64,000 nucleotides of DNA from Saprospira grandis (GTDB taxonomy: Bacteria > Bacteroidota > Bacteroidia > Chitinophagales > Saprospiraceae): assembly GCF_027594745.1 (NCBI RefSeq), contig NZ_CP110854.1, forward strand, positions 1,308,241 through 1,372,240. Direction: 5' to 3'. A model generated the notes under the pieces. The model was given only the letters and a program-made list of their open reading frames with translations. It made no database searches and was not told where the DNA came from. The translations under genes and the position numbers were made by a program. Below are positions 1 to 64,000 of the stretch, in pieces; positions within the stretch are counted from its first letter, which is position 1; every line of letters starts with the position of its first letter.

Positions 1-50
1 TTGGGGCGTTACTCCTTACAGTTGTCGAACTGCGGCCTAAAGGCCTTGTT
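1..50 (+). repeat. Partial copy of the intergenic repeat family (module C: ...ACTCCTTACAGTTGTCGAACTGCGGCCTAAAGGCCTTGTTGT...), truncated by the window edge
   Basis: Same ~45-nt motif (TTACTCCCTTCGGTCGTCGAACTGCGGACTAAAGTCCTTGTTGTCG) recurs at 21095-21125 (rc), 36020-36060 and 41375-41420. Confidence 0.6.
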
Positions 51-61
51 GTGGCCAAAAA

Positions 62-100
62 AGAGAGCCCCCAGCTAGCTGCGCTGGCTGGGGGCTCTTG
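62..100 (-). terminator. Rho-independent terminator downstream of the PfkB kinase gene
   Basis: Perfect hairpin AGAGCCCCCAGCyAGC...GCTGGCTGGGGGCTCT followed on the minus strand by a T-run. Confidence 0.5.
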
Positions 101-116
101 TGTAATAGAGCAAAGT

Positions 117-1031
117 CTAGAGCTTCACTTCCATCAAGTTTTGGAAAGCTTTCTTACGAGCGTCCAAAGCAGCCTCATCAATTTCTTTGAGGCGGTTAGG
201 ACCAAAAGCTTCTACACAGAAAGAAGCGACTACAGAACCGTAGACCAAAGCACGCTTCATGCTCTCCAAAGAGTGGTCATCTTCCTGAGCCAAATAGCCC
301 ATAAAGCCACCGGCAAAGCTATCGCCAGCTCCAGTAGGATCAAATACTTCTTCCAAAGGCAAAGCAGGAACAAAGAAAGTAGATTCGCCATGGAACAACA
401 AAGCGCCATGCTCTCCCTTCTTAATCACCAAATATTTGGGGCCCATCTCACGGATTACACGAGCAGCCTTTACTAGAGAGTACTCCCCAGACAACTGACG
501 AGCTTCCTCATCATTGATAATTAAAATATCTACCTGTTTCAATACCGCCTTGAGCTCCTCCATGGCAATATCCATCCAGAAGTTCATGGTATCCATAGCA
601 ACCAATTTAGGGCGCTTTTCTAGTTGCTCCAACACCTGCATTTGTACAGCAGGCGCAAAGTTACCCAACAAAAGGTATTCAGGGTTTTTATAGCCTTCGG
701 GCAATTTGGGGCTATAGTTCTCCAATACATTGAGCTCTGTGGCCAAAGTATCCCGAGCATTCATATTCATGTGATAGCGACCGGCCCAAAAGAAAGACTT
801 TTCGCCTTCGCGCTTCTCCAATCCATCCAAATTAACGCCTCTGGCTTCCAAAGCAGCCAACTCCTCTGCAGGAAAATCCTCGCCAATTACAGATAGCAAT
901 TGTAAGTCTTTGTGAAAATGAGAAGCCGCCCAAGCAATATAAGTACCAGCACCACCAATGATGCGGTCTGCCTTGCCAAAAGGAGTTTCAATGGTATCAA
1001 AGGCAACAGTGCCCAATGTCAATAAGCTCAT
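117..1031 (-). CDS. PfkB-family carbohydrate kinase (ribokinase/fructokinase-like)
   Basis: GAGD...AGG motifs of the PfkB C-terminal region (DPTGAGDSFAGGF) and a ribokinase-like N-terminus. The six-frame ORF extends to 1058 with a GTG start; ATG at 1031 is preferred. Confidence 0.8.
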   Translation of the reverse strand: MSLLTLGTVAFDTIETPFGKADRIIGGAGTYIAWAASHFHKDLQLLSVIGEDFPAEELAALEARGVNLDGLEKREGEKSFFWAGRYHMNMNARDTLATELNVLENYSPKLPEGYKNPEYLLLGNFAPAVQMQVLEQLEKRPKLVAMDTMNFWMDIAMEELKAVLKQVDILIINDEEARQLSGEYSLVKAARVIREMGPKYLVIKKGEHGALLFHGESTFFVPALPLEEVFDPTGAGDSFAGGFMGYLAQEDDHSLESMKRALVYGSVVASFCVEAFGPNRLKEIDEAALDARKKAFQNLMEVKL

Positions 1032-1156
1032 AGTAAAATTGATTTTTTTTCTGGGCACAAAAAAACAGAAAAAGGCCGAAAAAACGGCAGCCTAGCCCCC
1101 TTTTTTGTCTAGTCCAAAAGAAACTCCATTTTTTTTATGTCTTTTTTTGCAAAAAG

Positions 1157-1188
1157 TTTGGCAAAACCAAAAAGGGCTCCTATATTTG
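1157..1188 (+). promoter_or_regulatory. Bacteroidetes sigma-A-type promoter (TTTG -33, TAtaTTTG -7) driving the tRNA-Asn pair
   Basis: TTTG at 1157-1160 and TATATTTG at 1181-1188, spaced about 20 bp apart, about 40 nt upstream of the first tRNA. Confidence 0.45.
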
Positions 1189-1228
1189 CATACGCAAAGA
1201 GGGAACAGCCCTCTAAAAGCAAACATAC

Positions 1229-1302
1229 GCTTCCATAGCTCAGTTGGTTAGAGCATCTGACTGTTAATCAGAGGGTCCCTGGTTCGAGCCCAGGTGGGAG
1301 CG
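1229..1302 (+). tRNA. tRNA-Asn (anticodon GTT)
   Basis: Cloverleaf folded by hand: 7-bp acceptor stem (GCTTCCA/TGGGAGC with one G-T wobble), D-arm GCTC/GAGC, anticodon stem TCTGA/TCAGA with loop CTGTTAA, T-arm GGTTCGAGCCC. CCA is not encoded. Confidence 0.85.
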
Positions 1303-1327
1303 CTACTCATACACAACAATATATTTT

Positions 1328-1401
1328 GCTTCCATAGCTCAGTTGGTTAGAGCATCTGACTGTTAATCAGAGGGTCCCTGGTTCGAGCCCAGGTGGGAGC
1401 G
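1328..1401 (+). tRNA. tRNA-Asn (anticodon GTT), identical second copy
   Basis: 74/74 nt identical to the first copy, 25 bp downstream. Confidence 0.85.
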
Positions 1402-1402
1402 C

Positions 1403-1439
1403 AAAAGCCCGACTTCATTTGAAGTTGGGCTTTTTTTTA
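1403..1439. terminator. Bidirectional rho-independent terminator after the tRNA pair
   Basis: AAGCCCGACTTC-ATTT-GAAGTTGGGCTT hairpin followed by an 8-T run; it overlaps the stop of the convergent minus-strand gene. Confidence 0.65.
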
Positions 1440-2285
1440 TTCCTGCAAGCGCTTTAAGGCCTTAGGCCGCAAGCGCCACAGCTTGGCCCCCGATAAAATT
1501 GAGCGCTCTGTGGTTAAATACAGCTGCGCATCTGGTCCAAAACAAAGGGCCTCTTGCTGCCGCAAAGGCAGGCGTATGCGCTGCTCTAATGGACCAAAAC
1601 GGCCCCGCTCAAAAGAAAAGCGGTACAAATGCCGCATACTTAATAAATAAAGGCTTTGCTCTTCTTCTCGATAAGCCGCGGCCGTAACCGATTGCCATAA
1701 CCCTCCCTTTTTTAGCTGTACGCTATCGCAGAGGCGGGCCGCCTGCGGCCCCGCCTCTTTGCCCAAGGCATAGAGATAATGCCAGCCATCATGCGGACGA
1801 TGGCGGTTTTTGGTCACTATATATAAGCTGTCGCCTTGGGTAAAAAGGGCCTCGGCATCAAAGTGGCGCTGCCAAGAGGCGGCGGGAAAAGCAATTTGCT
1901 CTGGATAATAAAAGCTAATTTTTTGAGGCTGAATTTCCTTTTGGTCCAAAGCCGATTTTGGAAAAAAATAGATGCAAAGATCTTGGCGCTGATTTAAATT
2001 ATTGCCCATATCGGCCAAGTAAATAAATGCGCTATCAGTAGCAAGCGCCTCCCAATCTACATTGGGCGCTAAAATGTTGATGCTGCGCTGCAAACGCCCT
2101 TTTTGGTCCAATTCATAGAGCAAAGGAGAGTTTCCACCATCATTATGGGTATAAAAACTGCCGCTGCTGTCGATCCAAAGACCAGAACTTTCCGAAATAG
2201 GCAGGCGGCCCAAAGAACTCAAGCGACAAGCCGACAAACTTAGGCAAAGGAGCAAAATGCCAATACAACTTTTCATGGGCAGCAA
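1437..2285 (-). CDS. Hypothetical lipoprotein, secreted
   Basis: N-terminal signal peptide with a lipobox (LLLCLSLSAC); no recognizable catalytic motif. Confidence 0.5.
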   Translation of the reverse strand: MLPMKSCIGILLLCLSLSACRLSSLGRLPISESSGLWIDSSGSFYTHNDGGNSPLLYELDQKGRLQRSINILAPNVDWEALATDSAFIYLADMGNNLNQRQDLCIYFFPKSALDQKEIQPQKISFYYPEQIAFPAASWQRHFDAEALFTQGDSLYIVTKNRHRPHDGWHYLYALGKEAGPQAARLCDSVQLKKGGLWQSVTAAAYREEEQSLYLLSMRHLYRFSFERGRFGPLEQRIRLPLRQQEALCFGPDAQLYLTTERSILSGAKLWRLRPKALKRLQE

Positions 2286-2291
2286 TTTTTG

Positions 2292-2437
2292 CGGTGGACA
2301 GGCGGCGAAGCCGCCGCAGGCCTAGCGATGTGGAGCAGTGGCCGTTAGGCCAGACCGAAGCCCAAAGGGCTGAAGGGCCGAGCGAATAGCGAGCTGCGAA
2401 ACGTAGCGCCTGCCGAAGGCAGGAGGCCCCAAATAAA
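2292..2437 (-). repeat. Intergenic GC-rich hairpin repeat, module A, reverse orientation
   Basis: rc of ...CTCGCAGcTcGCTaTTCGCTCGGCCCT...GGTCTGGCC...CATCGCTAGGCC plus the terminal GGCGGCGAAGCCGCC hairpin; ends GGAGGCCCCAAA. Confidence 0.8.
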
Positions 2438-2471
2438 AAGGCATCTAGCCTAAGCCAAATGCCTTTATCTC

Positions 2472-3614
2472 TTAATCGACAATCATGGTATTTTTATCCA
2501 ATTCTTGTTGACGAATATTTTCGGGTAGTTCTAAATACTCATATTCCTGATTGCGCAATTGCGGACGGAAACCCGCCTCGCGGATGGCGTCTTGAATCCC
2601 TTGGGCCGTAAATCGGAAGGCAGCACCAGCGGCAGAAACCACATTTTCCTCAATCATGATGCTTCCAAAATCGTTGGCGCCAGCATGTAGGCAAGCCTGG
2701 GCCACCTGTTTGCCAACGGTCAGCCAAGAGGCCTGAATATTGGTCACATTGGGCAACATAATGCGGCTGAGGGCAATCATGCGGATATATTCATCGCCGC
2801 TCACATCTCGGCGTTTGATTTTCAGGCGAGACAAAATGGTGTCTTCATCCATAAATGGCCAAGGAATAAAGGCCAAAAAGCCCTTGGCATCCTTGGGTTT
2901 TTCGTTTTGCACCTCTCTCAACCAAACCAAATGCTCCATGCGCTCATAATTGGTCTCGATATGGCCAAACATCATGGTGGCGCTGGTCGTCAGATGCAAT
3001 TGATGCGCAGCCCGCATCACATCTAGCCACTCTTGGCCCCCGCATTTTCCGCGAGAAATACGGCGACGCACCCGATCATTGAGAATTTCGGCACCCGCCC
3101 CAGGCAAAGAATCTAGGCCCGCTTCTTTGAGGCGGCTGAGCACTTCTGTATGCGAAAGCTGATCAATTTTGGCGATATGCGCGATTTCGGGTGGGCCCAA
3201 AGCATGCAATTTGAGCGTAGGATAAAGCGATTTGAGCTCCTTAAACAGATCACAATAGTAATCAATGCCCAAATCGGGATGGTGTCCACCTTGCAAAAGC
3301 AACTGCTGGCCGCCATACTCCATCAACTCATCAATTTTGCGCTTGTAAGTGTCTATAGAGGTAATATATGACTCCTCATGGCCAGGGCGGCGGAAGAAAT
3401 TACAGAACTTACAGTTGGCAATACAGACGTTGGTGGTGTTCGAGTTGCGGTCGATAATCCAAGTCACCACATCATTAGGGACATGATGTTGGCGCAGGCG
3501 GTTGCCCACATACATCAACTCGGCGGTGCTTGCCTCTTCGAGCAAAAAAACACCCTCCTCAATACTGAGCTCTTCTAGTTGCAGGGCTCTATGCAATAAA
3601 TCGCTTACATTCAT
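2472..3614 (-). CDS. Radical-SAM enzyme of the futalosine menaquinone pathway (MqnC/MqnE family)
   Basis: CIANCKFCNF (CxxxCxxC) radical-SAM cluster motif, GGQQLLLQGGHHPDLGIDYY, and a size of about 380 aa typical of MqnC/MqnE/CofH-like enzymes. Confidence 0.65.
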   Translation of the reverse strand: MNVSDLLHRALQLEELSIEEGVFLLEEASTAELMYVGNRLRQHHVPNDVVTWIIDRNSNTTNVCIANCKFCNFFRRPGHEESYITSIDTYKRKIDELMEYGGQQLLLQGGHHPDLGIDYYCDLFKELKSLYPTLKLHALGPPEIAHIAKIDQLSHTEVLSRLKEAGLDSLPGAGAEILNDRVRRRISRGKCGGQEWLDVMRAAHQLHLTTSATMMFGHIETNYERMEHLVWLREVQNEKPKDAKGFLAFIPWPFMDEDTILSRLKIKRRDVSGDEYIRMIALSRIMLPNVTNIQASWLTVGKQVAQACLHAGANDFGSIMIEENVVSAAGAAFRFTAQGIQDAIREAGFRPQLRNQEYEYLELPENIRQQELDKNTMIVD

Positions 3615-3711
3615 AGCTTTTTGTTTCCAGATTCTCTCTTTTAACAGCCCTTTGGGCCTATGGTTGCCTCAAAGATACAACTTTTTTCATCTGTTATTGA
3701 AAGTAGGCATA

Positions 3712-3875
3712 TTTTGGGGCTTCCCCTGCGGCCTTCGGCCTTGGGTCGGGCTGTGTCGCAGCTCGCAGGCTTGCTCGGCCCTGCAGCGCTTCGCGCTTTG
3801 GTCTGGCCCTTCGGGCCACTGCTATCCATCCCTAAGCCAAGTCGCTTCGCTCCTTTCTACTGCTTGGAGCAGAGG
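3712..3875 (+). repeat. Intergenic repeat module A, forward
   Basis: TTTTGGGGCTTCCCCTGCGGCCTTCGGCC...CTCGCAGGCTTGCTCGGCCCTGC...GGTCTGGCCCTTCGGGCCACTGCTATCCATCCCTAAGCC. Confidence 0.85.
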
Positions 3876-4062
3876 GCTAGGCACAAAAAAATGAGCAGCT
3901 ACTTTCCCCAAAGTAGCTGCTCTGTAATCCCCATGATTTACCCCAAACTTAATTGAAGTTAGAGCAAGTATTTCCTTTTGCTCTATTGCAAATTTAAGGG
4001 AGAGAGTAATTAGTTTTCTAGGCCATTTAGGCAAAACTAAAAATTAGGTATTTCACTTAGAC

Positions 4063-7000
4063 TTAATTTTGCTCTAGTTTTTGGAGATAAGCGACCACCT
4101 CCATGGCCATATTGTCTAGTTCGGGCTGCTGGGCCTCTACAGCATTGCGCTCTTCTAGCCAAGCAAAGTATTTCTCCTCAAAAGCCTTCATCTCGTTAAT
4201 GTCCAAATAATAGAAGTTGATATTGATATGCGCCGGAGCATTGATGCTAAAGACCGCATGCATAAGATCCTGGAAATCTTCATTTTGGAAACGAGAGGGC
4301 CAAGAGGGCAAAATGATACTCATATCCAGAGAGTAGAAGTCATGGCGAACGTCTAGATTGGGGCGTTCCTCCAAAAAGAACTGAATATTGCTTTGCAAAG
4401 GAATAGCTCCTGATTTAAAGCTATAGACATAGGCCACAATATCGTCAATTTGTTCTTTGGCTCCTTCTCGAGTATAAAAGATTTCTGGACAGCGGGCAAT
4501 CTTACGATCATACTCCTGCAACACCACTTGATAGCTTTCGCCATCCTCTAGGGTTTCAATAATGAAGTTGTCCTTTTTGCTGGCCAATAAATCTAGTTGG
4601 TTACTGAGGTTGCGTTGCTCTTCAAAAGCACCAAACTCATAGCTTTCTAGCAAAGGACGATCTTGGTCATTAACTAGACGGAAAGCGTGGCGATCTTGGG
4701 CCTGCGGACGAAGCAAAATATGCTCTACCACATGCATTCCCTCCGTTTGGTGGTTAATGCGGGCAAAAAACTTAATCAGCTTTTCCAACTCTACCTGAGC
4801 AGCCAAAATACTGCTATATTCTCTAATCTTCACGCAACCCAAATCGGGATTCCCCTTATAGTAAACACTATAGATTTCCTCCCCATCACGCTCTTCCAAA
4901 AGGGCCAAATAGTTATAGCTAAATATACCATTGGCCAAAAGGTCTTGCATGAGCTCGTCCAAATCCTGCCCTCTAAAGATAAACTTAGAACGGTAGTCTA
5001 GGGTTTCTGGCAAACGCTCAGGAGCGGGACCAGGATCTTCTCCCTTCTCAATTTTCTCCAAACGCTCTAGCTCTGCATCTAAATCTATGTAACCCTCAGG
5101 CAACATAGGCGACTCTAGCTGAATGAGGTCGTGAAAATTATCCACTCCTTCTATATGCGCATCTTCATTAAAGATGCGGACCAAAGATTCATTACCTCCC
5201 TGATTGAGATTAAGCAACAAACAAACCCGACGTTCTAGACCTGCCACCTCCGTTTCTAAAAGCTCCAACATCTTTTTGGTAAACTTGATGTTGGTTTCGG
5301 CAATGGCTTCAGTCAAGGTTTCGGGCAAATCCAGGTCCTTCAGCATTTTTTTCGTCTGCTCCTTGGCCACATCCTCCGGATCACGGTAATTGAGGGCCAT
5401 AGAAAAGGCATCTCTCTGATGCTGACGAAGGCTGTAATTCTCCCGCAATTGCTTGTACTGCTGGCGAATCAAATCTCTTTCTACCTCTTCTTTATATTGC
5501 TTAATGAGCGGCTCAAATAGCTCGGCCCACTCTAGCTCTTGCTCATAAATGACATTATAAAGGGCCATGTAGTTGAATCCACGGCTACGGTTTCGACTAA
5601 TGTCGACATAGTTGCGCAAAAACTCCAATTTGGCATTGACTAGCTCATGCTCTGGGCTCTTGGCCTCCCCTTCCGACATATCATAGCCCACATACTGGCT
5701 TACTTTCAATAAAAAGTCGGTGGTAAAACGCTCGCCAAAACGAGCCAGTAAATGGTCCAGTAAACGGTTGCGGCGCTCCACAAAAGGGTCAAATTCCTCT
5801 ACCGTTTCTTCTAGCTTTTTCAAGCGAGCCTCATTGTCCTTGCCCTTCAAGATGTATTGCATCTCGGGCATGTTCTCTGGCAACTGAGAGAAATAACTAC
5901 GGTCCAAATCGCTATCCAATGAAAAGAATTTCTTCACATTGCCCAATTGGGCCAAGTAGTTGGCCATCAGCTGCTCAAAAAAGGATAAATACCCTCTGAG
6001 CTGCTTAATCATGCCCAAACGCTCCCGTGTAGGACGCACACTATTGGGCAAACCAAATGGACTCAAACCATAGGTGGCCGGAAAAGTATTTTGTACCGAG
6101 TAGTAACGCTTAATATCATCTTCCTTCAATACCGAGGGATAATCCTTCTCATTATAGAGCATCTTCATCTGATAGCCCTTCTTATACCGAGCATAAAGCG
6201 AGTACAACAACTGACTAGCCGTGTTGAGGTCCAAATCATAGTTCAAACTCCCCCGCTGAAAACGGATCGGATAAGCATCGGTTTTCCAACGCGCATCAAT
6301 AGTGTCCATATCCAAAACAGGATAGGTCTTTTCCGCAATCCGAATCACATCGCCCTCTACGGGAAAACCATCTTTTTCTACCCGAAAATAATTGATGCGG
6401 CGAACGCCCTCAATATCCGAGATGATTTCAATAATCTTAGAAATATAAACCTCCCGCTTCATCGCTCTGAGGTCCTCTTTCTTAATGATACCATGCACCG
6501 GCACGGGCCCATCAAAAATCTCTTCAATGGCATAGCCCTCTTCCAAAAGTTCATCAATGGTATGGTACTGAATAGAAGGCGTGAGATGCTCCTCCAACTT
6601 GAAGAGAATTTCAGCCAATACTTCTTCTGCCACCACATCCGAACTAATGTCCAAATCGGTATAAATAATAATCTTATCTACATCCAAGACCTCAATGGCC
6701 TCCAAATCTTCACAAAGGTTGCGATGCGCAGCAAATAAAGCATACACCTCTCGCTTAATCTCTTGCAAACGCTGCGGCTGACGAGCACTATCACTCACCT
6801 GCAACAAAATTCGATACAAGCCCTTAATGCCTTGCAAATGATCCCGCACAGGCTCCACCCAAGCATTCTTCACGCCATTCACCCGATCAATAATCAAGCG
6901 GCGATAGTCCTCTATGGTTACCGGATTTGTCGGCAATATCTCCGAGGCATCATAAAAGGTGTTGTTCAAAGCCTGCCGACGGCCCTTCCCTCTAGCATTC

Positions 7001-7221
7001 AATAAATCCTGAATGCTAAAATCCGTGCGAAAGCCCAAATCGGCCAAAGCATAACAAAGCTGTTCCAAAATGGTCACCCCAGGATCATGGGTGTTGTAAT
7101 CGGTCCAAACTTTACCCGATAGTTCTTGCACCATCTGCAAGCCCTCCTCCTTCAAAAAGAAGAAGTCCATACTCTTGTGCGGCGGGGTTTCGCGGAAAAT
7201 CTGAATTGGTTTCTGCGCCAT
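4063..7221 (-). CDS. Large (about 1052 aa) acidic cytoplasmic hypothetical protein with no recognizable domain
   Basis: Long uninterrupted ORF with coding-like composition; no signal peptide, no Walker/TM motifs, E/D/L-rich with coiled-coil-like stretches. Candidate ATG start at 7221 (7233 is TTG). Confidence 0.6.
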   Translation of the reverse strand: MAQKPIQIFRETPPHKSMDFFFLKEEGLQMVQELSGKVWTDYNTHDPGVTILEQLCYALADLGFRTDFSIQDLLNARGKGRRQALNNTFYDASEILPTNPVTIEDYRRLIIDRVNGVKNAWVEPVRDHLQGIKGLYRILLQVSDSARQPQRLQEIKREVYALFAAHRNLCEDLEAIEVLDVDKIIIYTDLDISSDVVAEEVLAEILFKLEEHLTPSIQYHTIDELLEEGYAIEEIFDGPVPVHGIIKKEDLRAMKREVYISKIIEIISDIEGVRRINYFRVEKDGFPVEGDVIRIAEKTYPVLDMDTIDARWKTDAYPIRFQRGSLNYDLDLNTASQLLYSLYARYKKGYQMKMLYNEKDYPSVLKEDDIKRYYSVQNTFPATYGLSPFGLPNSVRPTRERLGMIKQLRGYLSFFEQLMANYLAQLGNVKKFFSLDSDLDRSYFSQLPENMPEMQYILKGKDNEARLKKLEETVEEFDPFVERRNRLLDHLLARFGERFTTDFLLKVSQYVGYDMSEGEAKSPEHELVNAKLEFLRNYVDISRNRSRGFNYMALYNVIYEQELEWAELFEPLIKQYKEEVERDLIRQQYKQLRENYSLRQHQRDAFSMALNYRDPEDVAKEQTKKMLKDLDLPETLTEAIAETNIKFTKKMLELLETEVAGLERRVCLLLNLNQGGNESLVRIFNEDAHIEGVDNFHDLIQLESPMLPEGYIDLDAELERLEKIEKGEDPGPAPERLPETLDYRSKFIFRGQDLDELMQDLLANGIFSYNYLALLEERDGEEIYSVYYKGNPDLGCVKIREYSSILAAQVELEKLIKFFARINHQTEGMHVVEHILLRPQAQDRHAFRLVNDQDRPLLESYEFGAFEEQRNLSNQLDLLASKKDNFIIETLEDGESYQVVLQEYDRKIARCPEIFYTREGAKEQIDDIVAYVYSFKSGAIPLQSNIQFFLEERPNLDVRHDFYSLDMSIILPSWPSRFQNEDFQDLMHAVFSINAPAHININFYYLDINEMKAFEEKYFAWLEERNAVEAQQPELDNMAMEVVAYLQKLEQN

Positions 7222-7303
7222 AGGTCTTATCAATCTAAATAGGGCTCTGCCCTTGGGGTTCTGTTCCGTTCTAAAATATCTTGCGGTAGTGTGTGCTTGT
7301 CTC

Positions 7304-7486
7304 CTATTTGTCTAGTTGCTGCGGGGGGCTCTCTGCATGCATTTGGGCATTGGCCTGCTCATGAATCTTTCCAATCAACTCATATACTTCATTAAATGGC
7401 CGCTGGCCCAAGGCCTGCAAAATCTTATTGATTTCTTGCATATCTAGCTGCAATAGCAGGGGTTTTTCTTCTTTTGTCTTGCCCAT
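7304..7486 (-). CDS. Small (about 60 aa) hypothetical protein immediately upstream of, and co-oriented with, the 1052-aa gene
   Basis: ORF 7304-7552; internal ATG (MGKTKEEK...) at 7486 preferred because an AT-rich promoter-like sequence lies upstream. Confidence 0.3.
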   Translation of the reverse strand: MGKTKEEKPLLLQLDMQEINKILQALGQRPFNEVYELIGKIHEQANAQMHAESPPQQLDK

Positions 7487-7591
7487 CAGTCTCTTTTTTT
7501 GTAAAAGCCTAGCGAATTTAAGAAAAAAAGCGCTTTGTGCCAATTTATACAAATTTGATTACAGATGTAGGGATTCTTTTCACCTTTTTAT

Positions 7592-7750
7592 TTTTTTGGG
7601 GCTGCCCCGCCTTGCAGGCGGGTCGGGCTGTCTCAGGGCTCGCAGGTCTGCTCGGCCCTTCGCAAAAAAGCTGCGCTTTTTTGCTCGGTCTGGCCCTGCG
7701 GGCCACCCTTGCCCATCCCTCAGCCATTAAAAGCTGGCTGCGCCAGCCCC
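7592..7750 (+). repeat. Intergenic repeat module A, forward
   Basis: TTTTTTTGGGGCTGCCCCGCCTTGCAGGCGGGTCGGGCTGTCTCAGGGCTCGCAGGTCTGCTCGGCCCT...GCCCATCCCTCAGCC plus a GCTGGCTGCGCCAGCC hairpin. Confidence 0.85.
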
Positions 7751-7755
7751 GCCCC

Positions 7756-7790
7756 AACAAAAAAGAGCCGCAGTTGAATACTCAACTGCG
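7756..7790 (-). terminator. Rho-independent terminator of the Fe-S oxidoreductase gene
   Basis: GAGCCGCAGTTGA-ATACTCAACTGCGGCTC hairpin with a T-run on the minus strand. Confidence 0.55.
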
Positions 7791-7814
7791 GCTCTTCGCG
7801 CTTATCCACTCCGC

Positions 7815-9182
7815 TTATTCTGCATTGTTGATCTCCATGGCCCATTTGTCCCGATCATCAGGAGAAAAGGCCCAAGGCGCTCCATTGTTTTCAATGGTGT
7901 TAAACATACCGTTCCACTCTTCCGGAGAATCAGATTGCTCCAAAATGAGGTTGCGACGTAGCTCTACAATAATATCTAAGGGGTTAATCAAAACCGGACA
8001 AGCTTCTACACAAGCATTACATGAGGTACATGCCCGCAGCTCTTCTGTACTGATGTAGTCAAAAAGCGTTTTGCCATCATCGTAGTTCTCTGCCGTCAAT
8101 TTAGAGGTTTCCGATTTCTGCTCCTCATTGATGAACTCGGTCTTGTTGAGGTCCAAATTATGCCCTACCTCATCTGCACGATCCCGAACATCCATCATGA
8201 TTTTACGAGGCGATAATTTCTTGCCCGTCAAGTTGGCCGGACACATAGAAGTGCATCGACCACATTCCGTACAAGTATATGCACTCATAATTTGCTGACG
8301 CTTGAGGTCAAAGACATCACTTACCCCAAATTTGGGAATCTCCTCCGATACTGGCGCATCAAAGGCAGCATTGGGGTCCATCATAGAAGCTACTTCTTCC
8401 TGAACCTCTTTCATGTTGGCCATCTCCCCCTTTTTGTTCAATCTGGCCCAAAAGGTATTGGGAAAGGCAAAGATGATGTGCAAATGCTTAGAATAAGGTA
8501 GGTAACCCAAAAAGACAAAGACCATCAAGATGTGGCCCCACCAACCAATGCGCTCCAAAATATGTAGGGTCTCATTGCTTACGCCCTCCCAAAGCGGAGA
8601 AATTAAGCTGCTGACCAAAAAGCCATATTCGTTATGATGAATGGCCATGTCTGTACTGTTCATCAAAAAGATGCAGAACACCAAGATGATCTCGGCAAAG
8701 AGAATGAGGTTTGCATCCAATTTGGGCCAACCATTCATCTCCGACTTAACAAAACGAGGCAGCTTGAGCAAGTTACGTCTAGATAAAAAGGCAAAGGTAG
8801 CCACCAAAGCTAATACCGACAATACCTCAATGAAGCTCACCAGAAAAGTATAGAAGCCGCGAAGGAAGTCGCTGCCTTCCCACCAAGACCAAAATAGACG
8901 GTGCTGCCCCGTCAAGCCATCAATGACAATCTCAATGAGCTCGATTTGCGTAACTAAGAAGGCTACATATACACAAAGGTGTAAGAAGGCCGCCAAGGGC
9001 CGCTTAAACATTTTTTGCTGGCCCAAAGCTACCATAATGGTATTGCGCCAACGCTCCGGACTAGGCTTGGCTTCCTCATCTACTTTACCCAGCTGTATGT
9101 TGCGAATCACAAAGCTGTATTTTTTGTAGGAAAAGGCCGCCGTCCCTAGCAATACTAAGGCAAAAAGGATAGGTCCTATCAT
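7815..9182 (-). CDS. Membrane-anchored (Fe-S)-binding oxidoreductase (two CxxCxxCxxxCP 4Fe-4S motifs; GlpC/HdrD-like)
   Basis: CTECGRCTSMCP and CTSCNACVEACP ferredoxin-type motifs; N-terminal TM helices. Confidence 0.65.
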   Translation of the reverse strand: MIGPILFALVLLGTAAFSYKKYSFVIRNIQLGKVDEEAKPSPERWRNTIMVALGQQKMFKRPLAAFLHLCVYVAFLVTQIELIEIVIDGLTGQHRLFWSWWEGSDFLRGFYTFLVSFIEVLSVLALVATFAFLSRRNLLKLPRFVKSEMNGWPKLDANLILFAEIILVFCIFLMNSTDMAIHHNEYGFLVSSLISPLWEGVSNETLHILERIGWWGHILMVFVFLGYLPYSKHLHIIFAFPNTFWARLNKKGEMANMKEVQEEVASMMDPNAAFDAPVSEEIPKFGVSDVFDLKRQQIMSAYTCTECGRCTSMCPANLTGKKLSPRKIMMDVRDRADEVGHNLDLNKTEFINEEQKSETSKLTAENYDDGKTLFDYISTEELRACTSCNACVEACPVLINPLDIIVELRRNLILEQSDSPEEWNGMFNTIENNGAPWAFSPDDRDKWAMEINNAE

Positions 9183-9397
9183 GTTAAACTATTATTTTAA
9201 TTGATTAATGGTGTCAGTGATTTATAGACAATAACTAAAGTCAAATCTTGACTCTAGGCAGTCTAGTCCAAAGACAAAATTAAATTTTTTATGCTAATTT
9301 TATAATTCCCCTCTCAGAACTTTCTTCCGATTTGCTTATTTCTCCCCTGCCATTTGGGCCAAAAGCGCCCTTTTCCCCTCTCTTTTGGCCCAGCAGT

Positions 9398-9537
9398 ATT
9401 GGCCCAGCGCTGCGAAGGGGGGGCCGCAAGGCCAGACCCAGGCGCTGAAAGCGCCGCAGGGCCGAGCAGACCTGCGAGCCCCGCAGCATAGCGGCGGCCG
9501 ACCTAGGCGAAGCCTAGCCGGCCGCGGGCCCCAAAAT
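9398..9537 (-). repeat. Intergenic repeat module A, reverse, truncated
   Basis: ...GCCGCAGGGCCGAGCAGACCTGCGAGCCCCGCAG...GGGCCCCAAAATC. Confidence 0.8.
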
Positions 9538-9546
9538 CATCTAATT

Positions 9547-11733
9547 ATGAAAGCCATCTATTTCCTTATTTTTCTGCTGCCTAGCGGCCTCTACGCTCAA
9601 AATACTAAGCTGAATATCGACCTTTTTCGCCTTTGGCAAGAGGGCGGAACGCAAAGCGTGGAGCTGATCGTTCAGGGCGAGCCGCAAGCGATAAAAAAAC
9701 TGGCCCAACAAACCGATAGCCAGTATAAATATGGCCTAAATGATTTGGCCGCCCTCTCTATTCCCTTGCAAAAACTGCCCATTTGGTGGGAACATCCCGC
9801 TATTCAGGGCCTACAAGCCCAGCGCCTTAGCCCCCAATATTTTTTTGAACAAGATAGCCTGATGCTGGCCAATAATAACGCCCGAGCCGCTCATGAAGGC
9901 TGGGGTTTGCCCCAATCTTTTGAGGGCGAAGGCGTGCTTGTCGGTATTATTGACGACGGCTACGAATGGCAGCATCCCGACTTCTGGCAGCCCAATGATA
10001 GCAGTAGCCGATTTCTTAGCATCTGGGACCAAGACTATTTTTCGCCCAACTTTTTTATGGGCCAATATGGCTATGGCAGCTATTGGAATAAAGCCCAAAT
10101 TGATTCGGGCCTGATCGCTCAGCCCCCAGGCGAACATGGCTCGCATGTGCTAGGCACCGCCGCCGGAAATGGACTGGCCGCCCAAAAATATAAGGGCATT
10201 GCCCCCAAAGCCGAGCTCTTGGCCGTGGCCCTAAGCGAAGATGGACAGTTTTTGCCCCGCTTTGTGGATGCCGTCCACCATATTTTTCAAGAAGCTAAGC
10301 GATTGGGAAAAGCCTGCGCCATTAACTCTAGTGTGGGGGCCTATTATGGCTCGCATGATGGCCAAGACTTGTATACGGCTATGATTGAAGCGATGCTAGA
10401 GGAGGAAAACGGCCGAGCATTGATTCAAGCAGGCGGCAATGCTCGGCAGGCAAAAATGCACTGGCAAAAGGCCCCAGCAGATAGCGGCTGTCTGGCCTTT
10501 TTGCCCCTCAATGGCCAACTATTTCGCAGCTCGGCCTTTATTGATACAAGCGACTGGTCGCAGCTACATTGGCAATTTGAGCTCAAGGGGAGTCAGGGGC
10601 AAAGGCTGGTTCTTAGTCGCCCCTTTTCCCCTGCCGACCTGCCGCCGCATAGCCCCCTACCCGCCCAAAGAATAGACACTATATATGTAGGTCCGCAAGG
10701 CCCCCTGATTTTAGTGCAATATTTGGCCGAATGGCAGGGCTGCCTAGAGTGGTCCTTTCAGTTGCAGGGAAACAATCTGCAAAATCAACAGCTTTTTTTG
10801 CATTGGAGCGGGGCAGGCAAGGTGGATATTTGGAGCCATGAGCGCAATATGGGCCTTTCTGATATTGTTCTGCAGGCCAATGTTCCTCATTATATTTCGC
10901 CCGACAACCAACAAACCCTAGCCGCTTATTGGACCTGCTCACCCAAGGTCATCACAGTGGCGGCCTACCAAAACCGAGACCAACTGCATAATTATGCTGG
11001 CGATACGGTGTCTTTGGCCTATGCAGGCTTTCCGATCTTTGGCATTGCCGATTTTTCTAGCCTCGGCCCTAGTCGAACGGGCCTACAAAAGCCCGATTTA
11101 ACAGCCCCAGGGGGGCAGGTCCTTTCGGCAGGCAGTCTGGCCGCCCTACAAAATGCCAGAGCCAACAACTACCCTTATTTGGACCAAGGCGGCTGGCATG
11201 TTTCGGCCAAAGGGACCTCTATGGCGGCGCCTATGGTTACGGGGGCCGCTGCCCTCTATTTTCAATGCCAACCCCAGGCCGATTGGGCCGAGCTCAAGGC
11301 CGCCCTGCTACAATCGGCCCACAAAGATGCTTGGGTATATAGCGCTGGCGCTCCGCCCAATATAGATTGGGGAGCGGGCAAACTAGATGTGCAGGCGCTT
11401 TTGCAAAACTGCCTAAAGCCCGGCTGTCTAGACAGCAACGCCCTCAACTTTATGCCCAACGCTTGGGTAGAAGATGGCTCTTGCTACTACCCTAGTTCCA
11501 CAGATTACTTGGGCGAACAAGGGCCAAAGCTCTGGCCCAATCCCTTTAGCGCCCAACTGCAAATAGAATTGCCTCAGGCGGGCCAGCTTTGCTTTTATAA
11601 TGTGTTGGGCCAAGAAGTGGCTCGCTATATTTTGCCTGCTGGCCCAAAAACAATTCCTACCGAAGATTGGCCCAAGGGCAGCTACTTCTGGAAATGGGAA
11701 AATGGACAGAGCGGAAAGCTCATTAAGCAATAA
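9547..11733 (+). CDS. Secreted subtilisin-like serine peptidase (S8 family) with a T9SS C-terminal sorting domain
   Basis: Asp/His/Ser triad motifs (GIIDDG, HGSHVLGTAAG, GTSMAAPMVTGAAAL), signal peptide MKAIYFLIFLLPSGLYAQ, and a C-terminal WPNPF...QLQIEL...beta-sandwich typical of Por/T9SS CTDs. The ORF track starts at 9385 inside a repeat; ATG at 9547 is chosen. Confidence 0.85.
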   Translation: MKAIYFLIFLLPSGLYAQNTKLNIDLFRLWQEGGTQSVELIVQGEPQAIKKLAQQTDSQYKYGLNDLAALSIPLQKLPIWWEHPAIQGLQAQRLSPQYFFEQDSLMLANNNARAAHEGWGLPQSFEGEGVLVGIIDDGYEWQHPDFWQPNDSSSRFLSIWDQDYFSPNFFMGQYGYGSYWNKAQIDSGLIAQPPGEHGSHVLGTAAGNGLAAQKYKGIAPKAELLAVALSEDGQFLPRFVDAVHHIFQEAKRLGKACAINSSVGAYYGSHDGQDLYTAMIEAMLEEENGRALIQAGGNARQAKMHWQKAPADSGCLAFLPLNGQLFRSSAFIDTSDWSQLHWQFELKGSQGQRLVLSRPFSPADLPPHSPLPAQRIDTIYVGPQGPLILVQYLAEWQGCLEWSFQLQGNNLQNQQLFLHWSGAGKVDIWSHERNMGLSDIVLQANVPHYISPDNQQTLAAYWTCSPKVITVAAYQNRDQLHNYAGDTVSLAYAGFPIFGIADFSSLGPSRTGLQKPDLTAPGGQVLSAGSLAALQNARANNYPYLDQGGWHVSAKGTSMAAPMVTGAAALYFQCQPQADWAELKAALLQSAHKDAWVYSAGAPPNIDWGAGKLDVQALLQNCLKPGCLDSNALNFMPNAWVEDGSCYYPSSTDYLGEQGPKLWPNPFSAQLQIELPQAGQLCFYNVLGQEVARYILPAGPKTIPTEDWPKGSYFWKWENGQSGKLIKQ

Positions 11734-11744
11734 ACAACCCTCAA

Positions 11745-11778
11745 AAAGGGGCAAAACTTAGGTTTTGCCCCTTTTTTT
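11745..11778 (+). terminator. Rho-independent terminator after the S8 peptidase gene
   Basis: AAAGGGGCAAAAC-TTAG-GTTTTGCCCCTTTTTTT. Confidence 0.65.
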
Positions 11779-11890
11779 AGGCCCTAAAATCAACAGACCG
11801 CTAAATTTCGCCGCTAAGCGAGCCTAGCTAATCTCTAGTAGGGTCAGCCCAGAAAAAAAAGATAGGACCTTATAGATACGCCCGGAGGAG

Positions 11891-12200
11891 TTTGTAAACT
11901 GCAAATTAGCTCTGGCGTCACGCCAGAGGCGTTTTGCAACTGCAGATTAGCTCCGGCGCCACGCCAGAGGCATTTTGCAAATGCAGATTAGCTCTGGCGC
12001 CACGCCAGAGGCGTTTTGCAAATGCAGATTAGCTCTGGCGCCACGCCAGAGGCGTTTTGCAAATGCAGATTAGCTCCGGCGTCACGCCAGAGACGTTTTG
12101 CAAATGCAGATTAGCGCTGAACAGCTGTATAAAGCTGTTTTGCAAATGCAAATAAAGGCTAGCGCCAAGCCAGAGGCATTTGTAAACTGAAGATAGGTCC
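11891..12200. repeat. Tandem array of a 41-bp unit (about 7 copies, degenerate at the ends), each carrying a perfect 8-bp-stem hairpin CTCTGGCGyCACGCCAGAG
   Basis: Units GTTTTGCAAATGCAGATTAGCTCTGGCGCCACGCCAGAGGC repeat head-to-tail with 0-3 mismatches and no intervening unique spacers. Confidence 0.9.
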
Positions 12201-12219
12201 CAAACGCTTGTTTAGGGGC

Positions 12220-12258
12220 ATAAAAAAGGCCGCAGTTCCTAAAAAGGAACTGCGGCCG
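12220..12258 (-). terminator. Rho-independent terminator of the racemase-like gene
   Basis: GGCCGCAGTTCCT-AAAAA-GGAACTGCGGCC hairpin followed (minus strand) by TTTTTTAT. Confidence 0.6.
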
Positions 12259-12276
12259 AGGCATTGGCCCAAGGAT

Positions 12277-13353
12277 TTAGGCGGGGGCCAAGCGTTTTTC
12301 AATATATTTAGAATTCATGATGCGGAGGATCGCCATATAATCGAGTTTAAACTCGATCAGGTCGCCAACGCCCAGTCCTTCCTCATTACTTCCTAGGTCG
12401 ATAACCACCATATCGGAGGAGGCGCCCAGCATTTTCTGTTTGGGGTCGGCCAATTGCAGATGGGCTTCATCTACATCCAGCAGGCCGAGGTCGATAATGG
12501 CGCGGACCGCCGTTTTTTGTCGAAGTTCATCTTTAAAAGTCACGGCTTCGCCCTTAAGATTAAGGCCCATATTGCCATCGGGCACCAGGGGTTTTTCGTT
12601 CAGCTCGATGATTTGGGCATAAAGCTTAAAGACATCTTGGTGCATCCGTTCGTAGGTCCGATTATTATAGACATCGGTCCCTAAATAAAGGGTCTCTCCT
12701 ACTCTAAAGTGATTGATTCCCTCGGGCAATAGATTCTGAAAAATGAGGGGGATCGTCACAGAGGAGCCGCCAGACACCAGCGGAATTTCTCGGTTAAATT
12801 TGGCCTCTACCAGTTGTTCATAGAGGCAAAGTTGGATCAATTTATCTTGGCTGGGCAAAACGCCATACATACAAGTCAGGTTAGTTCCGATACCCACCAC
12901 TTGAATATTGGGCAATTTGAAGACCTGCTCATAAAAGTCCATAAATTCCTCTCGCATTACGCCTTCTCGCAGCTCGCCCATTTCGATCATAATAATCACT
13001 TTATGCAATTTATTTTGGCGGGCGGCCTCTTCGGAGAGCAGGCGGATGCTTTCGATCTCCGTATTAAAAGAGATATCGGCATATTGGACAATTTCGGGAA
13101 TAATTTCTTGGGGGGGCGGCTTAATATAGATCGTCTCCACCTCTTCCGAGATAGATTTGATCATTTTGAGGTTGCTCAGGCGGGAGTCGCAAAGTTGTTT
13201 GGCGCCTAATTTAATGAGTTCCTCTAGGTAGAGGCGGTGTCCACAAAGCATTTTAGAGACCACGGCCCATTGGATATTTTTTTCTTGAAAAAGCTCGTCT
13301 AAGCGTTGGTAATTTTCGGCTAGTTTTTGACTATCTAAGGTGATAAATGCCAT
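12277..13353 (-). CDS. PLP-dependent amino-acid racemase-family enzyme (alanine racemase N-terminal fold; YhfX/ornithine-racemase-like)
   Basis: N-terminal WAVVSKMLCGH (PLP-lysine context of alanine-racemase-fold enzymes); about 358 aa. Confidence 0.55.
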   Translation of the reverse strand: MAFITLDSQKLAENYQRLDELFQEKNIQWAVVSKMLCGHRLYLEELIKLGAKQLCDSRLSNLKMIKSISEEVETIYIKPPPQEIIPEIVQYADISFNTEIESIRLLSEEAARQNKLHKVIIMIEMGELREGVMREEFMDFYEQVFKLPNIQVVGIGTNLTCMYGVLPSQDKLIQLCLYEQLVEAKFNREIPLVSGGSSVTIPLIFQNLLPEGINHFRVGETLYLGTDVYNNRTYERMHQDVFKLYAQIIELNEKPLVPDGNMGLNLKGEAVTFKDELRQKTAVRAIIDLGLLDVDEAHLQLADPKQKMLGASSDMVVIDLGSNEEGLGVGDLIEFKLDYMAILRIMNSKYIEKRLAPA

Positions 13354-13399
13354 TACAAATGGTTTACTGAAAAAATAGGTATGTATTTATCTAGGAGGG

Positions 13400-13572
13400 T
13401 TTTGGGGCTGCCCCTGCGGCCTTCGGCCTTGGGTCGGGCTGTGTCGCAGCTCGCAGGTCTGCTCGGCCCTGCGGCGGCTTTGCCGCCTGGGTCTGGCCTG
13501 CGGCCACTGCTGTCCATCCCTCAGCCGCGTCGCTACGCTCCTTTGCGGCCCTTCGGGCCTGTAGGAGGCAGA
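13400..13572 (+). repeat. Intergenic repeat module A, forward
   Basis: TTTTGGGGCTGCCCCTGCGGCCTTCGGCC...CTCGCAGGTCTGCTCGGCCCTGCGGCGGCTTTGCCGCC...CATCCCTCAGCCGCGTCGCTACGCTCCTTTGCGGCCCTTCGGGCC. Confidence 0.85.
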
Positions 13573-13577
13573 GGGGT

Positions 13578-14021
13578 TTATTTTTTCAGTCGCATTTCGA
13601 GATAAGGATTAGTAAATCCTAATTTTTCATAAAGCTGCTTAGCGGGATTATCTTTTTCTACATGCAGGGCGATATCTCCGGGGGTTTGCTCAATTGCTGC
13701 CTGCATTAGTTGTTTTCCTAGGCCTTTTCCTCTAAATTGCGCATCTACGGCAATATAGACCAGGATATTTTCGGGGATATAGCCCGTCATGCCTGTGCGG
13801 TTAAGTACAGTAGCGCCGGCCAATTGTCCTTGATGATAGATGCTAAAAATCTGGCCTCCAGCGGCTTGTTTTGTCTGGCCCAGGGAGTAGTCCATAGCGG
13901 CAAGAATTTGCTCTTTGGGGTCTCCGTATTGTTCTAGATGTTTAAATAAAAAGTTGGCTATTTCTTCTTTCTCTGTTTCAGTTGGCTGATTTTCAGGAGA
14001 GTAAGATTTGATCGTTGCCAT
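13578..14021 (-). CDS. GNAT-family N-acetyltransferase
   Basis: Acetyl-CoA binding motif QFRGKGLGKQLM (Q/RxxGxG/A); about 147 aa. Confidence 0.8.
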   Translation of the reverse strand: MATIKSYSPENQPTETEKEEIANFLFKHLEQYGDPKEQILAAMDYSLGQTKQAAGGQIFSIYHQGQLAGATVLNRTGMTGYIPENILVYIAVDAQFRGKGLGKQLMQAAIEQTPGDIALHVEKDNPAKQLYEKLGFTNPYLEMRLKK

Positions 14022-14267
14022 TTTAAAAATAGGTATTTTAAGATTAGAAAATTCAAAAAGAACAACCCTAGAGGTTATACTTTGTTTTCTGCAAAGGTAG
14101 GCTTTTCTGTCTGCAAAGCCAGTGAGCTAAAATACAGGGGCAGAAAAACAGTTGTCTTGAGGGGAGTTAAACTAAATTATTGTTCAAGAAATAACTAATT
14201 GTCAAACAGACTGTTAAGCAAATATGGAAAAGCTTAAAATATAATTTGGGTTAAATTTTCTTAAGTT

Positions 14268-14440
14268 TTGCAGGGCCGAAGGCCCGCAAAGGAGCGTAGC
14301 GACGCGGCTGAGGGATGGACAGCAGTGGCCGAAGGCCAGACCCAGGCAGCTTTGCTGCCGCAGGGCCGAGCGAACAGCGAGCTGCGACACAGCCCGACCC
14401 AAGGCCGCAGGCCGCAGGGGCAGCCCCAACAAAAAATAAA
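14268..14440 (-). repeat. Intergenic repeat module A, reverse
   Basis: GGGCCGAAGGCCCGCAAAGGAGCGTAGCGACGCGGCTGAGGGATGG...GGCAGCCCCAACAAAAAA. Confidence 0.85.
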
Positions 14441-14443
14441 AAG

Positions 14444-15541
14444 ATGAAAGCAGGAGAAATTATACGATTTATCTATTCGGGTCAGCGGGCCGAGATTTTG
14501 GAAGATTATTTAGATGGCAGCTACCGGGTGTGGTTGTTGGAGGAAGATGAGGAGAGCATTGCCTTTGGGGATGATGTGGTGCCGGAGGCCCATTATACGG
14601 GCCCGCAGATTTCTGATATTCAGCGGGAGTTTGGCAAAAAGAAGCCCAAAAAAGCGCCTAAGGGCTTATCTACGGAAGAGTTATTTTATACTAAGGAAGA
14701 GATAGATGCGCGGAAAGCGGGTCGGCCATTGCCAAAAAAAGAGGCTCCTATTCCGGTTTATCAGGCCCCAAAAATTGAGGGCAAGGCGGCAGAGAACAAG
14801 GGCGTTTATTTAGCCTTTTACCCTTATGCGCAGGGGCAGTACAGCATCTATTTGGTCAATGATACGCCCTATGGATTTAACTTTGAGTTTGAGTTGCGGA
14901 TTTTGCAGGAGCGGGCGCAGGAGCTCAAGCAGCATATTGGGCCACATGACTACTTTCCAATTGCGGAATTTGCGCATGCCAACTTGAATGATTCGCCTCA
15001 GCTTATTTTGCGTTTGCCTATATTTGAGTTGGAGCACAGCTTTAAGCTCAAGTACAAAAAATGGATCAAATTGCAGCAGGCCATTCCCTTATTGGGTTTG
15101 GAGCTAGAGGGCTATCCTTGCTTTAGTTTGGCAGAATTGGAGGCTCGCAAGGCGCAGCCCAAAACCAACTTAAAAAAGTACACCTTGGCGCAGCGCAAAA
15201 AGCAGATGCACAAGGAAATTCATCGCAGGTATTACAACAAGCAAGATGCGCAGCGACTGGCTCATTTTGAGTCTTGTTTAGATTTGCACATTGAGCTCAT
15301 TTTTCCGGAAGACTACAAAGACCTACAGCCCTTTGAGTGTTTAGAATTTCAGATAGAAGCCTTAGAAGACTACCTCAATCAGGCCTTAGAGATTGGCTTT
15401 TCGGGGCAGTTAGAGATCATACATGGTGTGGGCAAAGGTCGTTTGATGAAAGAAACGCATCGGCGTTTGGACCTTTTGAAGCGCAAAAAGATGATTCGGG
15501 GCTATCAGTGCGAGGGGGGCAACACCTTTGTAAAATTCTAG
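14444..15541 (+). CDS. Smr-domain protein (DUF2027 + C-terminal Smr nuclease-like domain)
   Basis: C-terminal LEIIHGVGKGRLMKETHRRL is the Smr/MutS2 C-terminal domain signature. The track ORF starts at 14315 inside a repeat; ATG at 14444 is chosen. Confidence 0.65.
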   Translation: MKAGEIIRFIYSGQRAEILEDYLDGSYRVWLLEEDEESIAFGDDVVPEAHYTGPQISDIQREFGKKKPKKAPKGLSTEELFYTKEEIDARKAGRPLPKKEAPIPVYQAPKIEGKAAENKGVYLAFYPYAQGQYSIYLVNDTPYGFNFEFELRILQERAQELKQHIGPHDYFPIAEFAHANLNDSPQLILRLPIFELEHSFKLKYKKWIKLQQAIPLLGLELEGYPCFSLAELEARKAQPKTNLKKYTLAQRKKQMHKEIHRRYYNKQDAQRLAHFESCLDLHIELIFPEDYKDLQPFECLEFQIEALEDYLNQALEIGFSGQLEIIHGVGKGRLMKETHRRLDLLKRKKMIRGYQCEGGNTFVKF

Positions 15542-15576
15542 GCAATTTAGAATCAGGAAATTGGGGCAGAAAAGTT

Positions 15577-15606
15577 TTTGATATTAGAAAAATAAGCTTA
15601 AGTTTG
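15577..15606 (+). promoter_or_regulatory. Bacteroidetes-type promoter (TTTG ... TAAGTTTG) for rpmI-rplT
   Basis: TTTTTG ending at 15580 and TAAGTTTG at 15599-15606, 19-bp spacing, about 40 nt upstream of the rpmI ATG. Confidence 0.4.
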
Positions 15607-15646
15607 CAGTCGATTTTCAAAAATCTGTTTAAAAAAACGTATTACC

Positions 15647-15841
15647 ATGCCTAAAGTAAAAACGCATTCAGGTGCTAAAAAACGCTTTTCGGTGACGGGT
15701 AGCGGCAAGATCAAGCGTCGTCGTAGTGGAAAAAGCCACATTTTGACAAAAATGTCAAAGAAGCGTAAGCTTCGTCTACGTCACGCAGGTCTTTGTGCTC
15801 CTGGCGATGCCAAGCGCGTGAAGAAGATGCTTAACATCTAG
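15647..15841 (+). CDS. rpmI: 50S ribosomal protein L35
   Basis: [14 protein letters not shown]...highly conserved L35 sequence, 64 aa. Confidence 0.92.
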
Positions 15842-15950
15842 TATTAGCATCTCGAAACAATTAAGAGGCGCCTTAGTGGACAAGTTGTGGGTCCCTTCTC
15901 ACCTGCACCCCAGGCCCTTATTTTATCTATCTATTTTAAACTATTAAGCT

Positions 15951-16298
15951 ATGCCACGTTCGGTAAATTCTGTAGCTTCAAGAAGAAGAAAGAAGAAAAT
16001 TTTGAAGCAGGCCCGCGGTTACTTTGGAGCGAGATCTAAAGTTTATACCGTTGCCAAAAATGCGGTTGAGAAAGGTATGCAGTATGCATACATCGGCCGT
16101 AAATTGAAAAAGCGCAGCTATCGTGCTCTTTGGATTCAGCGTATCAACGCTGCTGTTCGTCAAGAGGGCCTCAGCTACTCTCGCTTTATGCACCTTTTGT
16201 CTCAGAGCGGTATCGAGCTCAACCGTAAAGTGTTGGCCGATCTAGCGATGAACGAGCCTGCTGCTTTCAAAGCTATCGTGAATGCGGTAAAGAAATAG
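15951..16298 (+). CDS. rplT: 50S ribosomal protein L20
   Basis: Conserved L20 sequence ([13 protein letters not shown]...ADLAM..), 115 aa, directly after rpmI. Confidence 0.95.
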
Positions 16299-16343
16299 GC
16301 AATATTTCTTTGAGATGAATACTTCGGTATTCTGCAGAAAAAA

Positions 16344-16377
16344 AGACCTCTACGCTAAGCGTAGAGGTCTTTTTTTG
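16344..16377 (+). terminator. Rho-independent terminator after rplT
   Basis: AGACCTCTACGC-TAA-GCGTAGAGGTCT followed by TTTTTTT. Confidence 0.75.
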
Positions 16378-16492
16378 TTGGTTTGTTCAGATTATTATTA
16401 TCTGAATAAGTTTAGGGAAGTAGAATTTAGCCAATAGTCGCCTAGGGACAAGCCCCTAGGCAGCTACAACTTTTAAACAGGTCTTTTTGTGT

Positions 16493-17425
16493 TTAGCTCA
16501 GCACCATATCCTCATAGCGGATAAACTGCTCAAAGCCTTTTTTGGCAAAATAGGCTTTGGTTTCGGCTTCGCTGCGTTGGCTACTGACGAGGACGAAATC
16601 GCCGCCCCAGGCGCCTAGGGGTTTAACGGTTCCCCAGAAATCCTCAAAGAACTGGGCTTTGGGTCCTTCTTGGCCCAGGATGGGTTGCAAAAGGGCCTGA
16701 TGTTCTTCGAGCAACTCCTCAAAATCTTCCAAATCCTTACAGTATTGGGCCACATTATGCGTAATCTGGCTAATTCTGGGAATGGGGGCTTCTCTTTCTT
16801 CTGCGGGCTTTACTTTATAGTGGACCAAAGCTTCGCGGCTGCTCTGCTTCTTATTGAGGTGCACAAAATAAAGCTGATCTTTAAACTTCGGGGCAAAGGG
16901 AGCGGGATGAGCCTGTGGTTGTCCATTAAACAAACGGTAGAGAATAGGTCCCTGGGCCTTGGCTGCGGCCAAATCATAGCCTGAGCCGCCAAAGCTTTCG
17001 GCCAGAAGTTGGTGGGCATCTACCTGCGCCCAATCGGCTAATAAACTGACTAAGGTAGAAGAAGAGCCTAGTCCCCAATCTCTAGGAAACTCTAGTTTTG
17101 TGGTTACTTCTAGTCCTTGGCCATCTGCTAAAAAGTTTGGATTATGTTCTTGAGCAATTTGGAGCAAGATGAGCAGGCGTTCGGCCTCTTCGGCCTCGCC
17201 TTCAAACTTAATCAGTTCCAAATCGGATAGGCTGACCCAAATCTCTAGCCAGCAATGGCCATTTTCTTCTAGGCTGCGCCAATGCAATTGGCCGGCCTTT
17301 TCGCCTTTTTCAACCTGCATACTTTGGCCCTTTTTGGTGGGCAATGCCAGAGCGGTAGCGCCCTCGGTCACAAAATACTCGGCCGTAAGCAAGAGCTTGC
17401 CTTTGGCATGTTGTGAAAAAATCAT
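16493..17425 (-). CDS. GHMP-family kinase (possible mevalonate-pathway kinase)
   Basis: GHMP motif PRDWGLGSSSTLVSLL; about 310 aa. Confidence 0.6.
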   Translation of the reverse strand: MIFSQHAKGKLLLTAEYFVTEGATALALPTKKGQSMQVEKGEKAGQLHWRSLEENGHCWLEIWVSLSDLELIKFEGEAEEAERLLILLQIAQEHNPNFLADGQGLEVTTKLEFPRDWGLGSSSTLVSLLADWAQVDAHQLLAESFGGSGYDLAAAKAQGPILYRLFNGQPQAHPAPFAPKFKDQLYFVHLNKKQSSREALVHYKVKPAEEREAPIPRISQITHNVAQYCKDLEDFEELLEEHQALLQPILGQEGPKAQFFEDFWGTVKPLGAWGGDFVLVSSQRSEAETKAYFAKKGFEQFIRYEDMVLS

Positions 17426-17447
17426 AGAGTTTAATTTATTTAGTGTA

Positions 17448-18257
17448 CTATTTTTCTGTCTTCAATTCGGCCTTGCTATAATAGCTTTGGCCTCTACTAT
17501 AATACTGCTCTTCCCAAGAGCGGATAGAATGCGGGAATTTGGTTTCAAACTGAATTTTCAGGCTGCCTTTTCCCTGCGCATAAGTCAGCTGATAGCTGGC
17601 CAGTTCTCCTTCTTCGCTGAGGCTTGCCTCTGCCGTTTTAGGGACCAAAAGGCTATGATACAATTGTGACAACAAACTAGATGGCAAAAACTCAAAGCGG
17701 CCCAAAGGCAGCTTTTCTGGAGAAATGCGAATGAGCGCAAACAACTCATCTTGCAAAAGCACTTTAGGGAGATCTCGCTGCTGATCGCCCTCCTTAGTCG
17801 CATAAGAAAACTGCTGCTGCCGGTAGTTATAGGCCCTGAGGTTAATCTGGTCAAAACGATGTCCCTCCCAGTTTTGTAAGCTATTGCTCACTTTATAACA
17901 AAAAGGCTCTGCCACCAAATCAATGGGGCGAAAAACAGACTGCATCAAACGATATTCCCCCTCCTTAAAACTCCGCAATTGATTGAGCTCCAAAACGGGG
18001 ATGGCTCCCTCATCCTCGGCCTGCACTTCATGTTGTTTGGAGCGAGAAAAATACTCCGCCTTGAAAATAAGCTGGGTTTGGCCTTCATATTTTTGCCCAT
18101 CTAGCTCCTGGACCAAATCATAATGATTGACCTCCCGTTTGCCTGTTAACCAATAAGCCTTAAATTCTTTAGACGGCTGCCAATTAGGCCCAGCCAAAAA
18201 GGCAAAGCCCAAACAACTAGATAATAAGAAAACGGCTAAAACGGAAAACTGTCTCAT
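17448..18257 (-). CDS. Hypothetical secreted protein
   Basis: Signal peptide MRQFSVLAVFLLSSCLGFAFLAG; no known motif. Confidence 0.45.
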   Translation of the reverse strand: MRQFSVLAVFLLSSCLGFAFLAGPNWQPSKEFKAYWLTGKREVNHYDLVQELDGQKYEGQTQLIFKAEYFSRSKQHEVQAEDEGAIPVLELNQLRSFKEGEYRLMQSVFRPIDLVAEPFCYKVSNSLQNWEGHRFDQINLRAYNYRQQQFSYATKEGDQQRDLPKVLLQDELFALIRISPEKLPLGRFEFLPSSLLSQLYHSLLVPKTAEASLSEEGELASYQLTYAQGKGSLKIQFETKFPHSIRSWEEQYYSRGQSYYSKAELKTEK

Positions 18258-18336
18258 ATTTTGTGCTTGAAAAAGGATGAGCGAGCAAAAAAAGCAGAAT
18301 ATCTCTTATCTTCCCTTTAGTATGAAGTAGATTAGG

Positions 18337-18906
18337 ATGTTAAGACTCTCTAAATATAGCAAAAAATCAAAACTTATGGCGAATTTCTCTTGGCTTCTTC
18401 TCTTGGGCTTTCTGACTTTTTCTCTATCCTATGCCAGTGCTCAAGAACTCATTAGCGACCCGGTCAGCTACGATGTTTTAGTTTTTGAACATTTTGAAAA
18501 AGGCAAAACTTACTTTATCCGAAAAGGCGGACGCATTAAGTACCGCCTCTACAACAGCCCCAAAACCACCTATAAAGGAGAGCTCCAAAAGGTCAATCGA
18601 GAAAGCATGATTATAGATGGCCGAGAAATTCCCCTTAAAGACTGTAGCCTCATTGCTGGCCGAGTACGCAGCCCCAAAGAGTTTCAGGGCGCTATTCTCC
18701 TGGGTATGGGCGCTGGTATCATCCCCCTATCCGCTGCCCTCTTGGGCGTCAACAGCATTGCTGGCCCTATTGTTATTGTGGGGGGCGTAGTGATACTTAC
18801 GGTGGGAATCATCCGATCTATGTCGGCCCGAAAGTTTAAAATGACTAAGGGCTGGGCCGTCTATGGCGGGCAACTACAATTTGACAGAAGTTATCAAAAA
18901 CAATAA
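18337..18906 (+). CDS. Hypothetical membrane-anchored protein
   Basis: N-terminal signal sequence and two C-terminal TM helices (GAILLGMGAGIIPLSAALLG / IVIVGGVVILTVGII). Confidence 0.45.
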   Translation: MLRLSKYSKKSKLMANFSWLLLLGFLTFSLSYASAQELISDPVSYDVLVFEHFEKGKTYFIRKGGRIKYRLYNSPKTTYKGELQKVNRESMIIDGREIPLKDCSLIAGRVRSPKEFQGAILLGMGAGIIPLSAALLGVNSIAGPIVIVGGVVILTVGIIRSMSARKFKMTKGWAVYGGQLQFDRSYQKQ

Positions 18907-18907
18907 A

Positions 18908-19723
18908 ATGCTAAAATCCTGGACCTATAAAGAGCAAGGCCTCGATGCCAAAGTAGAACTCTTTCATGATCATGTTCTCTGGACCAAAACGACCGAACAA
19001 CTTTATTTTTCATTGGAAGAGGCCCTTTGTCGCCCAGTTCCCATTGGACCCAACTGGATCGATGCCGAGCTGATCGACTACCTACAGTTGCTACTAGGCG
19101 AAGTAGAACTATCCGAGGCGGGCCAACTTATTTTTGCCTTCTACAAGGGCTTGCAAAGCCATAAACTAGTAGAACAAAGCTTCTTTTGGCCCAAACTGGA
19201 GGAAAAACAACTGCAGGCCCATTTTTCGGCCCAAGGGCTACAGCTCCTAGAAGAAAGCCCCTACCAAATTCTGCCCCTGCAAGCACAAAGACTTTGGCAT
19301 TTTTATCTGCAAGGAAGCAATATCCCCGGCCTGCCCTTTAAGGAAAGAAGACTTTGGAGCGACCAAATTAAACAACATCTTCGCTGGCCCCAACTCGCCC
19401 CTCCTTTTGCCTTGCTCGACTATAGCCGCCTGCCCCAAAAACGCTATGAGGCCCAAGACGAAAATAATGAGCTGCATTTCCTTTGGCTAGAAGAGGATTT
19501 TGCCCGAATTGGACAGGGCCGAGGCAGCCAAAGCCGTAGCGAAAAACGAAGCTACGAACAGTTGCTCCGAGAAGGCGAAAAAGGCCTGCCCAACTGCCTA
19601 GCTGCCTATTGGCCCATGCTCTACAAACTCCTCCAAAGGATGTATATTCGAGGCCAAATGCCCCAGCATCAGGAAAAGCCCAGCTATGAAGGGCCCGCCC
19701 CCGGACAAGCCCCTCCTGCCTAG
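18908..19723 (+). CDS. Hypothetical protein (start adjusted to MLKSWTYKE to avoid overlap)
   Basis: ORF 18863-19723 with coding-like composition; abuts the preceding gene. Confidence 0.4.
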   Translation: MLKSWTYKEQGLDAKVELFHDHVLWTKTTEQLYFSLEEALCRPVPIGPNWIDAELIDYLQLLLGEVELSEAGQLIFAFYKGLQSHKLVEQSFFWPKLEEKQLQAHFSAQGLQLLEESPYQILPLQAQRLWHFYLQGSNIPGLPFKERRLWSDQIKQHLRWPQLAPPFALLDYSRLPQKRYEAQDENNELHFLWLEEDFARIGQGRGSQSRSEKRSYEQLLREGEKGLPNCLAAYWPMLYKLLQRMYIRGQMPQHQEKPSYEGPAPGQAPPA

Positions 19724-19743
19724 TTATTGATCTTTTCTATTTC

Positions 19744-19906
19744 TTTTTTTTGGGGCTGCCCCTGCGGCCTGCGGCCTTGGGTCGGGCCATTGCGCAGCTC
19801 GCAGGTCTGCTCGGCCCTGCACAGGCTGCGCCTGTTTGGTCTGCCGCCTGCGGCGGCCCTGCTACAGCCCCTCAGCCGATAGGCTGGGGCTGCGCCCCAG
19901 CCCCAT
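19744..19906 (+). repeat. Intergenic repeat module A, forward
   Basis: TTTTTTTTGGGGCTGCCCCTGCGGCCTGCGGCCTTGGGTCGGGCCATTGCGCAGCTCGCAGGTCTGCTCGGCCCTGC...CCCTCAGCC plus a GGCTGGGGCTGCGCCCCAGCC hairpin. Confidence 0.85.
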
Positions 19907-19986
19907 AAGGTATATGGCTGCGCCATATATTTAGTAAAAAAATTGTCCGCCCCAAGATAAGCCCCCAATCAAATTTATTTGCCAAC

Positions 19987-21054
19987 ATGAAATGGTTCCA
20001 ACGTATCCGAAAAGCCTTTGAGGCCCTTCTAGAAGAAGATATCGAAAACGATTATGTAGATGATGGCCGCCCTTTCCGAATCTTGAGCCAAGAACGCTCC
20101 TTTCTGCCCAATTCGGCCAAAGGAGACTTTAGACTCTACCGCCTCCACCAAAGCTTTTGCGCCTGCTGGTACGAACTACTGGTCGTCCGCTCCGATGATG
20201 GCAACCTCCGCTATGAATTGCCCGGCTGGGGCCGTGCCGTAGCTATTAGCCCCGATAAAAGCAAACTCCTAGCTGCCCGAAATAAACAGCTGGCCATATT
20301 TAATGCCGCTACGGGCCAAATGATTGGCCAAGAAAAAACCCTAGACGCTTTTATCGATTTCCTGCTCTGGCTCCCCAATGAACAAATTGCCGCCACCGAT
20401 GGAGAAAAAATCTATCTGCTCGACCAAGAGCTAGAACTTAAGGCCATTATTCATGACCCCATAGATAAAGGAGGCTTTATTGCAGGGATGCAGCTGGGCC
20501 AACAGCCCCATGAAGTCATTATCCTTGATTTTAATCATCAACAACTGCGAAAAATAGACCTGCGATCGGGGGCCATCCTCAAAGAATCAACGGCCCAATA
20601 TGCCGAACAACTGTTTCGACAAGATGACCGCCTCTGGACCGCCCTGGTCAATGGGACCCAACTCCAAGAAATTCGCTTCTATAGCCTAGAAAAATTAGAA
20701 GAAAAGTATGCCCTGCCCTTTAGAGGCAAAAAGGGCATCCGCTTCGCCAACCAGCCCCCTTCCGATATTAGTTATCATCATTGGACCTCTTTGCCAGTTC
20801 TTTCTCCAGAAGAACAATTCTTGCTGGTGAATGATAATGCCGGCCTGCTCTGGCTGCTCGATGCCCATACCGGCGACCACCGCCGAACCTTCTCGCCAAA
20901 ATTGTTGCCCTATGTCTATGCCTGCCTCTGGCTCAATGAAGAAGAATTTGTGGCCCTTTTAGAAGACGGATTTGTGGCCAAGATGAATATCCGATCTAAA
21001 TCCCTTATGTTTAAACAACAAGATTTTGACCCTCAGCAAAATCGCTTCTTTTAG
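19987..21054 (+). CDS. Hypothetical cytoplasmic protein (possible beta-propeller-like repeats)
   Basis: 355-aa ORF with no signal peptide and no catalytic motif recognised. Confidence 0.4.
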   Translation: MKWFQRIRKAFEALLEEDIENDYVDDGRPFRILSQERSFLPNSAKGDFRLYRLHQSFCACWYELLVVRSDDGNLRYELPGWGRAVAISPDKSKLLAARNKQLAIFNAATGQMIGQEKTLDAFIDFLLWLPNEQIAATDGEKIYLLDQELELKAIIHDPIDKGGFIAGMQLGQQPHEVIILDFNHQQLRKIDLRSGAILKESTAQYAEQLFRQDDRLWTALVNGTQLQEIRFYSLEKLEEKYALPFRGKKGIRFANQPPSDISYHHWTSLPVLSPEEQFLLVNDNAGLLWLLDAHTGDHRRTFSPKLLPYVYACLWLNEEEFVALLEDGFVAKMNIRSKSLMFKQQDFDPQQNRFF

Positions 21055-21055
21055 A

Positions 21056-21290
21056 GGCGCAAAGCGCCTGGCCACAACAAGCCCTTTAGGGCGTAGTTCG
21101 ACGACCAAAGGGAGTAACCGATGCGCAGCAGAGGCGCGAAGCGCCTGGCCTAGCGATGCGGCGGGGTGGCCGAAGGCCAGACCAAGCAGGCTTTGCCTGC
21201 GAAGGGCCGAGCAGACCTGCGAGCCCCAAAGTGTAGCGCCGACGAGCGAAGCGAGGCGGAGGCCCCAAAACAGACAGACAAAAAAACCTA
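21056..21290 (-). repeat. Intergenic repeat, long variant (module C + module A), reverse
   Basis: Contains rc of CGGTTACTCCCTTTGGTCGTCGAACTACGCCCTAAAGGGCTTGTTGT (module C) followed by GGCCTAGCGATGCGGCGGGGTGGCC...GGCCGAGCAGACCTGCGAGCCCC...GGAGGCCCCAAAA. Confidence 0.85.
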
Positions 21291-21309
21291 ACCCAACAAT
21301 TATATTTTT

Positions 21310-24300
21310 ATGCAAAAAAAAGCAACAGAAGCGCAGTTCTTCTTTTCTCAACTGCTCAAGCTACAGCAAGTAGAGCAACCTTTGGGGGCCAAATATCAGG
21401 CATTAGATGCCCTTTTGGTCCAGCTATTTTTACAATTGACCGAAAAAGAGCGCCTACATTTTAGTGATCGCTCGGCACGGATTGCCTTTTTATCTCATAA
21501 GGAGGACCTCAGTCGCTCGGTTCAATGGCGCATTTACCAAATTATTAAGCGGGCCAAATGGATCCGCAGAAAAGAGCTGGAGCCTACGGCTGGCCAATAC
21601 GCCTCGGCCCTAAAGACCGTGGCCTTTGCCATTGCAGCCCTTTGTCATGTTCCTTTGCCCGAAGAATTGCGGGCCTATTTGCCCAGCGATGAGGAAGAAG
21701 AGCAGGAAGACCGCAACCCCTTCCCTATTAAAGAAGGCATTATTGAGGAGCTCAAAGTGGTGGTTTTGCAAATAGATGCCGAGCAAGAGCTCATCATCTG
21801 CCAACCTTATGGAGAGGACTATACCGACCAGCTCAGGCTGCGTTATAATGTGCCCGAAATCAATGCGCAGTTTAACTCGACCATTGAGCTGATGCAAGAT
21901 CATTTTCCCGCTGGGGCCATTTTGCAATTGCTGCAAGTCTTGGTAGAAGAATCGGGAATTTTGCTGCCCAAGCGCATCATCTTAGAGCCCGACTACCTGG
22001 TTGATGTGACCAGCATTGCCGAATGTTTTCAGCCACAGGGCGCTTCGCCCTACCTCTTTTTGCTCAAAAAGTTTTCGGCCTATGAAAATAGCCTACCTTT
22101 GATGCTGGGAAATATTGCCAACCGCTTTTTGGACCTCTTGAGCAAGAACCCCAAGCTGAGCTTTCAGGAAGAATTTAAGAAGCTCTTTAGCCTTAATCCC
22201 TTGGGCTTTGCCGACTTTAAGGATACCGATATTCGCAAGACCTATCATGAGGCCAAAAACCACTTTATCAACCTTCAGCATATTATCCTCAATGAGTTTC
22301 CCAAGCAGGGCATCGAGCGAGAGCGCATTTTGTTAGAGCCCTCTTTTTACTCTGCCCTTTATGGGATTCAGGGACGTTTGGACCTTTGGCAGCCGCCAGC
22401 AGAAGGCGATGATAAGGCATTGATTGTGGAATTGAAGAGTGGCAAAACCTTTATGCCCAATAAGTACAACCTCAATCATAATCACTATGTACAGACCTTG
22501 CTCTATGGATTGCTGACCAAATCGGTTTATCCTAGCTATAAGAGTTTGGCCCACATTCTTTACTCCAAATTGCAAGAAAAACCGCTGCGTCTAGCCCCTA
22601 GCACGCAGTTTAAGGAGGATGAAGCCTTGGCCCTTCGCAACCAGATGGTGATGATGGAGCGACAGCTGGCCCAATTGGACCAAAAATCACTGGAAGAATA
22701 TGGCCTTTTGCATCAGTTAGGGCCTGCCATTATGCCCAAAGCTAGCGGCTATACCGCCAGAGGATTGGAAGAATTTGAGGCCTGCTTTTCTAAGCTAAGC
22801 GAGCTAGAACGCCGCTACTTTATTGCCTTTTGTAGCTTTATTGCCAAAGAACAAATTTTGGCCAAAACAGGAGTAGAAGGAAATGAACGCGCCAATGGAC
22901 AAGCGGGGCTATGGCTAAGCGAAAGAGCCGATAAAGACGAACATTTTGAGCTTTTGGCGGGACTAGAACTACTAGAAAACAATAGCGAGCAAGAACCCCC
23001 TATTCTCCGCTTTAAGCGAACGGAAAATACCAACCCCTTGGCCAATTTCAGACAGGGCGATATTGCTATTTTGTATCCCGAAATGGGCCAGGATGACAAT
23101 GTCTTGAAGCATCAGATTTTTAAGGGCTCTATTTCTCAAATCAATGCCGAAGAGCTTTGTTTCAAGCTTTACTCTCCCCAATGTAGCGGCAGCGTTTTTG
23201 AGGCGGCCAAAAGCTGGAGCTTAGAACACGATATGCTCGATAAGGGCTTTACGGTTCAGTATCAATCGCTCTTCAAATTCATGAATTTCCATCCGGCCAA
23301 GCGACAGCTTTTATTGGGCCAAAGGGCCCCGCAAAAAAGCAGCGCTCCCCAAAATCGGAGCTTTATGCAGCCCTATTTGGGCGAAGACCAAAAGAGGATC
23401 CTCAACAAGGCCTTGGATGCCCAAGACTACTTTTTGTTGGTAGGCCCTCCGGGCACGGGCAAAACCAAGTTCATGCTGGCCCAAATGGTCGAATATCTCC
23501 ACCGAAACAGCCAAGAAAACATCTTGCTTTTGGCCTATACCAACCGAGCTGTAGATGAAATTTGCGAAGCCATTGAGGAAGTGGGTATTGATGATTATCT
23601 GCGGATGGGCAGCCGCTATTCTTGCGATCCTCGCTTTGAACATCGGATGTTTTCGGTGCAAACAGAAGCCCTAGCTAGCCGCAAAGATCTGCGAGCGACC
23701 ATCGACAAGCATCGGGTATTTGTCTCTACGGTTTCTAGCATGCTCAACCGTCCGCTTTTGCTCAAGCTCAAGCAATTTAATACCGTCATTATTGATGAGG
23801 CATCACAGATTTTGGAGCCCATGTTGCTCGGTTTGCTTCCGCATTTTCAGCGCTTTGTGCTTATTGGCGACCATAAGCAGTTGCCGGCGGTAGTTTTGCA
23901 GGACAAAGAGCAGTCGGCGGTTAAAGATGAGTTGCTCCAAAGCATTGGCTTGCGCAATCGCCGCAACTCCCTCTTTGAGCGCTTGTTTGAGCAGGCCCAA
24001 AAAGAAGGCTGGACCCATTGCTACGATCAATTGCAGCATCAGGGGCGGATGCATGCCGAAATTGCCCGCTTTCCCAGCCAATTTTTCTATGATAATAAGT
24101 TGTTGGAACTACCAGAAGACAATCCGATTGGCGACTGGCAGCAGCAGCCCCTACCCTTCCGTCCGATGCCCCAGGCCTCTGCTTTGGAGCAGCTTTTGGC
24201 CCAACATCGTCTGCTCTTTATTCCTAGTCAATCGGATTATCAGGGCAACAGCAAAACCAATGAGGAAGAAGCCATTCGGGTGGGCGAATTGGTCCATGCT

Positions 24301-24693
24301 TTTCGGAATTTATACGAGCAGCAGGGCGGCGGTTTTGCCCCAGAGGACCTTGGCATCATCACGCCTTTTCGGGCGCAGATTGCCCAGATTCGCCATGTTT
24401 TGGCCCAATATAATATGGGTTATGAGCAGTGTACCATTGATACGGTGGAGCGGTATCAGGGCGGGGCGCGCAAAATCATTCTCTTGTCTTTGGCCATCAA
24501 TATGAGTTATCAATTGCCGGCCATTGTTTCTCTTTCCGATGATGAGCAGGTAGACCGCAAGCTCAATGTGGCCCTTACTCGAGCTCGGCAGCAGCTGGTG
24601 GTTTTGGGCAATCCCAAGCTATTGGCCAATGATCCTCGTTATGCGGCCCTAATGGCCTGGATTAAGGAGCGGGGCGGCTATTTTACGCCTTAG
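21310..24693 (+). CDS. Nuclease-helicase fusion: N-terminal RecB/Cas4-like PD-(D/E)xK nuclease plus C-terminal SF1 Upf1/Dna2-family helicase (Dna2-like / Nhi-like architecture)
   Basis: Nuclease motifs GRLDLW ... IVELKSGK ... YVQTLLY (D, ExK, QxxxY). Helicase motifs: Walker A LVGPPGTGKT, motif II VIIDEASQ, ITPFRAQ, TIDTVERYQGGARKIILLSLA and ALTRARQQLVVLG (Upf1-like motifs V/VI). Confidence 0.75.
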   Translation: MQKKATEAQFFFSQLLKLQQVEQPLGAKYQALDALLVQLFLQLTEKERLHFSDRSARIAFLSHKEDLSRSVQWRIYQIIKRAKWIRRKELEPTAGQYASALKTVAFAIAALCHVPLPEELRAYLPSDEEEEQEDRNPFPIKEGIIEELKVVVLQIDAEQELIICQPYGEDYTDQLRLRYNVPEINAQFNSTIELMQDHFPAGAILQLLQVLVEESGILLPKRIILEPDYLVDVTSIAECFQPQGASPYLFLLKKFSAYENSLPLMLGNIANRFLDLLSKNPKLSFQEEFKKLFSLNPLGFADFKDTDIRKTYHEAKNHFINLQHIILNEFPKQGIERERILLEPSFYSALYGIQGRLDLWQPPAEGDDKALIVELKSGKTFMPNKYNLNHNHYVQTLLYGLLTKSVYPSYKSLAHILYSKLQEKPLRLAPSTQFKEDEALALRNQMVMMERQLAQLDQKSLEEYGLLHQLGPAIMPKASGYTARGLEEFEACFSKLSELERRYFIAFCSFIAKEQILAKTGVEGNERANGQAGLWLSERADKDEHFELLAGLELLENNSEQEPPILRFKRTENTNPLANFRQGDIAILYPEMGQDDNVLKHQIFKGSISQINAEELCFKLYSPQCSGSVFEAAKSWSLEHDMLDKGFTVQYQSLFKFMNFHPAKRQLLLGQRAPQKSSAPQNRSFMQPYLGEDQKRILNKALDAQDYFLLVGPPGTGKTKFMLAQMVEYLHRNSQENILLLAYTNRAVDEICEAIEEVGIDDYLRMGSRYSCDPRFEHRMFSVQTEALASRKDLRATIDKHRVFVSTVSSMLNRPLLLKLKQFNTVIIDEASQILEPMLLGLLPHFQRFVLIGDHKQLPAVVLQDKEQSAVKDELLQSIGLRNRRNSLFERLFEQAQKEGWTHCYDQLQHQGRMHAEIARFPSQFFYDNKLLELPEDNPIGDWQQQPLPFRPMPQASALEQLLAQHRLLFIPSQSDYQGNSKTNEEEAIRVGELVHAFRNLYEQQGGGFAPEDLGIITPFRAQIAQIRHVLAQYNMGYEQCTIDTVERYQGGARKIILLSLAINMSYQLPAIVSLSDDEQVDRKLNVALTRARQQLVVLGNPKLLANDPRYAALMAWIKERGGYFTP

Positions 24694-24747
24694 TTTTCTC
24701 CTTTTTGATCTTAATTTATCCCGCTAGTCATCATGACTAGGGGGATA

Positions 24748-24978
24748 TTTTTTTGGGGCCTGCCGCCTTTGGCGGCCGGGCCCTTGCAGGGCTCGCAGGT
24801 CTGCTCGGCCCTGCGTCGCCTTCGGCTCCTTGGTCTGGCCTGCGGCCACCCTTTCAGGCCCCTAGGCCTGCGGCCCTTCGGGCCTGTTTACTGTAGGTTG
24901 AAACCTACAGCAACAACGGTATTGCTTCGCAATGAAGCATAAATGAGGGTTAAAACCCTCATGAAGTTAACTTCTCGG
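24748..24978 (+). repeat. Composite repeat: module A (forward) fused to module B (three consecutive palindromic hairpins)
   Basis: Module A TTTTTTTGGGGCCTGCCGCCTTTGGCGGCC...CTCGCAGGTCTGCTCGGCCCTGC...GGCCCTTCGGGCC followed by CTGTAGGTTGAAACCTACAG / TATTGCTTCGCAATGA / ATGAGGGTTAAAACCCTCAT. Confidence 0.85.
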
Positions 24979-25041
24979 CCATCTTTTGATAAAAATTTCA
25001 GGCTAGTCAAGGCATATCCCCAAAGCGGCTTCTTTTGGTCC

Positions 25042-26982
25042 CTAACGGTTGAGGATGATGATCTCTACCTTTCGTTTTTGATGCTTGGCCATATTACTTT
25101 CTATTACGCCTCGGCCATCAGTTGTAATTTGGGCGCTTGTGATGCCCAGCTCCTTCATAAACTTGGTGACATAACCCGCCCGCTTCTGCGAAAGGGGTAG
25201 ATTGAACTCCTTATCCCCCACATCATCGGCAAAGCCTGTTACCTGAATTTTTAGACTTTCTGGATCTTCAAATTGCTCTAGTAGTTTTTGTATTTGCTCT
25301 TTTTGCAACTCGCTCAAATCATATTTTCCGGTCTCAAAGTAGACCGATAAGTTTTTGCGCAAACGAGGCTTGGGCGGCTCGGCCATTACGGGCTCTTCTT
25401 CAGGGATTTTTCCGTTGGGAGTCAGTTGCACATCTATTCGCTTGATGGCCTCCCCTGCCGCTCGCTCAAAGTAATCGGCCCCAATAAAGTTATCATAGCC
25501 CTCTTTAGAAATAATATAGGAGTAAGAAGCTCCACTAGGCAAACAAAGGAAAAATCGGCCCGCCTTATCCGTTTCAAAAACCCCAATGTTTTCGCCTTCA
25601 TTTCTCAGGCGAACTCTAGCCCCAGCCAAAGGTTCGGCGGTGGCCTCATCATAGAGGTAGCCATCCAAAAATACATGCTCTACAGCAGGAGCCATAGCAG
25701 CGGGAATATGGCAGCTATAAAGGTCCAAGCCCCCTTTTCCTTCTGGTCGGTCAGAAGAAAAGTAGGCATACTCGCCATCAGGAGAGACCACAATGCCGGC
25801 CTCACGGAAAGGAGAATTGACGCCCTCGCCCATATTTACTGGTCTAGACCACTCACCATTTTCTAATAATAAGGTCCGAAAAGCATCGGCTTCGCCCAAT
25901 CCCGGATGTCCATCAGACACAAAGTAGAGGGTTTGGCCATCTGGAGCAATAAAAGGGGCTTCTTCATCTCCTTCGGTATTGATTTTTGGTCCAAGGTTTT
26001 CGGGAACGCCCCAGCGGCCATCGGCCATTAGCTCGGCCATCCAGATATCGCTACCGCCAAAGCCCCCCTCTCGAGTAGAGACAAAGTACATTTTATAGCC
26101 ATCGCAACTAATAGAGGGCTGAGAGTCCCAGGCTTCGCTATTTAGGCCTACTGCTGGCCCCACGCTATCTACAATTTCATTTTCGCTATCATATTCGGCC
26201 ACATAAATATCGCAGCCGCCCTGCACATTTTCCCAGGCACAGGCGGCAAAGAAAATCCGTCGACCACAAACTGTAAACTTGGCCATGCCTTCATTATAAG
26301 GTGTATTGATGGCTGGCCCAATAGATTTTGGCGATTTCCATTCGCCCTTCTCGTTTTTGCGCAGCATCAAAATATCTTCATCTCCCGAGCGGTTGGAGGT
26401 ATAAAGGAGCATATCGCCATTGGCCCGCAAGGTGGGTAAAAACTCATCAAATTTGGAGTTGGCCATGCCGGGCAAAAGCTCGGCCTTGCCCGTAGAGCCC
26501 GTATATTCCATTTCTATAGCATATTCGCAGCTCTTAATGTTTCGGTCCAAATACGCATCATAGTTGCGGGCAGCCCCCTCTTCTTTGATGCTATAGTTTT
26601 TGGGGTCTGCATATTTGTAGAGCTCAAAGTACTCTAAGGCTTTACTATAATTATAGGCCTTCATCTGTAGTTCGGCGGCCTCAAAATAGGCAGATCTAGA
26701 CAAAAGCGGATTTTGCTTAAAGAGCCGCTCATAGGCCATTCTTGCCGTTTCATAATCGCCTGTTTCTTTGGCCACCACCCCCAACAAGCGCTGAGCCGCA
26801 GCAAAGTTGGGCTTTTGCTTAATCGCTTGCTTTAGACTAGCTGCAGCCGCCTCATATTTGGCATTATTAAAATAGTATTCGGCATCTTCCATATGTTCTT
26901 TGGCCGATTTGCTCAGGGGCTGGGCCCTAAGACTGAGGCTACAGAAGAGCAGCAAAAAAAAGAAGTATGTAGCTTTCATCAT
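25042..26982 (-). CDS. Envelope protein with N-terminal TPR repeats, TolB-like PD40 beta-propeller repeats and a C-terminal OmpA peptidoglycan-binding domain
   Basis: Signal peptide; TPR-like helices; repeated ...LYFVSDR / PDGQTLYFVSD PD40 motifs; C-terminal OmpA motif (NLPLSQKRAGYV...RKVEIII). Confidence 0.8.
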   Translation of the reverse strand: MMKATYFFFLLLFCSLSLRAQPLSKSAKEHMEDAEYYFNNAKYEAAAASLKQAIKQKPNFAAAQRLLGVVAKETGDYETARMAYERLFKQNPLLSRSAYFEAAELQMKAYNYSKALEYFELYKYADPKNYSIKEEGAARNYDAYLDRNIKSCEYAIEMEYTGSTGKAELLPGMANSKFDEFLPTLRANGDMLLYTSNRSGDEDILMLRKNEKGEWKSPKSIGPAINTPYNEGMAKFTVCGRRIFFAACAWENVQGGCDIYVAEYDSENEIVDSVGPAVGLNSEAWDSQPSISCDGYKMYFVSTREGGFGGSDIWMAELMADGRWGVPENLGPKINTEGDEEAPFIAPDGQTLYFVSDGHPGLGEADAFRTLLLENGEWSRPVNMGEGVNSPFREAGIVVSPDGEYAYFSSDRPEGKGGLDLYSCHIPAAMAPAVEHVFLDGYLYDEATAEPLAGARVRLRNEGENIGVFETDKAGRFFLCLPSGASYSYIISKEGYDNFIGADYFERAAGEAIKRIDVQLTPNGKIPEEEPVMAEPPKPRLRKNLSVYFETGKYDLSELQKEQIQKLLEQFEDPESLKIQVTGFADDVGDKEFNLPLSQKRAGYVTKFMKELGITSAQITTDGRGVIESNMAKHQKRKVEIIILNR

Positions 26983-27013
26983 GATTATTGTTTGCCTTAG
27001 TTTGTTTGGCTGT

Positions 27014-27160
27014 CAGAGCGGGCCGAAGGCCCGCCGGCCTAGCGATGTGCAGCAGTGCGGCGCAGCCGCAGACCCAGGCCGTCAGGCCGCAGGGCCGAGC
27101 AGACCTGCGAGCTGCGAAACGTAGCGCCGCAAGGCAAAGCCGCAGCGGAGGCCCCAAAAC
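27014..27160 (-). repeat. Intergenic repeat module A, reverse
   Basis: GGGCCGAAGGCCCGCCGGCCTAGCGATGTGCAGCAGTG...GGCCGAGCAGACCTGCGAGCTGCGAAACGTAGCGCC...GGAGGCCCCAAAA. Confidence 0.85.
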
Positions 27161-27232
27161 TCCTTAGACTTTCCTATATAAACGCTTCTGCCATAAAAAA
27201 AAGGGCCAAAAGGCCCTAAAGTTCTCTTAAAA

Positions 27233-27790
27233 TCAGCCTCTTGGCTTCCAAAGTACTTCTTCCGCCTGATGGCAATGGGCGGCAAAGCGGCCAAAAATAA
27301 AGAGGTAATCGGATAGGCGATTGAGGTATTGCAAGACCACCGCAGGCAGGGCTTGTTCTTCATTTAGGGCCACGGCTAGGCGCTCGGCACGGCGGCAAAC
27401 GGTGCGGGCAATATTGGCCCGAGACACCTGTGGGTGCCCGCCTGGCAAAACAAAATTTTTGAGGGGCGCCAAATGTTCATCCATGGCATCCATCCAGTTT
27501 TCGAGCTGCAAAACATCCTCGGGCAAAACATCGGGCTGCTTGACCTTCTCGGCCTTTTCGGGGGCGGTGGCCATGATGGTCCCTAGGCTAAACAAACGCT
27601 CCTGAATCTTCAAAAGCTGCTGCCGCTGTTCTTCCTGCTCGCAAAAATCTCTTAACAATCCTAAGTTCGCATTCAGCTCGTCTAGGCTGCCATAGGCCTC
27701 AATTCTCAAATGGTATTTGGGTAGGCGGCCCCCGCCCCAAAGTGCGGTGGTGCCTTTATCTCCAGTTTTGGTATAAATCTTAAACGACAT
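27233..27790 (-). CDS. ATP:cob(I)alamin adenosyltransferase, PduO/MMAB type
   Basis: Conserved N-terminus MSFKIYTKTGDKGTTALWGGGR and about 185 aa, typical of PduO-type adenosyltransferases. Confidence 0.85.
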   Translation of the reverse strand: MSFKIYTKTGDKGTTALWGGGRLPKYHLRIEAYGSLDELNANLGLLRDFCEQEEQRQQLLKIQERLFSLGTIMATAPEKAEKVKQPDVLPEDVLQLENWMDAMDEHLAPLKNFVLPGGHPQVSRANIARTVCRRAERLAVALNEEQALPAVVLQYLNRLSDYLFIFGRFAAHCHQAEEVLWKPRG

Positions 27791-27796
27791 AATTTA

Positions 27797-28363
27797 CTAT
27801 ACTTCTCCCTTTTGCTCTCGATAGCGCTTATAGGCCTTAATGCCTATCATCAGGCTTATTCCAAAGGCAATCAAACTCAAAAAGGCAATCAAAAAATCAG
27901 TTCTACTTTTATAAACGGCCAACAAAACAATGGCCAAGAGCAAGAGGGTGGCAATCTCATTGTACATCCTAAATTTGGCCGAACTCATCACAAATTCATT
28001 GCGGGCCAAACGCTGCATAATGCCCTTGCTGTAATAATGATAGCCAAGCAAAAGCACAATAAATCCCAGCTTCCAGTGCATCCAGATATTGGCCACAAAC
28101 CAATCCCAACCATAATAAATGAGCATCATGCTGCCCCCCAAAAAGGTAATAAACATGGCCGGCGTCATAATAATATGATACAATCGGCGCTGCATAATGG
28201 CGTATTGCTCCGTCAAAATTCCCCGCTCTGCCTCGGGCCGCTCCAAAGCCTCGGTATGATAAATAAATAGACGAGGCAGGTAAAATAGGGCCGCAAACCA
28301 GCTAATGAGCCCAATAAAGTGAATAACTTTACCCAAGTTATAGAGCCATGGCGTATCAAACAT
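27797..28363 (-). CDS. hemJ: HemJ-family membrane protein (protoporphyrinogen IX oxidase, UPF0093/CopD-like)
   Basis: About 188 aa, four TM helices, conserved HxxGxxxWxGxLFYLPRLFVYH-like N-terminal motif (HFIGLISWFAALFYLPRLFIYH). Confidence 0.65.
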   Translation of the reverse strand: MFDTPWLYNLGKVIHFIGLISWFAALFYLPRLFIYHTEALERPEAERGILTEQYAIMQRRLYHIIMTPAMFITFLGGSMMLIYYGWDWFVANIWMHWKLGFIVLLLGYHYYSKGIMQRLARNEFVMSSAKFRMYNEIATLLLLAIVLLAVYKSRTDFLIAFLSLIAFGISLMIGIKAYKRYREQKGEV

Positions 28364-28428
28364 ATTGCTTAGTTATTTTTTTACAGGGCGAAGATAAGGA
28401 TTATTAGCGCTCAAAATTGTGATTTTCT

Positions 28429-28842
28429 ATGTCTATTCAACATCATTCTATTGCTCTTCGGGCCAAAAGCCGAGGCTTCCACCTCATTACCACAGAGGTT
28501 TTGCAACAATTGCCTGCCCTGCCCCAAAACGGACTGCTACAGCTTTTTATTCAACATACTTCGGCTGGCCTGACCATTAACGAGAATGCCGATCCCGATG
28601 TTCGTATGGATTTTGAAACGATTTTTAATCGCCTGGTCCCCGAAAACCAAAAGGGCCTTTTGCATACCCTAGAAGGCCCCGACGATATGCCCGCCCACAT
28701 TAAAACCGCTTTTACGGGCACAAGTTTAAGTATTCCCATTATTTAAGGCCAACTCGCCCTAGGTACTTGGCAGGGCCTCTATCTTTGCGAGTTCAGAAAC
28801 CAAGGCGGCCGCCGAAAACTAGTCGCTACGATTATAGATTAG
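28429..28842 (+). pseudogene. yjbQ: yjbQ-family (UPF0047, secondary thiamine-phosphate synthase-like) gene interrupted by a single in-frame TAA at 28744-28746
   Basis: The 105-aa ORF ends ...TGTSLSIPII*. The same frame continues GQLALGTWQGLYLCEFRNQGGRRKLVATIID*, the invariant YjbQ C-terminus (GTWQGIYLxExR...R.V.VT). The stop replaces the residue of the conserved (E/D)NG motif. Confidence 0.7.
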
Positions 28843-28929
28843 GATTTGGGAAATCTGTTTATTATCTCTGTAGGTTAGAACCTCATAAAGCTAATCCTTT
28901 GAATACACAGTATACTGAATAGTTGGGGA

Positions 28930-29072
28930 TTTTGGGGCCTCCTGCCTGCGGCAGGCGCTACGTTCCGCAGCTCGCTATTCGCTCGGCCCTGCGGCAGCAA
29001 AGCTGCCTGGGTCTGGCCCTTCGGGCCACTGCTGCACATCGCTAGGCCAGGCTGGCCTTCGGCCAGCCTTCT
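28930..29072 (+). repeat. Intergenic repeat module A, forward
   Basis: TTTTGGGGCCTCCTGCCTGCGGCAGGCGCTACGTTCCGCAGCTCGCTATTCGCTCGGCCCTGCGGCAGCAAAGCTGCC...GGCCCTTCGGGCCACTGCTGCACATCGCTAGGCCAGGCTGGCCTTCGGCCAGCC. Confidence 0.85.
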
Positions 29073-29198
29073 AGATCCAAACAGATTTGGCCCTTTCTAC
29101 AGACTTTTGTAATTTTTTAGGCCCTTAGGGCTAACCATCAGCCCCTTTGGGGTATTACTCATTGAGCCCACAAGCTTACCCCCAGAAACCTCTTTTTT

Positions 29199-29771
29199 AT
29201 GGATATTTCAATTGCGGCCCTTCGGGCTGGAGACCAAAGGGCCTATAAAGCCCTCTATGAACAGGCCTATTGGTATTGTGCTAGTTATTTGCTCCAACAG
29301 GGCGCCCAAGAAGCCGATGCCAAAGCTACTTTTAATCGTGCCCTAGAGATTTTTTGGACCAAAATGCAAACGCCCGATTTCGAGCTCAGTTGCCAACCCA
29401 AAACCTATCTCTATGCCGTTTGTCGAAACCTCTGGCTCAAACAGCTCCGCAAACAAAAGAAAAAACCCATCCTCCAAGATGAGGAACGCCTGCTGCAAGA
29501 GCCCCTCCCCCATTTGGTCCAAGAAGAGGTCTACTTTTTAGAAGAAGAAGAGGCCGACCCCCTACTCATGACCGCCATGAAAGCCCTAAGCAGCATGAAG
29601 AATACCGATTGCCAAAAAGTGCTGGAGCTCTACTATTTTGAGAAGAAGTCGCATCGAGAAATTGAGCAAATTATGGGCTTTGCCGATAATTACTCTAAGG
29701 TGAAGAAAAATAGCTGTATCAAACAGCTCAAAAAACAATTGCTGCGCCTGCTGGGCCAGCCCAAAGCCTAA
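29199..29771 (+). CDS. RNA polymerase sigma factor, ECF (sigma-70 region 2/4) family
   Basis: Region-2-like YxxAYxY...LxxxxxQE (FNRALEIFW), region-4 helix-turn-helix (LELYYFEKKSHREIEQIMGFADNYSKVKK); about 190 aa. Confidence 0.75.
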   Translation: MDISIAALRAGDQRAYKALYEQAYWYCASYLLQQGAQEADAKATFNRALEIFWTKMQTPDFELSCQPKTYLYAVCRNLWLKQLRKQKKKPILQDEERLLQEPLPHLVQEEVYFLEEEEADPLLMTAMKALSSMKNTDCQKVLELYYFEKKSHREIEQIMGFADNYSKVKKNSCIKQLKKQLLRLLGQPKA

Positions 29772-29775
29772 ATTT

Positions 29776-30666
29776 ATGGATTTTCATAGCCCCGAATGGC
29801 TGGATGCTTTCCAGCAAAACCAACTCTCTGCCGAAGAGCGAGCCGCTACCCTTGCCTTGGCCCAAAAAGATGCCGCCTATGCCGCCGAGCTGCAGGCCCA
29901 TGGCATCGCTATCCAAGCTATTCAGGCTTTTGGCCGCCAAACTGCCGTAGAAAAAATGGCCCAAGAACTTGAGGAGAAAGGCCTTTTTGAGCGACCTATC
30001 GAACAAGCCCTACAGACTCAAGCCGCCCAAAAACAAATTGGCCAAATTGCCCAAGAATTAGAAGCAGAAGGCTTTTTTGCCCAAGAGGAAGAAAAGGAAG
30101 AAGAGATTAAGGTGCGCCCCCTCCCCCGCTGGCGCCCAATTATGGGTATTGCCGCTAGCCTCATTCTATTGGTGAGTCTGGGCTATTGGTGGCAGAAGTC
30201 GCAAAGCCTGCCCGGCTGGTCTCAAGAATACACTATTGCTAGCGCAGAGTCTACCCAAAAAGAATTACAACTGCTTTTAGGCGCCCAAGGCTTTGGCCAA
30301 AATGAAGAAGCCCTCAGACAGTTGCAGCTTGGCCTCGATGCCTATGAAAAAAAGGATTGGACCAAAGCCAAAACAGAGTTGCTGGCCTACCAAAAGGCCA
30401 ATTCTATCTTTGCCCAAGAAGAAACCCAGTTTTATCTGGGCCATATCGCTTTTGAGCAAGGAGAACTAGACAGCGCAAAGTCCTACTGGCAAGAGCTGGC
30501 CCAATTGCCTAGCCTGCCCCCCCATATTTCCGAAAAACTCAGTTGGTATCAGGCCCTCTTGGCCCTACGCGAAAACCAAAAAGAACTGGCCAAAAGCTAC
30601 CTGAAAAAGGTGCCCCAAGGCCCCTATCAAGAAAAAGCCAAAGAGCTGTTGCAAACGCTAGAGTAA
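29776..30666 (+). CDS. Putative anti-sigma factor (single TM, C-terminal TPR-like periplasmic domain), translationally coupled to the ECF sigma gene
   Basis: Starts 5 nt after the sigma gene stop; central TM helix IMGIAASLILLVSLGYWW; C-terminal TPR-like repeats. Confidence 0.55.
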   Translation: MDFHSPEWLDAFQQNQLSAEERAATLALAQKDAAYAAELQAHGIAIQAIQAFGRQTAVEKMAQELEEKGLFERPIEQALQTQAAQKQIGQIAQELEAEGFFAQEEEKEEEIKVRPLPRWRPIMGIAASLILLVSLGYWWQKSQSLPGWSQEYTIASAESTQKELQLLLGAQGFGQNEEALRQLQLGLDAYEKKDWTKAKTELLAYQKANSIFAQEETQFYLGHIAFEQGELDSAKSYWQELAQLPSLPPHISEKLSWYQALLALRENQKELAKSYLKKVPQGPYQEKAKELLQTLE

Positions 30667-30700
30667 TACAAGGCCTTGCACCTTAGTAGAATATTAGACG

Positions 30701-30728
30701 ATCCCCTCCTCGGAGGGGATTTTTTTTG
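30701..30728 (+). terminator. Rho-independent terminator after the sigma/anti-sigma operon
   Basis: ATCCCCTCC-TCGG-AGGGGAT followed by TTTTTTT. Confidence 0.7.
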
Positions 30729-30791
30729 TCCCCTATTCGATAGAGATCAAATACCTCATCAAAGGCTTGATGCCCTAGTTGGTCCAAAACA

Positions 30792-30826
30792 AAAGGGGCT
30801 GCTCGATATCGAGCAGCCCCTTTGCG
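30792..30826 (-). terminator. Rho-independent terminator of the outer-membrane protein gene
   Basis: AAAGGGGCTGCTCGATATCGAGCAGCCCCTTT palindrome followed (minus strand) by TTTTGTTTTGG. Confidence 0.65.
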
Positions 30827-30843
30827 GCAGGTCCTAAGTCATC

Positions 30844-32526
30844 TTAGAACTTAGCGATTACACCAATTTTTCCATTGATGCCCAATTGCTGATAGAGGTA
30901 CCAACGTTGGTATTTATTATTGAGCAAATTATTGCCTTCTACAAAGAAAGCAAAGCGTTGTTGCTCTCCTTTTCCGAGCCAATAAGTAGCATTGAGGTTA
31001 AGATCAAACAAGCCGCCAAGGGTTTCGCTTTCGGTAGCCAAAGCGGGAAGATAAGGCACGCCCGCATTGACAAAGAGATCGGCCCCAACTTCTAGATTAC
31101 CTTTTTTGTAGGTCAGGCCAAAGCTAGACTCCAAAACAGGCAGATGATAAGCTACTTCAGCTGTTCCGCCGCTATAATTATTGAAGGCCAAAGCGCCCTT
31201 AAAGTAGAGTTCCTCCATAATTTGAAGCTCCACATCTGCGGCCACAGTTAGGCGGCTGAGCGTATCATAGGCCAGACCAAATTTCAGATAATTACTTTCT
31301 GCGGTATTATAGAAAAGGGGTTGTTGGCTCAAATTGGCATAAGAGACATTAAAGTCGTAGCCTAGGCGCTTAATCTTCCCTTTGAGGCCCCCATAAAAGC
31401 GGCTTTCTTGGGTATGTTCCCAATGCAGGCGCTCTGTATCCAAGAAAGGATTATAAGTAGAAAGCTGCATAAGCGTATTTTCACGGATACTGCCCGACCA
31501 ACCTGCATAGGGAATAAATTGGCCCCCTAAAACGGCATAGCTAAGCTCGATATCGGGCAAAACGAAGAACTGTCCGGCATTGCTTCCTAAGCGGGCGCCC
31601 AAACGGCTCTTAAAGTTGCCAAAATTGAGGTCGGCTCCAGCATGCAATTGGGCCAGGCTGCGGCTTTGGCTGCTATCGGTGGTGGTATAGCGGCTATACA
31701 GCAGCTCGGCATTGGCAAAGAGGCGATGTTGGGGGCTGCGGCTATTGCCCAACCATTTTTCAAAAACAAGGCGGGGACGGATATTGAGCTCGCCAACGCC
31801 ATGATAAGAAGTAGTATTATAGAGGTCCAGATCGGCTCTATAGTTCATCTCTTGTTTATTGCTTTTGGCATTGAAGAGATGAATATTGGCCCCTACCGTA
31901 AGGTAGCGCTGTTTGAGGCTATCTTCGGCTAGGCCAGAGCTATCTTGAGCGAAGGGATAAAGGCTATCGCCTAGATTTTCGAGCAGTTGGTGGTAGCCAT
32001 AATAGCGATAATTATTGAGGTCCATATTTAGGGCGCCGCCAACAGCAAGGCCATTAGACAGAAAATAATCGCCCTGTAGATTTAGCGAAGTTTCGCCAAA
32101 AACTTGGTCCTCTAAGTTACCTTGGCTGCTATGGTGTTTGGCTGTAGCCCCAAAGCGAAGTTTATCGCTATTGCTATTGTGGTAAGAGAGTTCTAGCAAG
32201 GGGGAAAGTGGGAAACCAATGCCTGCCTTTGTATAAAAGTTGAGACTTTTGGGGGGCTTAGGCACGGGCATAGCCAGTGGGCGGATATTGGGTTCTGGAT
32301 AATTAACCGAGACGATCCGTTCGGGGACCAAATAAGTCAATTTTTGGCCAGCGGTAGTATCCAAATTGGGTAAAAGAGGCTGAGCCTCCTGCTTTTTACT
32401 TTCGGCCAATTGGGCCTTAAAGGGTTTGACTAGCTCGGTCCCTACATCATTGATTTGGGCCTTTAGGCTGGGGGCAAACAGCCCAACAGCCAAAGCTAAA
32501 CAAAGAGATTTACTATATTTTATCAT
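30844..32526 (-). CDS. Putative outer-membrane beta-barrel protein
   Basis: Signal peptide MIKYSKSLCLALAVGLFAPSLKAQ, alternating amphipathic beta-strand pattern, C-terminal ...GKIGVIAKF ending in Phe. The track ORF extends to 32739 through a repeat; ATG at 32526 is chosen. Confidence 0.5.
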   Translation of the reverse strand: MIKYSKSLCLALAVGLFAPSLKAQINDVGTELVKPFKAQLAESKKQEAQPLLPNLDTTAGQKLTYLVPERIVSVNYPEPNIRPLAMPVPKPPKSLNFYTKAGIGFPLSPLLELSYHNSNSDKLRFGATAKHHSSQGNLEDQVFGETSLNLQGDYFLSNGLAVGGALNMDLNNYRYYGYHQLLENLGDSLYPFAQDSSGLAEDSLKQRYLTVGANIHLFNAKSNKQEMNYRADLDLYNTTSYHGVGELNIRPRLVFEKWLGNSRSPQHRLFANAELLYSRYTTTDSSQSRSLAQLHAGADLNFGNFKSRLGARLGSNAGQFFVLPDIELSYAVLGGQFIPYAGWSGSIRENTLMQLSTYNPFLDTERLHWEHTQESRFYGGLKGKIKRLGYDFNVSYANLSQQPLFYNTAESNYLKFGLAYDTLSRLTVAADVELQIMEELYFKGALAFNNYSGGTAEVAYHLPVLESSFGLTYKKGNLEVGADLFVNAGVPYLPALATESETLGGLFDLNLNATYWLGKGEQQRFAFFVEGNNLLNNKYQRWYLYQQLGINGKIGVIAKF

Positions 32527-32555
32527 TTGATTTTTCTTTAGACGATCTATTTTGG

Positions 32556-32726
32556 AGAGGACAGGCGGCGAAGCCGCCGCAAAGGAGCGCAGCGACGCGG
32601 CTGAGGGATGGATAGCAGTGGCCCGCAGGGCCAGACCGAAGCGCTTTAGCGCTGAAGGGCCGAGCAGACCTGCGAGCTGCGGCACAGCCCGACCCGCCCG
32701 CAGGGCGGGGCAGCCCCAAAAAAAGA
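32556..32726 (-). repeat. Intergenic repeat module A, reverse, lying between the TPR gene stop and the OMP gene start
   Basis: GGCGGCGAAGCCGCCGCAAAGGAGCGCAGCGACGCGGCTGAGGGATGGATAGCAGTGGCC...GGCCGAGCAGACCTGCGAGCTGCG...GGGCAGCCCCAAAAAAAG. Confidence 0.85.
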
Positions 32727-32731
32727 AAGAT

Positions 32732-35700
32732 TTAATCAATCATTTCTAGTTCGCCATTGCCATCATTTCGGCGCAGGCGGCTATTAGAAGAAATGGCTTG
32801 CTTGACTTGGGCCAATTTATCTTGGGCCTCCTTCACAATTTCGGCTTCTCCGCTGAAGTTGCCCAAAAGGCTTTCTAGGGTACCTTTGGCTGCATCTAGT
32901 TTGCCTTGTTCAGCATAGATATCGGCGATGAGGATAAAGTTGCGCGCCAACCAATTGAGGTGTTGGCCCAGCAGCTTATTGTTTTGGAAAGCCAGCTCTA
33001 GAGCGCCATCCAAATCGCGTTGGATATAAGTAATTTTGGCAATTTGGTAATGGGCTTCAGAGGCGTTAATATCGTCATCGACCAGCTTGAGGCTCTCCTT
33101 ATAAGACTGCATCGCCTTGGCATTATCGCCAGCGGCTTGTTGGGCCTTAGCCAGATAAAAATGGGCCTCGGCCTTATTGGCAGCGCTAGCATTGGGTTCT
33201 TTGAGAAAGTTGGTGGCCAGTCCCTTTAGCGCCTGATAATTTTGGCTATAATAGGCTGAGCGCATACCGAATAGGCGAGCTTCCGAGCGGTTTTCGGGGC
33301 TAGAAGCAAACTGTTCTAGGCCTTGAAAATAAGTGAGGGCCTTGGCATAATCCTCCGTAATATGGTAACAAATTCGGCCTGCCAAAAGGTTGGCTTCCTC
33401 TGCCATAGCGGGGGGCGCTTTGGGGTCCTTGGCCTCGGCCACATAAGCAAAATCGCCTAGGGCCTTGGGATACTCCTTGAGATTATAGTAGGCAATTCCT
33501 CGGTTGAGGTGGGCCGACATACTATTGAGGCCTTTTGGAAAGCGATCGAGATATTTGCTGTAATTATCGGCAGCGGCGGGCCAGTTTTCCTGATCGAAAG
33601 AAGAGGCGGCTGATTCATAAAGGAGCGAATCTGCGGCCATATCGGAGAAATTATAGCCCTGCAAAGTAGAGGCATAAGCCATAAAGCCGTCGGGATCGCC
33701 TTGATCGATATAGATTTTTCGGATAAAGTTGAGGGCCGCTTTGGCTTCCTCTGTTTGGACATTATTGCTCACCACCGTCTTAAAATAATCGAGGGCTTCG
33801 CGGTTCATATCGCGGCTATAAGAGAGCACGCCCAACTTATAGAGGGCTTTGGCGGTATACTCGCTATCGGGATACTTCACGATCAATTGGTCAAAACTTC
33901 CTTTGGCCTGATCGAATTCATTTTGGTTAATCTGCGTGCTCCCCATGGCATAAAGCGCATCATCTGCATAGATAGAACTGGGATGTTGGCCCACCAAATC
34001 GGCTAGGGTGCGCAGCTGCTTTTGGGCTTGATTGGTCAAGCTATAGATCAGGCTCAGCTGATACATGGCATAATCCTCATTGGGAAAATTATTGGCCACA
34101 ATGCGTTCATAATAGCCAGCAGCAGCAGTATAATTATTCGTTCCGCCCAAATAGAGGTAGCAGTCGCCAGCCCGGCCGAGGGCATCGGGATAGACAAAAT
34201 TGGAGACATGTCGATCATTGATTTTGCTCAGGCGGGGCTCAATATACTTGACCGCCTTCACGAACTCGCCCACGGCATTATCATAGCTATTTTTGCGAAG
34301 ATAATTGTAGCCTAGGCCATAATGGGCCGTTCCTTTAGAGGAATTGGCGGGTAATTGGGGAGCGGCAGCCGCTACGGTCGTAAAGCGGTTATACTCATCA
34401 ATACTTTTATCAAATTGGTCCAATTGGAAAAGCGCCTCGGCTTTCCAGAAATGGGCCAGGGCCGTGGTTTCGGTATGCACGGCAGAGCCCAGAGACTCAT
34501 TAAAGCGCTCTACGGCCTTGGTAAAATTGCTGGCCTTATAATGCTGCACGCCACGGAAATAAGCCACCTTTTGGAAAGCCTCTTTGAGAGAGGGCTCACT
34601 GCGGTCGATAGTTCTTAGGATGCTCAGGGCTTTTTCATAATCGCGAGTATTGAGGAAGAGCTGGCTCATCAAGTTTTGCGACTCGTTGCTGTATTTTGTA
34701 TTGAGTAGCTCCATAAAAGCCGAAATAGCGTCATTGTCTAGGCCCAACTCATAAGACAATTTGGCATAATTCATTTTAGCGTCAATCTGCAGTTCTTTGT
34801 CCTGCTTCATTTCTGCGGCCTGCTTAAACGAAAGGCGGGCCTCCTCTTTACGGCCTAATTTGAGTTGGCAATCGGCTAGATTGTAGCGGGCATTTTGGCC
34901 CAACTTATTATCTAATCGAGCAATTTGCTCAAAGTTACCGGCGGCATCCTCATATTTTCCAGCTCGATATTGGGTATAAGCCAATTGATAGAAGATATCT
35001 TCTGTCATTTTTGGCGTCTTGCTGGCGTATTCCTCCATATAAGGAAGCGCTTTTTTATAATTCTTCTTTTCGTAATAGGCTTGGCCCACCGCCTGTACAA
35101 TCGTCATACGTTCCCGCACCGTATTGCTTTTGGTGTAGGGTTCTCCGTAGGCAATTGTTTTATCATAATCCTTTTTCATGAAATGGATCTGCGTGATATA
35201 GGTAGGGACCACCTTTTCGTAGCGGCTCGACTTATTGGCAATTTCAAAGCTGGCCAAGGCGGCATCAAAGTCTTTGAGGAAGAAAGAGCAGAGGCCATAA
35301 TAGTAATTGGCGGAAAAAGTATACTCGCTTTTGGTCCCTTTGATTTGGGCAAAAACGGGTTGGGCTTTCTTAAAGTCCTTAGACACAAAATAGCAATAGG
35401 CCAACTGGAACTTGGCCTCAATCAGCTCCTCATTGCTCAGGTCATTGAGGTCTTTAAAATTGATGCTACTGAGGTATTTAATCGCCTTTTTATAATCTCT
35501 TTGGGCATAATAATAACGGCCCACCTCCAATTTGGCCTGAGCGGCCACCGACATAGGCTCATATTTCTTAATCAGGACCAAAAGTTTATTTTCGGCATCG
35601 GGCCGTTCCAAGCGCAGGGCGGCCAGAGCGGCATAAAGTTCTGCTTTGGGGCGGTAGGATTCGGGCAACTCCCAATCATCATAAAGGGCTTGATCGGGGG

Positions 35701-35881
35701 CGAGCAATTGGCCCAATTCATCTTCGGCCTTGCCATAAAGGGCTTGTTCATAAAATTCGATGGCGGCATGATATGCGGCCTGGGGGTCTTTATAGACGGC
35801 TGTTTGCTGCGCTTGTATGCCCTGCAAACTTGCAAGACTCAGCAGTCCGCCATAGACCAGTTTTTTCAGCTTTGGTTGCAT
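32732..35881 (-). CDS. Large secreted tetratricopeptide-repeat (TPR) protein, about 1049 aa
   Basis: Signal peptide LLSLASLQGIQAQQ; tens of 34-residue TPR-like helical repeats (AxxYxxxG/A patterns) throughout. Confidence 0.7.
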   Translation of the reverse strand: MQPKLKKLVYGGLLSLASLQGIQAQQTAVYKDPQAAYHAAIEFYEQALYGKAEDELGQLLAPDQALYDDWELPESYRPKAELYAALAALRLERPDAENKLLVLIKKYEPMSVAAQAKLEVGRYYYAQRDYKKAIKYLSSINFKDLNDLSNEELIEAKFQLAYCYFVSKDFKKAQPVFAQIKGTKSEYTFSANYYYGLCSFFLKDFDAALASFEIANKSSRYEKVVPTYITQIHFMKKDYDKTIAYGEPYTKSNTVRERMTIVQAVGQAYYEKKNYKKALPYMEEYASKTPKMTEDIFYQLAYTQYRAGKYEDAAGNFEQIARLDNKLGQNARYNLADCQLKLGRKEEARLSFKQAAEMKQDKELQIDAKMNYAKLSYELGLDNDAISAFMELLNTKYSNESQNLMSQLFLNTRDYEKALSILRTIDRSEPSLKEAFQKVAYFRGVQHYKASNFTKAVERFNESLGSAVHTETTALAHFWKAEALFQLDQFDKSIDEYNRFTTVAAAAPQLPANSSKGTAHYGLGYNYLRKNSYDNAVGEFVKAVKYIEPRLSKINDRHVSNFVYPDALGRAGDCYLYLGGTNNYTAAAGYYERIVANNFPNEDYAMYQLSLIYSLTNQAQKQLRTLADLVGQHPSSIYADDALYAMGSTQINQNEFDQAKGSFDQLIVKYPDSEYTAKALYKLGVLSYSRDMNREALDYFKTVVSNNVQTEEAKAALNFIRKIYIDQGDPDGFMAYASTLQGYNFSDMAADSLLYESAASSFDQENWPAAADNYSKYLDRFPKGLNSMSAHLNRGIAYYNLKEYPKALGDFAYVAEAKDPKAPPAMAEEANLLAGRICYHITEDYAKALTYFQGLEQFASSPENRSEARLFGMRSAYYSQNYQALKGLATNFLKEPNASAANKAEAHFYLAKAQQAAGDNAKAMQSYKESLKLVDDDINASEAHYQIAKITYIQRDLDGALELAFQNNKLLGQHLNWLARNFILIADIYAEQGKLDAAKGTLESLLGNFSGEAEIVKEAQDKLAQVKQAISSNSRLRRNDGNGELEMID

Positions 35882-35981
35882 GAAGTTCTATTTAATTTTA
35901 AAGGAGTCTTTCCTAGAGAATCATTCTAATAAGTTCTTAGCTCAAGATACAGTTTTTTAACTGTTTTATGATTTTGGGGCC

Positions 35982-36228
35982 TCCGCTGCGGCTTCGCCTT
36001 GCGGCGGTTACTCCCTTCGGTCGTCGAACTGCGGACTAAAGTCCTTGTTGTCGCAGCTCGCTGCTGTTTTTGTGGGGCCTCCGCCTCCCTTTGGTCGTCG
36101 GCGCTACGTTTCGCAGCTCGCTATTCGCTCGGCCCTGCGCCAGCAAGCCGGCTAGGTCTGGCCTGCGGCCACTGCTGCACATCGCTAGGCCAAGGCGGCT
36201 TTGCCGCCTTCTGCTCCAAGAAAGTAAT
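35982..36228 (+). repeat. Intergenic repeat, long/dimeric variant (module C + module A), forward
   Basis: TTTTGGGGCCTCCGCTGCGGCTTCGCC...GGTTACTCCCTTCGGTCGTCGAACTGCGGACTAAAGTCCTTGTTGTCGCAGCTCGC, then a second TTTTTGTGGGGCCTCCGCCTCCC...CTCGCTATTCGCTCGGCCCTGC...CATCGCTAGGCCAAGGCGGCTTTGCCGCC. Confidence 0.85.
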
Positions 36229-36268
36229 TTGTGGAGACTAGGCCCAAAAATAATGCCTTGAGCGCATA

Positions 36269-36312
36269 AAAAAAGCGGCCCGACGAATAATCGTCGGCCC
36301 GCTTTGATGAAT
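36269..36312 (-). terminator. Rho-independent terminator of tsaB
   Basis: GCGGCCCGACGAATAATCGTCGGCCCGC hairpin followed (minus strand) by TTTTTTT. Confidence 0.65.
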
Positions 36313-36382
36313 CTTTTTCATTAGCCCTAGCTATTAAAAGTTTTCTATGGCAGAGCTTTTTGGCAGTTCAGAGAAAGTCAGG

Positions 36383-37099
36383 CTATTTTTTGCTAAAAAA
36401 CTTATTATTTTTTGGCTTAGTCAGCTGTGGGGCCCTTAAATAGAAGGGTTCGGAGTAGGCGAGTTCGGCAAAGGCTTGTTTTTCGTAGGCATTTTGGGCC
36501 AATTGTTCAAAAAAGCGGGCGGAGGGCGCCTTGATGGGCAATAAATCTATTTCTATTTTATTTTGTGACATCAGTTCCTGGTAATTCATAGCCGCAGAGC
36601 CTAGTACATACAGTCTATGCTCTTGTTGATAAATAGTCAGGTCTAATTCTTTGAGTGACACAAAAAAGGGCGATTTAATAACTTCTAGTTGGCTATTATA
36701 GATAGCGGCATAGGCATTTCCTCTTCGGGCATCTTCTAGGCAGATCAGCAAGCTATTTTTGGGCAGGCTTTGGTTCCATTTTGCGCCATAGGCCAAGGCG
36801 GCTAGGGTATCGAGGGCCAAGAGGGGGCGTTGCCAGGCAAAGGCCAAGCCTTTGGCGGTAGAATAGGCAATGCGCAGGCCGGTATAAGAGCCGGGGCCTT
36901 TGCTCAGGGCAATGGCGGCCAGATCTGTTCCTTTGAGTTTGGCTCGCTGCAAGATTTTTTGGACAAAAAGCGTAAGTTCTGCGGCGGGGTCACCAGTATC
37001 AAGAGCACTTTCTTCTACTAGCCAGCAGTGGCCATTTTTAATCAGTGCCACCGAAGTTTTTCGGCTGCTACTTTCTAAAACGAGTATCAATTGGTCCAT
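36383..37099 (-). CDS. tsaB: tRNA threonylcarbamoyladenosine biosynthesis protein TsaB (YeaZ)
   Basis: N-terminal ILVLESSSRKTSVAL...GPGSYTGLRIAYSTAKGLA, typical inactive Kae1/YgjD paralog; about 238 aa from the ATG at 37099. Confidence 0.8.
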   Translation of the reverse strand: MDQLILVLESSSRKTSVALIKNGHCWLVEESALDTGDPAAELTLFVQKILQRAKLKGTDLAAIALSKGPGSYTGLRIAYSTAKGLAFAWQRPLLALDTLAALAYGAKWNQSLPKNSLLICLEDARRGNAYAAIYNSQLEVIKSPFFVSLKELDLTIYQQEHRLYVLGSAAMNYQELMSQNKIEIDLLPIKAPSARFFEQLAQNAYEKQAFAELAYSEPFYLRAPQLTKPKNNKFFSKK

Positions 37100-37149
37100 A
37101 ACAAATAAGTATTCTAGCGTGGTGGGCAAAAATAAGGGCTGGGTTGGGG

Positions 37150-37274
37150 CGCCAATGGCCTAGCGATGCGAAAGGGTGGCCGTCAGGCCAGACCGAGGCG
37201 CTTTGCGCCGAAGGGCCGAGCAGACCTGCGAGCCCTGTAGCGTAGCGCCTGCCGAAGGCAGGAGGCCCCAAAAA
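37150..37274 (-). repeat. Intergenic repeat module A, reverse
   Basis: GGCCTAGCGATGCGAAAGGGTGGCCGTCAGGCCAGACC...GGCCGAGCAGACCTGCGAGCCCTGTAGCGTAGCGCCTGCCGAAGGCAGGAGGCCCCAAAAA. Confidence 0.85.
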
Positions 37275-37300
37275 TAACAGCAGTAAGTTAAAAAACAAAA

Positions 37301-37336
37301 TAGCCCCTCAATTTGCATTGAGAGGCTAGGGGCTTT
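37301..37336 (-). terminator. Putative rho-independent terminator of rpsA
   Basis: AGCCCCTCAATTTGCATTGAGAGGCTAGGGGCT nested hairpin followed (minus strand) by ATTTTGTTTTTT. Confidence 0.45.
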
Positions 37337-37364
37337 ATTATGAATCGGAATGAGGAGTTAGATC

Positions 37365-39212
37365 TTACTCTTCGTCCTGATTATCTTTCTCTTGATTTTC
37401 GATTTGCTCACGCAATTGGGCAAAAACGTTGAGGTCACCCATAGTGCTACGCTCTACTTTATCTTGCTGTTTGCGGAGTTCATCTTGTGCTTCGCGGTTT
37501 TGGCGACGTTTGTCATCGCGTTCTTGGCGGTCAGCATCTTTCTTGCTATCGTTGTAGTAGCGAGAGTGAGACACGAGGATACGCTTATCATCGCGGTTAA
37601 ACTCGATTACTTTGAATAGCAAAGTTTCCTCTACTTCTGCGAGGCTACCATCTTCTTTCTTCACATGGCGGAGAGGAGCGAAAGCCTCTAGGCCGTAAGG
37701 AAGTTGAACGATAGCACCACGGTCGTCACGGCGGAGGACAGTGGCTTCATGCACAGAGCCTACAGGGAAAACATTCTCGAAAGTATCCCAAGGGTTTTCT
37801 TCGAGTTGTTTGTGGCCCAAAGAAAGTTTGCGATTTTCTACATCGATGTCAAGGATCATGATATCTAGAGTCTCCCCTACTTTGGTAAACTCGGCAGGGT
37901 GGCCATAGCGCTTAGTCCAAGAAAGGTCAGAGATATGGATCATACCGCCGATACCTTCTTCGAGTTCCAAGAATACGCCATAAGGAGTAAGGTTTTTGAC
38001 CTCACCTTTGTGCGTGCTATTTTTGGGATAGCGCTCTTCGATAGTTGCCCAAGGATCATCGCTAAGCTGCTTAAGGCTTAGAGACATCTTGCGCTCTTCG
38101 CGGTCGATAGTCACCACTTTAGCTTCGTGGATAGTCCCTTCTTTGAAGTAATCGCGAGAGTTGATAGGCTGGCTGCTCCAAGATACCTCAGAAACGTGGA
38201 TAAGCCCTTCAACACCGGGAGTGATTTCTAGGAAAGCACCATAATCCTCGATGTTTACGATACGGCCTTTAACGGTAGAACCGGGCTGCACGTCTTCAGG
38301 CAATACGTCCCATGGGTGGGGCTGTAGTTGCTTAAGGCCCAAAGAGATACGTTTTTTGTCATCATTGAAGTCAAGAACAACAACGTTGAGCTTCTGGCCA
38401 TTCTCTAGTACATCGCTGGGGTGCTTGATACGGCCCCAAGAGATGTCCGTGATATAAAGAAGACCATCTACACCACCCAAATCGAGGAATGCACCAAAGT
38501 CCGTAAGGTTCTTTACCGTACCTTCTAGGACCTGACCGCGCTCCAATTTAGAGATGATTTCTTGACGTTGAGCTTCCAAGTCGCTTTCGATAAGCGCTTT
38601 GTGAGAAACAACAGCGTTTTTGATCGCTTCGTTGATTTTCACTACCTTGAACTCCATAGTTTTACCTACGTATGCATCATAATCAACGATAGGCTTGATG
38701 TCGATTTGAGAACCGGGCAAGAAAGTTTCTAGACCCTGAACGTCTACGATCATACCACCTTTCGTCTTGCTGATGATATGTCCTTTAACGACAGTACCTT
38801 CGTTGTAAGCGTTAACGATGCTTTCCCAAGCGCGAAGCAATTTCGCTTTGCGGCGAGACAAAACAAGCTGTCCACGCTTATCCTCTTGAGTTTCTACGTA
38901 TACCTCAACAACATCGCCTACAGCGAGTTCGGGCATATCGCGGAATTCTGAAGTAGGGACCAATCCGTCAGACTTGTAGTTCAAGTCGATAACTACATCG
39001 CCATCTTGGATAGCTACTACACGACCACCAACGATTTCGTACTCTTTTACAGAGCTCAAAGTTTCGTCGTACTCGGCAGTTAGTTTGGCCATTTCTTCAG
39101 CAGAGTAAGCTGATTCACCAGACTTGCTAGAGTTCCAATCAAAATCGTCGTGAGCAACTACTACTTGCTCTTGCTGGTTCTCCAGCTCCTGATTATTAGT
39201 TTCGTTTTCCAT
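37365..39212 (-). CDS. rpsA: 30S ribosomal protein S1
   Basis: Six S1 domains with characteristic G.V.G.V..I...GAFV.L..G..GL.H.S motifs; about 615 aa with an acidic C-terminal tail. Confidence 0.95.
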   Translation of the reverse strand: MENETNNQELENQQEQVVVAHDDFDWNSSKSGESAYSAEEMAKLTAEYDETLSSVKEYEIVGGRVVAIQDGDVVIDLNYKSDGLVPTSEFRDMPELAVGDVVEVYVETQEDKRGQLVLSRRKAKLLRAWESIVNAYNEGTVVKGHIISKTKGGMIVDVQGLETFLPGSQIDIKPIVDYDAYVGKTMEFKVVKINEAIKNAVVSHKALIESDLEAQRQEIISKLERGQVLEGTVKNLTDFGAFLDLGGVDGLLYITDISWGRIKHPSDVLENGQKLNVVVLDFNDDKKRISLGLKQLQPHPWDVLPEDVQPGSTVKGRIVNIEDYGAFLEITPGVEGLIHVSEVSWSSQPINSRDYFKEGTIHEAKVVTIDREERKMSLSLKQLSDDPWATIEERYPKNSTHKGEVKNLTPYGVFLELEEGIGGMIHISDLSWTKRYGHPAEFTKVGETLDIMILDIDVENRKLSLGHKQLEENPWDTFENVFPVGSVHEATVLRRDDRGAIVQLPYGLEAFAPLRHVKKEDGSLAEVEETLLFKVIEFNRDDKRILVSHSRYYNDSKKDADRQERDDKRRQNREAQDELRKQQDKVERSTMGDLNVFAQLREQIENQEKDNQDEE

Positions 39213-39341
39213 AATTATGGAAGTTTCCCTTCCGGGACGGTTTAAAAATGTGAATAAATTAATTTACAGTTCCTCTAAAAGGAAAATGCCTGCAAAAATA
39301 AGCTTTTCAAGCTTCTTTTACAAGCTATTATAGGTTTATTT

Positions 39342-41282
39342 TTAGTCCTCTTCCCAAAAGGCTTCTAGGGCCAATTCGGCGGCTTCCCATTTTTCCATGG
39401 CCTCTTCTGTAGCCGCTTCATTTTCTTGATGTTTGGCTAGGGCCTTTTCATAGTCGGGGGTTCCAAATTTGCTGCTATCGCCCAATATTTTTTCCAGCTT
39501 ATTTTTCTCTTCTTCTAGGCGCTGAAGTTGCCGCTCTGCATTCTGGATATTTCTTTTGAGTTGTTTGAGGGCCTGCTTGACCGCAGGATCGTTTTCGTCT
39601 TTTTTGGGCTTGGCCTTTTTGCTGCTGCCGCTGCTGTTGGCCGTTTTGCCCAAAGAGACATCTCGAAGGCTGCCGTATTGGCGTTTTTCTAGGAAGTATT
39701 CAGAGTCGCCCAAATAGGTTTTGAGCTTCTTTTGGTCAAATTCAATGACTTTATCGGTCAAGCCATCCAAAAAGTCTCTATCGTGAGAAACCACCACCAA
39801 GGTCCCATCATAATGCAAAAGGGCCTCTTTCAAAATGGCCTTAGAAAGCATATCGAGGTGGTTGGTGGGTTCATCCAGCACCAATAAGTTGATGGGGTGC
39901 AAAAGCAAGCAGGCCATGGCTAGACGCGCCCGTTCTCCTCCCGATAAAACCGATACTTTTTTGTCTACATCCTCCCCCTTAAAGAGAAAGGAGCCCAAAA
40001 TAGCCCGTAGGCGGGGACGCAACTCAAAGGGGGCATCTTGTTCTATGGTTTCTAAAACGGTCTTTTTGGGGTCTAGGGCTTCGGCCTGATTCTGTGCATA
40101 ATAGCCCAAATGGACATTATGGCCCAATTCGCTTGTTCCGCCCGTGGGCAGTTGCTGGCCCACCATTATTTTTACCAAGGTCGATTTTCCCTCTCCGTTT
40201 TTGCCCATAAAGGCCAGGCGTTCGCCTCGGATGATGGTCAAATCTACTTCATTCAAGATCAAATTATCGCCATAGCTTTTGCTTAGGCCCTTTACAATGG
40301 CCACTCTTTCGCCAGAACGAGGTGCGGGCGGAAACTGCAGGCGCATCCGGCTGCTATCCCCATCTTCTAGCTCGATCCGCTGCATGCGGTCCAATTCCTT
40401 GATGAGCGATTGGGCCATTTTGGCCTTATTGGCCTTGGCTCTAAATTTATCGACTAAGGCCTCTTTGCGGGCAATTTCTTTTTGCTGCTGCTGAAAAGCC
40501 GACTGCATTTGGGCCTGTCGCTCTTCTCGCAATTCTAAATATCGAGAGTAGTTGGCTTTATAATCATGCACTTTGCCCAACTCAATCTCAATGGTGCGCT
40601 GCGTCACCTTATCCAAAAAGGCTTTATCGTGAGAAATCACAATCACGGCCCCTTCATAAGGCTGCAAAAACTGTTCGAGCCAAATGATAGATTCAATATC
40701 CAAGTGGTTGGTCGGCTCATCCAAAAGCAAGAGCTGTGGCCGCTGCAACAGAATTTTGGCCAGCTCAATTCGCATTTGCCAGCCCCCGCTAAAGGTGGTG
40801 GTTTGTCGATCAAAATCAGTAACCGAAAAGCCCAAGCCCATCAAGATTTTCTCGGCTTCGGCTTGCAAACTTTGGCCGCCAATCAAGGCCAGACGGTCGT
40901 TTAATTCCGATAATTCATGAATCAGCTCCATATAGCCATCGCTGCTATAATCGGTCCGCTCCTCCATTTCTTGCTGAATCTCTTCTAGGCGTTTTTCCAT
41001 GGCCTGCGCCTTGGCAAAGGCCGTCATGGCCTCTTCCAACACCGTTTTGCCCTTGGGCAAGAGCATATCTTGATGCAAAAACCCGATGGTTAGATCTTTA
41101 GGAGCGGCAATATTGCCTTGCATGGGCGCAATTTGCCCAGCAATAATCTTAAGCATAGTCGATTTCCCCGCTCCATTTCGGCCCGTCAGACCAATGCGGT
41201 CTTTTTCTCGCACCGTAAAGGAAACCTGGTCCAACAATCGGCGATCGCCATATTGTACATATATATTCTGAAGGTTCAGCAT
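39342..41282 (-). CDS. ABC-F family ATPase (tandem ABC domains, no TM domain; translation-associated EttA/Uup/YbiT-like)
   Basis: Two Walker A motifs (GRNGAGKST, GKNGEGKST), two ABC signatures (FSGGWQMRIELAK, LSGGERARLAMA), and a C-terminal coiled-coil extension. Confidence 0.9.
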   Translation of the reverse strand: MLNLQNIYVQYGDRRLLDQVSFTVREKDRIGLTGRNGAGKSTMLKIIAGQIAPMQGNIAAPKDLTIGFLHQDMLLPKGKTVLEEAMTAFAKAQAMEKRLEEIQQEMEERTDYSSDGYMELIHELSELNDRLALIGGQSLQAEAEKILMGLGFSVTDFDRQTTTFSGGWQMRIELAKILLQRPQLLLLDEPTNHLDIESIIWLEQFLQPYEGAVIVISHDKAFLDKVTQRTIEIELGKVHDYKANYSRYLELREERQAQMQSAFQQQQKEIARKEALVDKFRAKANKAKMAQSLIKELDRMQRIELEDGDSSRMRLQFPPAPRSGERVAIVKGLSKSYGDNLILNEVDLTIIRGERLAFMGKNGEGKSTLVKIMVGQQLPTGGTSELGHNVHLGYYAQNQAEALDPKKTVLETIEQDAPFELRPRLRAILGSFLFKGEDVDKKVSVLSGGERARLAMACLLLHPINLLVLDEPTNHLDMLSKAILKEALLHYDGTLVVVSHDRDFLDGLTDKVIEFDQKKLKTYLGDSEYFLEKRQYGSLRDVSLGKTANSSGSSKKAKPKKDENDPAVKQALKQLKRNIQNAERQLQRLEEEKNKLEKILGDSSKFGTPDYEKALAKHQENEAATEEAMEKWEAAELALEAFWEED

Positions 41283-41335
41283 GATTCTTTTCTTTTAGTC
41301 GCCGCAAAAATAGCCTTTTTCTTTGGAATAATAAT

Positions 41336-41597
41336 TTTTTGGGGCCTCCGCTGCGGCCTGCGGCCTTGCGGCGGTTACTCCCTTTGGTCGTCGAACTGCG
41401 CCCTAAAGGGCTTGTTGTCGTTGCGCAGCTCGCTGCTATTTTGGGGCCTCCGCCTCCCTTCGGTCGTCGGCGCTACGTTTCGCAGCTCGCTGTTCGCTCG
41501 GCCCTGCGGCCTGACGGCCTGGGTCTGCGGCTTCGCCGCACTGCTGCACATCGCTAGGCCAAATGGAAGTCCTGCGCTTCGGCCATCCTTTGGTAAA
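41336..41597 (+). repeat. Intergenic repeat, long/dimeric variant (module C + module A), forward
   Basis: TTTTTTGGGGCCTCCGCTGCGGCCTGCGGCC...GGTTACTCCCTTTGGTCGTCGAACTGCGCCCTAAAGGGCTTGTTGTCG..., then a second TTTTGGGGCCTCCGCCTCCCTTCGG...CTCGCTGTTCGCTCGGCCCTGC...CATCGCTAGGCC. Confidence 0.85.
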
Positions 41598-41683
41598 AAT
41601 TTTAGTTCACTAGTTCACTCAAAAAGGAGTAAATAAACTATATATTACTTAGACATAAGCTAAAAACACAAAATCAAAATAAT

Positions 41684-43093
41684 ATGAAAGCATTAGCTAG
41701 CATCCTTATCCTCTTCATTGGGATACTTAATCCCAGTAAAATGCGAAGCAAAAAGGAAATTATTGCGGCAAAAAACAGTTACCAACAAGAGCAAGCTCTT
41801 TTTAACGAAAGCTATTTGCAGTATAAAAGCCTGAGCGAACTGCTCGCTCAACTCAGCCCTGAAGACCCAGAATATCAATCCTTTAAAGCAGCCCAAACAA
41901 AGGCCAAAAAAGTTTTGGGGCAGTATAAAAAACAGCTGGCCAAGGAAAAAACAGCCTTAGAGACTATTATTGCCAGTTTTCTAGGCGCTCAGCAGGAGGA
42001 TATTCCGAAGGAGCAGTATAGAAAATTATTAGCAGATTTCTTTAAGAATGCATCTGAAGTACTTAAATCAAGAATTGGTAAATCGCCTAAACTAGAGAGT
42101 ACGCCACTGAGTATTTTTCAAGCCCAATTAGCTCAATTCTTCAAACAGATTCCAGGTCCACTCAGTAAACAACTCAATAAGGAGGTTAAAGCGATTCCTA
42201 TTGATACCAATGTTGAAGACTTTCTAGCGGCCTTTTTGGCCATTTTAGAGAAATACAGCCAAGAAGATCAAATCAAGGCGAACTGGTTCAATACCTTTAG
42301 TATCAAAGAAAAGAATTTACTAAAGAAAATTAGCTATCAGCAACTAGAAAGCATTTTGGACCAAGCCCTAGCCAAGGATGACTTTTTGACGAAGGAGGAG
42401 CTGGAAGAGAAAAAGAATATAGTCCTTAAAATACAAGAGGAAAAAAATAGCATCAATAGATGGAAGGATGAGGAATATTTAACATGGAATGACAGCATTA
42501 ACCTTGCAGATTGTTTAGCCCCCAGCTATTTTCCTCAAGTAGTGGCCAATGATTATTATACAGACAAATATGTGAAAGTAGCGACCATCAAAAATTCTTT
42601 ACTTCAGTCTTTGGAACGCTTAGAGCAGGAAGGAAGCCTAGAGGAACTAAAAGCATTTATTTCCTGTGACTTTTTCTCCAACTGCAGAGTACAGTCCCTT
42701 AGAGAAATTTTTGAAGCAGTAGAAGCTAAACGGCTAAAGCAGTTAGATTTACTTCCTTATCTTGGCGAAGAGCCCAGAGGTACAAAAGTTGATATTCAAC
42801 TGTTGAAGTCTCTTTTGAGTGGAATGAATGCAGACCCTAATGATTTCTTGGGGCAACTGCTACTAACGCATATCAAGAACTTAAAATCTGAATCACTTAG
42901 TTTAAGTGAATTAAACGCTGAAGTAGCAGAAAGCCTAATCAATAATCCCGCACTATTAGCTATGATTCCCAAGGAATTCCCTAAAGAAAGTGCGGAAGCT
43001 TGGCTTTCTTTTGATGCCCAATTCAAAAGAGCCGTAGTTCCTGGGGCATTTGGCACTCACAATCATCCTCTTCAAAAAATCATACAAGAATAG
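41684..43093 (+). CDS. Hypothetical protein, low-GC gene (N-terminal hydrophobic anchor, Lys/Glu-rich helical body)
   Basis: 469-aa ORF visibly AT-richer than the neighbouring genes (Lys AAA/AAG-rich), bounded by repeat copies on both sides; no motif recognised. Confidence 0.5.
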   Translation: MKALASILILFIGILNPSKMRSKKEIIAAKNSYQQEQALFNESYLQYKSLSELLAQLSPEDPEYQSFKAAQTKAKKVLGQYKKQLAKEKTALETIIASFLGAQQEDIPKEQYRKLLADFFKNASEVLKSRIGKSPKLESTPLSIFQAQLAQFFKQIPGPLSKQLNKEVKAIPIDTNVEDFLAAFLAILEKYSQEDQIKANWFNTFSIKEKNLLKKISYQQLESILDQALAKDDFLTKEELEEKKNIVLKIQEEKNSINRWKDEEYLTWNDSINLADCLAPSYFPQVVANDYYTDKYVKVATIKNSLLQSLERLEQEGSLEELKAFISCDFFSNCRVQSLREIFEAVEAKRLKQLDLLPYLGEEPRGTKVDIQLLKSLLSGMNADPNDFLGQLLLTHIKNLKSESLSLSELNAEVAESLINNPALLAMIPKEFPKESAEAWLSFDAQFKRAVVPGAFGTHNHPLQKIIQE

Positions 43094-43167
43094 AGAGCGG
43101 AAGATCTAACTCCTTCTAATCAAATAAAAACAGCTAAGCTAAAGCCTCTTGCCAAATAAATTTTTTA

Positions 43168-43208
43168 AGCAAAGCCCCAAACTTCCCGTTTGGGGCTTTG
43201 CTCTTTTG
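43168..43208 (+). terminator. Rho-independent terminator after the low-GC hypothetical gene
   Basis: GCAAAGCCCCAAAC-TTCC-CGTTTGGGGCTTTGC followed by TCTTTT. Confidence 0.65.
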
Positions 43209-43360
43209 GACCTTCGGTCATTCCTACCCCCAAAAGCTGCTGGGCCTGAAAACAGCAGCCCGCCATAAAATTAGAAGCAGGGGCTTTTAAGCTCCTGCGG
43301 CAAGAAAAATGAGGACCAACAAGATTGGCTGCGGCCTTTAGGCTGCAGTAAGCTCATTTA

Positions 43361-43578
43361 TATATCATTGCGAAGCAATACCATTGTTGCTGTAGGTTTC
43401 AACCTAAGTTCAATCCATGAGGGTTTTAACCCTCATCCATATATCATTGCGAAGCAATACCATCTGGCTGTAGGTTTCAACCTAAGTTCAATTCATGAGG
43501 GTTTTAACCCTCATCCATATATCATTGCGAAGCAATACCATCTGGCTGTAGGTTTCAACCTACAGTTAAAAGGGCCGA
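43361..43578 (-). repeat. Tandem array (78 bp x about 2.7) of module B (three palindromic hairpins)
   Basis: Units ATATCATTGCGAAGCAATACCATCTGGCTGTAGGTTTCAACCTAAGTTCAATyCATGAGGGTTTTAACCCTCATCCAT repeated at 43363, 43441 and 43519. Confidence 0.9.
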
Positions 43579-43712
43579 AGGCCCGCGGCTGAGGGATGGA
43601 CAGCAGTGGCCGAAGGCCAGACCCAGCCGCTGAAGGCGGCGCAGGGCCGAGCGAACAGCGAGCTGCGAAACAGCCCGACCCAGCCAAAGGCTGGGGCAGC
43701 CCCAAAAAAAGA
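43579..43712 (-). repeat. Intergenic repeat module A, reverse, directly abutting the module-B array
   Basis: GGGCCGAAGGCCCGCGGCTGAGGGATGGACAGCAGTGGCC...GGCCGAGCGAACAGCGAGCTGCGAAACAGCCCGACCC...GGGGCAGCCCCAAAAAAAG. Confidence 0.85.
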
Positions 43713-43768
43713 AAAGGTCCAGCACCGAAGTACTGGACCTTTAAAGGGTTTAGCAAAAGCTAATTAAA

Positions 43769-46700
43769 CTATTTGGCCAAAACGAAAGGCAATTGTAGGC
43801 GGCCATCCTTACCTTCTAGTTGAAGGATATATTGGCCAGCGGGCAAATCGTTGAGGTTAAAGTTGTATTGTTGTTGGATGCTTGCGGTTTGCGTCCAAAC
43901 CACTTGGCCCAAAGCATTGAAGATGCGAATCTGCTGCTCGCCTTCTAGGGCTTGCTCCAATTGGAGTTGGAACTGACCGTTGTTGGGGTTGGGGAAGAGC
44001 TTAATGTTTTGCTCATTCCAAGTGGTAATGCTGGTGCTACAGTCAATGAAAGCAATGTTAATGCTAGCGCTGTTGCTACAAGCACCAGCTGTAGTATAAG
44101 TAACACTGTGGTTAGCATTGATTGGGCTATTATCAAAGTCAATTGTTCCAGTATTAGGATCAAGAACTAGGCCTGTACTACTACTGAAGGTTCCGCCTGA
44201 AACCATTGTAGTTGGCAAAGTGGTAGCTTGAGTTCCTAGGCAGAAAGTTGTGGTATCATAGACAAAGCTAGCATCATCACGAGCATTAAGTACGAGCATA
44301 ACGGTATCTACATCGGGGCAATTCCCTTGTGTAGTATAAGAAATCACATAAGCACCCGCTTGGCTATTGGCGAGGTCAATTGTACCGCCAAAGCTCTCGA
44401 TAGCGATACCAGGCGTAGAGCTAAACAAACCGTTATTGCTGGCATTGATTTGCGCAATGGGGTTTGTTCCATCTAGGCAGTAGCTGCTCATGGCATAGCT
44501 AATATCTGCGGTATCGGCCGCATCGATATTGATGACAAAAGTATCGAGATCGGCACAAGCGTTGGGCGTAGTATAGACGATAGCGTGAAGACCAGCACTA
44601 GAGTTATCTACATTGATTGCACCAGTAGTAGGATCGAGATCAACTACATTAGAGGGGCTGCTAAAGCTACCGCCTTGGGTAGCTGCGATAGTAGGCGTAA
44701 CAGTACCCGCACCAAAGCAATAATTAGCCATAGGGTAGCTAATGTCAGCGGTGTCGGCATCTGCAATAGCTACAGCAACAGTGTCATAATCCATACAGCT
44801 CATGTTTGGACCAACACCATAAATAACGCTATAGGCTCCAATTGCAGAAGCACCAGCAGAAATCTCACCAGTTAGGCTATCAATATTAAGGCCTGCAGTG
44901 CTCATATAAGTACCGCCAAGGTCACCATTGTTAGTCACAGCAACTTGTCCAGAGTTTTGGCAATAAGATGCAAAAGGATAGCTAATATCAGCGGAGGGGC
45001 TCTCCGCATTTTGAGTGATATTTAGGACATAAGCCCCTGTGTTTGTACTGTAACCTTCTACCATTACATAAATGGTGTCGAGGTAATTAACAGGCGTGCC
45101 CAAAATTTCTGAGCGCGTGCCACAGTTATCGTCATTGCCCGCAATCTGGCTGATTCCAGCATCATAGATACGGAGATAAGTATCGTAGCTAGAGCCACAA
45201 AGTGAGGCGTCAATAGTGGTCACACAAGGATCAGTGATAATCAGTTGATACCAAACATCGGCAGAAGAGTTGGCGATAAAGTCGGTATAACAGCTAGCGG
45301 TACTGCTTGTATCATTAAAAGTAGCCGTAGATACCATAATAGGATCTGTGGGCGTATCTCCATTGACCGCACAAAGGGTTGTAAAGCTAATCATGCTCCA
45401 GGCAGAAGTATCGCCAGGGGCACAAACTTCACGGACATAAGCCTCATAAGTTGTATTATCCATAAGACCCGTTTGGTTGCTACTGTTGGTATTGATTACG
45501 GCAGTAGTTCCTGTGGGGGTATTTCCAGCCATGACTACTTCTACTTGGAAGTTAGAGCCAGTTCCCGTCCAGTTCAAGTCGGCAGAAGTGGCGGTAATAT
45601 TGCTAGCGGCTAGGCCAGAAACGGCCAAACAAGTAGGCAAGTCATCAAAGGCTACATCATCAATTAGGATATCGTTGTAGAAAGCCGTTCCAGCATCTTC
45701 GACTACAGTAAAGCGGGCCTGTACAGGGCCAGTAATCGTAAAGACACTCAAGTCGACCATCACCTCATGCCAGTTTGGAAAATCTTGGCGGATAGTGTCT
45801 ACAGTGGTCCAGTTGGCCCCATCATAGATATCAATAATCAAAGTATTGTTATCGCCGGGGTTGGTGGTATTGTTAGAGTATACCCAAAAAATAAGGCCTG
45901 GGCGAGTCAAGGCCGTAATATCTACCTGAGGCGTCTCTAGAGTAGAGATTTGGCTAGCTCCAGTTGGAGTAGAACCATCAATCCAAGCATAATTTCCAGC
46001 ATTTCCAGTATGGTCGCCAGCATTTCCAGCGGCATAACCTGCAGCCGTACTATACTTCCAAGCCTCAGAACCACTCTCGGTCCAGCAGTTAGGCGTAGCA
46101 GAACCATCAAAGGTTTCTAGATAAGGAGCGACAAAGGTATTACAAGCTGTTGTAAAGCTCAAAGGAGCTGTATAAGCTGCAGTATCACCTACCCCACAGA
46201 ATGGGCGCACATAGACATCATAGTCCGTAGCAGCCATTAGTCCAGTTAGATTAAATGGAGTAGTTATGGCCGATACCATAGTTCCTGCACCTTGAGTAAA
46301 GCCCGTAGGGCCATACTCTACGATATAAGAACCTGCAGAAACCGCATTATTGTCGGTCCAATCCAAATCCACAGCAGTAGGCATAACATTAGAAGCAGTC
46401 ATATTGGCTGCAGTCAAACAAGTGGGCAAGTTGGCAAAGCTAATGTCATCTAGCAAGATGTCATTGTAAAAAGCATCAGTAGGACAATCTTCTACTACCG
46501 TAAAGCGTGCCTGTACATTACCCGTAATCGTATAAACAGAGAGGTCAACTTTAAACTCCACCCAGTCAATGCTATCCTGACGGAAAGTATCCACATTGTT
46601 CCAACTGGCCCCATCAAAAAAGTCAATGATCAAGGTGTTGTTATCTCCAGGGTTATTGGTATTATTACTAAAAACCCAATAAGTCAAAGTAGGGGTCGTT

Positions 46701-46996
46701 AGGCCCGAAATATCAACCAAAGGCGTCTCTAAAGTTGTTGCAACAGTGGGTCCACTAGTCCCAGAACCGTCAATCCAGGCGTAGTTCCCGCCATTTCCAG
46801 TATGGTCTAAGGTACCACCAGCCCCATAAGCAGCTCCTGTACTATACTTCCAGGTATCCGAGCCGCTTTCGGTCCAACAAGTAGGCGTTGTCGTCCCATC
46901 AAAGCTCTCCGAATAGGGAGCTACCTGGGTACACTGCGCCCTCAAGCCGGCAATGCTCAAAAAGAGACAGGCCGCAATTAGCGTATAAATTCTCAT
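43769..46996 (-). CDS. Very large T9SS-secreted surface protein/adhesin: two MAM-like domains, FN3-like domains, four tandem ~80-aa repeat domains, C-terminal T9SS sorting domain
   Basis: Signal peptide; internally duplicated CWTESGS..WKYST..Y.AG...DHTGN.GNYAWIDGS...FTVVED module (x2); repeated DTADISYP..YC modules (x4); C-terminal KLFPNPNNGQFQLQLE...ILQLE T9SS CTD. Confidence 0.75.
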   Translation of the reverse strand: MRIYTLIAACLFLSIAGLRAQCTQVAPYSESFDGTTTPTCWTESGSDTWKYSTGAAYGAGGTLDHTGNGGNYAWIDGSGTSGPTVATTLETPLVDISGLTTPTLTYWVFSNNTNNPGDNNTLIIDFFDGASWNNVDTFRQDSIDWVEFKVDLSVYTITGNVQARFTVVEDCPTDAFYNDILLDDISFANLPTCLTAANMTASNVMPTAVDLDWTDNNAVSAGSYIVEYGPTGFTQGAGTMVSAITTPFNLTGLMAATDYDVYVRPFCGVGDTAAYTAPLSFTTACNTFVAPYLETFDGSATPNCWTESGSEAWKYSTAAGYAAGNAGDHTGNAGNYAWIDGSTPTGASQISTLETPQVDITALTRPGLIFWVYSNNTTNPGDNNTLIIDIYDGANWTTVDTIRQDFPNWHEVMVDLSVFTITGPVQARFTVVEDAGTAFYNDILIDDVAFDDLPTCLAVSGLAASNITATSADLNWTGTGSNFQVEVVMAGNTPTGTTAVINTNSSNQTGLMDNTTYEAYVREVCAPGDTSAWSMISFTTLCAVNGDTPTDPIMVSTATFNDTSSTASCYTDFIANSSADVWYQLIITDPCVTTIDASLCGSSYDTYLRIYDAGISQIAGNDDNCGTRSEILGTPVNYLDTIYVMVEGYSTNTGAYVLNITQNAESPSADISYPFASYCQNSGQVAVTNNGDLGGTYMSTAGLNIDSLTGEISAGASAIGAYSVIYGVGPNMSCMDYDTVAVAIADADTADISYPMANYCFGAGTVTPTIAATQGGSFSSPSNVVDLDPTTGAINVDNSSAGLHAIVYTTPNACADLDTFVINIDAADTADISYAMSSYCLDGTNPIAQINASNNGLFSSTPGIAIESFGGTIDLANSQAGAYVISYTTQGNCPDVDTVMLVLNARDDASFVYDTTTFCLGTQATTLPTTMVSGGTFSSSTGLVLDPNTGTIDFDNSPINANHSVTYTTAGACSNSASINIAFIDCSTSITTWNEQNIKLFPNPNNGQFQLQLEQALEGEQQIRIFNALGQVVWTQTASIQQQYNFNLNDLPAGQYILQLEGKDGRLQLPFVLAK

Positions 46997-47235
46997 AAAG
47001 TGTATGATTTAATATGAATGAAAAAAGGCTTATCCAAACAAATGCTCAAAGCCTGCTATCGCTTTGAGGTCCTTACAAATTTAATCTTTTTTAGACAAAA
47101 AATTAAGCTTCTGCCCAATTAGCCCAAAACCAAAGATTTAGCAAAAGCTTAAGTCTTTTCTGGCTAAGTTGTTGCAACATTGTTGCATTTATATTTATCT
47201 TTGCCCTTATTAACAGTTGTTGAAATCCATTTATC

Positions 47236-47643
47236 ATGAACAAAACTTTATCTCTCTTGCTTTTGCTGGGCCTGTTTTTTTCTTTTTCGGCCTGTAGCAA
47301 GGAAGAGGAGGACATCCAAATCACAGAGTTTCAGGTCAGTTTTATTAGCCCCTCGGCCAATGAAACCCTAGCCGATCCCGCCAACGCCAATTTCCAACTA
47401 GAGGTCTCTACTCCAGAAAATATCCATGGGGTGCAGGTTTTTCTCTACCTAGACGGAGATAGCAGCTATATCGCTCCTTTTTCACCTTCTAGAACGCCCC
47501 GAGATGGCGACCTCCTAGAGATTAACGAGCAAATTGACCTTTCGGCCTTTCCCGCCGGTAGCCAATTTCGCCTAGAGGTAAAGGGCTGCCTAGAGCATGG
47601 CTGCCCCCAACCCATTATCCAAAGTATTCCTTTTAATATCTAA
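47236..47643 (+). CDS. Small lipoprotein, tandem paralog 1
   Basis: Lipobox LLLLGLFFSFSAC; shares SFISPSANETLADP...GDSSYIAPF...IDLSAFPAG...LEVKGC motifs with the downstream gene. Confidence 0.55.
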   Translation: MNKTLSLLLLLGLFFSFSACSKEEEDIQITEFQVSFISPSANETLADPANANFQLEVSTPENIHGVQVFLYLDGDSSYIAPFSPSRTPRDGDLLEINEQIDLSAFPAGSQFRLEVKGCLEHGCPQPIIQSIPFNI

Positions 47644-47656
47644 AATAGCATCAATC

Positions 47657-48076
47657 ATGAAACTTTCTTATTCTTGGCCCCTACTGCTTTTTGTCCTTCT
47701 TTTTGGCTTTTCTTCTTGCGAAAAGGAAGAAGAGGATGAGCATGATCACGATCATGCAGAAGTAAGCATCAGTTTCCTTTCTCCTGCCAATGAGGGGACC
47801 GTGGCCGACCCCAGCCAAACGCATATCCATGTTCAAGTTACTTCCGATGAGGACCTACACGATATTTATGTCTATCTCCAAGTCGAGGGCGACAGCAGTT
47901 ATATCGCTCCTTTTGGCCCCATGACGGTGCATGAGCATGCCACTACCGTAGACATCGAAGAGGATATCGACCTCTCTAGCTATCCCGCCGGTACCGAGTT
48001 TCACCTAGAGGTTGAAGCTTGTGAAGGCCATGATTGCAGCGAAAAAGAAACCCAAAGTATTCACTTTTCTATCTAG
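47657..48076 (+). CDS. Small His/Glu-rich lipoprotein, tandem paralog 2
   Basis: Lipobox LLFGFSSC followed by EEEDEHDHDHAE; same conserved motifs as paralog 1 (SFLSPANEGTVADP, GDSSYIAPF, IDLSSYPAG, LEVEAC). Confidence 0.55.
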   Translation: MKLSYSWPLLLFVLLFGFSSCEKEEEDEHDHDHAEVSISFLSPANEGTVADPSQTHIHVQVTSDEDLHDIYVYLQVEGDSSYIAPFGPMTVHEHATTVDIEEDIDLSSYPAGTEFHLEVEACEGHDCSEKETQSIHFSI

Positions 48077-48133
48077 GTTTTAGTCTAGCCTACTTTCTAC
48101 TAGGACAGCAGCTACTGATGCAGTGGTTGCTGT

Positions 48134-48292
48134 TTTTTTTGGGGCCTGCCGCCTGCGGCGGCCGGGCCCTTGCAGGGCTCGCAGGTCTGCTCGGCCCTTC
48201 AGCCCTTCGGGCTTCGGTCTGGCCTGCGGCCACCCTTTCAGGCCCCTAGGCCAGTCGCTGCGCTCCTTTGCGGCGGCTGCGCCGCCTGTCTA
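48134..48292 (+). repeat. Intergenic repeat module A, forward (left arm of an inverted pair)
   Basis: TTTTTTTGGGGCCTGCCGCCTGCGGCGGCC...CTCGCAGGTCTGCTCGGCCCTTC...GGTCTGGCCTGCGGCCACCCTTTCAGGCCCCTAGGCC... Confidence 0.85.
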
Positions 48293-48342
48293 CCGCAATT
48301 GGACCAATAAAAAAAGCGCTGCTAAACGAAGTTTAGTCAGCG

Positions 48343-48490
48343 CTAGGGCCGCAAGGCCCTAATTGGCTTAGGGATGGATAGCAGTGGCCCGAAGGGCCAG
48401 AGCCAGGCGCTGAAAGCGCCGCAGGGCCGAGCAGACCTGCGAGCTGCGCCACAGCCCGACCCGACCAAAGGGAGGGGAAGCCCCAAACCC
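48343..48490 (-). repeat. Intergenic repeat module A, reverse (right arm of an inverted pair)
   Basis: GGGCCGCAAGGCCC...GGCTTAGGGATGGATAGCAGTGGCCCGAAGGGCCAGAGCC...GGCCGAGCAGACCTGCGAGCTGCG...GGGGAAGCCCCAAA. Confidence 0.85.
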
Positions 48491-48492
48491 CC

Positions 48493-50526
48493 TTAATCTA
48501 ATTCCAATACCTTCAATTCAATTCGGCGATTAAAGGCACGGCCTTCTTCTGTTTCATTGCTGGCCGCAGGATCATTTTCCCCATAGCCTTTAGCCTTCAT
48601 GCGCTTAGCCGAAATCCCATGCTCTTGGAGGTAGTCCACTACGGCCTTTGCCCGATTATTAGAAAGCGTTTGGTTGGCGGCCAAGCTTCCTCGGCTGTCG
48701 GTATGTCCCCCAATTTCAATCTTCATTTCTGGATATTGGGCCATTAGGGCCAAGAGGCGGTCCAGTTCTTTTTGGCCCTCTTCCTTGAGGTTATACTTAT
48801 TGGTATCAAAGAAAATATTGTTGAGCCGAATCTTGGCCCCCTTCTGAATCGGGTGCAAATAGAGGTCTACCACCACTTCTTTATATTCTCCGCCCTTGGG
48901 CAAATCAATCGATTTACTTTCCGAGAGGAACTTCTCCTTTTGGGCCAAAAATCCGTAGTTGGTCCCTGAAGGCAAAACCAAGCTATAGGCCCCCGTTTGA
49001 GGATTGGAGCGGGCAATGCCAGAAGGCCCCTCTTTGCCCAAGCTTTCGTACTGCACCGAGGCCGCCAAAGGCGTGCTGTCTAGGGCATTAAATACTCGGC
49101 CACGGACCAATAATACGGCCTCTGGACGAGCCGACTCGGGCAATTGTACTTTCATGATATCGGTTTTGCCCAAAGAGTTTTCACTAGAAGAGAAAAAAGC
49201 GTACTCCCCAGAAGCAGGCAAAGAGTAATAGGCATCAAAATCAGAGGTATTGAGTTTGGGGCCCAGGTTGAGCGGCTCCGACCAATTGGTCCAGCTATCG
49301 TCCAAACGACGGCTCATAAACATATCCGCCTCCCCGTAGCCTGGCCGACCAGAAGTAGCAAAATAAAGGGTTTTGCCATCGGCCGCCAAATAAGGAGACA
49401 GCTCAGAAGCAGCGGTATTCAGGACCTCTCCCGTATGCAGGGGGGCAGTCCAGCTGCCATCTTCATTTCTAAAAGAAACATAAATATCCTTGGCCCCCTC
49501 CGAGTCATCTCGCTCGATGGCCAAGACCAAAGTTTTGCCATCATTGGCCAGACTATACTCGCCAAACTTATTGTGGTTGTAGTAGTCTTCAATTTCTAAG
49601 GCCTCGGGAAAAGACCAGCGGTCGGCCCCCTCCTTATGCGAAAAAGAAAGCCCCTTCTCCGAGCCCCCATCTTTTTTATAGACATTGAGTACCAAAAGGG
49701 TTTGGCCATCGGGCGTGACCGAACAGATCGAGTTATTGCGCTCATTATTGATGGGCGCACCAATATTTTCGGCGGGCAAAAACTGCCCATCTTCGCCCAG
49801 TTTTGCGCACCAAACATCCTGATTGCCTTTGTCGCCTAGATTATCGGGATGATTCTGACGGGTATAATAAAGCAATTGGCCATCAGGAGAAATCAAGGGG
49901 GCCAATTCATCGGTTGGGCTATTGATATTTGCCCCAAGATTGACCGGATCATCTACCTCATCCGCTCCAGCCACAGTTTGCACCTCTACCTGATAGTCAA
50001 CCTCCTCTTCAGAAATTCCAATGGCATCGATCTGATTATAGCCGTAAACCATACGGGTATTGAGATGGAGCTGAATGGCAGAGACCAGAAAATCCGTCTG
50101 TTCTTCCAATACAAATTTGGTCAATTTACCCTTGCGATCTTTATTTTCTTTGCTCAATTCGGGCGTTTGCTCAAAAATCAAGCGGACCTCTCCCTTGCTG
50201 CCATAGGCCACAATTTTTTCAATCGCACCAGGGTTGAAGGCCTCAGAAACCGTGATCTGCTTTACCTTTTGAGGCGTTTTATAGCCCACTTTAATAAACT
50301 CGCCATCTCCATTAGACTTTGACTTGGGCGTCCAAGCGCAAGGCGTTCCTTTACAGTTTTCTGCAATAACGGAAGGCGGGCCCACAACTTCTTTGGCCAC
50401 ATACTGCCCCTTATGTTTGGGCAAGGCCAGTTCAGAAGATTTGTCGAAAACCACAGCCGCCCATTGTATAGATTGGGCCGCTAGGAGCTGAGGGATAAAA
50501 CAACTGAGGATGATTAAATAACGCAT
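48493..50526 (-). CDS. OmpA-family envelope protein with PD40/TolB-like beta-propeller repeats (paralog of 25042-26982)
   Basis: Signal peptide; C-terminal OmpA domain (FDTNKYNL...GHTDSRGS...NQTLSNNRAKAV...RRIELKV); central PD40-type repeats. Confidence 0.85.
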   Translation of the reverse strand: MRYLIILSCFIPQLLAAQSIQWAAVVFDKSSELALPKHKGQYVAKEVVGPPSVIAENCKGTPCAWTPKSKSNGDGEFIKVGYKTPQKVKQITVSEAFNPGAIEKIVAYGSKGEVRLIFEQTPELSKENKDRKGKLTKFVLEEQTDFLVSAIQLHLNTRMVYGYNQIDAIGISEEEVDYQVEVQTVAGADEVDDPVNLGANINSPTDELAPLISPDGQLLYYTRQNHPDNLGDKGNQDVWCAKLGEDGQFLPAENIGAPINNERNNSICSVTPDGQTLLVLNVYKKDGGSEKGLSFSHKEGADRWSFPEALEIEDYYNHNKFGEYSLANDGKTLVLAIERDDSEGAKDIYVSFRNEDGSWTAPLHTGEVLNTAASELSPYLAADGKTLYFATSGRPGYGEADMFMSRRLDDSWTNWSEPLNLGPKLNTSDFDAYYSLPASGEYAFFSSSENSLGKTDIMKVQLPESARPEAVLLVRGRVFNALDSTPLAASVQYESLGKEGPSGIARSNPQTGAYSLVLPSGTNYGFLAQKEKFLSESKSIDLPKGGEYKEVVVDLYLHPIQKGAKIRLNNIFFDTNKYNLKEEGQKELDRLLALMAQYPEMKIEIGGHTDSRGSLAANQTLSNNRAKAVVDYLQEHGISAKRMKAKGYGENDPAASNETEEGRAFNRRIELKVLELD

Positions 50527-50628
50527 AAAATATTATAGATTTTGTGGAGAATTTGTCCGAAGATATAAACTCTATACAGAGTTCTATGCAATTTATACCC
50601 CAGAAAGCCAAAAGTTAGTTCCCTAACA

Positions 50629-50661
50629 AAAAAAAGGCCCAGCCTATGAATAGGCTGGGCC
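50629..50661 (-). terminator. Rho-independent terminator of the HtrA gene
   Basis: GGCCCAGCCTAT-GAA-TAGGCTGGGCC hairpin followed (minus strand) by TTTTTTTT. Confidence 0.7.
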
Positions 50662-50688
50662 AACTGTAATAACTTAAAAATAAGCTGT

Positions 50689-52146
50689 TTATTTATTAAA
50701 CAAGTAGCTATAATCACCACTAAAGTTCTCATAAAAACCATCTAACTTCACTTCATCCTCGGCCTGAATAATGGCCTGAATAAATTCCTCTTCAGTTTTT
50801 ACTTTTTCTCCATTTACGGTCTCAATGATGAAGTCGCGGTCCATATTGGTACTTTCCATTAGGCTGCCCGAACGGATTTTAGTCACAATCAAGCCCTTCT
50901 CCAGATCCAAGCGGCGACGCTCTTTGCTATTGAGGGGGCGAATATCAATACCCAACTCTTCCAATACAGTTTCCTCATTTCTGAAGCGCTCCGAACGAGG
51001 CTTGTCCTCAATGCTATTGCCATTAGAGGCATTCTTGAGCTCTACCTTTGTTTCATAAGATTTTCCATCTCGGAAATAGATGATGGCCACCTCTTGCCCA
51101 GGACGGAAAAGCCCCACCTGCTCTTGCAATTCTGGCGAGCTCTTCACCTTTACATTATTTACATGCGTAATAATATCGCCTGATTTTAGGCCGCCTTCTT
51201 CGGCTGCACTGCCCGCATTAACTCGGTCCAAATAGACCCCATCCAAGGAGTTAAGCGACATTTCTTTGGCCAATTCATTGCTCACATCTCGAATCGTTAC
51301 GCCCAAAAATCCTCTTTGGACCTCTCCATATTCAATCAGGTCTTTAGCCACTTTACGCGCCAAATTGACCGGCACCGCAAAAGAGTAACCCTCATATCGG
51401 CCCGAACGAGTAATAATAGCGGTGTTAATCCCCACCAAACGGCCCTCTGCATCAATCAAAGCGCCACCACTATTGCCCGGATTCACCGCCGCATCGGTCT
51501 GAATAAAAGACTCAATAGAGTAAGTCCCCTCCAAAATATCAATGTTACGGCCCTTGGCCGACACAATCCCCGCCGTTACCGTAGAGGTCAAATTAAAGGG
51601 ATTGCCCACGGCCAAAACCCATTCGCCCACCTGCAACTGATCCGAATTGGCAAAGCCCAAAACAGGCAACTCGCGGCCATCCAACTCCTCTTCTTCTACC
51701 TTAATCACGGCCAAATCCGTAGAAGGATCGGTCCCAATCACCTTCGCCTTGTATTTTCTGCGGTCATTCAAGGTCACCTCTACCTGCCGAGCCCCTTCCA
51801 CCACATGGTTGTTCGTCAGCATATAGCCGTCCTTACTAATAATCACCCCAGAACCCGAAGCCCCAGAACCAAAGTCAAATAACTCCTCATTGCCCCCATT
51901 AGACTGAATATGCACCACCGAAGGCCGAGCCAAATTGGCCGCCGCCTTAAAGTCTTTGGGCCGATCCGTCAACGGACTGCCATAAGGGCTATCATTATAA
52001 TAAGTCGCTTGGTATTTAGGCACAAATTCCCGCACAATCACTTCTTGGCCGGCAGGACGTTCTTTTTCTAGACAGGTTTTATAAACCCCTAAGGTCAATC
52101 CCGAACTCAAGATCGAAACCGCCAATAGGATAATTCCATTTCTCAT
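50689..52146 (-). CDS. htrA: Periplasmic serine endoprotease DegP/HtrA (trypsin-like domain plus two PDZ domains)
   Basis: Catalytic motifs TNNHVV (His), D.AV.K (Asp), GNSGGAL (Ser); two PDZ-like regions; signal anchor. Confidence 0.9.
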   Translation of the reverse strand: MRNGIILLAVSILSSGLTLGVYKTCLEKERPAGQEVIVREFVPKYQATYYNDSPYGSPLTDRPKDFKAAANLARPSVVHIQSNGGNEELFDFGSGASGSGVIISKDGYMLTNNHVVEGARQVEVTLNDRRKYKAKVIGTDPSTDLAVIKVEEEELDGRELPVLGFANSDQLQVGEWVLAVGNPFNLTSTVTAGIVSAKGRNIDILEGTYSIESFIQTDAAVNPGNSGGALIDAEGRLVGINTAIITRSGRYEGYSFAVPVNLARKVAKDLIEYGEVQRGFLGVTIRDVSNELAKEMSLNSLDGVYLDRVNAGSAAEEGGLKSGDIITHVNNVKVKSSPELQEQVGLFRPGQEVAIIYFRDGKSYETKVELKNASNGNSIEDKPRSERFRNEETVLEELGIDIRPLNSKERRRLDLEKGLIVTKIRSGSLMESTNMDRDFIIETVNGEKVKTEEEFIQAIIQAEDEVKLDGFYENFSGDYSYLFNK

Positions 52147-52276
52147 AGGCTATATATAGATTAGATGCTGATTTAGAAGATCTGATTTTAAACTTTAAAA
52201 TCCTAACTGAAGTTCATACTTTTGCAGCTTTGAAGAGAAAAACTGCCAGAAGTTTAGTGCAAAAGGTCTTTTCTGC

Positions 52277-52428
52277 TTTTTTTGGGGCCTCCCCTCGCCC
52301 TCAAGGGCTCAGGGCGCTACGTTCCGGGGCTCGCTACTCGCTCGGCCCTTCGCCAGCAAGCTGGCTCGGTCTGGCCCTGCGGGCCACCCCTACACATCGC
52401 TAGGCCATGATGGCCTTCGGCCATCCTT
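52277..52428 (+). repeat. Intergenic repeat module A, forward
   Basis: TTTTTTGGGGCCTCCCCTCGCCCTCAAGGGCTCAGGGCGCTACGTTCCGGGGCTCGCTACTCGCTCGGCCCTTC...CATCGCTAGGCCATGATGGCCTTCGGCCATCC. Confidence 0.85.
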
Positions 52429-52498
52429 TAAAAGCGGTTAAAGCCCAAACGCTAAACAACGCCCTTAGCTCCACCCAATTTAAAACGCCTACTTAGCT

Positions 52499-52780
52499 AT
52501 GAGAGAAAAACCAAACCCCTATGAGGGCATGAGCCGCAAAGAACGGCGAGAAGCAGCCTTGGACCAAGTCTTTGGCAAGAACAGAAAAGAATATATGGGC
52601 AATATTTGGGGCTGGAAGTTTACCTATTTCGGCCTTGTTTTCCTATTAGCCGTTTTTGCCTTTGCGGCCTATGGCGTTTGGACAGGTAAAATTGACCTCA
52701 AAAAACAACAGTTTGAGGCCACCCCCTCCCGACATATCCAACAAAATAGCTTGCACCATCAAAAAGATACAGCAAACTAG
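52499..52780 (+). CDS. Small membrane protein, hypothetical
   Basis: 93-aa ORF with one TM helix (FTYFGLVFLLAVFAFAAYGVW). Confidence 0.4.
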   Translation: MREKPNPYEGMSRKERREAALDQVFGKNRKEYMGNIWGWKFTYFGLVFLLAVFAFAAYGVWTGKIDLKKQQFEATPSRHIQQNSLHHQKDTAN

Positions 52781-52822
52781 CTAGGCCTTTCTTTTTTCAT
52801 CCTTTTTTAACATTGCTTTAAA

Positions 52823-53620
52823 ATGTCAGCCATTCCTTTCTATAAATATCAAGCAGCAGGCAATGATTTTGTCATTTTTGACAATCGAGATGGGCAGTTT
52901 TCTTTTTCGGCCCAAGAAATTGCCCGCATCTGCCACCGACAGTTTGGCATTGGGGCCGATGGCATTATGCTCTTAGAAACAGCTGCTTCTACAGACTTTA
53001 AGATGGTCTATTTTAATGCCGATGGCGCCCCCAGCAGTATGTGCGGCAATGGCGGAAGAGCTTTGGTCGCCTTTGCCCATCATTTGGGCCTCTTTGAAAA
53101 TAGCTGTAGCTTTATGGCCGTGGATGGTCTGCACCAGGCCAAGGTCTTAGGGCCTAATTATATTGCCCTAGAAATGCAGGATTATAAGGATTTGCTCCTG
53201 GCCGATACGCACTGCTTTTTAGATACGGGCTCTCCTCATCATATTGAGTTTGTCGCCCAATCCGAAGCCGTCGATGTGGTCCAAGAAGGCCGAAAAATTC
53301 GCTATGCCGCTCCCTATGGAGAAAAAGGCGCAAATGTCAATTTTGTAGAAGTCCTCGGCCCTAAACAACTCCAAATTGCCACCTACGAAAGAGGGGTGGA
53401 AAATGAAACTTTGGCCTGTGGCACCGGCGTTACCGCCGCCGCTATTGCTCATTTTCTACAACATGGCCCAAAAACAAAAGGCCATCAACGCATAGAGGTC
53501 CGAGCCAAAGGCGGAGAACTAGCCGTAGAGTTCGATTACCAAGAAGAAATTAAAAATATTTGGCTGTTGGGCCCCGCCCAAGCCGTTTTTCAAGGCCAGT
53601 ATTTCGGCCTCCAAAAATAA
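52823..53620 (+). CDS. dapF: Diaminopimelate epimerase
   Basis: N-terminal F.KY.A.GNDFV..D and catalytic-Cys motif MCGNGGRA; about 265 aa. Confidence 0.9.
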   Translation: MSAIPFYKYQAAGNDFVIFDNRDGQFSFSAQEIARICHRQFGIGADGIMLLETAASTDFKMVYFNADGAPSSMCGNGGRALVAFAHHLGLFENSCSFMAVDGLHQAKVLGPNYIALEMQDYKDLLLADTHCFLDTGSPHHIEFVAQSEAVDVVQEGRKIRYAAPYGEKGANVNFVEVLGPKQLQIATYERGVENETLACGTGVTAAAIAHFLQHGPKTKGHQRIEVRAKGGELAVEFDYQEEIKNIWLLGPAQAVFQGQYFGLQK

Positions 53621-53629
53621 AAGTGAATC

Positions 53630-53986
53630 ATGGGAAAAGATACCAACAAAGTGGTCCAAGAAAATAATATCCAATTGACTGTCGGCCTCAATGCCGATCG
53701 CACCCCCGTCAAAATTGAATGGGAAGCCTCCGATAGCCAAAACGGCCCCGAAGAATGCAAGGCCATGCTGGTCTCCCTCTTTGATAAGGCCCATAAAGAT
53801 ACCCTCAAAATTGATCTCTGGACCCTCGAGATGCAGGTCAATGAAATGGACCGCTTTATGTACCAAACCCTACGCGGCCTAGCCGATACTTATTATCGAG
53901 CCACCAATAACCAACAACTGAGCAACGACTTTATGCGCTTTGTCCAGTACTTTGGCGAAAAAACAGAAACCCTACCCAAAAAGTAG
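53630..53986 (+). CDS. gldC: Gliding-motility protein GldC
   Basis: About 118 aa; resembles Flavobacterium GldC (IQLTVGLNADRTPVKIEW.ASD...EC.AMLVSLFDK...L.IDLWT..M.V.EMD.F..QTL..L.DTY.RAT...). Confidence 0.7.
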   Translation: MGKDTNKVVQENNIQLTVGLNADRTPVKIEWEASDSQNGPEECKAMLVSLFDKAHKDTLKIDLWTLEMQVNEMDRFMYQTLRGLADTYYRATNNQQLSNDFMRFVQYFGEKTETLPKK

Positions 53987-54006
53987 GTCCGAATGCAAAG
54001 CCAAAG

Positions 54007-54039
54007 GCCCAACTCCAATAAGGAGTTGGGCCTTTTTTA
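54007..54039. terminator. Bidirectional rho-independent terminator between gldC and the convergent membrane-protein gene
   Basis: GGCCCAACTCC-AATAA-GGAGTTGGGCC followed by TTTTTTAT. Confidence 0.7.
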
Positions 54040-55173
54040 TTCCCGCCAATCTTCCACCCGCCAATGTTTTGCAGGCTGCAAAAGCGGTAGTTCCCTATAC
54101 ATTAAGGTATTGGCCCGCCAAGAAACCTCTTGCCCTCCCCATTCTCCAAATAGGAAGAGTTGGTCACTAGTTTGGCGATAATATAAACGAGCCCAAAGGC
54201 TATCGCTCTGCAAATCGTAGAGGGTAAGGCCCTCTTTGGGCAAATAGCGCAAGCGATAGCTCTTTTGCCTCCTCCCCTGCTGCATGATCCAGTAGCCCCG
54301 ACGATGGATATAAAATTGTTGGCCATCTTCTAGGGCATAGGCCCCATGCAAAGGCGGCCTAGGCTCCAAATCGTCGTTCCAATGCTGCCGATGCCGATAG
54401 GGCCAAGCAATATTCAGAAGGATCAATAGGAGGAGAGCTGTTTTGAGCACTCTTTTTTGCCCTTTGCGAAAACTAGGCCCTAAGGACTGTTTTACCGCCA
54501 AAGCCTGCCCGCTAGACCAAACCCAAAGCCCTTTTAATCTGGGCCAAAGAAGATATAAGGCCATCCATAAAAGCCCAGCCGAGTATATCTTGACATTAAT
54601 GTCAAAACTGATGTTGATGAGCAAAACCTGCCCCATAACCCCAGCCGCTAATAAAGCGCCCAATGCTCGACTAGGACGATAGAATAATGCTAATGCCGCT
54701 AAGAGTTCTACTATACCGGTCCAAAAACTATAGGTCCAAGAACTGCCCATGACCGACCAAAAGGCTAGATCTTTCTCAATATAGCCTAAAGGCTGATATA
54801 AGGTATTGGGCTCGGGCAAAAAGAACTGCTGTTTGAGCAGTTTGTCTAGACCATAACGCCCCAGTTGCATACCTAAGTAATAGGCGATACCCAATTGTAA
54901 ATAAGACTGAAACTGCTGACTCCAGTTTTTTTTGTCCCAAACTAATAGTAAAGCCGCCTCCGCAGCCAAAACAATGAGGTGCAAATAAAAGCCGGTACTA
55001 TCCGATGCTAAAACATAGTAGCCCCCTTCTATCCCTAAAAGCGCCCCGCAAGCCTTATAAAAGGGCTCAAATGCTTCGGCCCAAAATCTAGAGTAGGCAG
55101 GCCATAGCGGCTGTTCAATTGGAGCCGTTAGGGCAAAAAGAATTAAGTATATAGTCGTCCAACGATAAAGCAT
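54037..55173 (-). CDS. Polytopic membrane protein, hypothetical
   Basis: 378-aa ORF with at least 8 predicted TM helices in the N-terminal 250 aa and a Trp/Arg-rich soluble C-terminal domain. Confidence 0.45.
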   Translation of the reverse strand: MLYRWTTIYLILFALTAPIEQPLWPAYSRFWAEAFEPFYKACGALLGIEGGYYVLASDSTGFYLHLIVLAAEAALLLVWDKKNWSQQFQSYLQLGIAYYLGMQLGRYGLDKLLKQQFFLPEPNTLYQPLGYIEKDLAFWSVMGSSWTYSFWTGIVELLAALALFYRPSRALGALLAAGVMGQVLLINISFDINVKIYSAGLLWMALYLLWPRLKGLWVWSSGQALAVKQSLGPSFRKGQKRVLKTALLLLILLNIAWPYRHRQHWNDDLEPRPPLHGAYALEDGQQFYIHRRGYWIMQQGRRQKSYRLRYLPKEGLTLYDLQSDSLWARLYYRQTSDQLFLFGEWGGQEVSWRANTLMYRELPLLQPAKHWRVEDWRE

Positions 55174-55447
55174 CTGTATTTTTTTTAGCTGTTCTATCTA
55201 ATCCACGGAGCTAATCCGAGATGTCCGTAGACCTCCGTGGCGCATTCTAAGCTCCTCTTTTAATTTTCCTATACCCCTCCTAATTAAAAAATAAAAGGCG
55301 CTTAGGCCCTAAAATAAGCGATCCTTTATTTAGAAGGATAAAAAAAGGCCCCAAACTGTAGTTTGGGGCCTTTCTGAGCCATCAAATTATTGAGCATAAA
55401 AGCTTGAGCAAGGAATTAGGCCAGCCAATAATAGCGAAAGCGGCAAG

Positions 55448-55590
55448 AAGGCCCGAAGGGCCGCAGGCCTAGCGATGTGCAGCAGTGGCCGTCAGGCCAG
55501 ACCCAGCCGCTGAAAGCGGCGCAGGGCCGAGCGAATAGCGAGCTGCGGAACGTAGCGCCGACGAGCGAAGCGAGGCGGAGGCCCAAAAAA
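55448..55590 (-). repeat. Intergenic repeat module A, reverse
   Basis: GGCCCGAAGGGCCGCAGGCCTAGCGATGTGCAGCAGTGGCCGTCAGGCCAGACCC...GGCCGAGCGAATAGCGAGCTGCGGAACGTAGCGCC...GGAGGCCCAAAAAAA. Confidence 0.85.
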
Positions 55591-55627
55591 ATCGCCCTTA
55601 TCCTCGATCATTTTCTTCAGAAGTGCT

Positions 55628-57130
55628 CTAATTATTGGTTAATTGGGCAAGCGGGCTATCTTTTTTGGCAATAAAGTCAATAGCCTTGGCTAGATCTTGG
55701 GCAAACACCCGATCGCCTTCAATGGCGGGCACGACTTGGCGGAAAGCTTGGCGGCAATTTTCGATAGCGGCAGAGCTAGTTAGAGTTCTAAACTCTAGGC
55801 TTTGCATAGCCGCCATTAGTTCAATAGCCAAAAGGCGTTCTAGATTATGGACCAAGCGATAAAGTTTGGTGCCTGCATTGGCGGCCATACTCACATGGTC
55901 CTCTTGGCCATTGCAAGAGACCAGAGAATCTACAGAAGCGGGGGTACAGAGCTGTTTATTTTGGCTAGCAATAGAGGCCGCGGTATATTGGCCGATCATC
56001 AGGCCAGAGTGCAGGCCCGAATTGGGAGTAAGGAAAGCGGGCAGGCCTCTTTTTCCGCCAATGAGTTGATACAGACGGCGTTCCGAGATACTTCCAAGTT
56101 CGGAGAGGGCCAATGCCATAAAATCGAGCGTAAGGGCAAGCGGTTGGGCGTGGAAATTTCCGCCAGAGAGAATCGCATCTGTTTCGGGGAAGATATTGGG
56201 GTTGTCGGTGACGCTATTGAGCTCTGTAGTGAGTACCTTTTTGGCATATTGTAGGGCATCTTTGCTGGCCCCATGCACTTGAGGCACGCAGCGGAAAGAA
56301 TAGGGATCTTGCACCACCTCTTTTTCGGCCTTCATCAGGGGAGAATCGGCCAGTAGAGTTCTAATATTTTTGGCCGTTTGTAATTGGCCATTATGAGGGC
56401 GAATAAGATGCAGACGTTCATCAAAGGGGCTAAGTAAACCGCCAAAGCCATCAATAGAAATAGCGGCAATGCTATCGGCCCAAAGGCTAAGTTTTTCTGC
56501 CTTCCAGTAGCTATAAATCCCGTAGGCCAAAGAAAACTGCGTACCATTGAGCAGGGCTAGGCCCTCCTTCATTTCGAGAGCAAGAGGCTGCCAGCCCAAT
56601 TTTTCTAGGGCTTGGGCCGAGGGCATGCGTTCCCCTTTAAAATAGACCTCTCCCTCGCCTAAAATGGGAAGAGAAAGGTGGGCCAGGGGGGCCAAATCGC
56701 CAGAGGCGCCTAGGCTACCGAGTTGATAAATGACGGGAATGAGGTCTGCATTATAGCTATCAATGAGGCGTTGGAGCAAAATAGGGCGAACGCCAGAAAA
56801 CCCTTGGGCCAGATTCTGTATTTTGAGTAGTAGCATGAGGCGGGCCAGCTCTTGGGGCACCAAATCGCCCGTACCAAAAGCATGAGAGCGGACCAAATTA
56901 TGCTGCAGTTCGTTTAGGGCCTCCTTGCCAATTTTGACATCGCAAAGGGAGCCAAAGCCCGTATTGATGCCATAAAAAGAGTCTTCTGAGGCTGCCACCT
57001 TCTGCTCTAGAAAATCGCGGCAAGCCTTTACTTTGGTCCAAAGGGAGTCCGTTAATTCAATTTTTGTATGTTCAGCCCAAAGCTGATGCAATGCGGCTAA
57101 TGTTAGTTCTTTTTCGGTAAGCAAATGCAT
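55628..57130 (-). CDS. hutH: Histidine ammonia-lyase (MIO-containing aromatic amino-acid lyase family)
   Basis: MIO-forming GASGDLAPLAHL motif; substrate-selectivity residues RSHAFG (Ser-His, diagnostic for HAL rather than TAL/PAL); 500 aa. Confidence 0.8.
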   Translation of the reverse strand: MHLLTEKELTLAALHQLWAEHTKIELTDSLWTKVKACRDFLEQKVAASEDSFYGINTGFGSLCDVKIGKEALNELQHNLVRSHAFGTGDLVPQELARLMLLLKIQNLAQGFSGVRPILLQRLIDSYNADLIPVIYQLGSLGASGDLAPLAHLSLPILGEGEVYFKGERMPSAQALEKLGWQPLALEMKEGLALLNGTQFSLAYGIYSYWKAEKLSLWADSIAAISIDGFGGLLSPFDERLHLIRPHNGQLQTAKNIRTLLADSPLMKAEKEVVQDPYSFRCVPQVHGASKDALQYAKKVLTTELNSVTDNPNIFPETDAILSGGNFHAQPLALTLDFMALALSELGSISERRLYQLIGGKRGLPAFLTPNSGLHSGLMIGQYTAASIASQNKQLCTPASVDSLVSCNGQEDHVSMAANAGTKLYRLVHNLERLLAIELMAAMQSLEFRTLTSSAAIENCRQAFRQVVPAIEGDRVFAQDLAKAIDFIAKKDSPLAQLTNN

Positions 57131-57233
57131 AAATTGTTAGCTGTTGAGGCCCATTTTGGGCCATAAAAATCAATTATTTTCTGTTTGTCTGCGGAAAATA
57201 TACGGAAGAGAATTTATAAATAAATGAAGCAAT

Positions 57234-57911
57234 ATGAATAGCTCGAAAAATAAGGTCAAGTTCTTGGCCCGCGCCTACTTTTTCCTCCTTCCTTGGAGCC
57301 GTCCTAAGAGATTATGGGCTTTGGCGGCCCTATTGCTCTTAATTTTCCTGAGTTTTCAGTACCTCATTTCTCATTGGCAGGCTGCGCTGGGGCCATTGGC
57401 CTCTGGGGAGGAGATTCAGCTACTGGATGCTCAGTTTGGCCTCAAATCTCAAGAGATTATTCCTCTTTTAGCGCATCTGGGGCCTGTTTATCGGCAAGAT
57501 CAGAGCTACTTATACATGAGTTTAGACTTGATTTATCCCCTTGCTTACGGATTGTTTTTTTCGGCTTGGCTACTTTTTCTGCTCCAAAACTCATTTCCTC
57601 GTTATTTGGGCAGTCTTTACCAGCTCTGTTTTTTCCCTTTTTTGATCTCTATCACTGATCTTTTAGAAAATATATCTTTTATATTGTTGCTTTGGCGCTA
57701 TCCTCGGCTTCCCGCTTGGCTTTGGTCCTTGGCCTCCTTTTTTAATCAGGCAAAATGGATTGGAGTCAACTTGCTGCTCATCTTCCTCCTCTTAGGATAC
57801 ATTGCTCGTTGGATGAACCGAGTAGAAGTGGCCGAATTTAAGGCCATGCAAAAGCGCTTTGGCTCAAAGAACTACAATCATTACACTAAAAAACAAGATC
57901 AAGATGTCTAA
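57234..57911 (+). CDS. Membrane protein, hypothetical (5-6 TM helices)
   Basis: 225-aa hydrophobic ORF; its stop overlaps the start of the carbonic anhydrase gene by 8 nt. Confidence 0.45.
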   Translation: MNSSKNKVKFLARAYFFLLPWSRPKRLWALAALLLLIFLSFQYLISHWQAALGPLASGEEIQLLDAQFGLKSQEIIPLLAHLGPVYRQDQSYLYMSLDLIYPLAYGLFFSAWLLFLLQNSFPRYLGSLYQLCFFPFLISITDLLENISFILLLWRYPRLPAWLWSLASFFNQAKWIGVNLLLIFLLLGYIARWMNRVEVAEFKAMQKRFGSKNYNHYTKKQDQDV

Positions 57912-58494
57912 GAACTTATTATGGGATGCGGCCTTGGCCAAATTGAAAGCAGGAAACGACCGCTTTGTCAATGAACAAGCAGAAGGAAAAAAACAGGCCA
58001 TGGACCGCCGCCAAGAGCTTACTAAAGGGCAGGCGCCTTGGGCGATTATTTTGAGTTGTGCCGACTCTAGAGTGGTGCCCGAACTTGCCTTTGACACTGG
58101 CCTGGGCGAGCTCTTTGTGATTCGGGTAGCGGGCAATATTGCCAATACCTCTACCATTGCGAGTATTGAGTATGCCGTGGCCCACCTAGACGTTAATTTG
58201 ATTGTGGTCATGGGCCACGAAAGCTGCGGAGCAGTTACGGCCGCCATGGCCGAGGGCGATGCAGAAAGCAATAACCTCAAGCATTTGTTGGACTATATTC
58301 AGCCGGCGCTTTCGGCCTGCCCCAACTGCCAAGATGTGAACGAAGTGGTTAAGAAAAATGCCGAACTAACGGCAGAAGCCCTAGCGGCCAACTCCAGCAT
58401 CATCCAAAATGAAATCCAGAATGGGGAGCTCAAGGTCTTTTCGGCCTACTACAACCTCTCTGACGGACATGTAGACTTTTTTGAGGAGGCTTAG
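57904..58494 (+). CDS. Beta-class carbonic anhydrase
   Basis: Zinc-ligand motifs CADSRV and HESCGAV (C..D.R / H..CG) at canonical spacing; about 196 aa from the ATG at 57904. Confidence 0.85.
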   Translation: MSKNLLWDAALAKLKAGNDRFVNEQAEGKKQAMDRRQELTKGQAPWAIILSCADSRVVPELAFDTGLGELFVIRVAGNIANTSTIASIEYAVAHLDVNLIVVMGHESCGAVTAAMAEGDAESNNLKHLLDYIQPALSACPNCQDVNEVVKKNAELTAEALAANSSIIQNEIQNGELKVFSAYYNLSDGHVDFFEEA

Positions 58495-58514
58495 GCCAAA
58501 TTGAAAAGGGGAAT

Positions 58515-58550
58515 AAAAAACGCCAGCTCGATAAAAGCTGGCGTTTTTTT
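58515..58550 (+). terminator. Rho-independent terminator after the carbonic anhydrase gene
   Basis: AAAAAACGCCAGCT-CGATAA-AAGCTGGCGTTTTTTT. Confidence 0.75.
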
Positions 58551-58565
58551 GTGGGCCTATATTAT

Positions 58566-58628
58566 TTTTTTTTGGGGCCCGCGGCCAGCTTTGCTGGCCG
58601 CCGCTATGCTGCGGGGCTCACTGTGCCG
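58566..58628 (+). repeat. 5'-terminal 58-60 bp fragment of repeat module A; direct duplicate of the 5' end of the copy at 59723
   Basis: TTTTTTTTGGGGCCCGCGGCCAGCTTTGCTGGCCGCCGCTATGCTGCGGGGCTCAC matches 59723-59783 exactly, then diverges into AT-rich DNA. Confidence 0.85.
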
Positions 58629-58635
58629 CTAATAT

Positions 58636-59559
58636 CTAACATGGGAATATTATTTTCTTTAACCCTTTCTTTTTGGATATACAAGGGCCAAGAACTAGGG
58701 GGCTACAGTCATAAATCTCTAATCTTTCTAAATTTTCGCATTTTAAATTAGACAAATCTGTACTAGTCGTCCCATCTCTATTAACCGTCCCAAACAAACT
58801 TAAAGACTTCAAATTGAGTTTATCTAGCCTTATTAGAGATAAAGGTATATTATAACAGCTTAACTTTTTCAAAAATCTAAGGTGGTGTATTTCTCTACAA
58901 AAATCCAGATTTATTCTACCACCTCCACCTATAGATAAATCTATTTCTCTTAAATTAGGGAGGCGATCCAAAAAAGGTATACTATCTACATACATATAGC
59001 ATGAAGCTGAAAAACGCTCTAATGTGTCAGGGAGACAGATGTACCAATCTTTCAGAGATGGGATGGAGCGTAGTTCTAATTCTTTGAGTTTGTCTAATTC
59101 GATAATTTCTTCAAAATTTTTCACAGAAGAATTTAGAGACAAGCTTTCTATAGCGCTCTGCTGTATCGCTTTAAAATCTATTCTGCTAAAAGATAAATGT
59201 AGTTCTTTTAGTGTGCCTAGATCTTCTACGAAGCTAATATCTTCGGTTGTTGTCTCCAAACGGGATATATCTAAAGTACCTAATTCTGAAGGAAATGAGG
59301 CCCTACTTAAAGGTATTTCAGTAAAACCTGTAAGTATCAAATACTTTATTTGGGGCAGTCGATCTAATAGATATAGTATAGATTCATTTTCTTCATATAC
59401 GGTAAGTGAAATGGTTTCCAACCAATTCATTTTTGAAATTTTATCTAGTTGTTGCTCTGTTATTAGGTCTAACCACCCGCCTCCAAACTCCTCGCATAAA
59501 AAGAGACTTCCAGATCTTTCAATATTTTCCTCTTCGATTAAACCCTCGATATTGTCCAT
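58636..59559 (-). CDS. Leucine-rich-repeat (LRR) protein encoded on a low-GC cassette
   Basis: Repeated LxxLxLxxN/CxxL units (LKELHLSFSRID, LKELELRSIPSL, LREIDLSIGG, LKSLSLFGTV, LERLEIYDCSPL). Markedly AT-rich codon usage, unlike flanking genes; no signal peptide seen. Confidence 0.6.
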   Translation of the reverse strand: MDNIEGLIEEENIERSGSLFLCEEFGGGWLDLITEQQLDKISKMNWLETISLTVYEENESILYLLDRLPQIKYLILTGFTEIPLSRASFPSELGTLDISRLETTTEDISFVEDLGTLKELHLSFSRIDFKAIQQSAIESLSLNSSVKNFEEIIELDKLKELELRSIPSLKDWYICLPDTLERFSASCYMYVDSIPFLDRLPNLREIDLSIGGGGRINLDFCREIHHLRFLKKLSCYNIPLSLIRLDKLNLKSLSLFGTVNRDGTTSTDLSNLKCENLERLEIYDCSPLVLGPCISKKKGLKKIIFPC

Positions 59560-59722
59560 GCAAATATTTTTAGTTAGATAATCCCATAAAGCTAAAAAAA
59601 TAGTTTTTCATTTTTAATAAAAAAACTTTAAATCACAATTGCTCATGGCAAACAAAATTCTTGTTCTTAAATGAGTCGCGGACAGTAGTGGGAGCAGAAT
59701 TATTAAGCACCTATATTATTGT

Positions 59723-59915
59723 TTTTTGGGGCCCGCGGCCAGCTTTGCTGGCCGCCGCTATGCTGCGGGGCTCACAGGTCTGTTCGGCCCTTCGCTTTTT
59801 CGCTTTGCTCAAAAGCTCGGTCTGGCCTTCGGCCACCCCTCCGCAGCGCTGGGCCGCTCATCGGAGCGGTTTTGTTTGGGCGTTCTGCTTTGGCGGCTTG
59901 GCCTTTCCTTTTAAG
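59723..59915 (+). repeat. Intergenic repeat module A, forward (variant with GGCCAGCTTTGCTGGCC first hairpin)
   Basis: TTTTTTGGGGCCCGCGGCCAGCTTTGCTGGCCGCCGCTATGCTGCGGGGCTCACAGGTCTGTTCGGCCCTTCG...GGTCTGGCCTTCGGCCACCCCTCCGCAGCGCTGGGCCGCTCATCGGAGCGG. Confidence 0.85.
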
Positions 59916-60039
59916 CGGTATTCGTCGCTGCGCTCCTCATTCGCCAATATGTCCCCGCCCACCCAGCCCTCTGCGGGATTCCCTAAGGAATCCCTCAGGG
60001 AGGCGGGCAACAAGCTTGCTGCAGACTTGGTCCAAATTC

Positions 60040-60118
60040 AACGCATGAGGGTTGAAACCCTCATGCCTATAAGATGGCGAAGCAATACCGCTCTTGCTGT
60101 AGGTGTTCAGCTACAGCT
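60040..60118 (-). repeat. Module B (three hairpins, partly degenerate), reverse
   Basis: ATGAGGGTTGAAACCCTCAT / GGCGAAGCAATACC / CTGTAGGTGTTCAGCTACAG. Confidence 0.7.
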
Positions 60119-60275
60119 AAAAAGGGCCGAAGGCCCGCAGGCTGAGGGATGGATAGCAGTGGCCCAAAGGGCCAGACCCAGCCGCCTTTGGCGGCGCAGG
60201 GCCGAGCAGACCTGCGAGCTGCGACACAGCCCGACCCGAAGGCCCAAAGGGCCGAAGGGGCAGCCCCAAAAAAAG
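60119..60275 (-). repeat. Intergenic repeat module A, reverse; with 59723-59915 it forms an inverted pair bracketing module B
   Basis: GGGCCGAAGGCCCGCAGGCTGAGGGATGGATAGCAGTGGCCC...GGCCGAGCAGACCTGCGAGCTGCGACACAGCCCGACCC...GGGGCAGCCCCAAAAAAAG. Confidence 0.85.
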
Positions 60276-60278
60276 AAA

Positions 60279-61565
60279 CTACTCCCCCTCCCAGCGGGCA
60301 AAAAGCAAACAACTATTCACATCTCCAAAGCCAAAACTCGCCTTGGCCATATAGCGCAAATCTGCCGCCTCCATTTGCAGGGGAATACAGGCAGCAGAAA
60401 TCTGGGCCGCAATCTCGGGATGAAGATCTTCGGCATTTTTGCTGGGGTGCAAAAAGCCATGGACCAATTGCAAGACCACCGCCACCGACTCAATAGCTCC
60501 CGCCGCAGATAAACAATGACCAATCAAGGATTTTAGGCTATTAATCTTAGGGAAATCATCGGCAGAGCGGCCCAAAGCCCGCAGCCAAGCCCCAATTTCG
60601 GCAGGATCGCCCATGGTGGCCGTCAGATGGCCCGAAATAGCGTCTAGCTCCTGCGCAGCAATGCCCGCATCGGCCAAAGCCAAGCGAATACAGCGCTCTA
60701 TCGCCTTGATGTTGGGAGCCGTCATGCTGCCCCCCTGACGCTGACCGCCCGCATTTAAGTGCCCCCCTTTTAGCTCGGCATAAATGTGCGCGCCACGGGC
60801 TTGAGCCGAGGCCAAACTCTCTAAAACCAATGCGCCAGCGCCGCTGCCCGGCACAAAACCCGCCGCCTGCTCGCTCATTGGGCGAGAAGCCTGCTCTGGG
60901 CGGTCATTAAACTTGCGGCAAAGCACCCGCATCGAATCAAAACCCGCCCAAATATATGGACCAGAACTGTTGCAGCTACCGACCAGCATCCGCTCCGCTC
61001 GTCCCGACCGAATACGATCATAGCCCATTAATATGGCCTCACTGCCCGTGCTGCAAGCCGCCGAATTAGAACTCAACTGATTGCCAAGGCCCAAAAAACC
61101 GCCCAAATAAGCGCTGATGCTGCTCTCCATCGTCTGTTGAATCAAAGAAGAGCCAATGCGGCGGACCTTGCCCGCATCCACCTTATAAATTCCCTCTCGA
61201 ACCACCTCAATACTAGACTGCCCGCCGCCAAAAATGCAGCCCGCCTCCCAATCGGGTTCCTCTTCCTTTTCAGAAATTGGCAAGGCGGCATCCTGCCAAG
61301 CCTCTAGGCCCGCCAAACAGCCATACAAAAGGCCAGAGCCCTGAATATATCGCCTTTGTAAGGGCGTCAAGAAGCTATTAATGTACTCTTCGGTCAGCGG
61401 AGGGCTGCCTGCGACTCGACAAGCAAACTGTAGCTCCTCCAAATCTGGACGATAGCTAATTCCCGACTTTCCCGACTGCAAAGCGGCCAAAAAATCGGCC
61501 TTTCCCAAGGCGTTGGGAGCCACCACCCCCAAACCCGTAATCACGACTCTATTTTCCTGCATCAT
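60279..61565 (-). CDS. Beta-ketoacyl-ACP synthase (KAS I/II-type, Cys-His-His elongating ketosynthase)
   Basis: Active-site SAACSTG (Cys), GHLTATMGDPAE and SLIGHCLSAAG (His/His); 428 aa. Confidence 0.85.
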   Translation of the reverse strand: MMQENRVVITGLGVVAPNALGKADFLAALQSGKSGISYRPDLEELQFACRVAGSPPLTEEYINSFLTPLQRRYIQGSGLLYGCLAGLEAWQDAALPISEKEEEPDWEAGCIFGGGQSSIEVVREGIYKVDAGKVRRIGSSLIQQTMESSISAYLGGFLGLGNQLSSNSAACSTGSEAILMGYDRIRSGRAERMLVGSCNSSGPYIWAGFDSMRVLCRKFNDRPEQASRPMSEQAAGFVPGSGAGALVLESLASAQARGAHIYAELKGGHLNAGGQRQGGSMTAPNIKAIERCIRLALADAGIAAQELDAISGHLTATMGDPAEIGAWLRALGRSADDFPKINSLKSLIGHCLSAAGAIESVAVVLQLVHGFLHPSKNAEDLHPEIAAQISAACIPLQMEAADLRYMAKASFGFGDVNSCLLFARWEGE

Positions 61566-62010
61566 GGCTATTTTTTTTGGTCCACATTCCCGCTAATTCG
61601 GCCTTAGCGACCAAATCGCCAGCCTCATTATAGGCCGAGGCCGTCACTCGAAGCTGTTGGAGACGAAATAATTTCTTTTTGGCCTCTACCCGCAGCAGCT
61701 CTCCAGGGCGATGGAGCTGGTAGAAATTCACCTTAGAGCTACTAAAAGCAATTTTGGGCACCTCCTGCAGCTCCTCTTTCAATAAATAAATGCCTAGGCA
61801 AACCAGGCCAATTTGAGCCATGCACTCCAAGAGCAGCACCCCCGGCGTAATGGGGTCCTCGGGAAAATGGTCCGCATAAAAAGGGGCATCCTCTGCAAAG
61901 CGGTATTGGCCAATAACGCCCTCCTCGTTCAGCTCCAACAACTCATCTACAAAGCAGAAACTGGGACCATAGGGAAGCAAGGCCAAAATATCTTGATAAT
62001 TTTCTTTCAT
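61549..62010 (-). CDS. FabZ/FabA-like 3-hydroxyacyl-ACP dehydratase (hotdog fold)
   Basis: HFP.DPI.PGVL..E..AQ motif (HFPEDPITPGVLLLECMAQ); 153 aa; overlaps the KAS gene by 17 nt. Confidence 0.8.
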   Translation of the reverse strand: MKENYQDILALLPYGPSFCFVDELLELNEEGVIGQYRFAEDAPFYADHFPEDPITPGVLLLECMAQIGLVCLGIYLLKEELQEVPKIAFSSSKVNFYQLHRPGELLRVEAKKKLFRLQQLRVTASAYNEAGDLVAKAELAGMWTKKNSHDAGK

Positions 62011-62016
62011 CTTTTC

Positions 62017-62802
62017 TTAAATCAATCGTTCTCCCCCATCTACGGGGATAATAGCGCCATTAATCCAGGCCGATTCTGCTCGGCAAAGCAGCTCGATAAC
62101 TTTGGCCACATCTTCGGCCTTAGTCATTCGGCCCAAAGGGTTTCGACTTTTGGCAAATTGGGCCAAATCATCGCTGCCTGGAATCAGTTGAAAAGAGCGA
62201 GTATTCATCATGCCCGCCTGTACAATATTGGCTCGGATGCCCAGAGGCGCATACTCTAGGGCCATAGAACGGATGATGGCCTCTAGGGCCGTTTTGGCGG
62301 CAGATACAGCCGCATAATGGGACCAAGCCCGCTGGTTGCCGCCACTACTGAGGCCCAAAACTCGGGCATCTTCGGCAAAGCGGCCTAGAGCAATTAATCC
62401 CTGCGCCCAATCGACAATACTATAAGCCATATTTTGGGCCGTGAGCTGAAAATCAGTACTCGTCAAATTATTCTGCCCTAAAAAAGCCTTGAGATTTCCC
62501 TTGGCAATACTATGCAGCAACAGCCGAAAACGCGCCCCAGCAGGCAGGCGGTTCGAGAGCTCGGCCAAAGAGCGGGCAATTTGCTCCTTCTGCGTAGCAT
62601 CCACATTATAATGCAAAATGCTTACGCCCGTTTCTAGGGCCAAGGCCTGAAAACGAGCCTGGGCCTCTCGGGCATCGGCTCGCCTTTCTCGATAATAAAT
62701 GCAAAGCGACATGCCTTTTTTGGCCAGTACTTGGGCCGCAGCCCAACCTAATCCAGAAGAGCCCCCTAAAATGAGCCCCCAAAGTTCTTTTTCCTTATAC
62801 AT
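62017..62802 (-). CDS. SDR-family reductase with FabI-like Y-x6-K catalytic motif (putative enoyl-ACP reductase)
   Basis: N-terminal Rossmann GGSSGLG; catalytic YAAVSAAK (Y-x6-K, spacing characteristic of FabI rather than the classical YxxxK) followed by ANIVQAGMMNT, cf. E. coli FabI NAISAGPIRT. Confidence 0.65.
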   Translation of the reverse strand: MYKEKELWGLILGGSSGLGWAAAQVLAKKGMSLCIYYRERRADAREAQARFQALALETGVSILHYNVDATQKEQIARSLAELSNRLPAGARFRLLLHSIAKGNLKAFLGQNNLTSTDFQLTAQNMAYSIVDWAQGLIALGRFAEDARVLGLSSGGNQRAWSHYAAVSAAKTALEAIIRSMALEYAPLGIRANIVQAGMMNTRSFQLIPGSDDLAQFAKSRNPLGRMTKAEDVAKVIELLCRAESAWINGAIIPVDGGERLI

Positions 62803-62829
62803 GGGTTTACTAATTTTCTGGGGCGAAGC

Positions 62830-63888
62830 CTACTCCCAATTTAATAATAGCCGCTGAGCCGAAAAGCCTGGGCCAAAGCTGAGCATCAGGCCCTTTTCGC
62901 CTGCGGCAATCTCCTTTTCTAGATAGCGCTCGAGCACATAGAGCACCGTGGCCGAAGACATATTGCCATAAAGGCGCAAGACCTCCTTGGTCTCCTCGAT
63001 ATTTTTGCCCAAATCGGCAAAAAGGCCCTCTACCATCTGTACAATCTTTTTGCCGCCGGGATGAAAAATCAAATGCTCAATCTCTTCGATCGTCAAGCCA
63101 TTCTTTTCAATAAAAGGAAAAAGGACCGACTTAAAATGCCGCTCAATTTTATTGGGCACTTCCTTGTCCAAAATCATTTGAAGGCCCGTATTGCGCAGCT
63201 TGAAGCCCATCATATCAATTTCGTCATAAAAATGATACATTTCTCCTGCAATGATGGCGGGTTTTAGCTCCTCGGAGGGGCCCAGAATGGTACAAACCGC
63301 TCCATCGCCAAAAATGGCCGCACTGACCATATTGACCATGCTCATATCATCCTGCTGAAAAGTAGCCGTAGGCGACTCAAAAGCGACAATAGCCGCCCGC
63401 TTGCCCGGATTGGCCAAAAGCAGATTGTAGGCATAAATCAAAGCGGAGGTTCCCCCCGCACAGCCCATTTCTGTTACGGGCAAACGCATAATATCTTGAC
63501 GCATTCTCAGCGCATTAATTAAGTAGGCATCTATGGAGGGAATCATAATGCCCGTACAGCTCACACTAATGATTATATCGATATCGGTAGGCTGCAAATT
63601 GGCTTTTTTGAGGGCCCCTTCTACGGCTTGCTGCGTCAGTAGGGTATATTCCTCGGCATAACGGGCATTCTTTTCCTCAAAGGAGGTTTGCTGAAACACC
63701 TCTTCGATGTCCATAATGGAGTAGCGACGGTCTACCTGCGCATAGCGAAAAATACGCTCCACCTTACGGCGAAAGCGTTCGTCTTGGCCCTTGGCCTGCA
63801 GCCAAAGATCGATATAGGGTAAAATATCGGCTGTAGATCTAGAATAAGGCGGCAGAGCCTTATGTGTGGAAAGTATTTTTATAGACAA
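62830..63888 (-). CDS. Type III polyketide synthase (chalcone/stilbene synthase superfamily)
   Basis: Active-site Cys context MGCAGGTSAL; HPGGKKI; GNMSSATV (cf. CHS GNMSSACV); C-terminal SFGPGFS (GFGPG loop). These motifs match type III PKS, not FabH. Start codon appears to be TTG. Confidence 0.8.
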   Translation of the reverse strand: MSIKILSTHKALPPYSRSTADILPYIDLWLQAKGQDERFRRKVERIFRYAQVDRRYSIMDIEEVFQQTSFEEKNARYAEEYTLLTQQAVEGALKKANLQPTDIDIIISVSCTGIMIPSIDAYLINALRMRQDIMRLPVTEMGCAGGTSALIYAYNLLLANPGKRAAIVAFESPTATFQQDDMSMVNMVSAAIFGDGAVCTILGPSEELKPAIIAGEMYHFYDEIDMMGFKLRNTGLQMILDKEVPNKIERHFKSVLFPFIEKNGLTIEEIEHLIFHPGGKKIVQMVEGLFADLGKNIEETKEVLRLYGNMSSATVLYVLERYLEKEIAAGEKGLMLSFGPGFSAQRLLLNWE

Positions 63889-64000
63889 GAGAGTATATTT
63901 TAAGTTTTTTGGGGTAAGCGATTTTTAAAATACGAGAAAAAATAGGCTATGGAGTTATTTAGCTGCTTTTTTATCTTTCTCCAAATGGAATCACTTCCTT

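What the first reader, a model, noticed from the sequence alone, without database searches (positions are those of the whole stretch)
21310..24693. Stand-alone 1127-aa RecB/Cas4-like nuclease fused to an Upf1/Dna2-type SF1 helicase, isolated between two repeats
The N-terminal half carries a complete PD-(D/E)xK RecB-family nuclease signature (GRLDLW ... IVELKSGK ... YVQTLLY, i.e. D, ExK, QxxxY). The C-terminal half has all SF1B/Upf1-like helicase motifs (GPPGTGKT, VIIDEASQ, TVERYQGG, ALTRARQQLVVLG). This nuclease-then-helicase order is the Dna2 arrangement and also that of the single-protein anti-phage effector Nhi. The gene is monocistronic, bracketed by repeat copies (21056-21290 and 24748-24978), and preceded by about 350 aa of unassigned N-terminal sequence. 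Cys residues flanking the nuclease core (AECF ... CFSKLSELERRYFIAFCSF) hint at a Dna2/Cas4-like Fe-S cluster. This makes it a plausible single-gene nucleic-acid immunity or DNA-end-processing factor.
Basis: partly seen in the sequence, partly recalled or inferred. Interest (0 to 1): 0.7.

Follow-up and report, generated by a model that had tools for sequence, protein, structure and literature searches.

The report
Iron-sulfur-free bacterial Dna2-like nuclease-helicase

Summary
Window 21310-24693 (+) is an intact 1127-aa ORF from Saprospira grandis with a complete RecB-type nuclease signature and all SF1B helicase motifs. These catalytic residues are invariant in 240 of 240 aligned family members.

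The best match by sequence and by predicted fold is mouse Dna2, over almost the whole chain (profile E=5.8e-59; Foldseek E=3e-45, TM 0.62/0.66).

The interpretation as a stand-alone immunity gene is not supported:
- The gene belongs to a uniform ~1100-aa family (at least 723 clusters at 50% identity) spread over Bacteroidota, Ignavibacteria and Cloacimonadota.
- Identity falls with taxonomic distance, as expected for vertical descent.
- Neighbouring genes are varied and housekeeping, with no defence islands.
- No match was found among phages and only 3 among 72,556 plasmid records.
- The Nhi model matches only the Walker A region (20.6 bits).

The flanking repeat is a generic intergenic element, with 23 sites in the 64-kb window. 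The proposed Fe-S cysteines are not conserved, and 0 of 240 members carry the CX2CX5C iron staple.

The unassigned N-terminus resolves into a HEPN-like helical bundle plus an OB fold.

Verdict: an uncharacterised, Fe-S-free variant of Dna2-like nuclease-helicases, probably a housekeeping ssDNA flap or end processor. Moderate interest.

The parts
21310..24693 (+). Complete ORF, 1127 aa, Dna2-like nuclease-helicase (WP_270100225.1, annotated only as 'AAA domain-containing protein', Saprospira grandis)
   Evidence: AF2 model pLDDT 88.5, pTM 0.87. Best PDB fold match is Dna2 5ean_A, E=3.1e-45.
21310..21699 (+). aa 1-130: HEPN-like helical bundle with no conserved Rx4-6H catalytic dyad
21727..21987 (+). 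aa 140-226: OB-fold domain, in the position of the N-terminal OB domain of Dna2
21997..22869 (+). aa 230-520: RecB-family PD-(D/E)xK nuclease domain. Catalytic codons are E343, D358 (22381-22383), E374 (22429-22431), K376 (22435-22437), Q395 (22492-22494) and Y399 (22504-22506). No iron-staple cysteines.
   Evidence: Aligned to the mouse Dna2 nuclease motifs GKIDV / ELKTGK / QVVLY. Invariant in 240/240. 0/240 with CxxCx4-6C.
22951..23229 (+). aa 548-640: beta-barrel domain between nuclease and helicase, as in Dna2
   Evidence: Predicted strands 548-640. The region lies inside the continuous alignment to Dna2.
23377..24669 (+). aa 690-1120: SF1B (Upf1/Dna2-like) helicase core. Walker A GPPGTGKT is at 23443-23466, Walker B DEASQ at 23794-23808.
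   Evidence: Pfam AAA_11 and AAA_12. K718, D829 and E830 invariant in 240/240; Q1050 in 238 and R1091 in 239.
24717..24754 (+). Terminator-like hairpin (24717-24747) followed by a T7 run, 24 nt after the stop codon
   Evidence: Read directly from the sequence and predicted in the fold of 24694-24990. The consensus terminator scan did not list it.
21053..21290 (.). Upstream copy of a genome-wide GC-rich multi-hairpin intergenic repeat. It is not specific to this gene.
   Evidence: 23 sites in the window; core motif 14 matches against 0 expected.
24748..24978 (.). Downstream copy of the same intergenic repeat, inverted relative to the upstream copy
   Evidence: (I9). Fold z-score -7.8. No Rfam family.
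19987..21054 (+). Upstream same-strand 355-aa ORF of unknown function. It is a lineage-specific neighbour (Saprospira and L004 only), not a family-wide partner.
   Evidence: 52% identical to the ORF that abuts the orthologue in L004. Conserved in only 4 loci. No Pfam, PADLOC or PDB sequence hit.

Best explanation
This is a chromosomal, vertically inherited Dna2-like nuclease-helicase of Saprospira grandis. It belongs to a large family found across the FCB group (Bacteroidota, Ignavibacteria, Cloacimonadota).

Shown here:
- The domain order is a HEPN-like bundle, an OB fold, a RecB-type nuclease, a beta-barrel and an SF1B helicase.
- The nuclease and ATPase catalytic residues are strictly conserved.
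- The whole-chain fold matches Dna2.
- The iron-staple cysteines are absent.
- The genomic contexts are not defence islands, and the gene is not on mobile elements.

Inferred by homology to Dna2 and to Geobacillus Bad:
- A single-stranded DNA 5' tail or flap is bound by the OB and barrel domains and threaded into the nuclease site.
- The SF1B motor behind it translocates 5'->3' using ATP.
- The nuclease cuts the ssDNA endonucleolytically.

The likely cellular role is processing of 5' flaps or ssDNA tails at stalled forks or broken ends. In place of the 4Fe-4S 'iron staple', the nuclease domain is presumably held together by protein structure alone. The N-terminal HEPN-like domain is most likely a non-catalytic nucleic-acid- or partner-binding module.
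For: - Sequence: the family profile matches mouse DNA2 5eaw at E=5.8e-59 over profile positions 337-1116 and chain residues 262-1035. The next PDB hits are helicase-only (single sequence E=3.6e-36).
- Fold: the AF2 model has pLDDT 88.5. The Foldseek top hit is Dna2 5ean_A, E=3.1e-45, TM 0.62/0.66, 1110 aligned columns. The OB fold lies N-terminal to the nuclease.
- Purifying selection: E343, D358, E374, K376, Q395, Y399, K718, D829 and E830 are invariant in 240/240.
- Family size and uniformity: the non-helicase 690 aa alone finds 723 clusters (50% identity) at E<=1e-30, and nearly all of the 150 listed are about 1100 aa, the shorter ones looking like fragments.
- Vertical pattern: 98% identity in S. 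grandis DSM 2844, 92% in Saprospira sp. CCB-QB6, 49% in Aureispira, 40-46% in other Saprospiraceae, Lewinellaceae and Chitinophagales, 31-38% in Bacteroidales, 29-31% in Ignavibacteria and Cloacimonadota. It is present in all four Saprospira genomes seen.
- Stable position: it lies downstream of rplT in several Saprospiraceae.
- Context: neighbours are housekeeping genes and PADLOC hits among them are sporadic and generic.
- Mobility: absent from phage records and essentially absent from plasmids. IMG/VR hits cover only the helicase core.
- Composition: GC content is like the rest of the window.
- Biochemical precedent: Bad and Dna2 have ssDNA endonuclease activity and 5'-3' translocase and helicase activity (PMC7430649).
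Against: - No biochemical or genetic data exist for any member, so polarity, substrate (DNA or RNA) and in vivo role are all inferred.
- The Fe-S cluster, reported as structurally important in Dna2 and Bad, is missing, so mechanistic transfer is not guaranteed.
- The helicase core belongs to the Upf1-like group, which includes RNA helicases, and the N-terminal domain has a HEPN-like fold often tied to RNA or defence functions.
- No conserved partner or operon points to a specific pathway.
Confidence: 0.72

Rival explanations
1. It is a stand-alone anti-phage or anti-plasmid effector (Nhi-like or Hna-like) that degrades replicating foreign DNA.
For: It has the same general nuclease-plus-SF1-helicase logic. 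Its helicase core scores well against the Mokosh MkoA/MkoC models (E=3.5e-61). The N-terminal HEPN-like fold is common in defence proteins. The Bad homologue sits next to a Type III-like methyltransferase (PMC7430649). The gene is mostly stand-alone, and its downstream flank varies between strains.
Against: The Nhi HMM gives only 20.6 bits on Walker A. The MkoA hit covers only aa 798-1107, with no PLD partner. No NCBIfam antiphage model reaches its cutoff. Of 103 flanking proteins in about 55 loci, almost none are genuine defence genes. The window neighbours are negative. The distribution is phylum-wide, of uniform length and looks vertical. No match was found in phage records and the family is nearly absent from plasmids.
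Confidence: 0.07
2. It is an RNA-directed helicase-nuclease (Upf1/Sen1-like RNA or R-loop surveillance), with the HEPN-like domain contributing RNA binding or cleavage.
For: Apart from Dna2, the nearest solved helicases are the RNA helicases Upf1, Sen1/SETX and Ighmbp2. The N-terminal fold is HEPN-like.
Against: The global fold and the nuclease-barrel-helicase alignment match Dna2 specifically, with higher scores than any RNA helicase. The HEPN Rx4-6H dyad is not conserved, with H63 at only 44%. PD-(D/E)xK RecB-type nucleases joined to SF1B motors are DNA enzymes in all characterised cases (Dna2, Bad, AddAB; established knowledge and PMC7430649).
Confidence: 0.1
3. It works as a two-gene module with the upstream 355-aa protein (19987-21054).
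For: The two genes are on the same strand. The homologous pair abuts with a 0-bp gap in L004. The pairing is conserved in all Saprospira genomes seen.
Against: The partner is found in only 4 of about 58 loci and is absent in Aureispira and every other lineage. In the window the two genes are separated by 255 bp holding a hairpin-rich repeat.
Confidence: 0.05

Closest known systems
Eukaryotic Dna2 (mouse Dna2 structures 5EAN, 5EAW, 5EAX)
   Same: The domain order is OB fold, RecB-type nuclease, beta-barrel and SF1B helicase. Sequence alignment is continuous from the nuclease to the C-terminus (E=5.8e-59). It is the best whole-chain fold match (TM 0.62/0.66). The catalytic D, ExK and QxxxY motifs and all helicase motifs are the same.
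   Different: Sequence identity is about 20%. There is no C...CX2CX5C iron-staple 4Fe-4S site (0/240 members). An extra HEPN-like helical bundle sits at the N-terminus. It is bacterial (FCB group), so RPA and the eukaryotic partners are absent.
Bad, the bacterial DNA2-like helicase-nuclease of Geobacillus stearothermophilus (PMC7430649)
   Same: It is a bacterial nuclease-then-SF1B-helicase fusion related to Dna2. By inference it should share ssDNA endonuclease and 5'-3' motor activities.
   Different: Bad is 1245 aa with its nuclease Asp at residue 150 and its Walker A Lys at 815, against D358 and K718 here. Bad contains an Fe-S cluster, neighbours a Type III-like methyltransferase and is described as rare and sporadic. 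This family is Fe-S-free, abundant across a superphylum and has no methyltransferase linkage. I could not obtain the Bad sequence for a direct alignment.
Nhi (nuclease-helicase immunity, Staphylococcus)
   Same: It is a single polypeptide combining nuclease and SF1 helicase activities.
   Different: The PADLOC Nhi model matches only aa 689-744 (Walker A) at 20.6 bits. There is no defence-island context or mobile-element association.
Iron-staple RecB-family nucleases (AddB, Cas4)
   Same: It has the PD-(D/E)xK core with the D, ExK and QxxxY motifs.
   Different: It lacks the four-cysteine staple. Only C239 (79%) and the column of query I340 (66% Cys; Ile in this protein) are commonly Cys in the nuclease half. 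A more distant Dna2-like protein in a Ktedonobacteria MAG (L061, 26% identity) still carries CGRCAMRASC 88 aa after its ELKTG motif.
Mokosh MkoA/MkoC helicases
   Same: It shares the Upf1-like SF1B helicase core (E=3.5e-61 over aa 798-1107).
   Different: Only the helicase core matches. There is no PLD nuclease domain or MkoB partner nearby, and the N-terminal 690 aa are unrelated.

Membership tests
Dna2 family nuclease-helicase | RecB-type PD-(D/E)xK nuclease N-terminal to an SF1B helicase in one chain | tested here: met
   catalytic residues invariant in 240/240
Dna2 family nuclease-helicase | Whole-chain architecture of OB fold, nuclease, beta-barrel and helicase 1A/2A | tested here: met
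   Foldseek top hit 5ean_A, E=3.1e-45, 1110 aligned columns. OB fold at aa 140-226. Beta strands 548-640. This rests on a predicted model, not a solved structure.
Dna2 family nuclease-helicase | 4Fe-4S 'iron staple' (one Cys upstream plus CX2CX5C downstream of the nuclease core) | tested here: not met
   0/240 members have CxxCx4-6C after the ExK motif. The mouse CKYCSQIGNC segment aligns to a Cys-free segment. C492 and C508 are not conserved.
Dna2 family nuclease-helicase | 5'->3' ssDNA translocation, ssDNA endonuclease activity with threading of a free 5' end | not testable with these tools
   Inferred only from homology (PMC7430649 for Bad and Dna2).
Bad (bacterial DNA2-like, Geobacillus) | Fe-S cluster, about 1245 aa with the nuclease at the extreme N-terminus, and an adjacent Type III-like methyltransferase | tested here: not met
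   No staple cysteines. D358 and K718 here against D150 and K815 in Bad (PMC7430649). No methyltransferase among the recurrent neighbour families. Direct sequence comparison was not possible.
Nhi defence protein | Match to the Nhi family profile over the nuclease and helicase | tested here: not met
   PDLC02372 gives 20.6 bits, aa 689-744 only.
Nhi defence protein | Anti-phage activity | not testable with these tools
   Only indirect evidence: non-defence contexts and absence from phages and plasmids.
Mokosh (MkoA+MkoB or MkoC) | Helicase plus PLD-family nuclease (partner gene or fused domain), with a full-length profile match | tested here: not met
   The match is limited to aa 798-1107. There is no PLD domain in the protein or its neighbours.
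HEPN domain (catalytic RNase type) | Helical-bundle HEPN fold | tested here: met
   [not shown]
HEPN domain (catalytic RNase type) | Conserved Rx4-6H catalytic motif | tested here: not met
   R57-x5-H63 exists in the query, but H63 is His in only 105/240 members, otherwise Q, N, S or T.
NCBIfam PLuB_AAA and IGHMBP2-family helicase | Score at or above the curated cutoff | tested here: not met
   247.9 bits against a cutoff of 999, and 184.7 against 348.9.

The most novel reading that the evidence does not exclude
Bacteroidota and their FCB relatives carry a phylum-wide, vertically inherited Dna2 orthologue that has dispensed with the Fe-S cluster and gained a HEPN-like N-terminal domain. It would serve as a main 5'-flap or DNA-end resection nuclease-helicase in these bacteria. 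This would overturn the view that Dna2-like enzymes are rare and sporadic in bacteria, and would offer an Fe-S-free natural model for Dna2 mechanism and origin.
Probability: 0.3. Interest if true: 0.6.

Novelty: new variant of a known kind. Interest (0 to 1): 0.45.

Why it matters
Dna2-type nuclease-helicases are central to eukaryotic replication and double-strand-break resection. The only characterised bacterial relative, Bad, was described as rare and sporadically distributed (PMC7430649). That search required Fe-S motifs, so it may have missed this family. Here a coherent family of at least 700 clusters at 50% identity spans a whole bacterial superphylum that includes major gut, oral and environmental taxa, and it shows that the Dna2 architecture can exist without the iron staple. 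If the family proves to be a housekeeping enzyme, it fills a gap in the little-studied DNA repair of Bacteroidota. It would also give an oxygen-insensitive, Fe-S-free model enzyme for Dna2 mechanics. For defence-system mining, it warns that a stand-alone nuclease-helicase flanked by repeats is not in itself evidence of immunity.

Tried and rejected
- Defence hypothesis: I tested it with PADLOC on the protein, on the window neighbours and on 103 flanking proteins of orthologues. Only helicase-core or generic hits appeared (IscS-like proteins to SspA/DndA, OmpA to ZorB), so I rejected it.
- Fe-S cluster: rejected by cysteine conservation analysis.
- Repeats as mobile-element boundaries or a specific 'isolation': rejected, because the same repeat occurs at 23 intergenic sites in the window and matches no Rfam family.
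- Conserved operon partner: all-against-all clustering of ORFs from 81 loci (all loci fetched up to then plus the window region) found no neighbour family conserved beyond close relatives.
- Catalytic HEPN RNase: rejected because the His is poorly conserved.
- Literature: searches for a described Bacteroidota Dna2 found nothing relevant beyond the Bad paper. The Nhi primary paper is not in the library, so only secondary mentions were read.
The sigma-70 promoter scan was uninformative, and Bacteroidota promoters are not covered by it.
- Bad: its sequence could not be fetched for a direct alignment.
Full report
**Observation**

Window 21310-24693 (+) is an intact ATG-initiated ORF of 1127 codons.
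- GRLDLW, aa 355-360
- IVELKSGK, aa 372-379
- YVQTLLY, aa 393-399
- GPPGTGKT, aa 712-719
- VIIDEASQ, aa 826-833
- TVERYQGG, aa 1045-1052
- ALTRARQQLVVLG, aa 1088-1100

Pfam recognises only the helicase half (AAA_11 and AAA_12, E=1e-29 to 1e-32, aa 690-1102). The protein is identical to WP_270100225.1, 'AAA domain-containing protein', of Saprospira grandis. Members of the same 90%-identity cluster (92% and 98% identical where measured) occur in S. grandis DSM 2844, strain Lewin and Saprospira sp. CCB-QB6.

**What it is**

A phmmer search of the PDB puts mouse DNA2 first (E=3.6e-36), aligned continuously from query aa 342 to 1112 against Dna2 residues 262-1029. That span covers the nuclease, the intervening domain and the helicase. 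A profile built from 45 homologues raises this to E=5.8e-59, and all other PDB hits are helicase-only (Sen1, Upf1, Ighmbp2, SETX). The Dna2 motifs GKIDV, ELKTGK and QVVLY align with GRLDL, ELKSGK and QTLLY.

An AlphaFold2 model built on that alignment is confident (pLDDT 88.5, pTM 0.87). Its best PDB fold match is again Dna2 (5ean_A, E=3.1e-45, TM 0.62/0.66, 1110 aligned columns). The next matches are Upf1 and Ighmbp2 at about E=1e-29, over the helicase only.

In an alignment of the query with 239 full-length family members, these residues are invariant in 240/240:
- nuclease: E343, D358, E374, K376, Q395, Y399
- ATPase: K718, D829, E830

Q1050 (238/240) and R1091 (239/240) in the helicase are nearly invariant. 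Both the nuclease and the ATPase are therefore under strict purifying selection.

**The 'unassigned' N-terminus**

The query contains R57-x5-H63, but across the family R57 is 85% Arg and H63 is only 44% His. A catalytic HEPN RNase site is therefore not conserved, and I read this domain as a non-catalytic binding module. Residues of roughly 230-340 are the N-terminal part of the nuclease domain.

**Fe-S cluster**

In the nuclease half, only two columns are commonly Cys: C239 (79%) and the column of query I340 (66% Cys, Ile here). None of the 240 full-length members that carry the ExK motif has a CxxCx4-6C motif downstream of it. The mouse Dna2 CKYCSQIGNC segment aligns to a Cys-free segment.

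A much more distant Dna2-like protein in a Ktedonobacteria MAG (L061, 26% identity) does retain CGRCAMRASC 88 residues after its ELKTG motif. The iron staple that defines the Dna2, AddB, Cas4 and Bad nucleases (PMC7430649) is thus absent from the whole family, including its Ignavibacteria and Cloacimonadota members.

**Distribution**

The word-indexed search found hundreds of homologues of 1110-1150 aa at 42-56% identity. Some are labelled 'Dna2' by IMG or 'DNA2/NAM7 family helicase' by UniRef. The non-helicase 690 aa alone retrieve 723 clusters (50% identity) at E<=1e-30, and nearly all of the 150 listed have the same length of about 1100 aa, the shorter ones looking like fragments.

In GTDB species representatives, identity declines with taxonomic distance, which is the pattern of vertical descent (the Saprospira sp. 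CCB-QB6 and Aureispira values come):

| Taxon | Identity to the window protein |
|---|---|
| S. grandis DSM 2844 | 98% |
| Saprospira sp. CCB-QB6 | 92% |
| Aureispira | 49% |
| Other Saprospiraceae, Lewinellaceae, Chitinophagales | 40-46% |
| Dysgonomonas, Proteiniphilum | 36-38% |
| Prevotella, Bacteroides, Muribaculaceae | 31-36% |
| Ignavibacteria, Cloacimonadota | 29-31% |

**Context**

In the window, the downstream genes are a convergent TPR/PD40/OmpA protein, a cobalamin adenosyltransferase and a HemJ-like protein. Upstream lie five Pfam-less ORFs and then rplT and rpmI. None hits PADLOC apart from a generic OmpA/MotB match.

Clustering of ORFs from 81 loci found no neighbour family conserved beyond close relatives. 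rplT, however, lies upstream in five Saprospiraceae loci, directly so in L006.

The 103 immediate neighbours of about 55 orthologues are outer-membrane beta-barrels, alanine racemase, Mur ligase, diacylglycerol kinase, MGMT and similar genes. Their PADLOC hits are sporadic and generic.

The N-terminal half has no match in 50,697 phage records. It matches 3 of 72,556 plasmid records, all Bacteroidales and all non-mobilizable, one of them a 1.77-Mb replicon. IMG/VR hits cover only the helicase core. GC content is unremarkable.

The protein's own PADLOC hits are confined to the helicase core: MkoA covers aa 798-1107, and Nhi gives 20.6 bits on Walker A. No NCBIfam model reaches its cutoff.

**Flanks**

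The repeats at 21053-21290 and 24748-24978 are real and mutually inverted (pair I9). They belong to a GC-rich, multi-hairpin intergenic element found at 23 sites in the 64-kb window. Its core motif has 14 matches against 0 expected. It has no Rfam match, and the fold of 24694-24990 has a z-score of -7.8. Bracketing by this repeat carries no specific meaning.

A terminator-like hairpin followed by a T7 run lies at 24717-24754. The same-strand 355-aa ORF at 19987-21054 is 52% identical to an ORF that abuts the orthologue in L004. It is confined to Saprospira and that one relative.

**Mechanism**

This part is inferred, by analogy with Dna2 and with the biochemically characterised Bad (PMC7430649). 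A 5' ssDNA tail or flap is engaged by the OB and barrel domains and threaded into the RecB-type active site. The SF1B motor translocates 5'->3', and the nuclease cleaves the ssDNA.

The likely role is flap, fork or end processing in FCB bacteria. I give this reading a confidence of about 0.7. The rivals are a defence effector (about 0.07), an RNA-directed enzyme (about 0.1) and a module with the upstream ORF (about 0.05).

**Novelty and score**

Some pipelines already annotate the Dna2 resemblance automatically, but I found no publication on this family. The one bacterial study describes Dna2-like enzymes as rare and sporadic. Three things appear to be undescribed:
- the absence of the iron staple
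- the extra HEPN-like domain
- the breadth of the family across a superphylum

I file it as a new variant of a known kind, with interest 0.45.

Noticed in passing
[not shown]
   Followed up: partly
window, 23 sites, e.g. 2298-2437, 13400-13562, 19745-19862, 21053-21290, 24748-24978, 36005-36215, 43353-43710, 60044-60219: A GC-rich intergenic repeat made of chained short hairpins sits in most intergenic gaps, about one per 2.8 kb, in both orientations. It has no Rfam match. It looks like a REP- or MITE-like element of Saprospira.
   Followed up: partly
window 11841-12194: A tandem array of about 6-8 units with a 41-nt period (GTTTTGCAAATGCAGATTAGCTCTGGCGCCACGCCAGAGGC), each unit holding a GC hairpin. 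With no spacers it is not CRISPR-like.
   Followed up: no
window 43353-43563, 60017-60113 and 24943-24962: 78-nt tandem units contain the hairpin CATGAGGGTT..AACCCTCATG. A closely similar hairpin (ATGAGGGTTAAAACCCTCAT) forms the distal part of the repeat downstream of the Dna2-like gene.
   Followed up: no
window 24694-25041, compared with L001:13385-22391 and L005:11385-17882: In Saprospira sp. CCB-QB6 and S. grandis DSM 2844, a 1672-2451-aa T9SS-type (Por_Secre_tail) gene lies between the Dna2-like gene and the TPR/PD40/OmpA gene. It is absent in this strain, so the downstream flank is a strain-variable spot.
   Followed up: partly
window 16493-21054: Five ORFs (310, 269, 189, 286 and 355 aa) with no Pfam, PADLOC or PDB sequence hits lie between rplT and the Dna2-like gene. 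Homologues of three of them occur in the relative L004, where only the 355-aa one remains adjacent.
   Followed up: partly
L061:7344-10283 (Ktedonobacteria MAG): A distant 979-aa Dna2-like protein (26% identity) retains a canonical CX2CX5C iron-staple motif after its ELKTG nuclease motif. It shows that Fe-S-containing Dna2-like proteins exist in other bacterial phyla.
   Followed up: no
window 1229-1302 and 1328-1401: Two tandem tRNA genes give identical Rfam scores.
   Followed up: no

What the first reader, a model, noticed from the sequence alone, without database searches (positions are those of the whole stretch)
24889..24978. Module B: a triple-palindrome element attached to module A, tandemly amplified at 43361-43578 and present again at 60040-60118
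Three consecutive near-perfect palindromes make up an ~80-bp module: CTGTAGGTTTCAACCTACAG, CATTGCGAAGCAATG and ATGAGGGTTTTAACCCTCAT. It always abuts the ...CATCCCTCAGCC end of a module-A copy, at 24748-24978 in forward orientation and at 43361-43712 and 60040-60275 in reverse. At 43361-43578 it occurs as 2.7 tandem 78-bp units, which produces a fake 74-aa ORF. The fixed A-B polarity suggests the two modules are parts of one composite element, for example MITE internal sequence or a processing or recognition site, rather than unrelated repeats.
Basis: seen in the sequence. Interest (0 to 1): 0.5.

Follow-up and report, generated by a model that had tools for sequence, protein, structure and literature searches.

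The report
Hairpin cassette in Saprospira mosaic repeats
Module B is a real ~80-base unit of three DNA hairpins, an optional add-on to a very abundant GC-rich intergenic repeat (module A) of the bacterium Saprospira grandis; it most resembles the mosaic "junk" repeats known from other bacteria (REP/BIME, BOX) and shows no sign of being a gene.

Summary
B consists of H1 CTGTAGGTTGAAACCTACAG, H2 ATTGCTTCGCAAT and H3 ATGAGGGTTRAAACCCTCAT. It lies at 24891-24971(+), 43353-43567(-, 78 nt x 2.7, giving a spurious 74-aa ORF) and 60037-60116(-), each time after the 3' end of an A copy.

The window is Saprospira grandis. A occurs about once per 2.7 kb (~1,100-1,500 per genome). It folds into a closed multi-helix structure with a covarying terminal helix and swappable hairpin slots. 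Only a few percent of A copies carry B.

In strain DSM 2844, 39 perfect H3 sites fall into two main contexts. One is A-end then B, often followed by module C or D. The other is a diverged B' nested inside A. A third version, B*, sits in inverted A-B...B*-A arrangements.

Orthologous loci in 4-5 strains show four kinds of change:
- a precise 76-nt B' presence/absence
- a 2.7 versus 1.7 unit array
- a clean 26-nt loss of H3
- B+C present in one strain only

No transposase, Rfam family, phage copy or publication was found.

Best reading: a BIME/BOX-like mosaic repeat reshuffled by ectopic gene conversion and hairpin slippage. How it spreads is inferred, not shown. Interest is moderate.

The parts
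24720..24745 (+). Terminator-type hairpin of the upstream helicase gene (21310-24693). Its U-tract is the T-run that opens module A.
   Evidence: Sequence. MFE of the 34 nt upstream of the T-run is -17.3 kcal/mol. Conserved in 4 strains.
24745..24868 (+). Module A copy (subfamily ending ...CAGGCCCCTAGGCC), T-run included.
   Evidence: nhmmer hit 24745-24886, 88 bits. Alignment and consensus fold. Orthologous A present in DSM 2844, Lewin and CCB-QB6.
24869..24890 (+). Linker hairpin GGCCCTTCGGGCC followed by TGTTTA (terminator-like).
   Evidence: Terminator-like match at 24872-24884.
24891..24971 (+). Module B, single unit: H1 24891-24910, H2 24921-24933, H3 24943-24962, tail GAAGTTAAC.
   Evidence: (81 bits). 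Absent from the orthologous site in three other strains.
24972..25015 (+). Module C (TTCTCGGCCATCTTTTGATAAAAATTTCAGGCTAGTCAAGGCAT). It recurs after B in L002, L018, L020, L057 and L109.
   Evidence: The junction with the 3' flank of the OmpA-family gene is shown.
43353..43567 (-). Module B tandem array, 78 nt x 2.7. Unit 1 is 43486-43567, unit 2 is 43408-43485, and unit 3 is 43353-43407 with H3 cut after ATGAG.
   Evidence: TRF, nhmmer. The orthologous array in DSM 2844 has one unit fewer. The spurious ORF is 43368-43592.
43568..43586 (-). Linker hairpin GGGCCTTCGGCCC followed by TTTTAA.
   Evidence: Terminator-like match at 43584-43572.
43587..43712 (-). Module A copy (subfamily ending ...CATCCCTCAGCC), T-run included.
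   Evidence: nhmmer hit 43712-43569, 101 bits. It lies directly behind the terminator hairpin 43742-43713 of gene 43769-46996.
43329..43348 (.). Hairpin CTGCGGCCTTTAGGCTGCAG, which bounds the array distally. The same hairpin closes the composite in L031.
60037..60116 (-). Module B, degenerate copy: H1 CTGTAGCTGAACACCTACAG, H2 ATTGCTTCGCCAT, H3 intact.
   Evidence: nhmmer, 70 bits. Orthologous copies exist in Lewin (H3 deleted) and CCB-QB6.
60119..60139 (-). Linker hairpin GGGCCTTCGGCCC followed by TTTTTAG.
60140..60276 (-). Module A copy. It starts 3 nt after the stop codon of the ketoacyl-synthase gene 60279-61565.
   Evidence: nhmmer hit 60276-60121, 110 bits..
48360..48489 (-). Module A copy whose first hairpin slot is empty in this strain. 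The same slot holds the nested B' cassette in DSM 2844 and in one metagenome lineage.

Best explanation
Module B is an optional cassette of three hairpins (~81-87 nt). It belongs to a Saprospira-specific, non-coding mosaic repeat family.

The core of the family is module A. It is ~130 nt, GC-rich and present at 1,100-1,500 copies per genome. It forms a closed multi-helix fold with hypervariable hairpin slots.

Accessory modules attach at fixed points and in fixed polarity:
- B, C and D attach after A's 3' end.
- B' sits inside A's first slot.
- B* sits on the partner arm of inverted pairs.

Shown here:
- the anatomy
- conservation of the hairpin architecture across diverged versions
- extragenic location in both orientations
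- indel and cassette-swap polymorphism of B and of the A slots at orthologous sites in closely related strains

Inferred:
- The modules are propagated and reshuffled mainly at the DNA level. The proposed routes are ectopic gene conversion between the many A scaffolds, and hairpin- or microhomology-driven replication slippage. Slippage would account for the 78-nt tandem amplification and the clean hairpin deletions.
- B itself has no gene-like function.
- Any effect is a by-product of being a stable hairpin block at the 3' ends of genes, for example transcription termination or protection of mRNA 3' ends.
For: Anatomy and chance.

Organism and census:
- 39 exact H3 sites in S. grandis DSM 2844.
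- They split into 21 class I, 15 nested class II and 3 other.
- Further copies and the B* version were found by profile search.

Architecture is kept while stems differ:
- 93% of cells are paired, and 7 of 21 pairs change on both sides.
- More H3 variants occur in metagenome relatives: ATGCGGGTT..AACCCGCAT and GGAGGCTT..AAGCCTCC.

Module A:
- 135 copies in 360 kb.
- No orientation or intergenic-type bias: ++31, --26, +-22, -+18.
- Consensus fold with a covarying terminal helix and internal helices.

Turnover at orthologous sites:
- The 76-nt B' is present in DSM 2844 and in JGI contig L080. It is absent from the window strain, Lewin and ENA contig L081, which does not match the tree of the adjacent gene. 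The second A slot carries three different hairpin alleles.
- The tandem array has 2.7 versus 1.7 units, and the 3' half of its A copy is swapped.
- A is conserved in 4 strains, but B+C occurs only in the window strain, at the edge of a ~9-kb difference.
- H3 is cleanly deleted in Lewin, and H1 and H2 are decaying in two strains.

The slot alleles recur in non-orthologous A copies, as ectopic conversion would predict.

No coding capacity and no transposase next to the elements. No Rfam family. No phage copy.
Against: - No mechanism of spread was observed directly.
- The B' indel has exact, identical boundaries in two lineages. The empty allele is identical in three. That fits site-specific insertion or excision as well as it fits conversion.
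- The conserved flanks of the slots are only ~10-25 nt, which is short for RecA-dependent conversion.
- B-bearing composites are mildly co-oriented with the upstream gene: about 26 of 37, by crude gene calls. Many A copies start 0-10 nt after a stop codon. A selected RNA-level role is therefore not excluded.
- The covariation is mostly between subfamilies, so it reflects few independent events.
- Only about 10-15% of any one genome was examined.
Confidence: 0.55

Rival explanations
1. B, B' and B* (and perhaps A) are non-autonomous mobile elements. A single-strand-specific transposase encoded elsewhere in the genome (RAYT / IS200-IS605-like Y1 HUH enzyme, or an IS110-type recombinase) moves them. 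It would recognise the GGTT-NN-AACC hairpins, insert at defined points such as hairpin loops of A, and excise precisely without target duplication.
For: - The 76-nt indel of B' inside A's first slot is precise and has no target-site duplication. Its boundaries are identical in two lineages.
- All 16 B' copies share the same junctions.
- H1 carries GTAG/CTAC, as GTAG-type REPs do (for the definition).
- Copies are ~90% alike, which suggests recent spread.
- H1 and H3 share a conserved palindromic core that could be a protein site.
Against: - tblastn with E. coli RayT finds nothing in 645 kb of Saprospira sequence.
- No transposase lies beside any element or between convergent B copies.
- The GTAG of H1 is base-paired, not a free tag.
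- Class I junctions with upstream sequence vary (TTTTTA|, GATA|, GGGC|), so no common target is evident.
- Orthologous B copies persist across strains about 93% identical and decay in place.
Confidence: 0.22
2. The composite acts as RNA. It would be co-transcribed at the 3' ends of genes, and the hairpins would serve as terminators, 3'-exonuclease blocks or processing and recognition sites. B would then be kept by selection on that role.
For: - B-bearing composites are co-oriented with the upstream gene in about 26 of 37 cases.
- Many A copies begin 0-10 nt after the stop codon.
- The A/B linker is a GC hairpin plus T-run and matches the terminator pattern.
- The predicted fold is strong: z = -6.6 for A-B-C as RNA.
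- Hairpin architecture is conserved across diverged versions.
Against: - A as a whole has no orientation bias and also sits between divergent genes.
- Two of the three window composites lie behind the gene's own strong terminator.
- The terminator-like linker precedes B, so B would mostly not be transcribed from upstream.
- Orthologous B copies accumulate stem-breaking changes and lose H3 outright.
- B is absent from the same site in sister strains.
- No Rfam match.
Confidence: 0.15
3. The hairpins, as duplex palindromes, are binding sites for a nucleoid-associated or regulatory protein. This would parallel IHF and gyrase binding at E. coli BIMEs. B would add sites to the A scaffold.
For: H1 and H3 share the palindromic core GGTT-NN-AACC, which is the most conserved feature across B, B' and B*. 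By background knowledge, BIMEs and Correia elements bind IHF.
Against: There is no evidence for any binding protein. Stem positions outside the core covary, which points to intrastrand pairing rather than duplex recognition. Copies decay freely.
Confidence: 0.05

Closest known systems
BOX elements of Streptococcus pneumoniae (boxA-boxB(n)-boxC)
   Same: Both are modular, non-coding intergenic repeats. An internal ~45-80-nt module is optional and occurs in a variable number of tandem copies (here 1, 1.7 and 2.7). Both are predicted to fold into stable hairpins. Neither has an associated transposase. Copy number differs between strains. (BOX properties are from background knowledge.)
   Different: No sequence relation is expected, as the phyla differ, and none was tested. 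Here the core module is a ~130-nt closed multi-helix unit present more than 1,000 times, about ten-fold more than BOX. It has hypervariable hairpin slots and a nested cassette version (B'). Most copies lack B altogether.
REP sequences and BIMEs of enterobacteria and pseudomonads (GTAG-type REPs, REPINs, RAYT)
   Same: Both are extragenic palindromic units at high copy, assembled with other short motifs into mosaics. Both are species-specific and often lie downstream of genes. H1 contains GTAG...CTAC. Subfamilies differ by complementary stem changes (PMC3733652).
   Different: The GTAG in H1 is inside the stem, not an unpaired tag. The three hairpins are different and lie in direct series, not as inverted doublets. 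No RAYT was found in the DNA sampled. Module A is far more complex than a REP.
Insertion into REP/BIME hairpin loops (IS1397, ISKpn1; IS targeting of REPs, PMC1525189)
   Same: One repeat sits precisely inside a hairpin of another repeat. B' occupies the loop of A's first slot hairpin (CCG...CGG).
   Different: Those are full insertion sequences with transposase genes and target duplications. B' is 76 nt, non-coding and has no duplication.
Correia/NEMIS and other bacterial MITEs
   Same: Small, abundant, intergenic and structured. Presence/absence polymorphism between strains. Can affect neighbouring transcripts.
   Different: B has no terminal inverted repeats. No target-site duplication and no related IS were seen. 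A's termini are complementary over only 5 covarying base pairs.

Membership tests
GTAG-type REP / REPIN-RAYT system | Short (20-40 bp) imperfect palindrome, extragenic, repeated many times | tested here: met
   H1 and H3 are 20-nt palindromes and H2 is 13-15 nt. All copies seen are intergenic. There are 39 exact H3 sites in one 4.4-Mb genome.
GTAG-type REP / REPIN-RAYT system | GTAG tetranucleotide at one end, not involved in base pairing (PMC3733652) | tested here: not met
   In H1 (CTGTAGGTT..AACCTACAG) GTAG pairs with CTAC inside the stem. H2 and H3 have no GTAG.
GTAG-type REP / REPIN-RAYT system | REPs arranged as inverted doublets (REPIN) of the same unit | tested here: not met
   B is three different hairpins in fixed direct order. 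The inverted partner B* lies 60-120 nt or more away and has a different H2.
GTAG-type REP / REPIN-RAYT system | A RAYT (Y1 transposase) gene in the genome, flanked by the repeats | tested here: inconclusive
   tblastn with E. coli RayT gave no hit below E = 3.8 in 645 kb of Saprospira DNA. The ORF between inverted A copies at 13578-14021 is a GNAT acetyltransferase. Whole genomes could not be searched.
BIME (bacterial interspersed mosaic element) | Mosaic combination of palindromic units with a small set of other conserved motifs | tested here: met
   Combinations seen: A, linker hairpin, B x1-2.7, then C or D; A with nested B'; A-B...B*-A; module E.
BIME (bacterial interspersed mosaic element) | Successive palindromic units alternate in orientation | tested here: not met
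   Units within A-B composites, and in the tandem array, are all head-to-tail.
BIME (bacterial interspersed mosaic element) | Bound by IHF, DNA gyrase or Pol I | not testable with these tools
   Needs biochemistry or ChIP.
BOX-type modular repeat | Fixed terminal modules with a variable number of tandem internal modules | tested here: met
   A, then B (1, 1.7 or 2.7 units), then C, D or another module. Unit number differs between strains at one locus.
BOX-type modular repeat | Sequence homology to pneumococcal boxA/B/C | not tested
None is expected across phyla.
MITE | Terminal inverted repeats matching those of an autonomous IS | tested here: not met
   B has no terminal inverted repeats. A has only a 5-bp complementary terminal helix. 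No IS was found beside or between elements.
MITE | Target-site duplication flanking insertions | tested here: not met
   The filled and empty alleles of the B' site show no duplication: TTCC|TTTGG versus TTCC|B'|TTCGG.
Any Rfam RNA family | Match at or above the family's gathering score | tested here: not met
   Only two tRNAs (1229-1401) matched in the whole window. The best match over 24650-25100 was 19.6 bits against a cut-off of 49.9.
Intrinsic terminator | GC-rich hairpin followed directly by a T-run | tested here: inconclusive
   The A/B linker hairpin fits the pattern at 24872-24884 and 43584-43572. H1, H2 and H3 themselves are not followed by T-runs on the element strand. One reverse-strand match occurs at H3 (24962-24943).

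The most novel reading that the evidence does not exclude
B, B' and B* would be a new kind of miniature mobile hairpin cassette. It would insert into, and excise precisely from, defined positions of a second, highly structured repeat (module A, more than 1,000 copies), namely its hairpin loops and its 3' end. It would do so without target duplication, driven by an as yet unidentified single-strand DNA recombinase or by a templated hairpin-replacement process. The same process would generate the hypervariable, always perfectly paired hairpin slots of A.
Probability: 0.2. Interest if true: 0.7.

Novelty: new variant of a known kind. Interest (0 to 1): 0.45.

Why it matters
About 5% of this stretch of the S. 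grandis genome consists of one structured repeat family, and B is one of its accessory cassettes. No publication describing the family turned up in the searches made here. Closely related strains carry different hairpin cassettes at the same scaffold positions. That offers a natural system for studying how bacterial mosaic repeats are built and reshuffled, whether by gene conversion or by a dedicated enzyme. How such repeats are built is an open question for REP/BIME and BOX elements as well.

There are practical consequences too:
- The repeats break short-read assemblies. Logan and ENA contigs end at them.
- They create spurious ORFs, such as the 74-aa ORF.
- One marks the edge of a rearrangement: a ~9-kb difference at the B+C junction.

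Tried and rejected
- RAYT guess: the 147-aa ORF (13578-14021) flanked by inverted A copies looked like a RAYT. Pfam shows a GNAT acetyltransferase.
- Autonomous element: I looked for a transposase between convergent B copies. L064 4798-6545 holds two small ORFs (123 and 139 aa), not scanned against Pfam. L049 4290-6121 holds a 501-aa ORF that reads like a type I methylase by eye. Neither looks like a transposase.
- RayT tblastn against all 645 kb of Saprospira DNA held: nothing.
- Rfam at gathering and at permissive thresholds: nothing.
- tRNA-like origin of H3 (GGGTTCGAACCC-like T-arm): rejected. The loop is 4-6 nt rather than 7, and the tRNA model does not match.
- CRISPR: rejected. The 78-nt units are contiguous, with no spacers.
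- Integron attC: rejected. A lies in both orientations among housekeeping genes.
- Phage origin: three pattern scans of viral contigs were all empty.
- The H3 matches in Amycolatopsis are a different 46-nt palindromic repeat and are unrelated.
- Literature: four searches found no description of Saprospira repeats. The S. grandis genome papers are not in the searchable library, so a brief mention there cannot be excluded.
- One exact-protein look-up returned only a short contig that ends at the repeat.
- Replication-strand bias could not be tested. In the window, A is 12 on the + strand and 11 on the - strand, on a single replichore by GC skew.

Full report

Yes. Reading the three regions shows the same ordered set of hairpins:
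- H1: CTGTAGGTTGAAACCTACAG
- H2: (T)ATTGCTTCGCAAT(G)
- H3: ATGAGGGTT[A/G]AAACCCTCAT

Pattern searches support this:
- H3 gives 4 exact matches against 0.03 expected.
- H1 gives 5 matches against 0.01 expected.
- H2 gives 5 on-target matches against 0.23 expected.

Tandem Repeats Finder reports 43353-43567, period 78, 2.7 copies, 94% matches. The 74-aa ORF is 43368..43592(+). Its peptide repeats with the array, so it is an artefact. As single-stranded DNA, B folds into exactly three hairpins (-19.3 kcal/mol, z = -6.9).

In all three loci B follows the 3' end of a module-A copy in the same polarity. Four details need correcting:
- The A copy at 24748 ends ...CCCCTAGGCC, not ...CATCCCTCAGCC.
- A GC hairpin plus T-run separates the A core from B.
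- The unit runs 9 nt past H3, to GAAKTKAAC.
- The third copy is degenerate in H1 and H2.

**2. Organism and scale**

Hits elsewhere were scattered and unrelated. The window's proteins are exact matches to an S. grandis chromosome of 4,250,550 bp.

A profile of module A finds 23 copies in the window and 135 in 360 kb. That is one per ~2.7 kb, roughly 1,100-1,500 per genome and about 5% of the window.

A lies in both orientations and in all kinds of intergenic region: ++31, --26, convergent 22, divergent 18.

RNAalifold on 60 copies gives a closed multi-helix structure:
- The terminal helix, GGC[C/U][U/G] with [A/C][G/A]GCC, covaries. A fourth state, GGCTT/AAGCC, is visible.
- Internal helices covary as well.
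- At least two hairpin slots are always paired but highly variable in sequence.

So A is a discrete structured unit. B lies outside its closing helix.

**3. What B is, genome-wide**

The 39 H3 sites fall into two main contexts.
- Class I (about 24 sites): A-end, then a linker, then H1-H2-H3. Module C, or module D (which ends in a bidirectional terminator-like hairpin), often follows. About 22 of the 24 follow a full A or an A remnant in the same orientation.
- Class II (15 sites, plus one with an imperfect H3): a diverged version, B', with the same H3. Its H1' is CGCYRGGTT..AACCCAGCG and its H2' is CGCAAAGCG-GTAT-CGCTTTGCG. It is nested inside A, between the GGGGCTGCCCC head and GGGTCGGGCTG, in the loop of A's first slot.

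Profile searching also found a third version, B*. It has H1, then AACGAATGCGTT in place of H2, then ATGGAGGGTT..AACCCTCCAT. It sits on the opposite arm of inverted A-B...B*-A arrangements (L056, L031, L035).

On an alignment of 45 copies of the three versions:
- The three-hairpin structure is paired in 93% of cells, against 34-46% for slid controls.
- 7 of 21 pairs change on both sides.

These changes are mostly between subfamilies, so independent events are few.

A metagenome scan with H1 added a Saprospira-like population with further compensated H3 variants: ATGCGGGTT..AACCCGCAT, GGAGGCTT..AAGCCTCC and GAGGATT..AATCCTC. There, 19 of 30 sites follow an A end. Full B copies (L089, L108) and B-like modules in ~400-nt non-coding tandem repeats (L088, L112) have no adjacent A.

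The A-to-B polarity is therefore a strong rule, not an absolute one. B is also a rare accessory: 3 of 23 A copies in the window, and a few percent genome-wide.

**4. Evolutionary behaviour at orthologous sites**

Four comparisons were possible.

(a) The A copy at window 48360-48489. Its first slot is empty in the window strain, in Lewin and in ENA contig L081. It holds a 76-nt B' in DSM 2844 and in JGI contig L080.
- The boundaries are identical and there is no target duplication.
- The pattern does not follow the tree of the adjacent gene. Window, Lewin and JGI are about 97% alike, and ENA and DSM 2844 are 94% alike.
- The second slot carries three different hairpin alleles, again incongruent with the tree.

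(b) The tandem array. It has 2.7 units in the window and 1.7 in DSM 2844. The distal junction is the same, but the 3' half of A is swapped.

(c) Downstream of the helicase gene. The terminator and A are conserved in four strains. B+C is present only in the window strain. It sits at the edge of a ~9-kb difference that includes a large secreted-protein gene.

(d) Downstream of the ketoacyl-synthase gene. A-B is present in the window strain, Lewin and CCB-QB6.
- H1 and H2 carry stem-breaking changes in two strains.
- Lewin has lost exactly H3 plus 6 nt, 26 nt in all.

Together these show that B and the A slots are discrete exchangeable units, and that individual B copies are not protected from decay. 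The slot alleles recur in unrelated A copies. This is what ectopic conversion from other copies would produce.

**5. Relation to genes and transcription**

Neighbouring genes are ordinary: a helicase, OmpA-family proteins, a ketoacyl synthase, ribosomal protein L20 and a GNAT acetyltransferase. No transposase was found.

A copies co-oriented with the upstream gene fall into two classes:
- Some start 0-10 nt after the stop codon.
- Others start ~50-57 nt after it, directly behind a strong terminator hairpin whose U-tract is A's own T-run.

Two of the three window composites are of the second kind. The A/B linker (GGGCCTTCGGCCC + TTTTAA) matches the terminator pattern.

B-bearing composites are co-oriented with the upstream gene in about 26 of 37 cases. 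The gene calls are crude, and the two-sided binomial p is about 0.02 by my own calculation.

This leaves room for RNA-level side effects. It does not fit a selected RNA function, given the orientation-neutral distribution of A and the decay and loss of B.

**6. Mechanism: what is shown and what is inferred**

Shown:
- modular architecture
- fixed attachment points and polarity
- a conserved hairpin design
- extragenic location
- indel, copy-number and cassette-swap polymorphism

Inferred (confidence about 0.55):
- Propagation and reshuffling occur by ectopic gene conversion among the many A scaffolds and by hairpin- or microhomology-mediated slippage.
- The tandem junction GAATTGAAC|TTAGGTTGAAAC joins two TTGAA(A)C motifs.
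- The first duplication predates the split between the window strain and DSM 2844.

The main rival (about 0.22) is mobilisation by an unseen single-strand DNA transposase. The exact, duplication-free B' indel fits that well. However, no such gene was found in 645 kb, and the GTAG of H1 is paired, unlike the free tag that defines GTAG REPs. An RNA role (about 0.15) and a protein-binding role (about 0.05) remain possible.

**7. Comparison with known families**

Architecturally the closest are pneumococcal BOX elements (fixed end modules with a variable tandem internal module) and BIMEs (mosaics of palindromic units and other motifs).

It fails defining tests for:
- GTAG-REP/REPIN: the tag is paired, there are no inverted doublets, and RAYT was not found.
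- MITEs: no terminal inverted repeats, no target duplication and no partner IS.
- Every Rfam family.

Features that appear new for this kind of repeat:
- the large, closed, covarying scaffold at more than 1,000 copies
- its always-paired hypervariable slots
- a three-hairpin cassette that exists in external, nested and inverted-partner versions

Four literature searches found no description of it. The S. grandis genome papers were not searchable.

**8. Verdict**

B is an optional hairpin cassette of a Saprospira mosaic repeat family, a new variant of a known kind. Interest is moderate (0.45). It would rise if the precise insertion and excision of the cassette proved to be enzyme-driven.

Noticed in passing
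window 11891-12119: A 41-nt tandem array, 5.6 copies, 92% matches. The unit is GTTTTGCAAATGCAGATTAGCTCTGGCGCCACGCCAGAGGC and contains the perfect palindrome CTCTGGCG-CCA-CGCCAGAG. It lies between convergent genes. It is a hairpin-based repeat distinct from A and B.
   Followed up: no
window, all 23 module-A copies (e.g. 13398-13544, 48133-48269): Module A occurs once per ~2.7 kb, about 5% of the window. It has a closed consensus fold, a covarying 5-bp terminal helix and hairpin slots that are always paired. The slots differ between orthologous copies of closely related strains.
   Followed up: partly
window 41375-41438, 21071-21143, 35988-36054: A further conserved module, E (GGTTACTCCCTTTGGTCGTCGAACTGCGCCCTAAAGGGCTTGTTGTCG), is attached to some A copies. 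The motif CTCCCTTYGGTCG also fills A's first slot in several copies.
   Followed up: no
window 24972-25041 versus L068, L070, L072, L075: The window strain lacks about 9 kb that separates the helicase and OmpA-family genes in DSM 2844, Lewin and CCB-QB6. That stretch includes a 1,672-2,451-aa gene with a T9SS sorting tail. Modules B+C sit exactly at this junction.
   Followed up: partly
L070 ~6950-7400 and L068 ~6880-6960: A 24-nt tandem repeat, CCAGACCGAACTAGTTYACYK, lies downstream of the helicase locus. Lewin has about 17 copies and DSM 2844 has 3.
   Followed up: no
L003, L007-L009, L014-L019, L022, L032, L033, L036, L042, L044, L051, L052, L059, L060, L063, L065 (Amycolatopsis spp.): A 46-nt perfect palindrome, GTCGTGAGTGGTAATGAGGGTTAGAACCCTCATTACCACTCACGAC, recurs in intergenic DNA of several Amycolatopsis genomes. 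It shares its 18-nt core with H3 but is otherwise unrelated.
   Followed up: partly
L101 3000-3250 (Ga0209417_1000007, 650-kb contig of another organism): A cluster of REP-like hairpins (CCCTGTAGGTTAAAACCTACAG, CCCGTAGGTTGCACCTACGG and others). It shows that the GTAGGTT..AACCTAC hairpin also exists as a repeat outside Saprospira.
   Followed up: no
L088 2500-4050 and L112 300-950 (Ga0193958): Non-coding tandem repeats of ~400 nt, each with H1 plus ATGGAGGCTTGAAAGCCTCCAT. In L088 they lie between an ORF that reads like a type I restriction specificity subunit (by eye; not scanned against Pfam) and a 1,347-aa ORF. No module A is adjacent.
   Followed up: partly
window 1229-1302 and 1328-1401: Two adjacent tRNA genes with identical Rfam scores (70.2 bits), apparently a tandem duplicate.
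   Followed up: no
class II copies, e.g. L010 4374-4452, L037 6025-6103: In H1' the forward-strand A.C or C.A mismatches would be G.T wobbles on the reverse strand: 26 A.C/C.A cells against 4 G.T cells in the B alignment. This is a weak hint about which strand folds. It comes from a single subfamily.
   Followed up: partly
L067, L073, L074, L079, L082, L083: Short-read assemblies (Logan, ENA) of Saprospira end within or next to module A. The repeat family fragments assemblies.
   Followed up: no

What the first reader, a model, noticed from the sequence alone, without database searches (positions are those of the whole stretch)
28429..28842. Conserved yjbQ gene interrupted by one in-frame TAA with an intact downstream conserved C-terminus
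Translation in a single frame gives ...TGTSLSIPII-TAA-GQLALGTWQGLYLCEFRNQGGRRKLVATIID-stop. The downstream 31 codons encode the invariant YjbQ C-terminus (GTWQG.YL.E.R). The gene is therefore intact apart from a single stop that replaces the residue of the conserved (E/D/K)NG motif. There are three possibilities: a very recent nonsense mutation giving a fresh pseudogene, a sequencing or assembly error, or programmed stop-codon readthrough. The strict conservation downstream argues against long-standing decay.
Basis: seen in the sequence. Interest (0 to 1): 0.5.

Follow-up and report, generated by a model that had tools for sequence, protein, structure and literature searches.

The report
Ordinary nonsense-mutated yjbQ pseudogene
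One laboratory type strain of the marine bacterium Saprospira grandis carries a single C-to-T change that turns a glutamine codon of the small, dispensable yjbQ gene into a stop codon; this is an ordinary recent gene inactivation, not a recoding signal.

Summary
Window 28429-28842 (+) is a UPF0047/YjbQ gene with one in-frame TAA at 28744-28746. It is followed by 31 codons that encode the family's conserved C-terminus.

- **Source:** the window is 100% identical over 1800 bp to a short-read contig from SRR23239775. That is the 310x Illumina run of Saprospira grandis type strain WH(T), genome CP110854.1. A consensus or assembly error is therefore unlikely.
- **Ancestral state:** all 13 other Saprospira alleles found are uninterrupted 137-codon genes with CAA (Gln) or CAC (His) at codon 106. 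These include strains Lewin, DSM 2844 and CCB-QB6 plus metagenomic contigs. The change is a private CAA>TAA transition.
- **Effect:** truncation removes two predicted core beta-strands and the invariant G112, W114, Q115, E121, R123 and R129.
- **No sign of recoding:** TAA is the commonest terminator in the window. The stop is not conserved. No RNA structure, Rfam element, suppressor tRNA or restart codon was found. No other gene in the comparable 13 kb is interrupted.
codon 106 is a variable position, not part of a conserved motif. The intact downstream sequence says little about age, because only about 0.3 private changes would be expected in 93 nt.

Verdict: a strain-specific nonsense pseudogene of low interest.

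The parts
28429..28842 (+). Whole yjbQ (UPF0047) pseudogene: 137 codon positions plus the native TAG stop
   Evidence: Pfam PF01894 E 8e-38 and TIGR00149 E 1.3e-38 when read through. tblastn of the 98%-identical intact orthologue P0001 covers residues 1-137 at 28429-28839. Synteny with the adenosyltransferase and UPF0093/HemJ genes is the same in strains Lewin, DSM 2844 and the CCB-QB6-like contig.
28429..28746 (+). Remaining open reading frame: 105 codons ending at the premature TAA
   Evidence: The exact 105-aa product is on record only once, on Logan contig SRR23239775_1440.
28744..28746 (+). Premature stop TAA at codon 106. C>T at 28744 converts the ancestral CAA (Gln).
   Evidence: Alignment A2 and the codon table: 11 other records have CAA and 2 have CAC. 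28744 is one of 5 substitutions private to this lineage in 1610 bp.
28747..28842 (+). Orphaned 31 codons plus the native TAG. They encode two predicted core beta-strands (E115-121, E129-136) and the invariant G112, W114, Q115, E121, R123 and R129.
   Evidence: The sequence is nucleotide-identical to the intact allele L009 over these 93 bases. It contains no in-frame ATG, GTG or TTG.
27797..28363 (-). Divergently transcribed neighbour (UPF0093/HemJ-like, 188 aa). It is intact and serves as the synteny anchor; it is not part of the defect.
   Evidence: full-length alignment at 97.9-98.4% to strains Lewin and DSM 2844, with no stops.

Best explanation
This is a genuine, strain-specific nonsense mutation. 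A C>T transition at window position 28744 changed codon 106 of yjbQ from CAA (Gln) to TAA. It occurred in the lineage, or the culture-collection stock, of Saprospira grandis type strain WH(T). Translation stops after residue 105.

The product lacks the last two predicted beta-strands of the YjbQ fold and six invariant residues, so it is most probably misfolded and inactive. The remaining 31 codons are untranslated remnants that have not yet had time to decay. The gene is a young pseudogene.

Loss is tolerated because YjbQ is an accessory protein whose only demonstrated activity is a weak secondary thiamin-phosphate synthase. The strain has been kept on rich medium.

- **Shown:** the sequence, the ancestral state, support from the reads, and the isolated nature of the defect.
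- **Inferred:** loss of function, tolerance of the loss, and the timing.
For: - **Ancestral state.** All 13 other Saprospira alleles are uninterrupted 137-codon genes with CAA or CAC at codon 106. They comprise Lewin CP002831, DSM 2844, CCB-QB6 and at least 9 metagenome or Logan contigs. The 105-aa form is the only truncated member of its 90% cluster.
- **The base is in the reads.** Logan contig SRR23239775_1440 is 100.000% identical to window 27130-28929, including the TAA. SRR23239775 is the 310x NovaSeq run of strain WH(T). Its genome CP110854.1 was built by Unicycler hybrid assembly with 340x Nanopore data (PMC10508125).
- **The defect is isolated.** All other genes in the roughly 13 kb alignable to Lewin, DSM 2844 or the CCB-QB6-like contig align full-length without stops. 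The genome paper reports only 16 pseudogenes among 3,386 genes.
- **Structural consequence.** The AlphaFold model of the 98%-identical intact orthologue has pLDDT 91 and strands at 99-105, 115-121 and 129-136. It superposes over its full length on solved YjbQ structures (1vmf TM 0.82, 1ve0 0.83). G112, W114, Q115, E121, R123 and R129 are invariant.
- **TAA works as a terminator here.** It ends 30 of 56 long open frames in the window.
- **Mutation type.** C>T transitions are the commonest spontaneous substitution class (established knowledge).
- **Dispensability.** YjbQ's known activity is a weak secondary one that rescues thiE mutants (Morett et al. 2008, as cited in PMC3020362).
Against: - The short-read contig and the published genome come from the same DNA preparation, so they are not independent biological replicates.
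- I could not count reads, so a minority CAA allele in the culture cannot be excluded.
- Loss of function is inferred from a model and from conservation, not measured.
- No second sequencing of the type strain from another collection (ATCC 23119, JCM 21750) was found.
- That the window is CP110854.1 is inferred from 100% identity over 1800 bp, not read from a record.
Confidence: 0.9

Rival explanations
1. Sequencing or assembly error: the organism really has CAA, and the T at 28744 is an artefact of the consensus.
For: The allele is seen in only one genome project. The assembly pipeline used Nanopore R9.4 reads, which have systematic errors.
Against: Unicycler builds the base sequence from the Illumina graph, here at 310x. 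An unrelated assembler (Logan) working from the Illumina run alone gives the identical 1800 bp, with the TAA and no break at the site. The typical long-read error is a homopolymer indel, not a clean transition. No other gene nearby shows a defect.
Confidence: 0.04
2. Functional readthrough or suppression: the TAA is decoded at useful frequency, through a suppressor tRNA, a leaky context or programmed recoding. Full-length YjbQ is still made.
For: The downstream 31 codons are in frame and carry no private change. The ancestral codon CAA is one step from TAA, as in known ochre-suppression and Gln-reassignment cases (established knowledge; a lead only).
Against: - The stop is absent from all 13 orthologues, so nothing is conserved.
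- TAA ends 30 of 56 long open frames in the window.
- No other gene in the 13 kb compared carries an in-frame stop.
- The RNA downstream folds no better than shuffles, z = -0.22, and there is no Rfam element.
- The only tRNAs in the window are two tRNA-Asn.
- UAA is the least leaky stop in bacteria (established knowledge).
- The intact downstream sequence is expected by chance, with about 0.3 changes expected.
Confidence: 0.03
3. The truncated 105-residue protein is itself a functional shortened isoform, or the two pieces work as a split protein.
For: The 105-aa fragment still scores 89.8 bits against PF01894 and retains the HTSA and DDMPAH motifs.
Against: The deleted part holds two of the predicted core strands and six invariant residues. 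Of the 120 best homologues listed, none is shorter than 135 aa. The downstream piece has no in-frame ATG, GTG or TTG and no ribosome-binding context, so it cannot be made separately.
Confidence: 0.02

Closest known systems
UPF0047 / YjbQ family (Pfam PF01894, TIGR00149; solved structures 1VMF, 1VE0, 1XBF, 1VMH, 1VMJ, 2CU5, 1VPH, 2P6C, 2P6H)
   Same: The sequence scores well above both curated cut-offs when read through. It is 94-99% identical to intact Saprospira orthologues. The model of the closest orthologue matches solved family members at TM 0.8.
   Different: The reading frame here is cut at codon 106, so the encoded product lacks profile positions 87-117.
Strain-specific nonsense pseudogenes in cultured bacterial strains (PGAP 'internal stop' class)
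   Same: There is a single transition to a stop in an otherwise intact, syntenic, accessory gene. The intact allele is present in all relatives. The genome has few such cases, 16 pseudogenes.
   Different: Nothing distinguishes it. I could not read the PGAP record to confirm that this locus is one of the 16.
Programmed stop-codon readthrough or stop-codon reassignment (for example TAG/TAA to Gln in some phages and ciliates; ochre suppressors)
   Same: Only the Gln-to-TAA relationship and the in-frame continuation.
   Different: There is no conservation of the stop, no stimulatory structure, no other in-frame TAA in neighbouring genes, and TAA is the dominant terminator.

Membership tests
UPF0047 / YjbQ | Sequence scores above the curated Pfam and NCBIfam cut-offs | tested here: met
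   PF01894 scores 129.6 bits against a cut-off of 27. TIGR00149 scores 131.7 bits against 67.75, with the stop read as X.
UPF0047 / YjbQ | YjbQ fold, matching solved family structures over the full length | tested here: met
   The model of the 98%-identical orthologue P0001 (pLDDT 91) matches 1vmf_A at TM 0.82 over 136 columns, with 16 more family chains at E below 1e-10. This was tested on the intact orthologue, not on the truncated product.
UPF0047 / YjbQ | Uninterrupted ORF encoding the whole domain, including the GTWQG..E.R C-terminus | tested here: not met
   TAA at 28744-28746 ends translation after residue 105. The profile is covered only at positions 2-86 of 117. The locus is therefore a pseudogene of the family, not a functional member.
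UPF0047 / YjbQ | Secondary thiamin-phosphate synthase activity (thiE complementation) | not testable with these tools
   Known only from the literature (Morett et al. 2008, via PMC3020362).
Nonsense-mutation pseudogene | Ancestral state is a sense codon in close relatives | tested here: met
   Codon 106 is CAA in 11 records and CAC in 2. All 13 proteins are 137 aa.
Nonsense-mutation pseudogene | The variant is present in the sequencing reads, not only in the consensus | tested here: met
   The Logan assembly of Illumina run SRR23239775 is 100% identical over 1800 bp, including the TAA. Both come from the same DNA preparation as the genome, and allele counts were not available.
Nonsense-mutation pseudogene | The truncation removes parts needed for function | tested here: met
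   Two predicted core strands (115-121, 129-136) and six invariant residues are lost. Loss of activity is inferred from this.
Programmed readthrough / recoding | Stop codon conserved at the site among orthologues | tested here: not met
   None of the 13 orthologous alleles carries a stop.
Programmed readthrough / recoding | Stimulatory RNA structure or known element 3' of the stop | tested here: not met
   Folding of 28735-28860 gives z = -0.22 against shuffles. No Rfam family reaches its gathering score.
Programmed readthrough / recoding | Stop codon reassigned, or a suppressor tRNA present | tested here: inconclusive
   TAA terminates 30 of 56 long open frames, and no other gene in 13 kb carries an in-frame stop. 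This rules out reassignment. The window holds only two tRNA-Asn, and the rest of the genome could not be scanned.
Programmed readthrough / recoding | Full-length protein detected | not testable with these tools
   Needs proteomics or a reporter assay.

The most novel reading that the evidence does not exclude
The TAA at codon 106 is partly suppressed in strain WH(T), for instance by an ochre-suppressor tRNA elsewhere in the genome or by unusually leaky termination at UAA-G. Trace amounts of full-length YjbQ are still made, which could be enough for a trace-requirement activity.
Probability: 0.02. Interest if true: 0.4.

Novelty: already known. Interest (0 to 1): 0.05.

Why it matters
It matters little. 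It is a small annotation point for the type-strain genome of Saprospira grandis: yjbQ should be flagged as a pseudogene with an internal stop. It may serve as a marker of the LMG 10407 stock lineage.

It is also a caution for scans of this kind. A single in-frame stop with an 'intact' short downstream remnant is what any recent nonsense mutation looks like. It should not be taken as a hint of recoding unless the stop is conserved across relatives.

Tried and rejected
- **Code reassignment.** Rejected. TAA ends 30 of 56 long open frames, and the neighbouring genes have no in-frame stops.
- **Three contiguous same-frame open segments at 61549-63924 (-).** They looked like another interrupted gene. 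They are three separate genes, each with its own start codon: a type III PKS-like gene, an SDR and a dehydratase.
- **Readthrough-stimulating structure.** None found; z = -0.22. No Rfam element or TPP riboswitch lies near the gene.
- **Split gene.** Rejected, because there is no in-frame start codon after the TAA.
- **Frameshift bypass.** Irrelevant, because the conserved C-terminus is in the same frame.
- **Paralogue in the window.** None found.
- **Scan of genome contigs for the site, either allele.** It returned only DSM 2844, with CAA.
- **Scan of metagenome contigs with the same pattern.** It returned nothing, so no environmental TAA allele was found.
- **Dating the mutation from downstream decay.** Uninformative, because only about 0.3 substitutions would be expected.

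Full report
**1. Observation**

Reading window 28429-28842 on the + strand in one frame gives 105 codons, a TAA at 28744-28746, 31 further codons and a TAG at 28840-28842. The mechanical ORF list ends the gene at 28746 with 105 aa.

With the stop read as X, the protein matches Pfam PF01894 (UPF0047) over profile positions 2-117 of 117 at 129.6 bits. It matches TIGR00149 (YjbQ) at 131.7 bits against a cut-off of 67.75. The 105-aa product alone reaches only 89.8 bits and profile positions 2-86. The roughly 40 extra bits show that the downstream 31 codons are the true C-terminus. An open stretch of that length alone would mean nothing, since 20% of all stop-to-stop segments in the window are at least 31 codons long.

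**2. Source of the window**

A protein search returned Saprospira relatives at 90-98% identity. The exact 105-aa product is on record once, on a 1800-bp Logan contig assembled from SRA run SRR23239775. That contig is 100.000% identical to window 27130-28929.

A genome announcement (PMC10508125) identifies SRR23239775. It is the Illumina NovaSeq run (310x) of Saprospira grandis type strain WH(T) (ATCC 23119 = JCM 21750 = LMG 10407). The genome, CP110854.1, was assembled with Unicycler from this run plus 340x Nanopore data. PGAP reported 16 pseudogenes among 3,386 genes. I infer that the window is part of that chromosome.

**3. Ancestral state**

The 90% cluster holding the truncated protein has nine other members, all 137 aa, including strain Lewin (AFC24109.1). 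The neighbouring cluster includes Saprospira sp. CCB-QB6.

I fetched DNA for 13 further records and compared codons. Codon 106 is CAA (Gln) in 11 records and CAC (His) in 2. The window and its own short-read contig are the only ones with TAA. The event is therefore a C>T transition at 28744.

In a 1610-bp alignment covering the adenosyltransferase gene, the UPF0093/HemJ gene and yjbQ, the window's lineage has five private substitutions. Two are synonymous, two are conservative replacements (D81E, V106L), and one is this nonsense change. The nearest intact alleles are 97.6-98.3% identical over that region. One of them (L009) is nucleotide-identical to the window over the 93 bases after the stop.

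**4. Is the base real?**

Raw reads could not be inspected. However, two different assemblers working from the 310x Illumina data give the same base, and the Logan contig runs through the site without a break. These are Unicycler for the genome and Logan's unitig/contig pipeline.

A clean transition is not the typical long-read error. Every other gene in the roughly 13 kb alignable to Lewin, DSM 2844 or the CCB-QB6-like contig aligns end to end without a stop. A consensus error is therefore unlikely.

Two questions remain open. One is whether a minority CAA allele exists in the culture. The other is whether other collection stocks of the type strain carry the mutation.

**5. Consequence for the protein**

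An AlphaFold model of the 98%-identical intact orthologue has pLDDT 91 and pTM 0.85. Its strands lie at 3-10, 16-19, 34-41, 46-52, 99-105, 115-121 and 129-136. It superposes over its full length on solved YjbQ-family structures (1vmf TM 0.82, 1ve0 TM 0.83, and others).

Stopping after residue 105 removes the last two strands. It also removes G112, W114, Q115, E121, R123 and R129, which are invariant in 57 homologues. None of the 120 best homologues listed is shorter than 135 aa. I infer loss of function.

The only experimentally described activity of the family is a weak secondary thiamin-phosphate synthase that rescues thiE mutants (Morett et al. 2008, cited in PMC3020362). Loss in a strain kept on tryptone medium is plausibly neutral. 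That last step is inference.

**6. Tests of the exotic readings**

- **Code reassignment.** TAA is the commonest terminator of long open frames in the window, 30 of 56. No neighbouring gene has an in-frame stop.
- **Programmed readthrough.** The stop is not conserved in any relative. The RNA from 28735 to 28860 folds no better than shuffled controls, z = -0.22. No Rfam family is present near the gene.
- **Suppressor tRNA.** The window holds only two identical tRNA-Asn genes. The rest of the genome could not be scanned.
- **Split gene.** There is no in-frame ATG, GTG or TTG after the TAA.
- **Frameshifting.** It cannot be involved, because the conserved C-terminus is in the same frame.

**7.

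The interrupted position is not part of a conserved (E/D/K)NG motif. Column 106 is N21, D9, Q7, G5, H4, E4, A3, S2 among 57 homologues, and Q or H in Saprospira.

The argument that strict downstream conservation speaks against long-standing decay is nearly empty here. With 5 private substitutions per 1610 bp on this lineage, about 0.3 would be expected in 93 bases under no constraint at all. Zero observed changes does not separate 'very recent' from 'anywhere on the terminal branch', nor from 'still translated'.

**8. Verdict**

This is an ordinary, strain-specific nonsense pseudogene of an accessory gene in a long-cultured type strain. I put confidence at about 0.9. The rivals are sequencing error at about 0.04, useful readthrough or suppression at about 0.03, and a functional truncated or split product at about 0.02. 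It belongs to a well-known kind and has no mechanistic novelty. Interest is low.

**9. Limits**

- No read-level allele counts were available.
- There is no independent resequencing of the type strain.
- There was no access to the whole genome for a tRNA scan or to the PGAP annotation.
- No expression or protein data were available.

The decisive checks are listed under next steps.

Noticed in passing
window, about 23 sites, e.g. 2312-2433, 3712-3860, 9400-9522, 13400-13561, 14271-14441, 21071-21270, 27029-27160, 28917-29090, 32581-32728, 36063-36141, 41349-41582, 48128-48487, 52276-52428, 55459-55591, 60122-60278: A dispersed, GC-rich intergenic repeat family of roughly 120-180 nt occurs in both orientations. 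It is built of nested short hairpins (GGCC...GGCC, CGCAGCTCGC...). One copy lies immediately 3' of yjbQ. Short-read (Logan) contigs break at these elements. No Rfam family matches them.
   Followed up: partly
window 11841-12194: A tandem array of a 41-nt unit, with 6 full copies detected at 41-nt spacing plus a diverged copy 83 nt further on. Each unit contains a GC-rich hairpin (GCTCTGGCGCCACGCCAGAGGC). It lies in an intergenic position after the gene ending at 11733.
   Followed up: no
window 43353-43563 and 60017-60113: A tandem array of a 78-nt unit, about 2.7 copies at 99% identity. A diverged single copy lies 16.5 kb away, next to another GC-rich repeat.
   Followed up: no
window 1229-1303 and 1328-1402: Two identical tRNA-Asn (GTT) genes lie 99 nt apart, start to start.
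   Followed up: no
window 60279-63888 (-): A four-gene cluster comprises a type III PKS-like gene (352 aa), a short-chain dehydrogenase-like gene (261 aa), a FabZ/hot-dog-like gene (153 aa) and a ketoacyl synthase-like gene (428 aa). The first three lie end to end in the same frame, but each has its own start codon. The functional names are my reading of the translations and were not tested.
   Followed up: partly
window 30666-30844 versus L011 12235-12918 (strain Lewin): The spacer between the 296-aa gene and the 631/560-aa outer-membrane-like gene is 178 nt in the window. It is about 680 nt in strain Lewin, where extra short ORFs are called. This is probably a repeat-element insertion or deletion polymorphism.
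   Followed up: no
window 30844-32739 (-): The mechanical 631-aa ORF starts at a TTG, and its first ~70 residues are translated from a GC-rich repeat copy. In DSM 2844 the gene is called at 560 aa, and a 560-aa ORF from Lewin aligns full-length at 30847-32526. The true start is therefore probably the internal ATG near 32526.
   Followed up: partly
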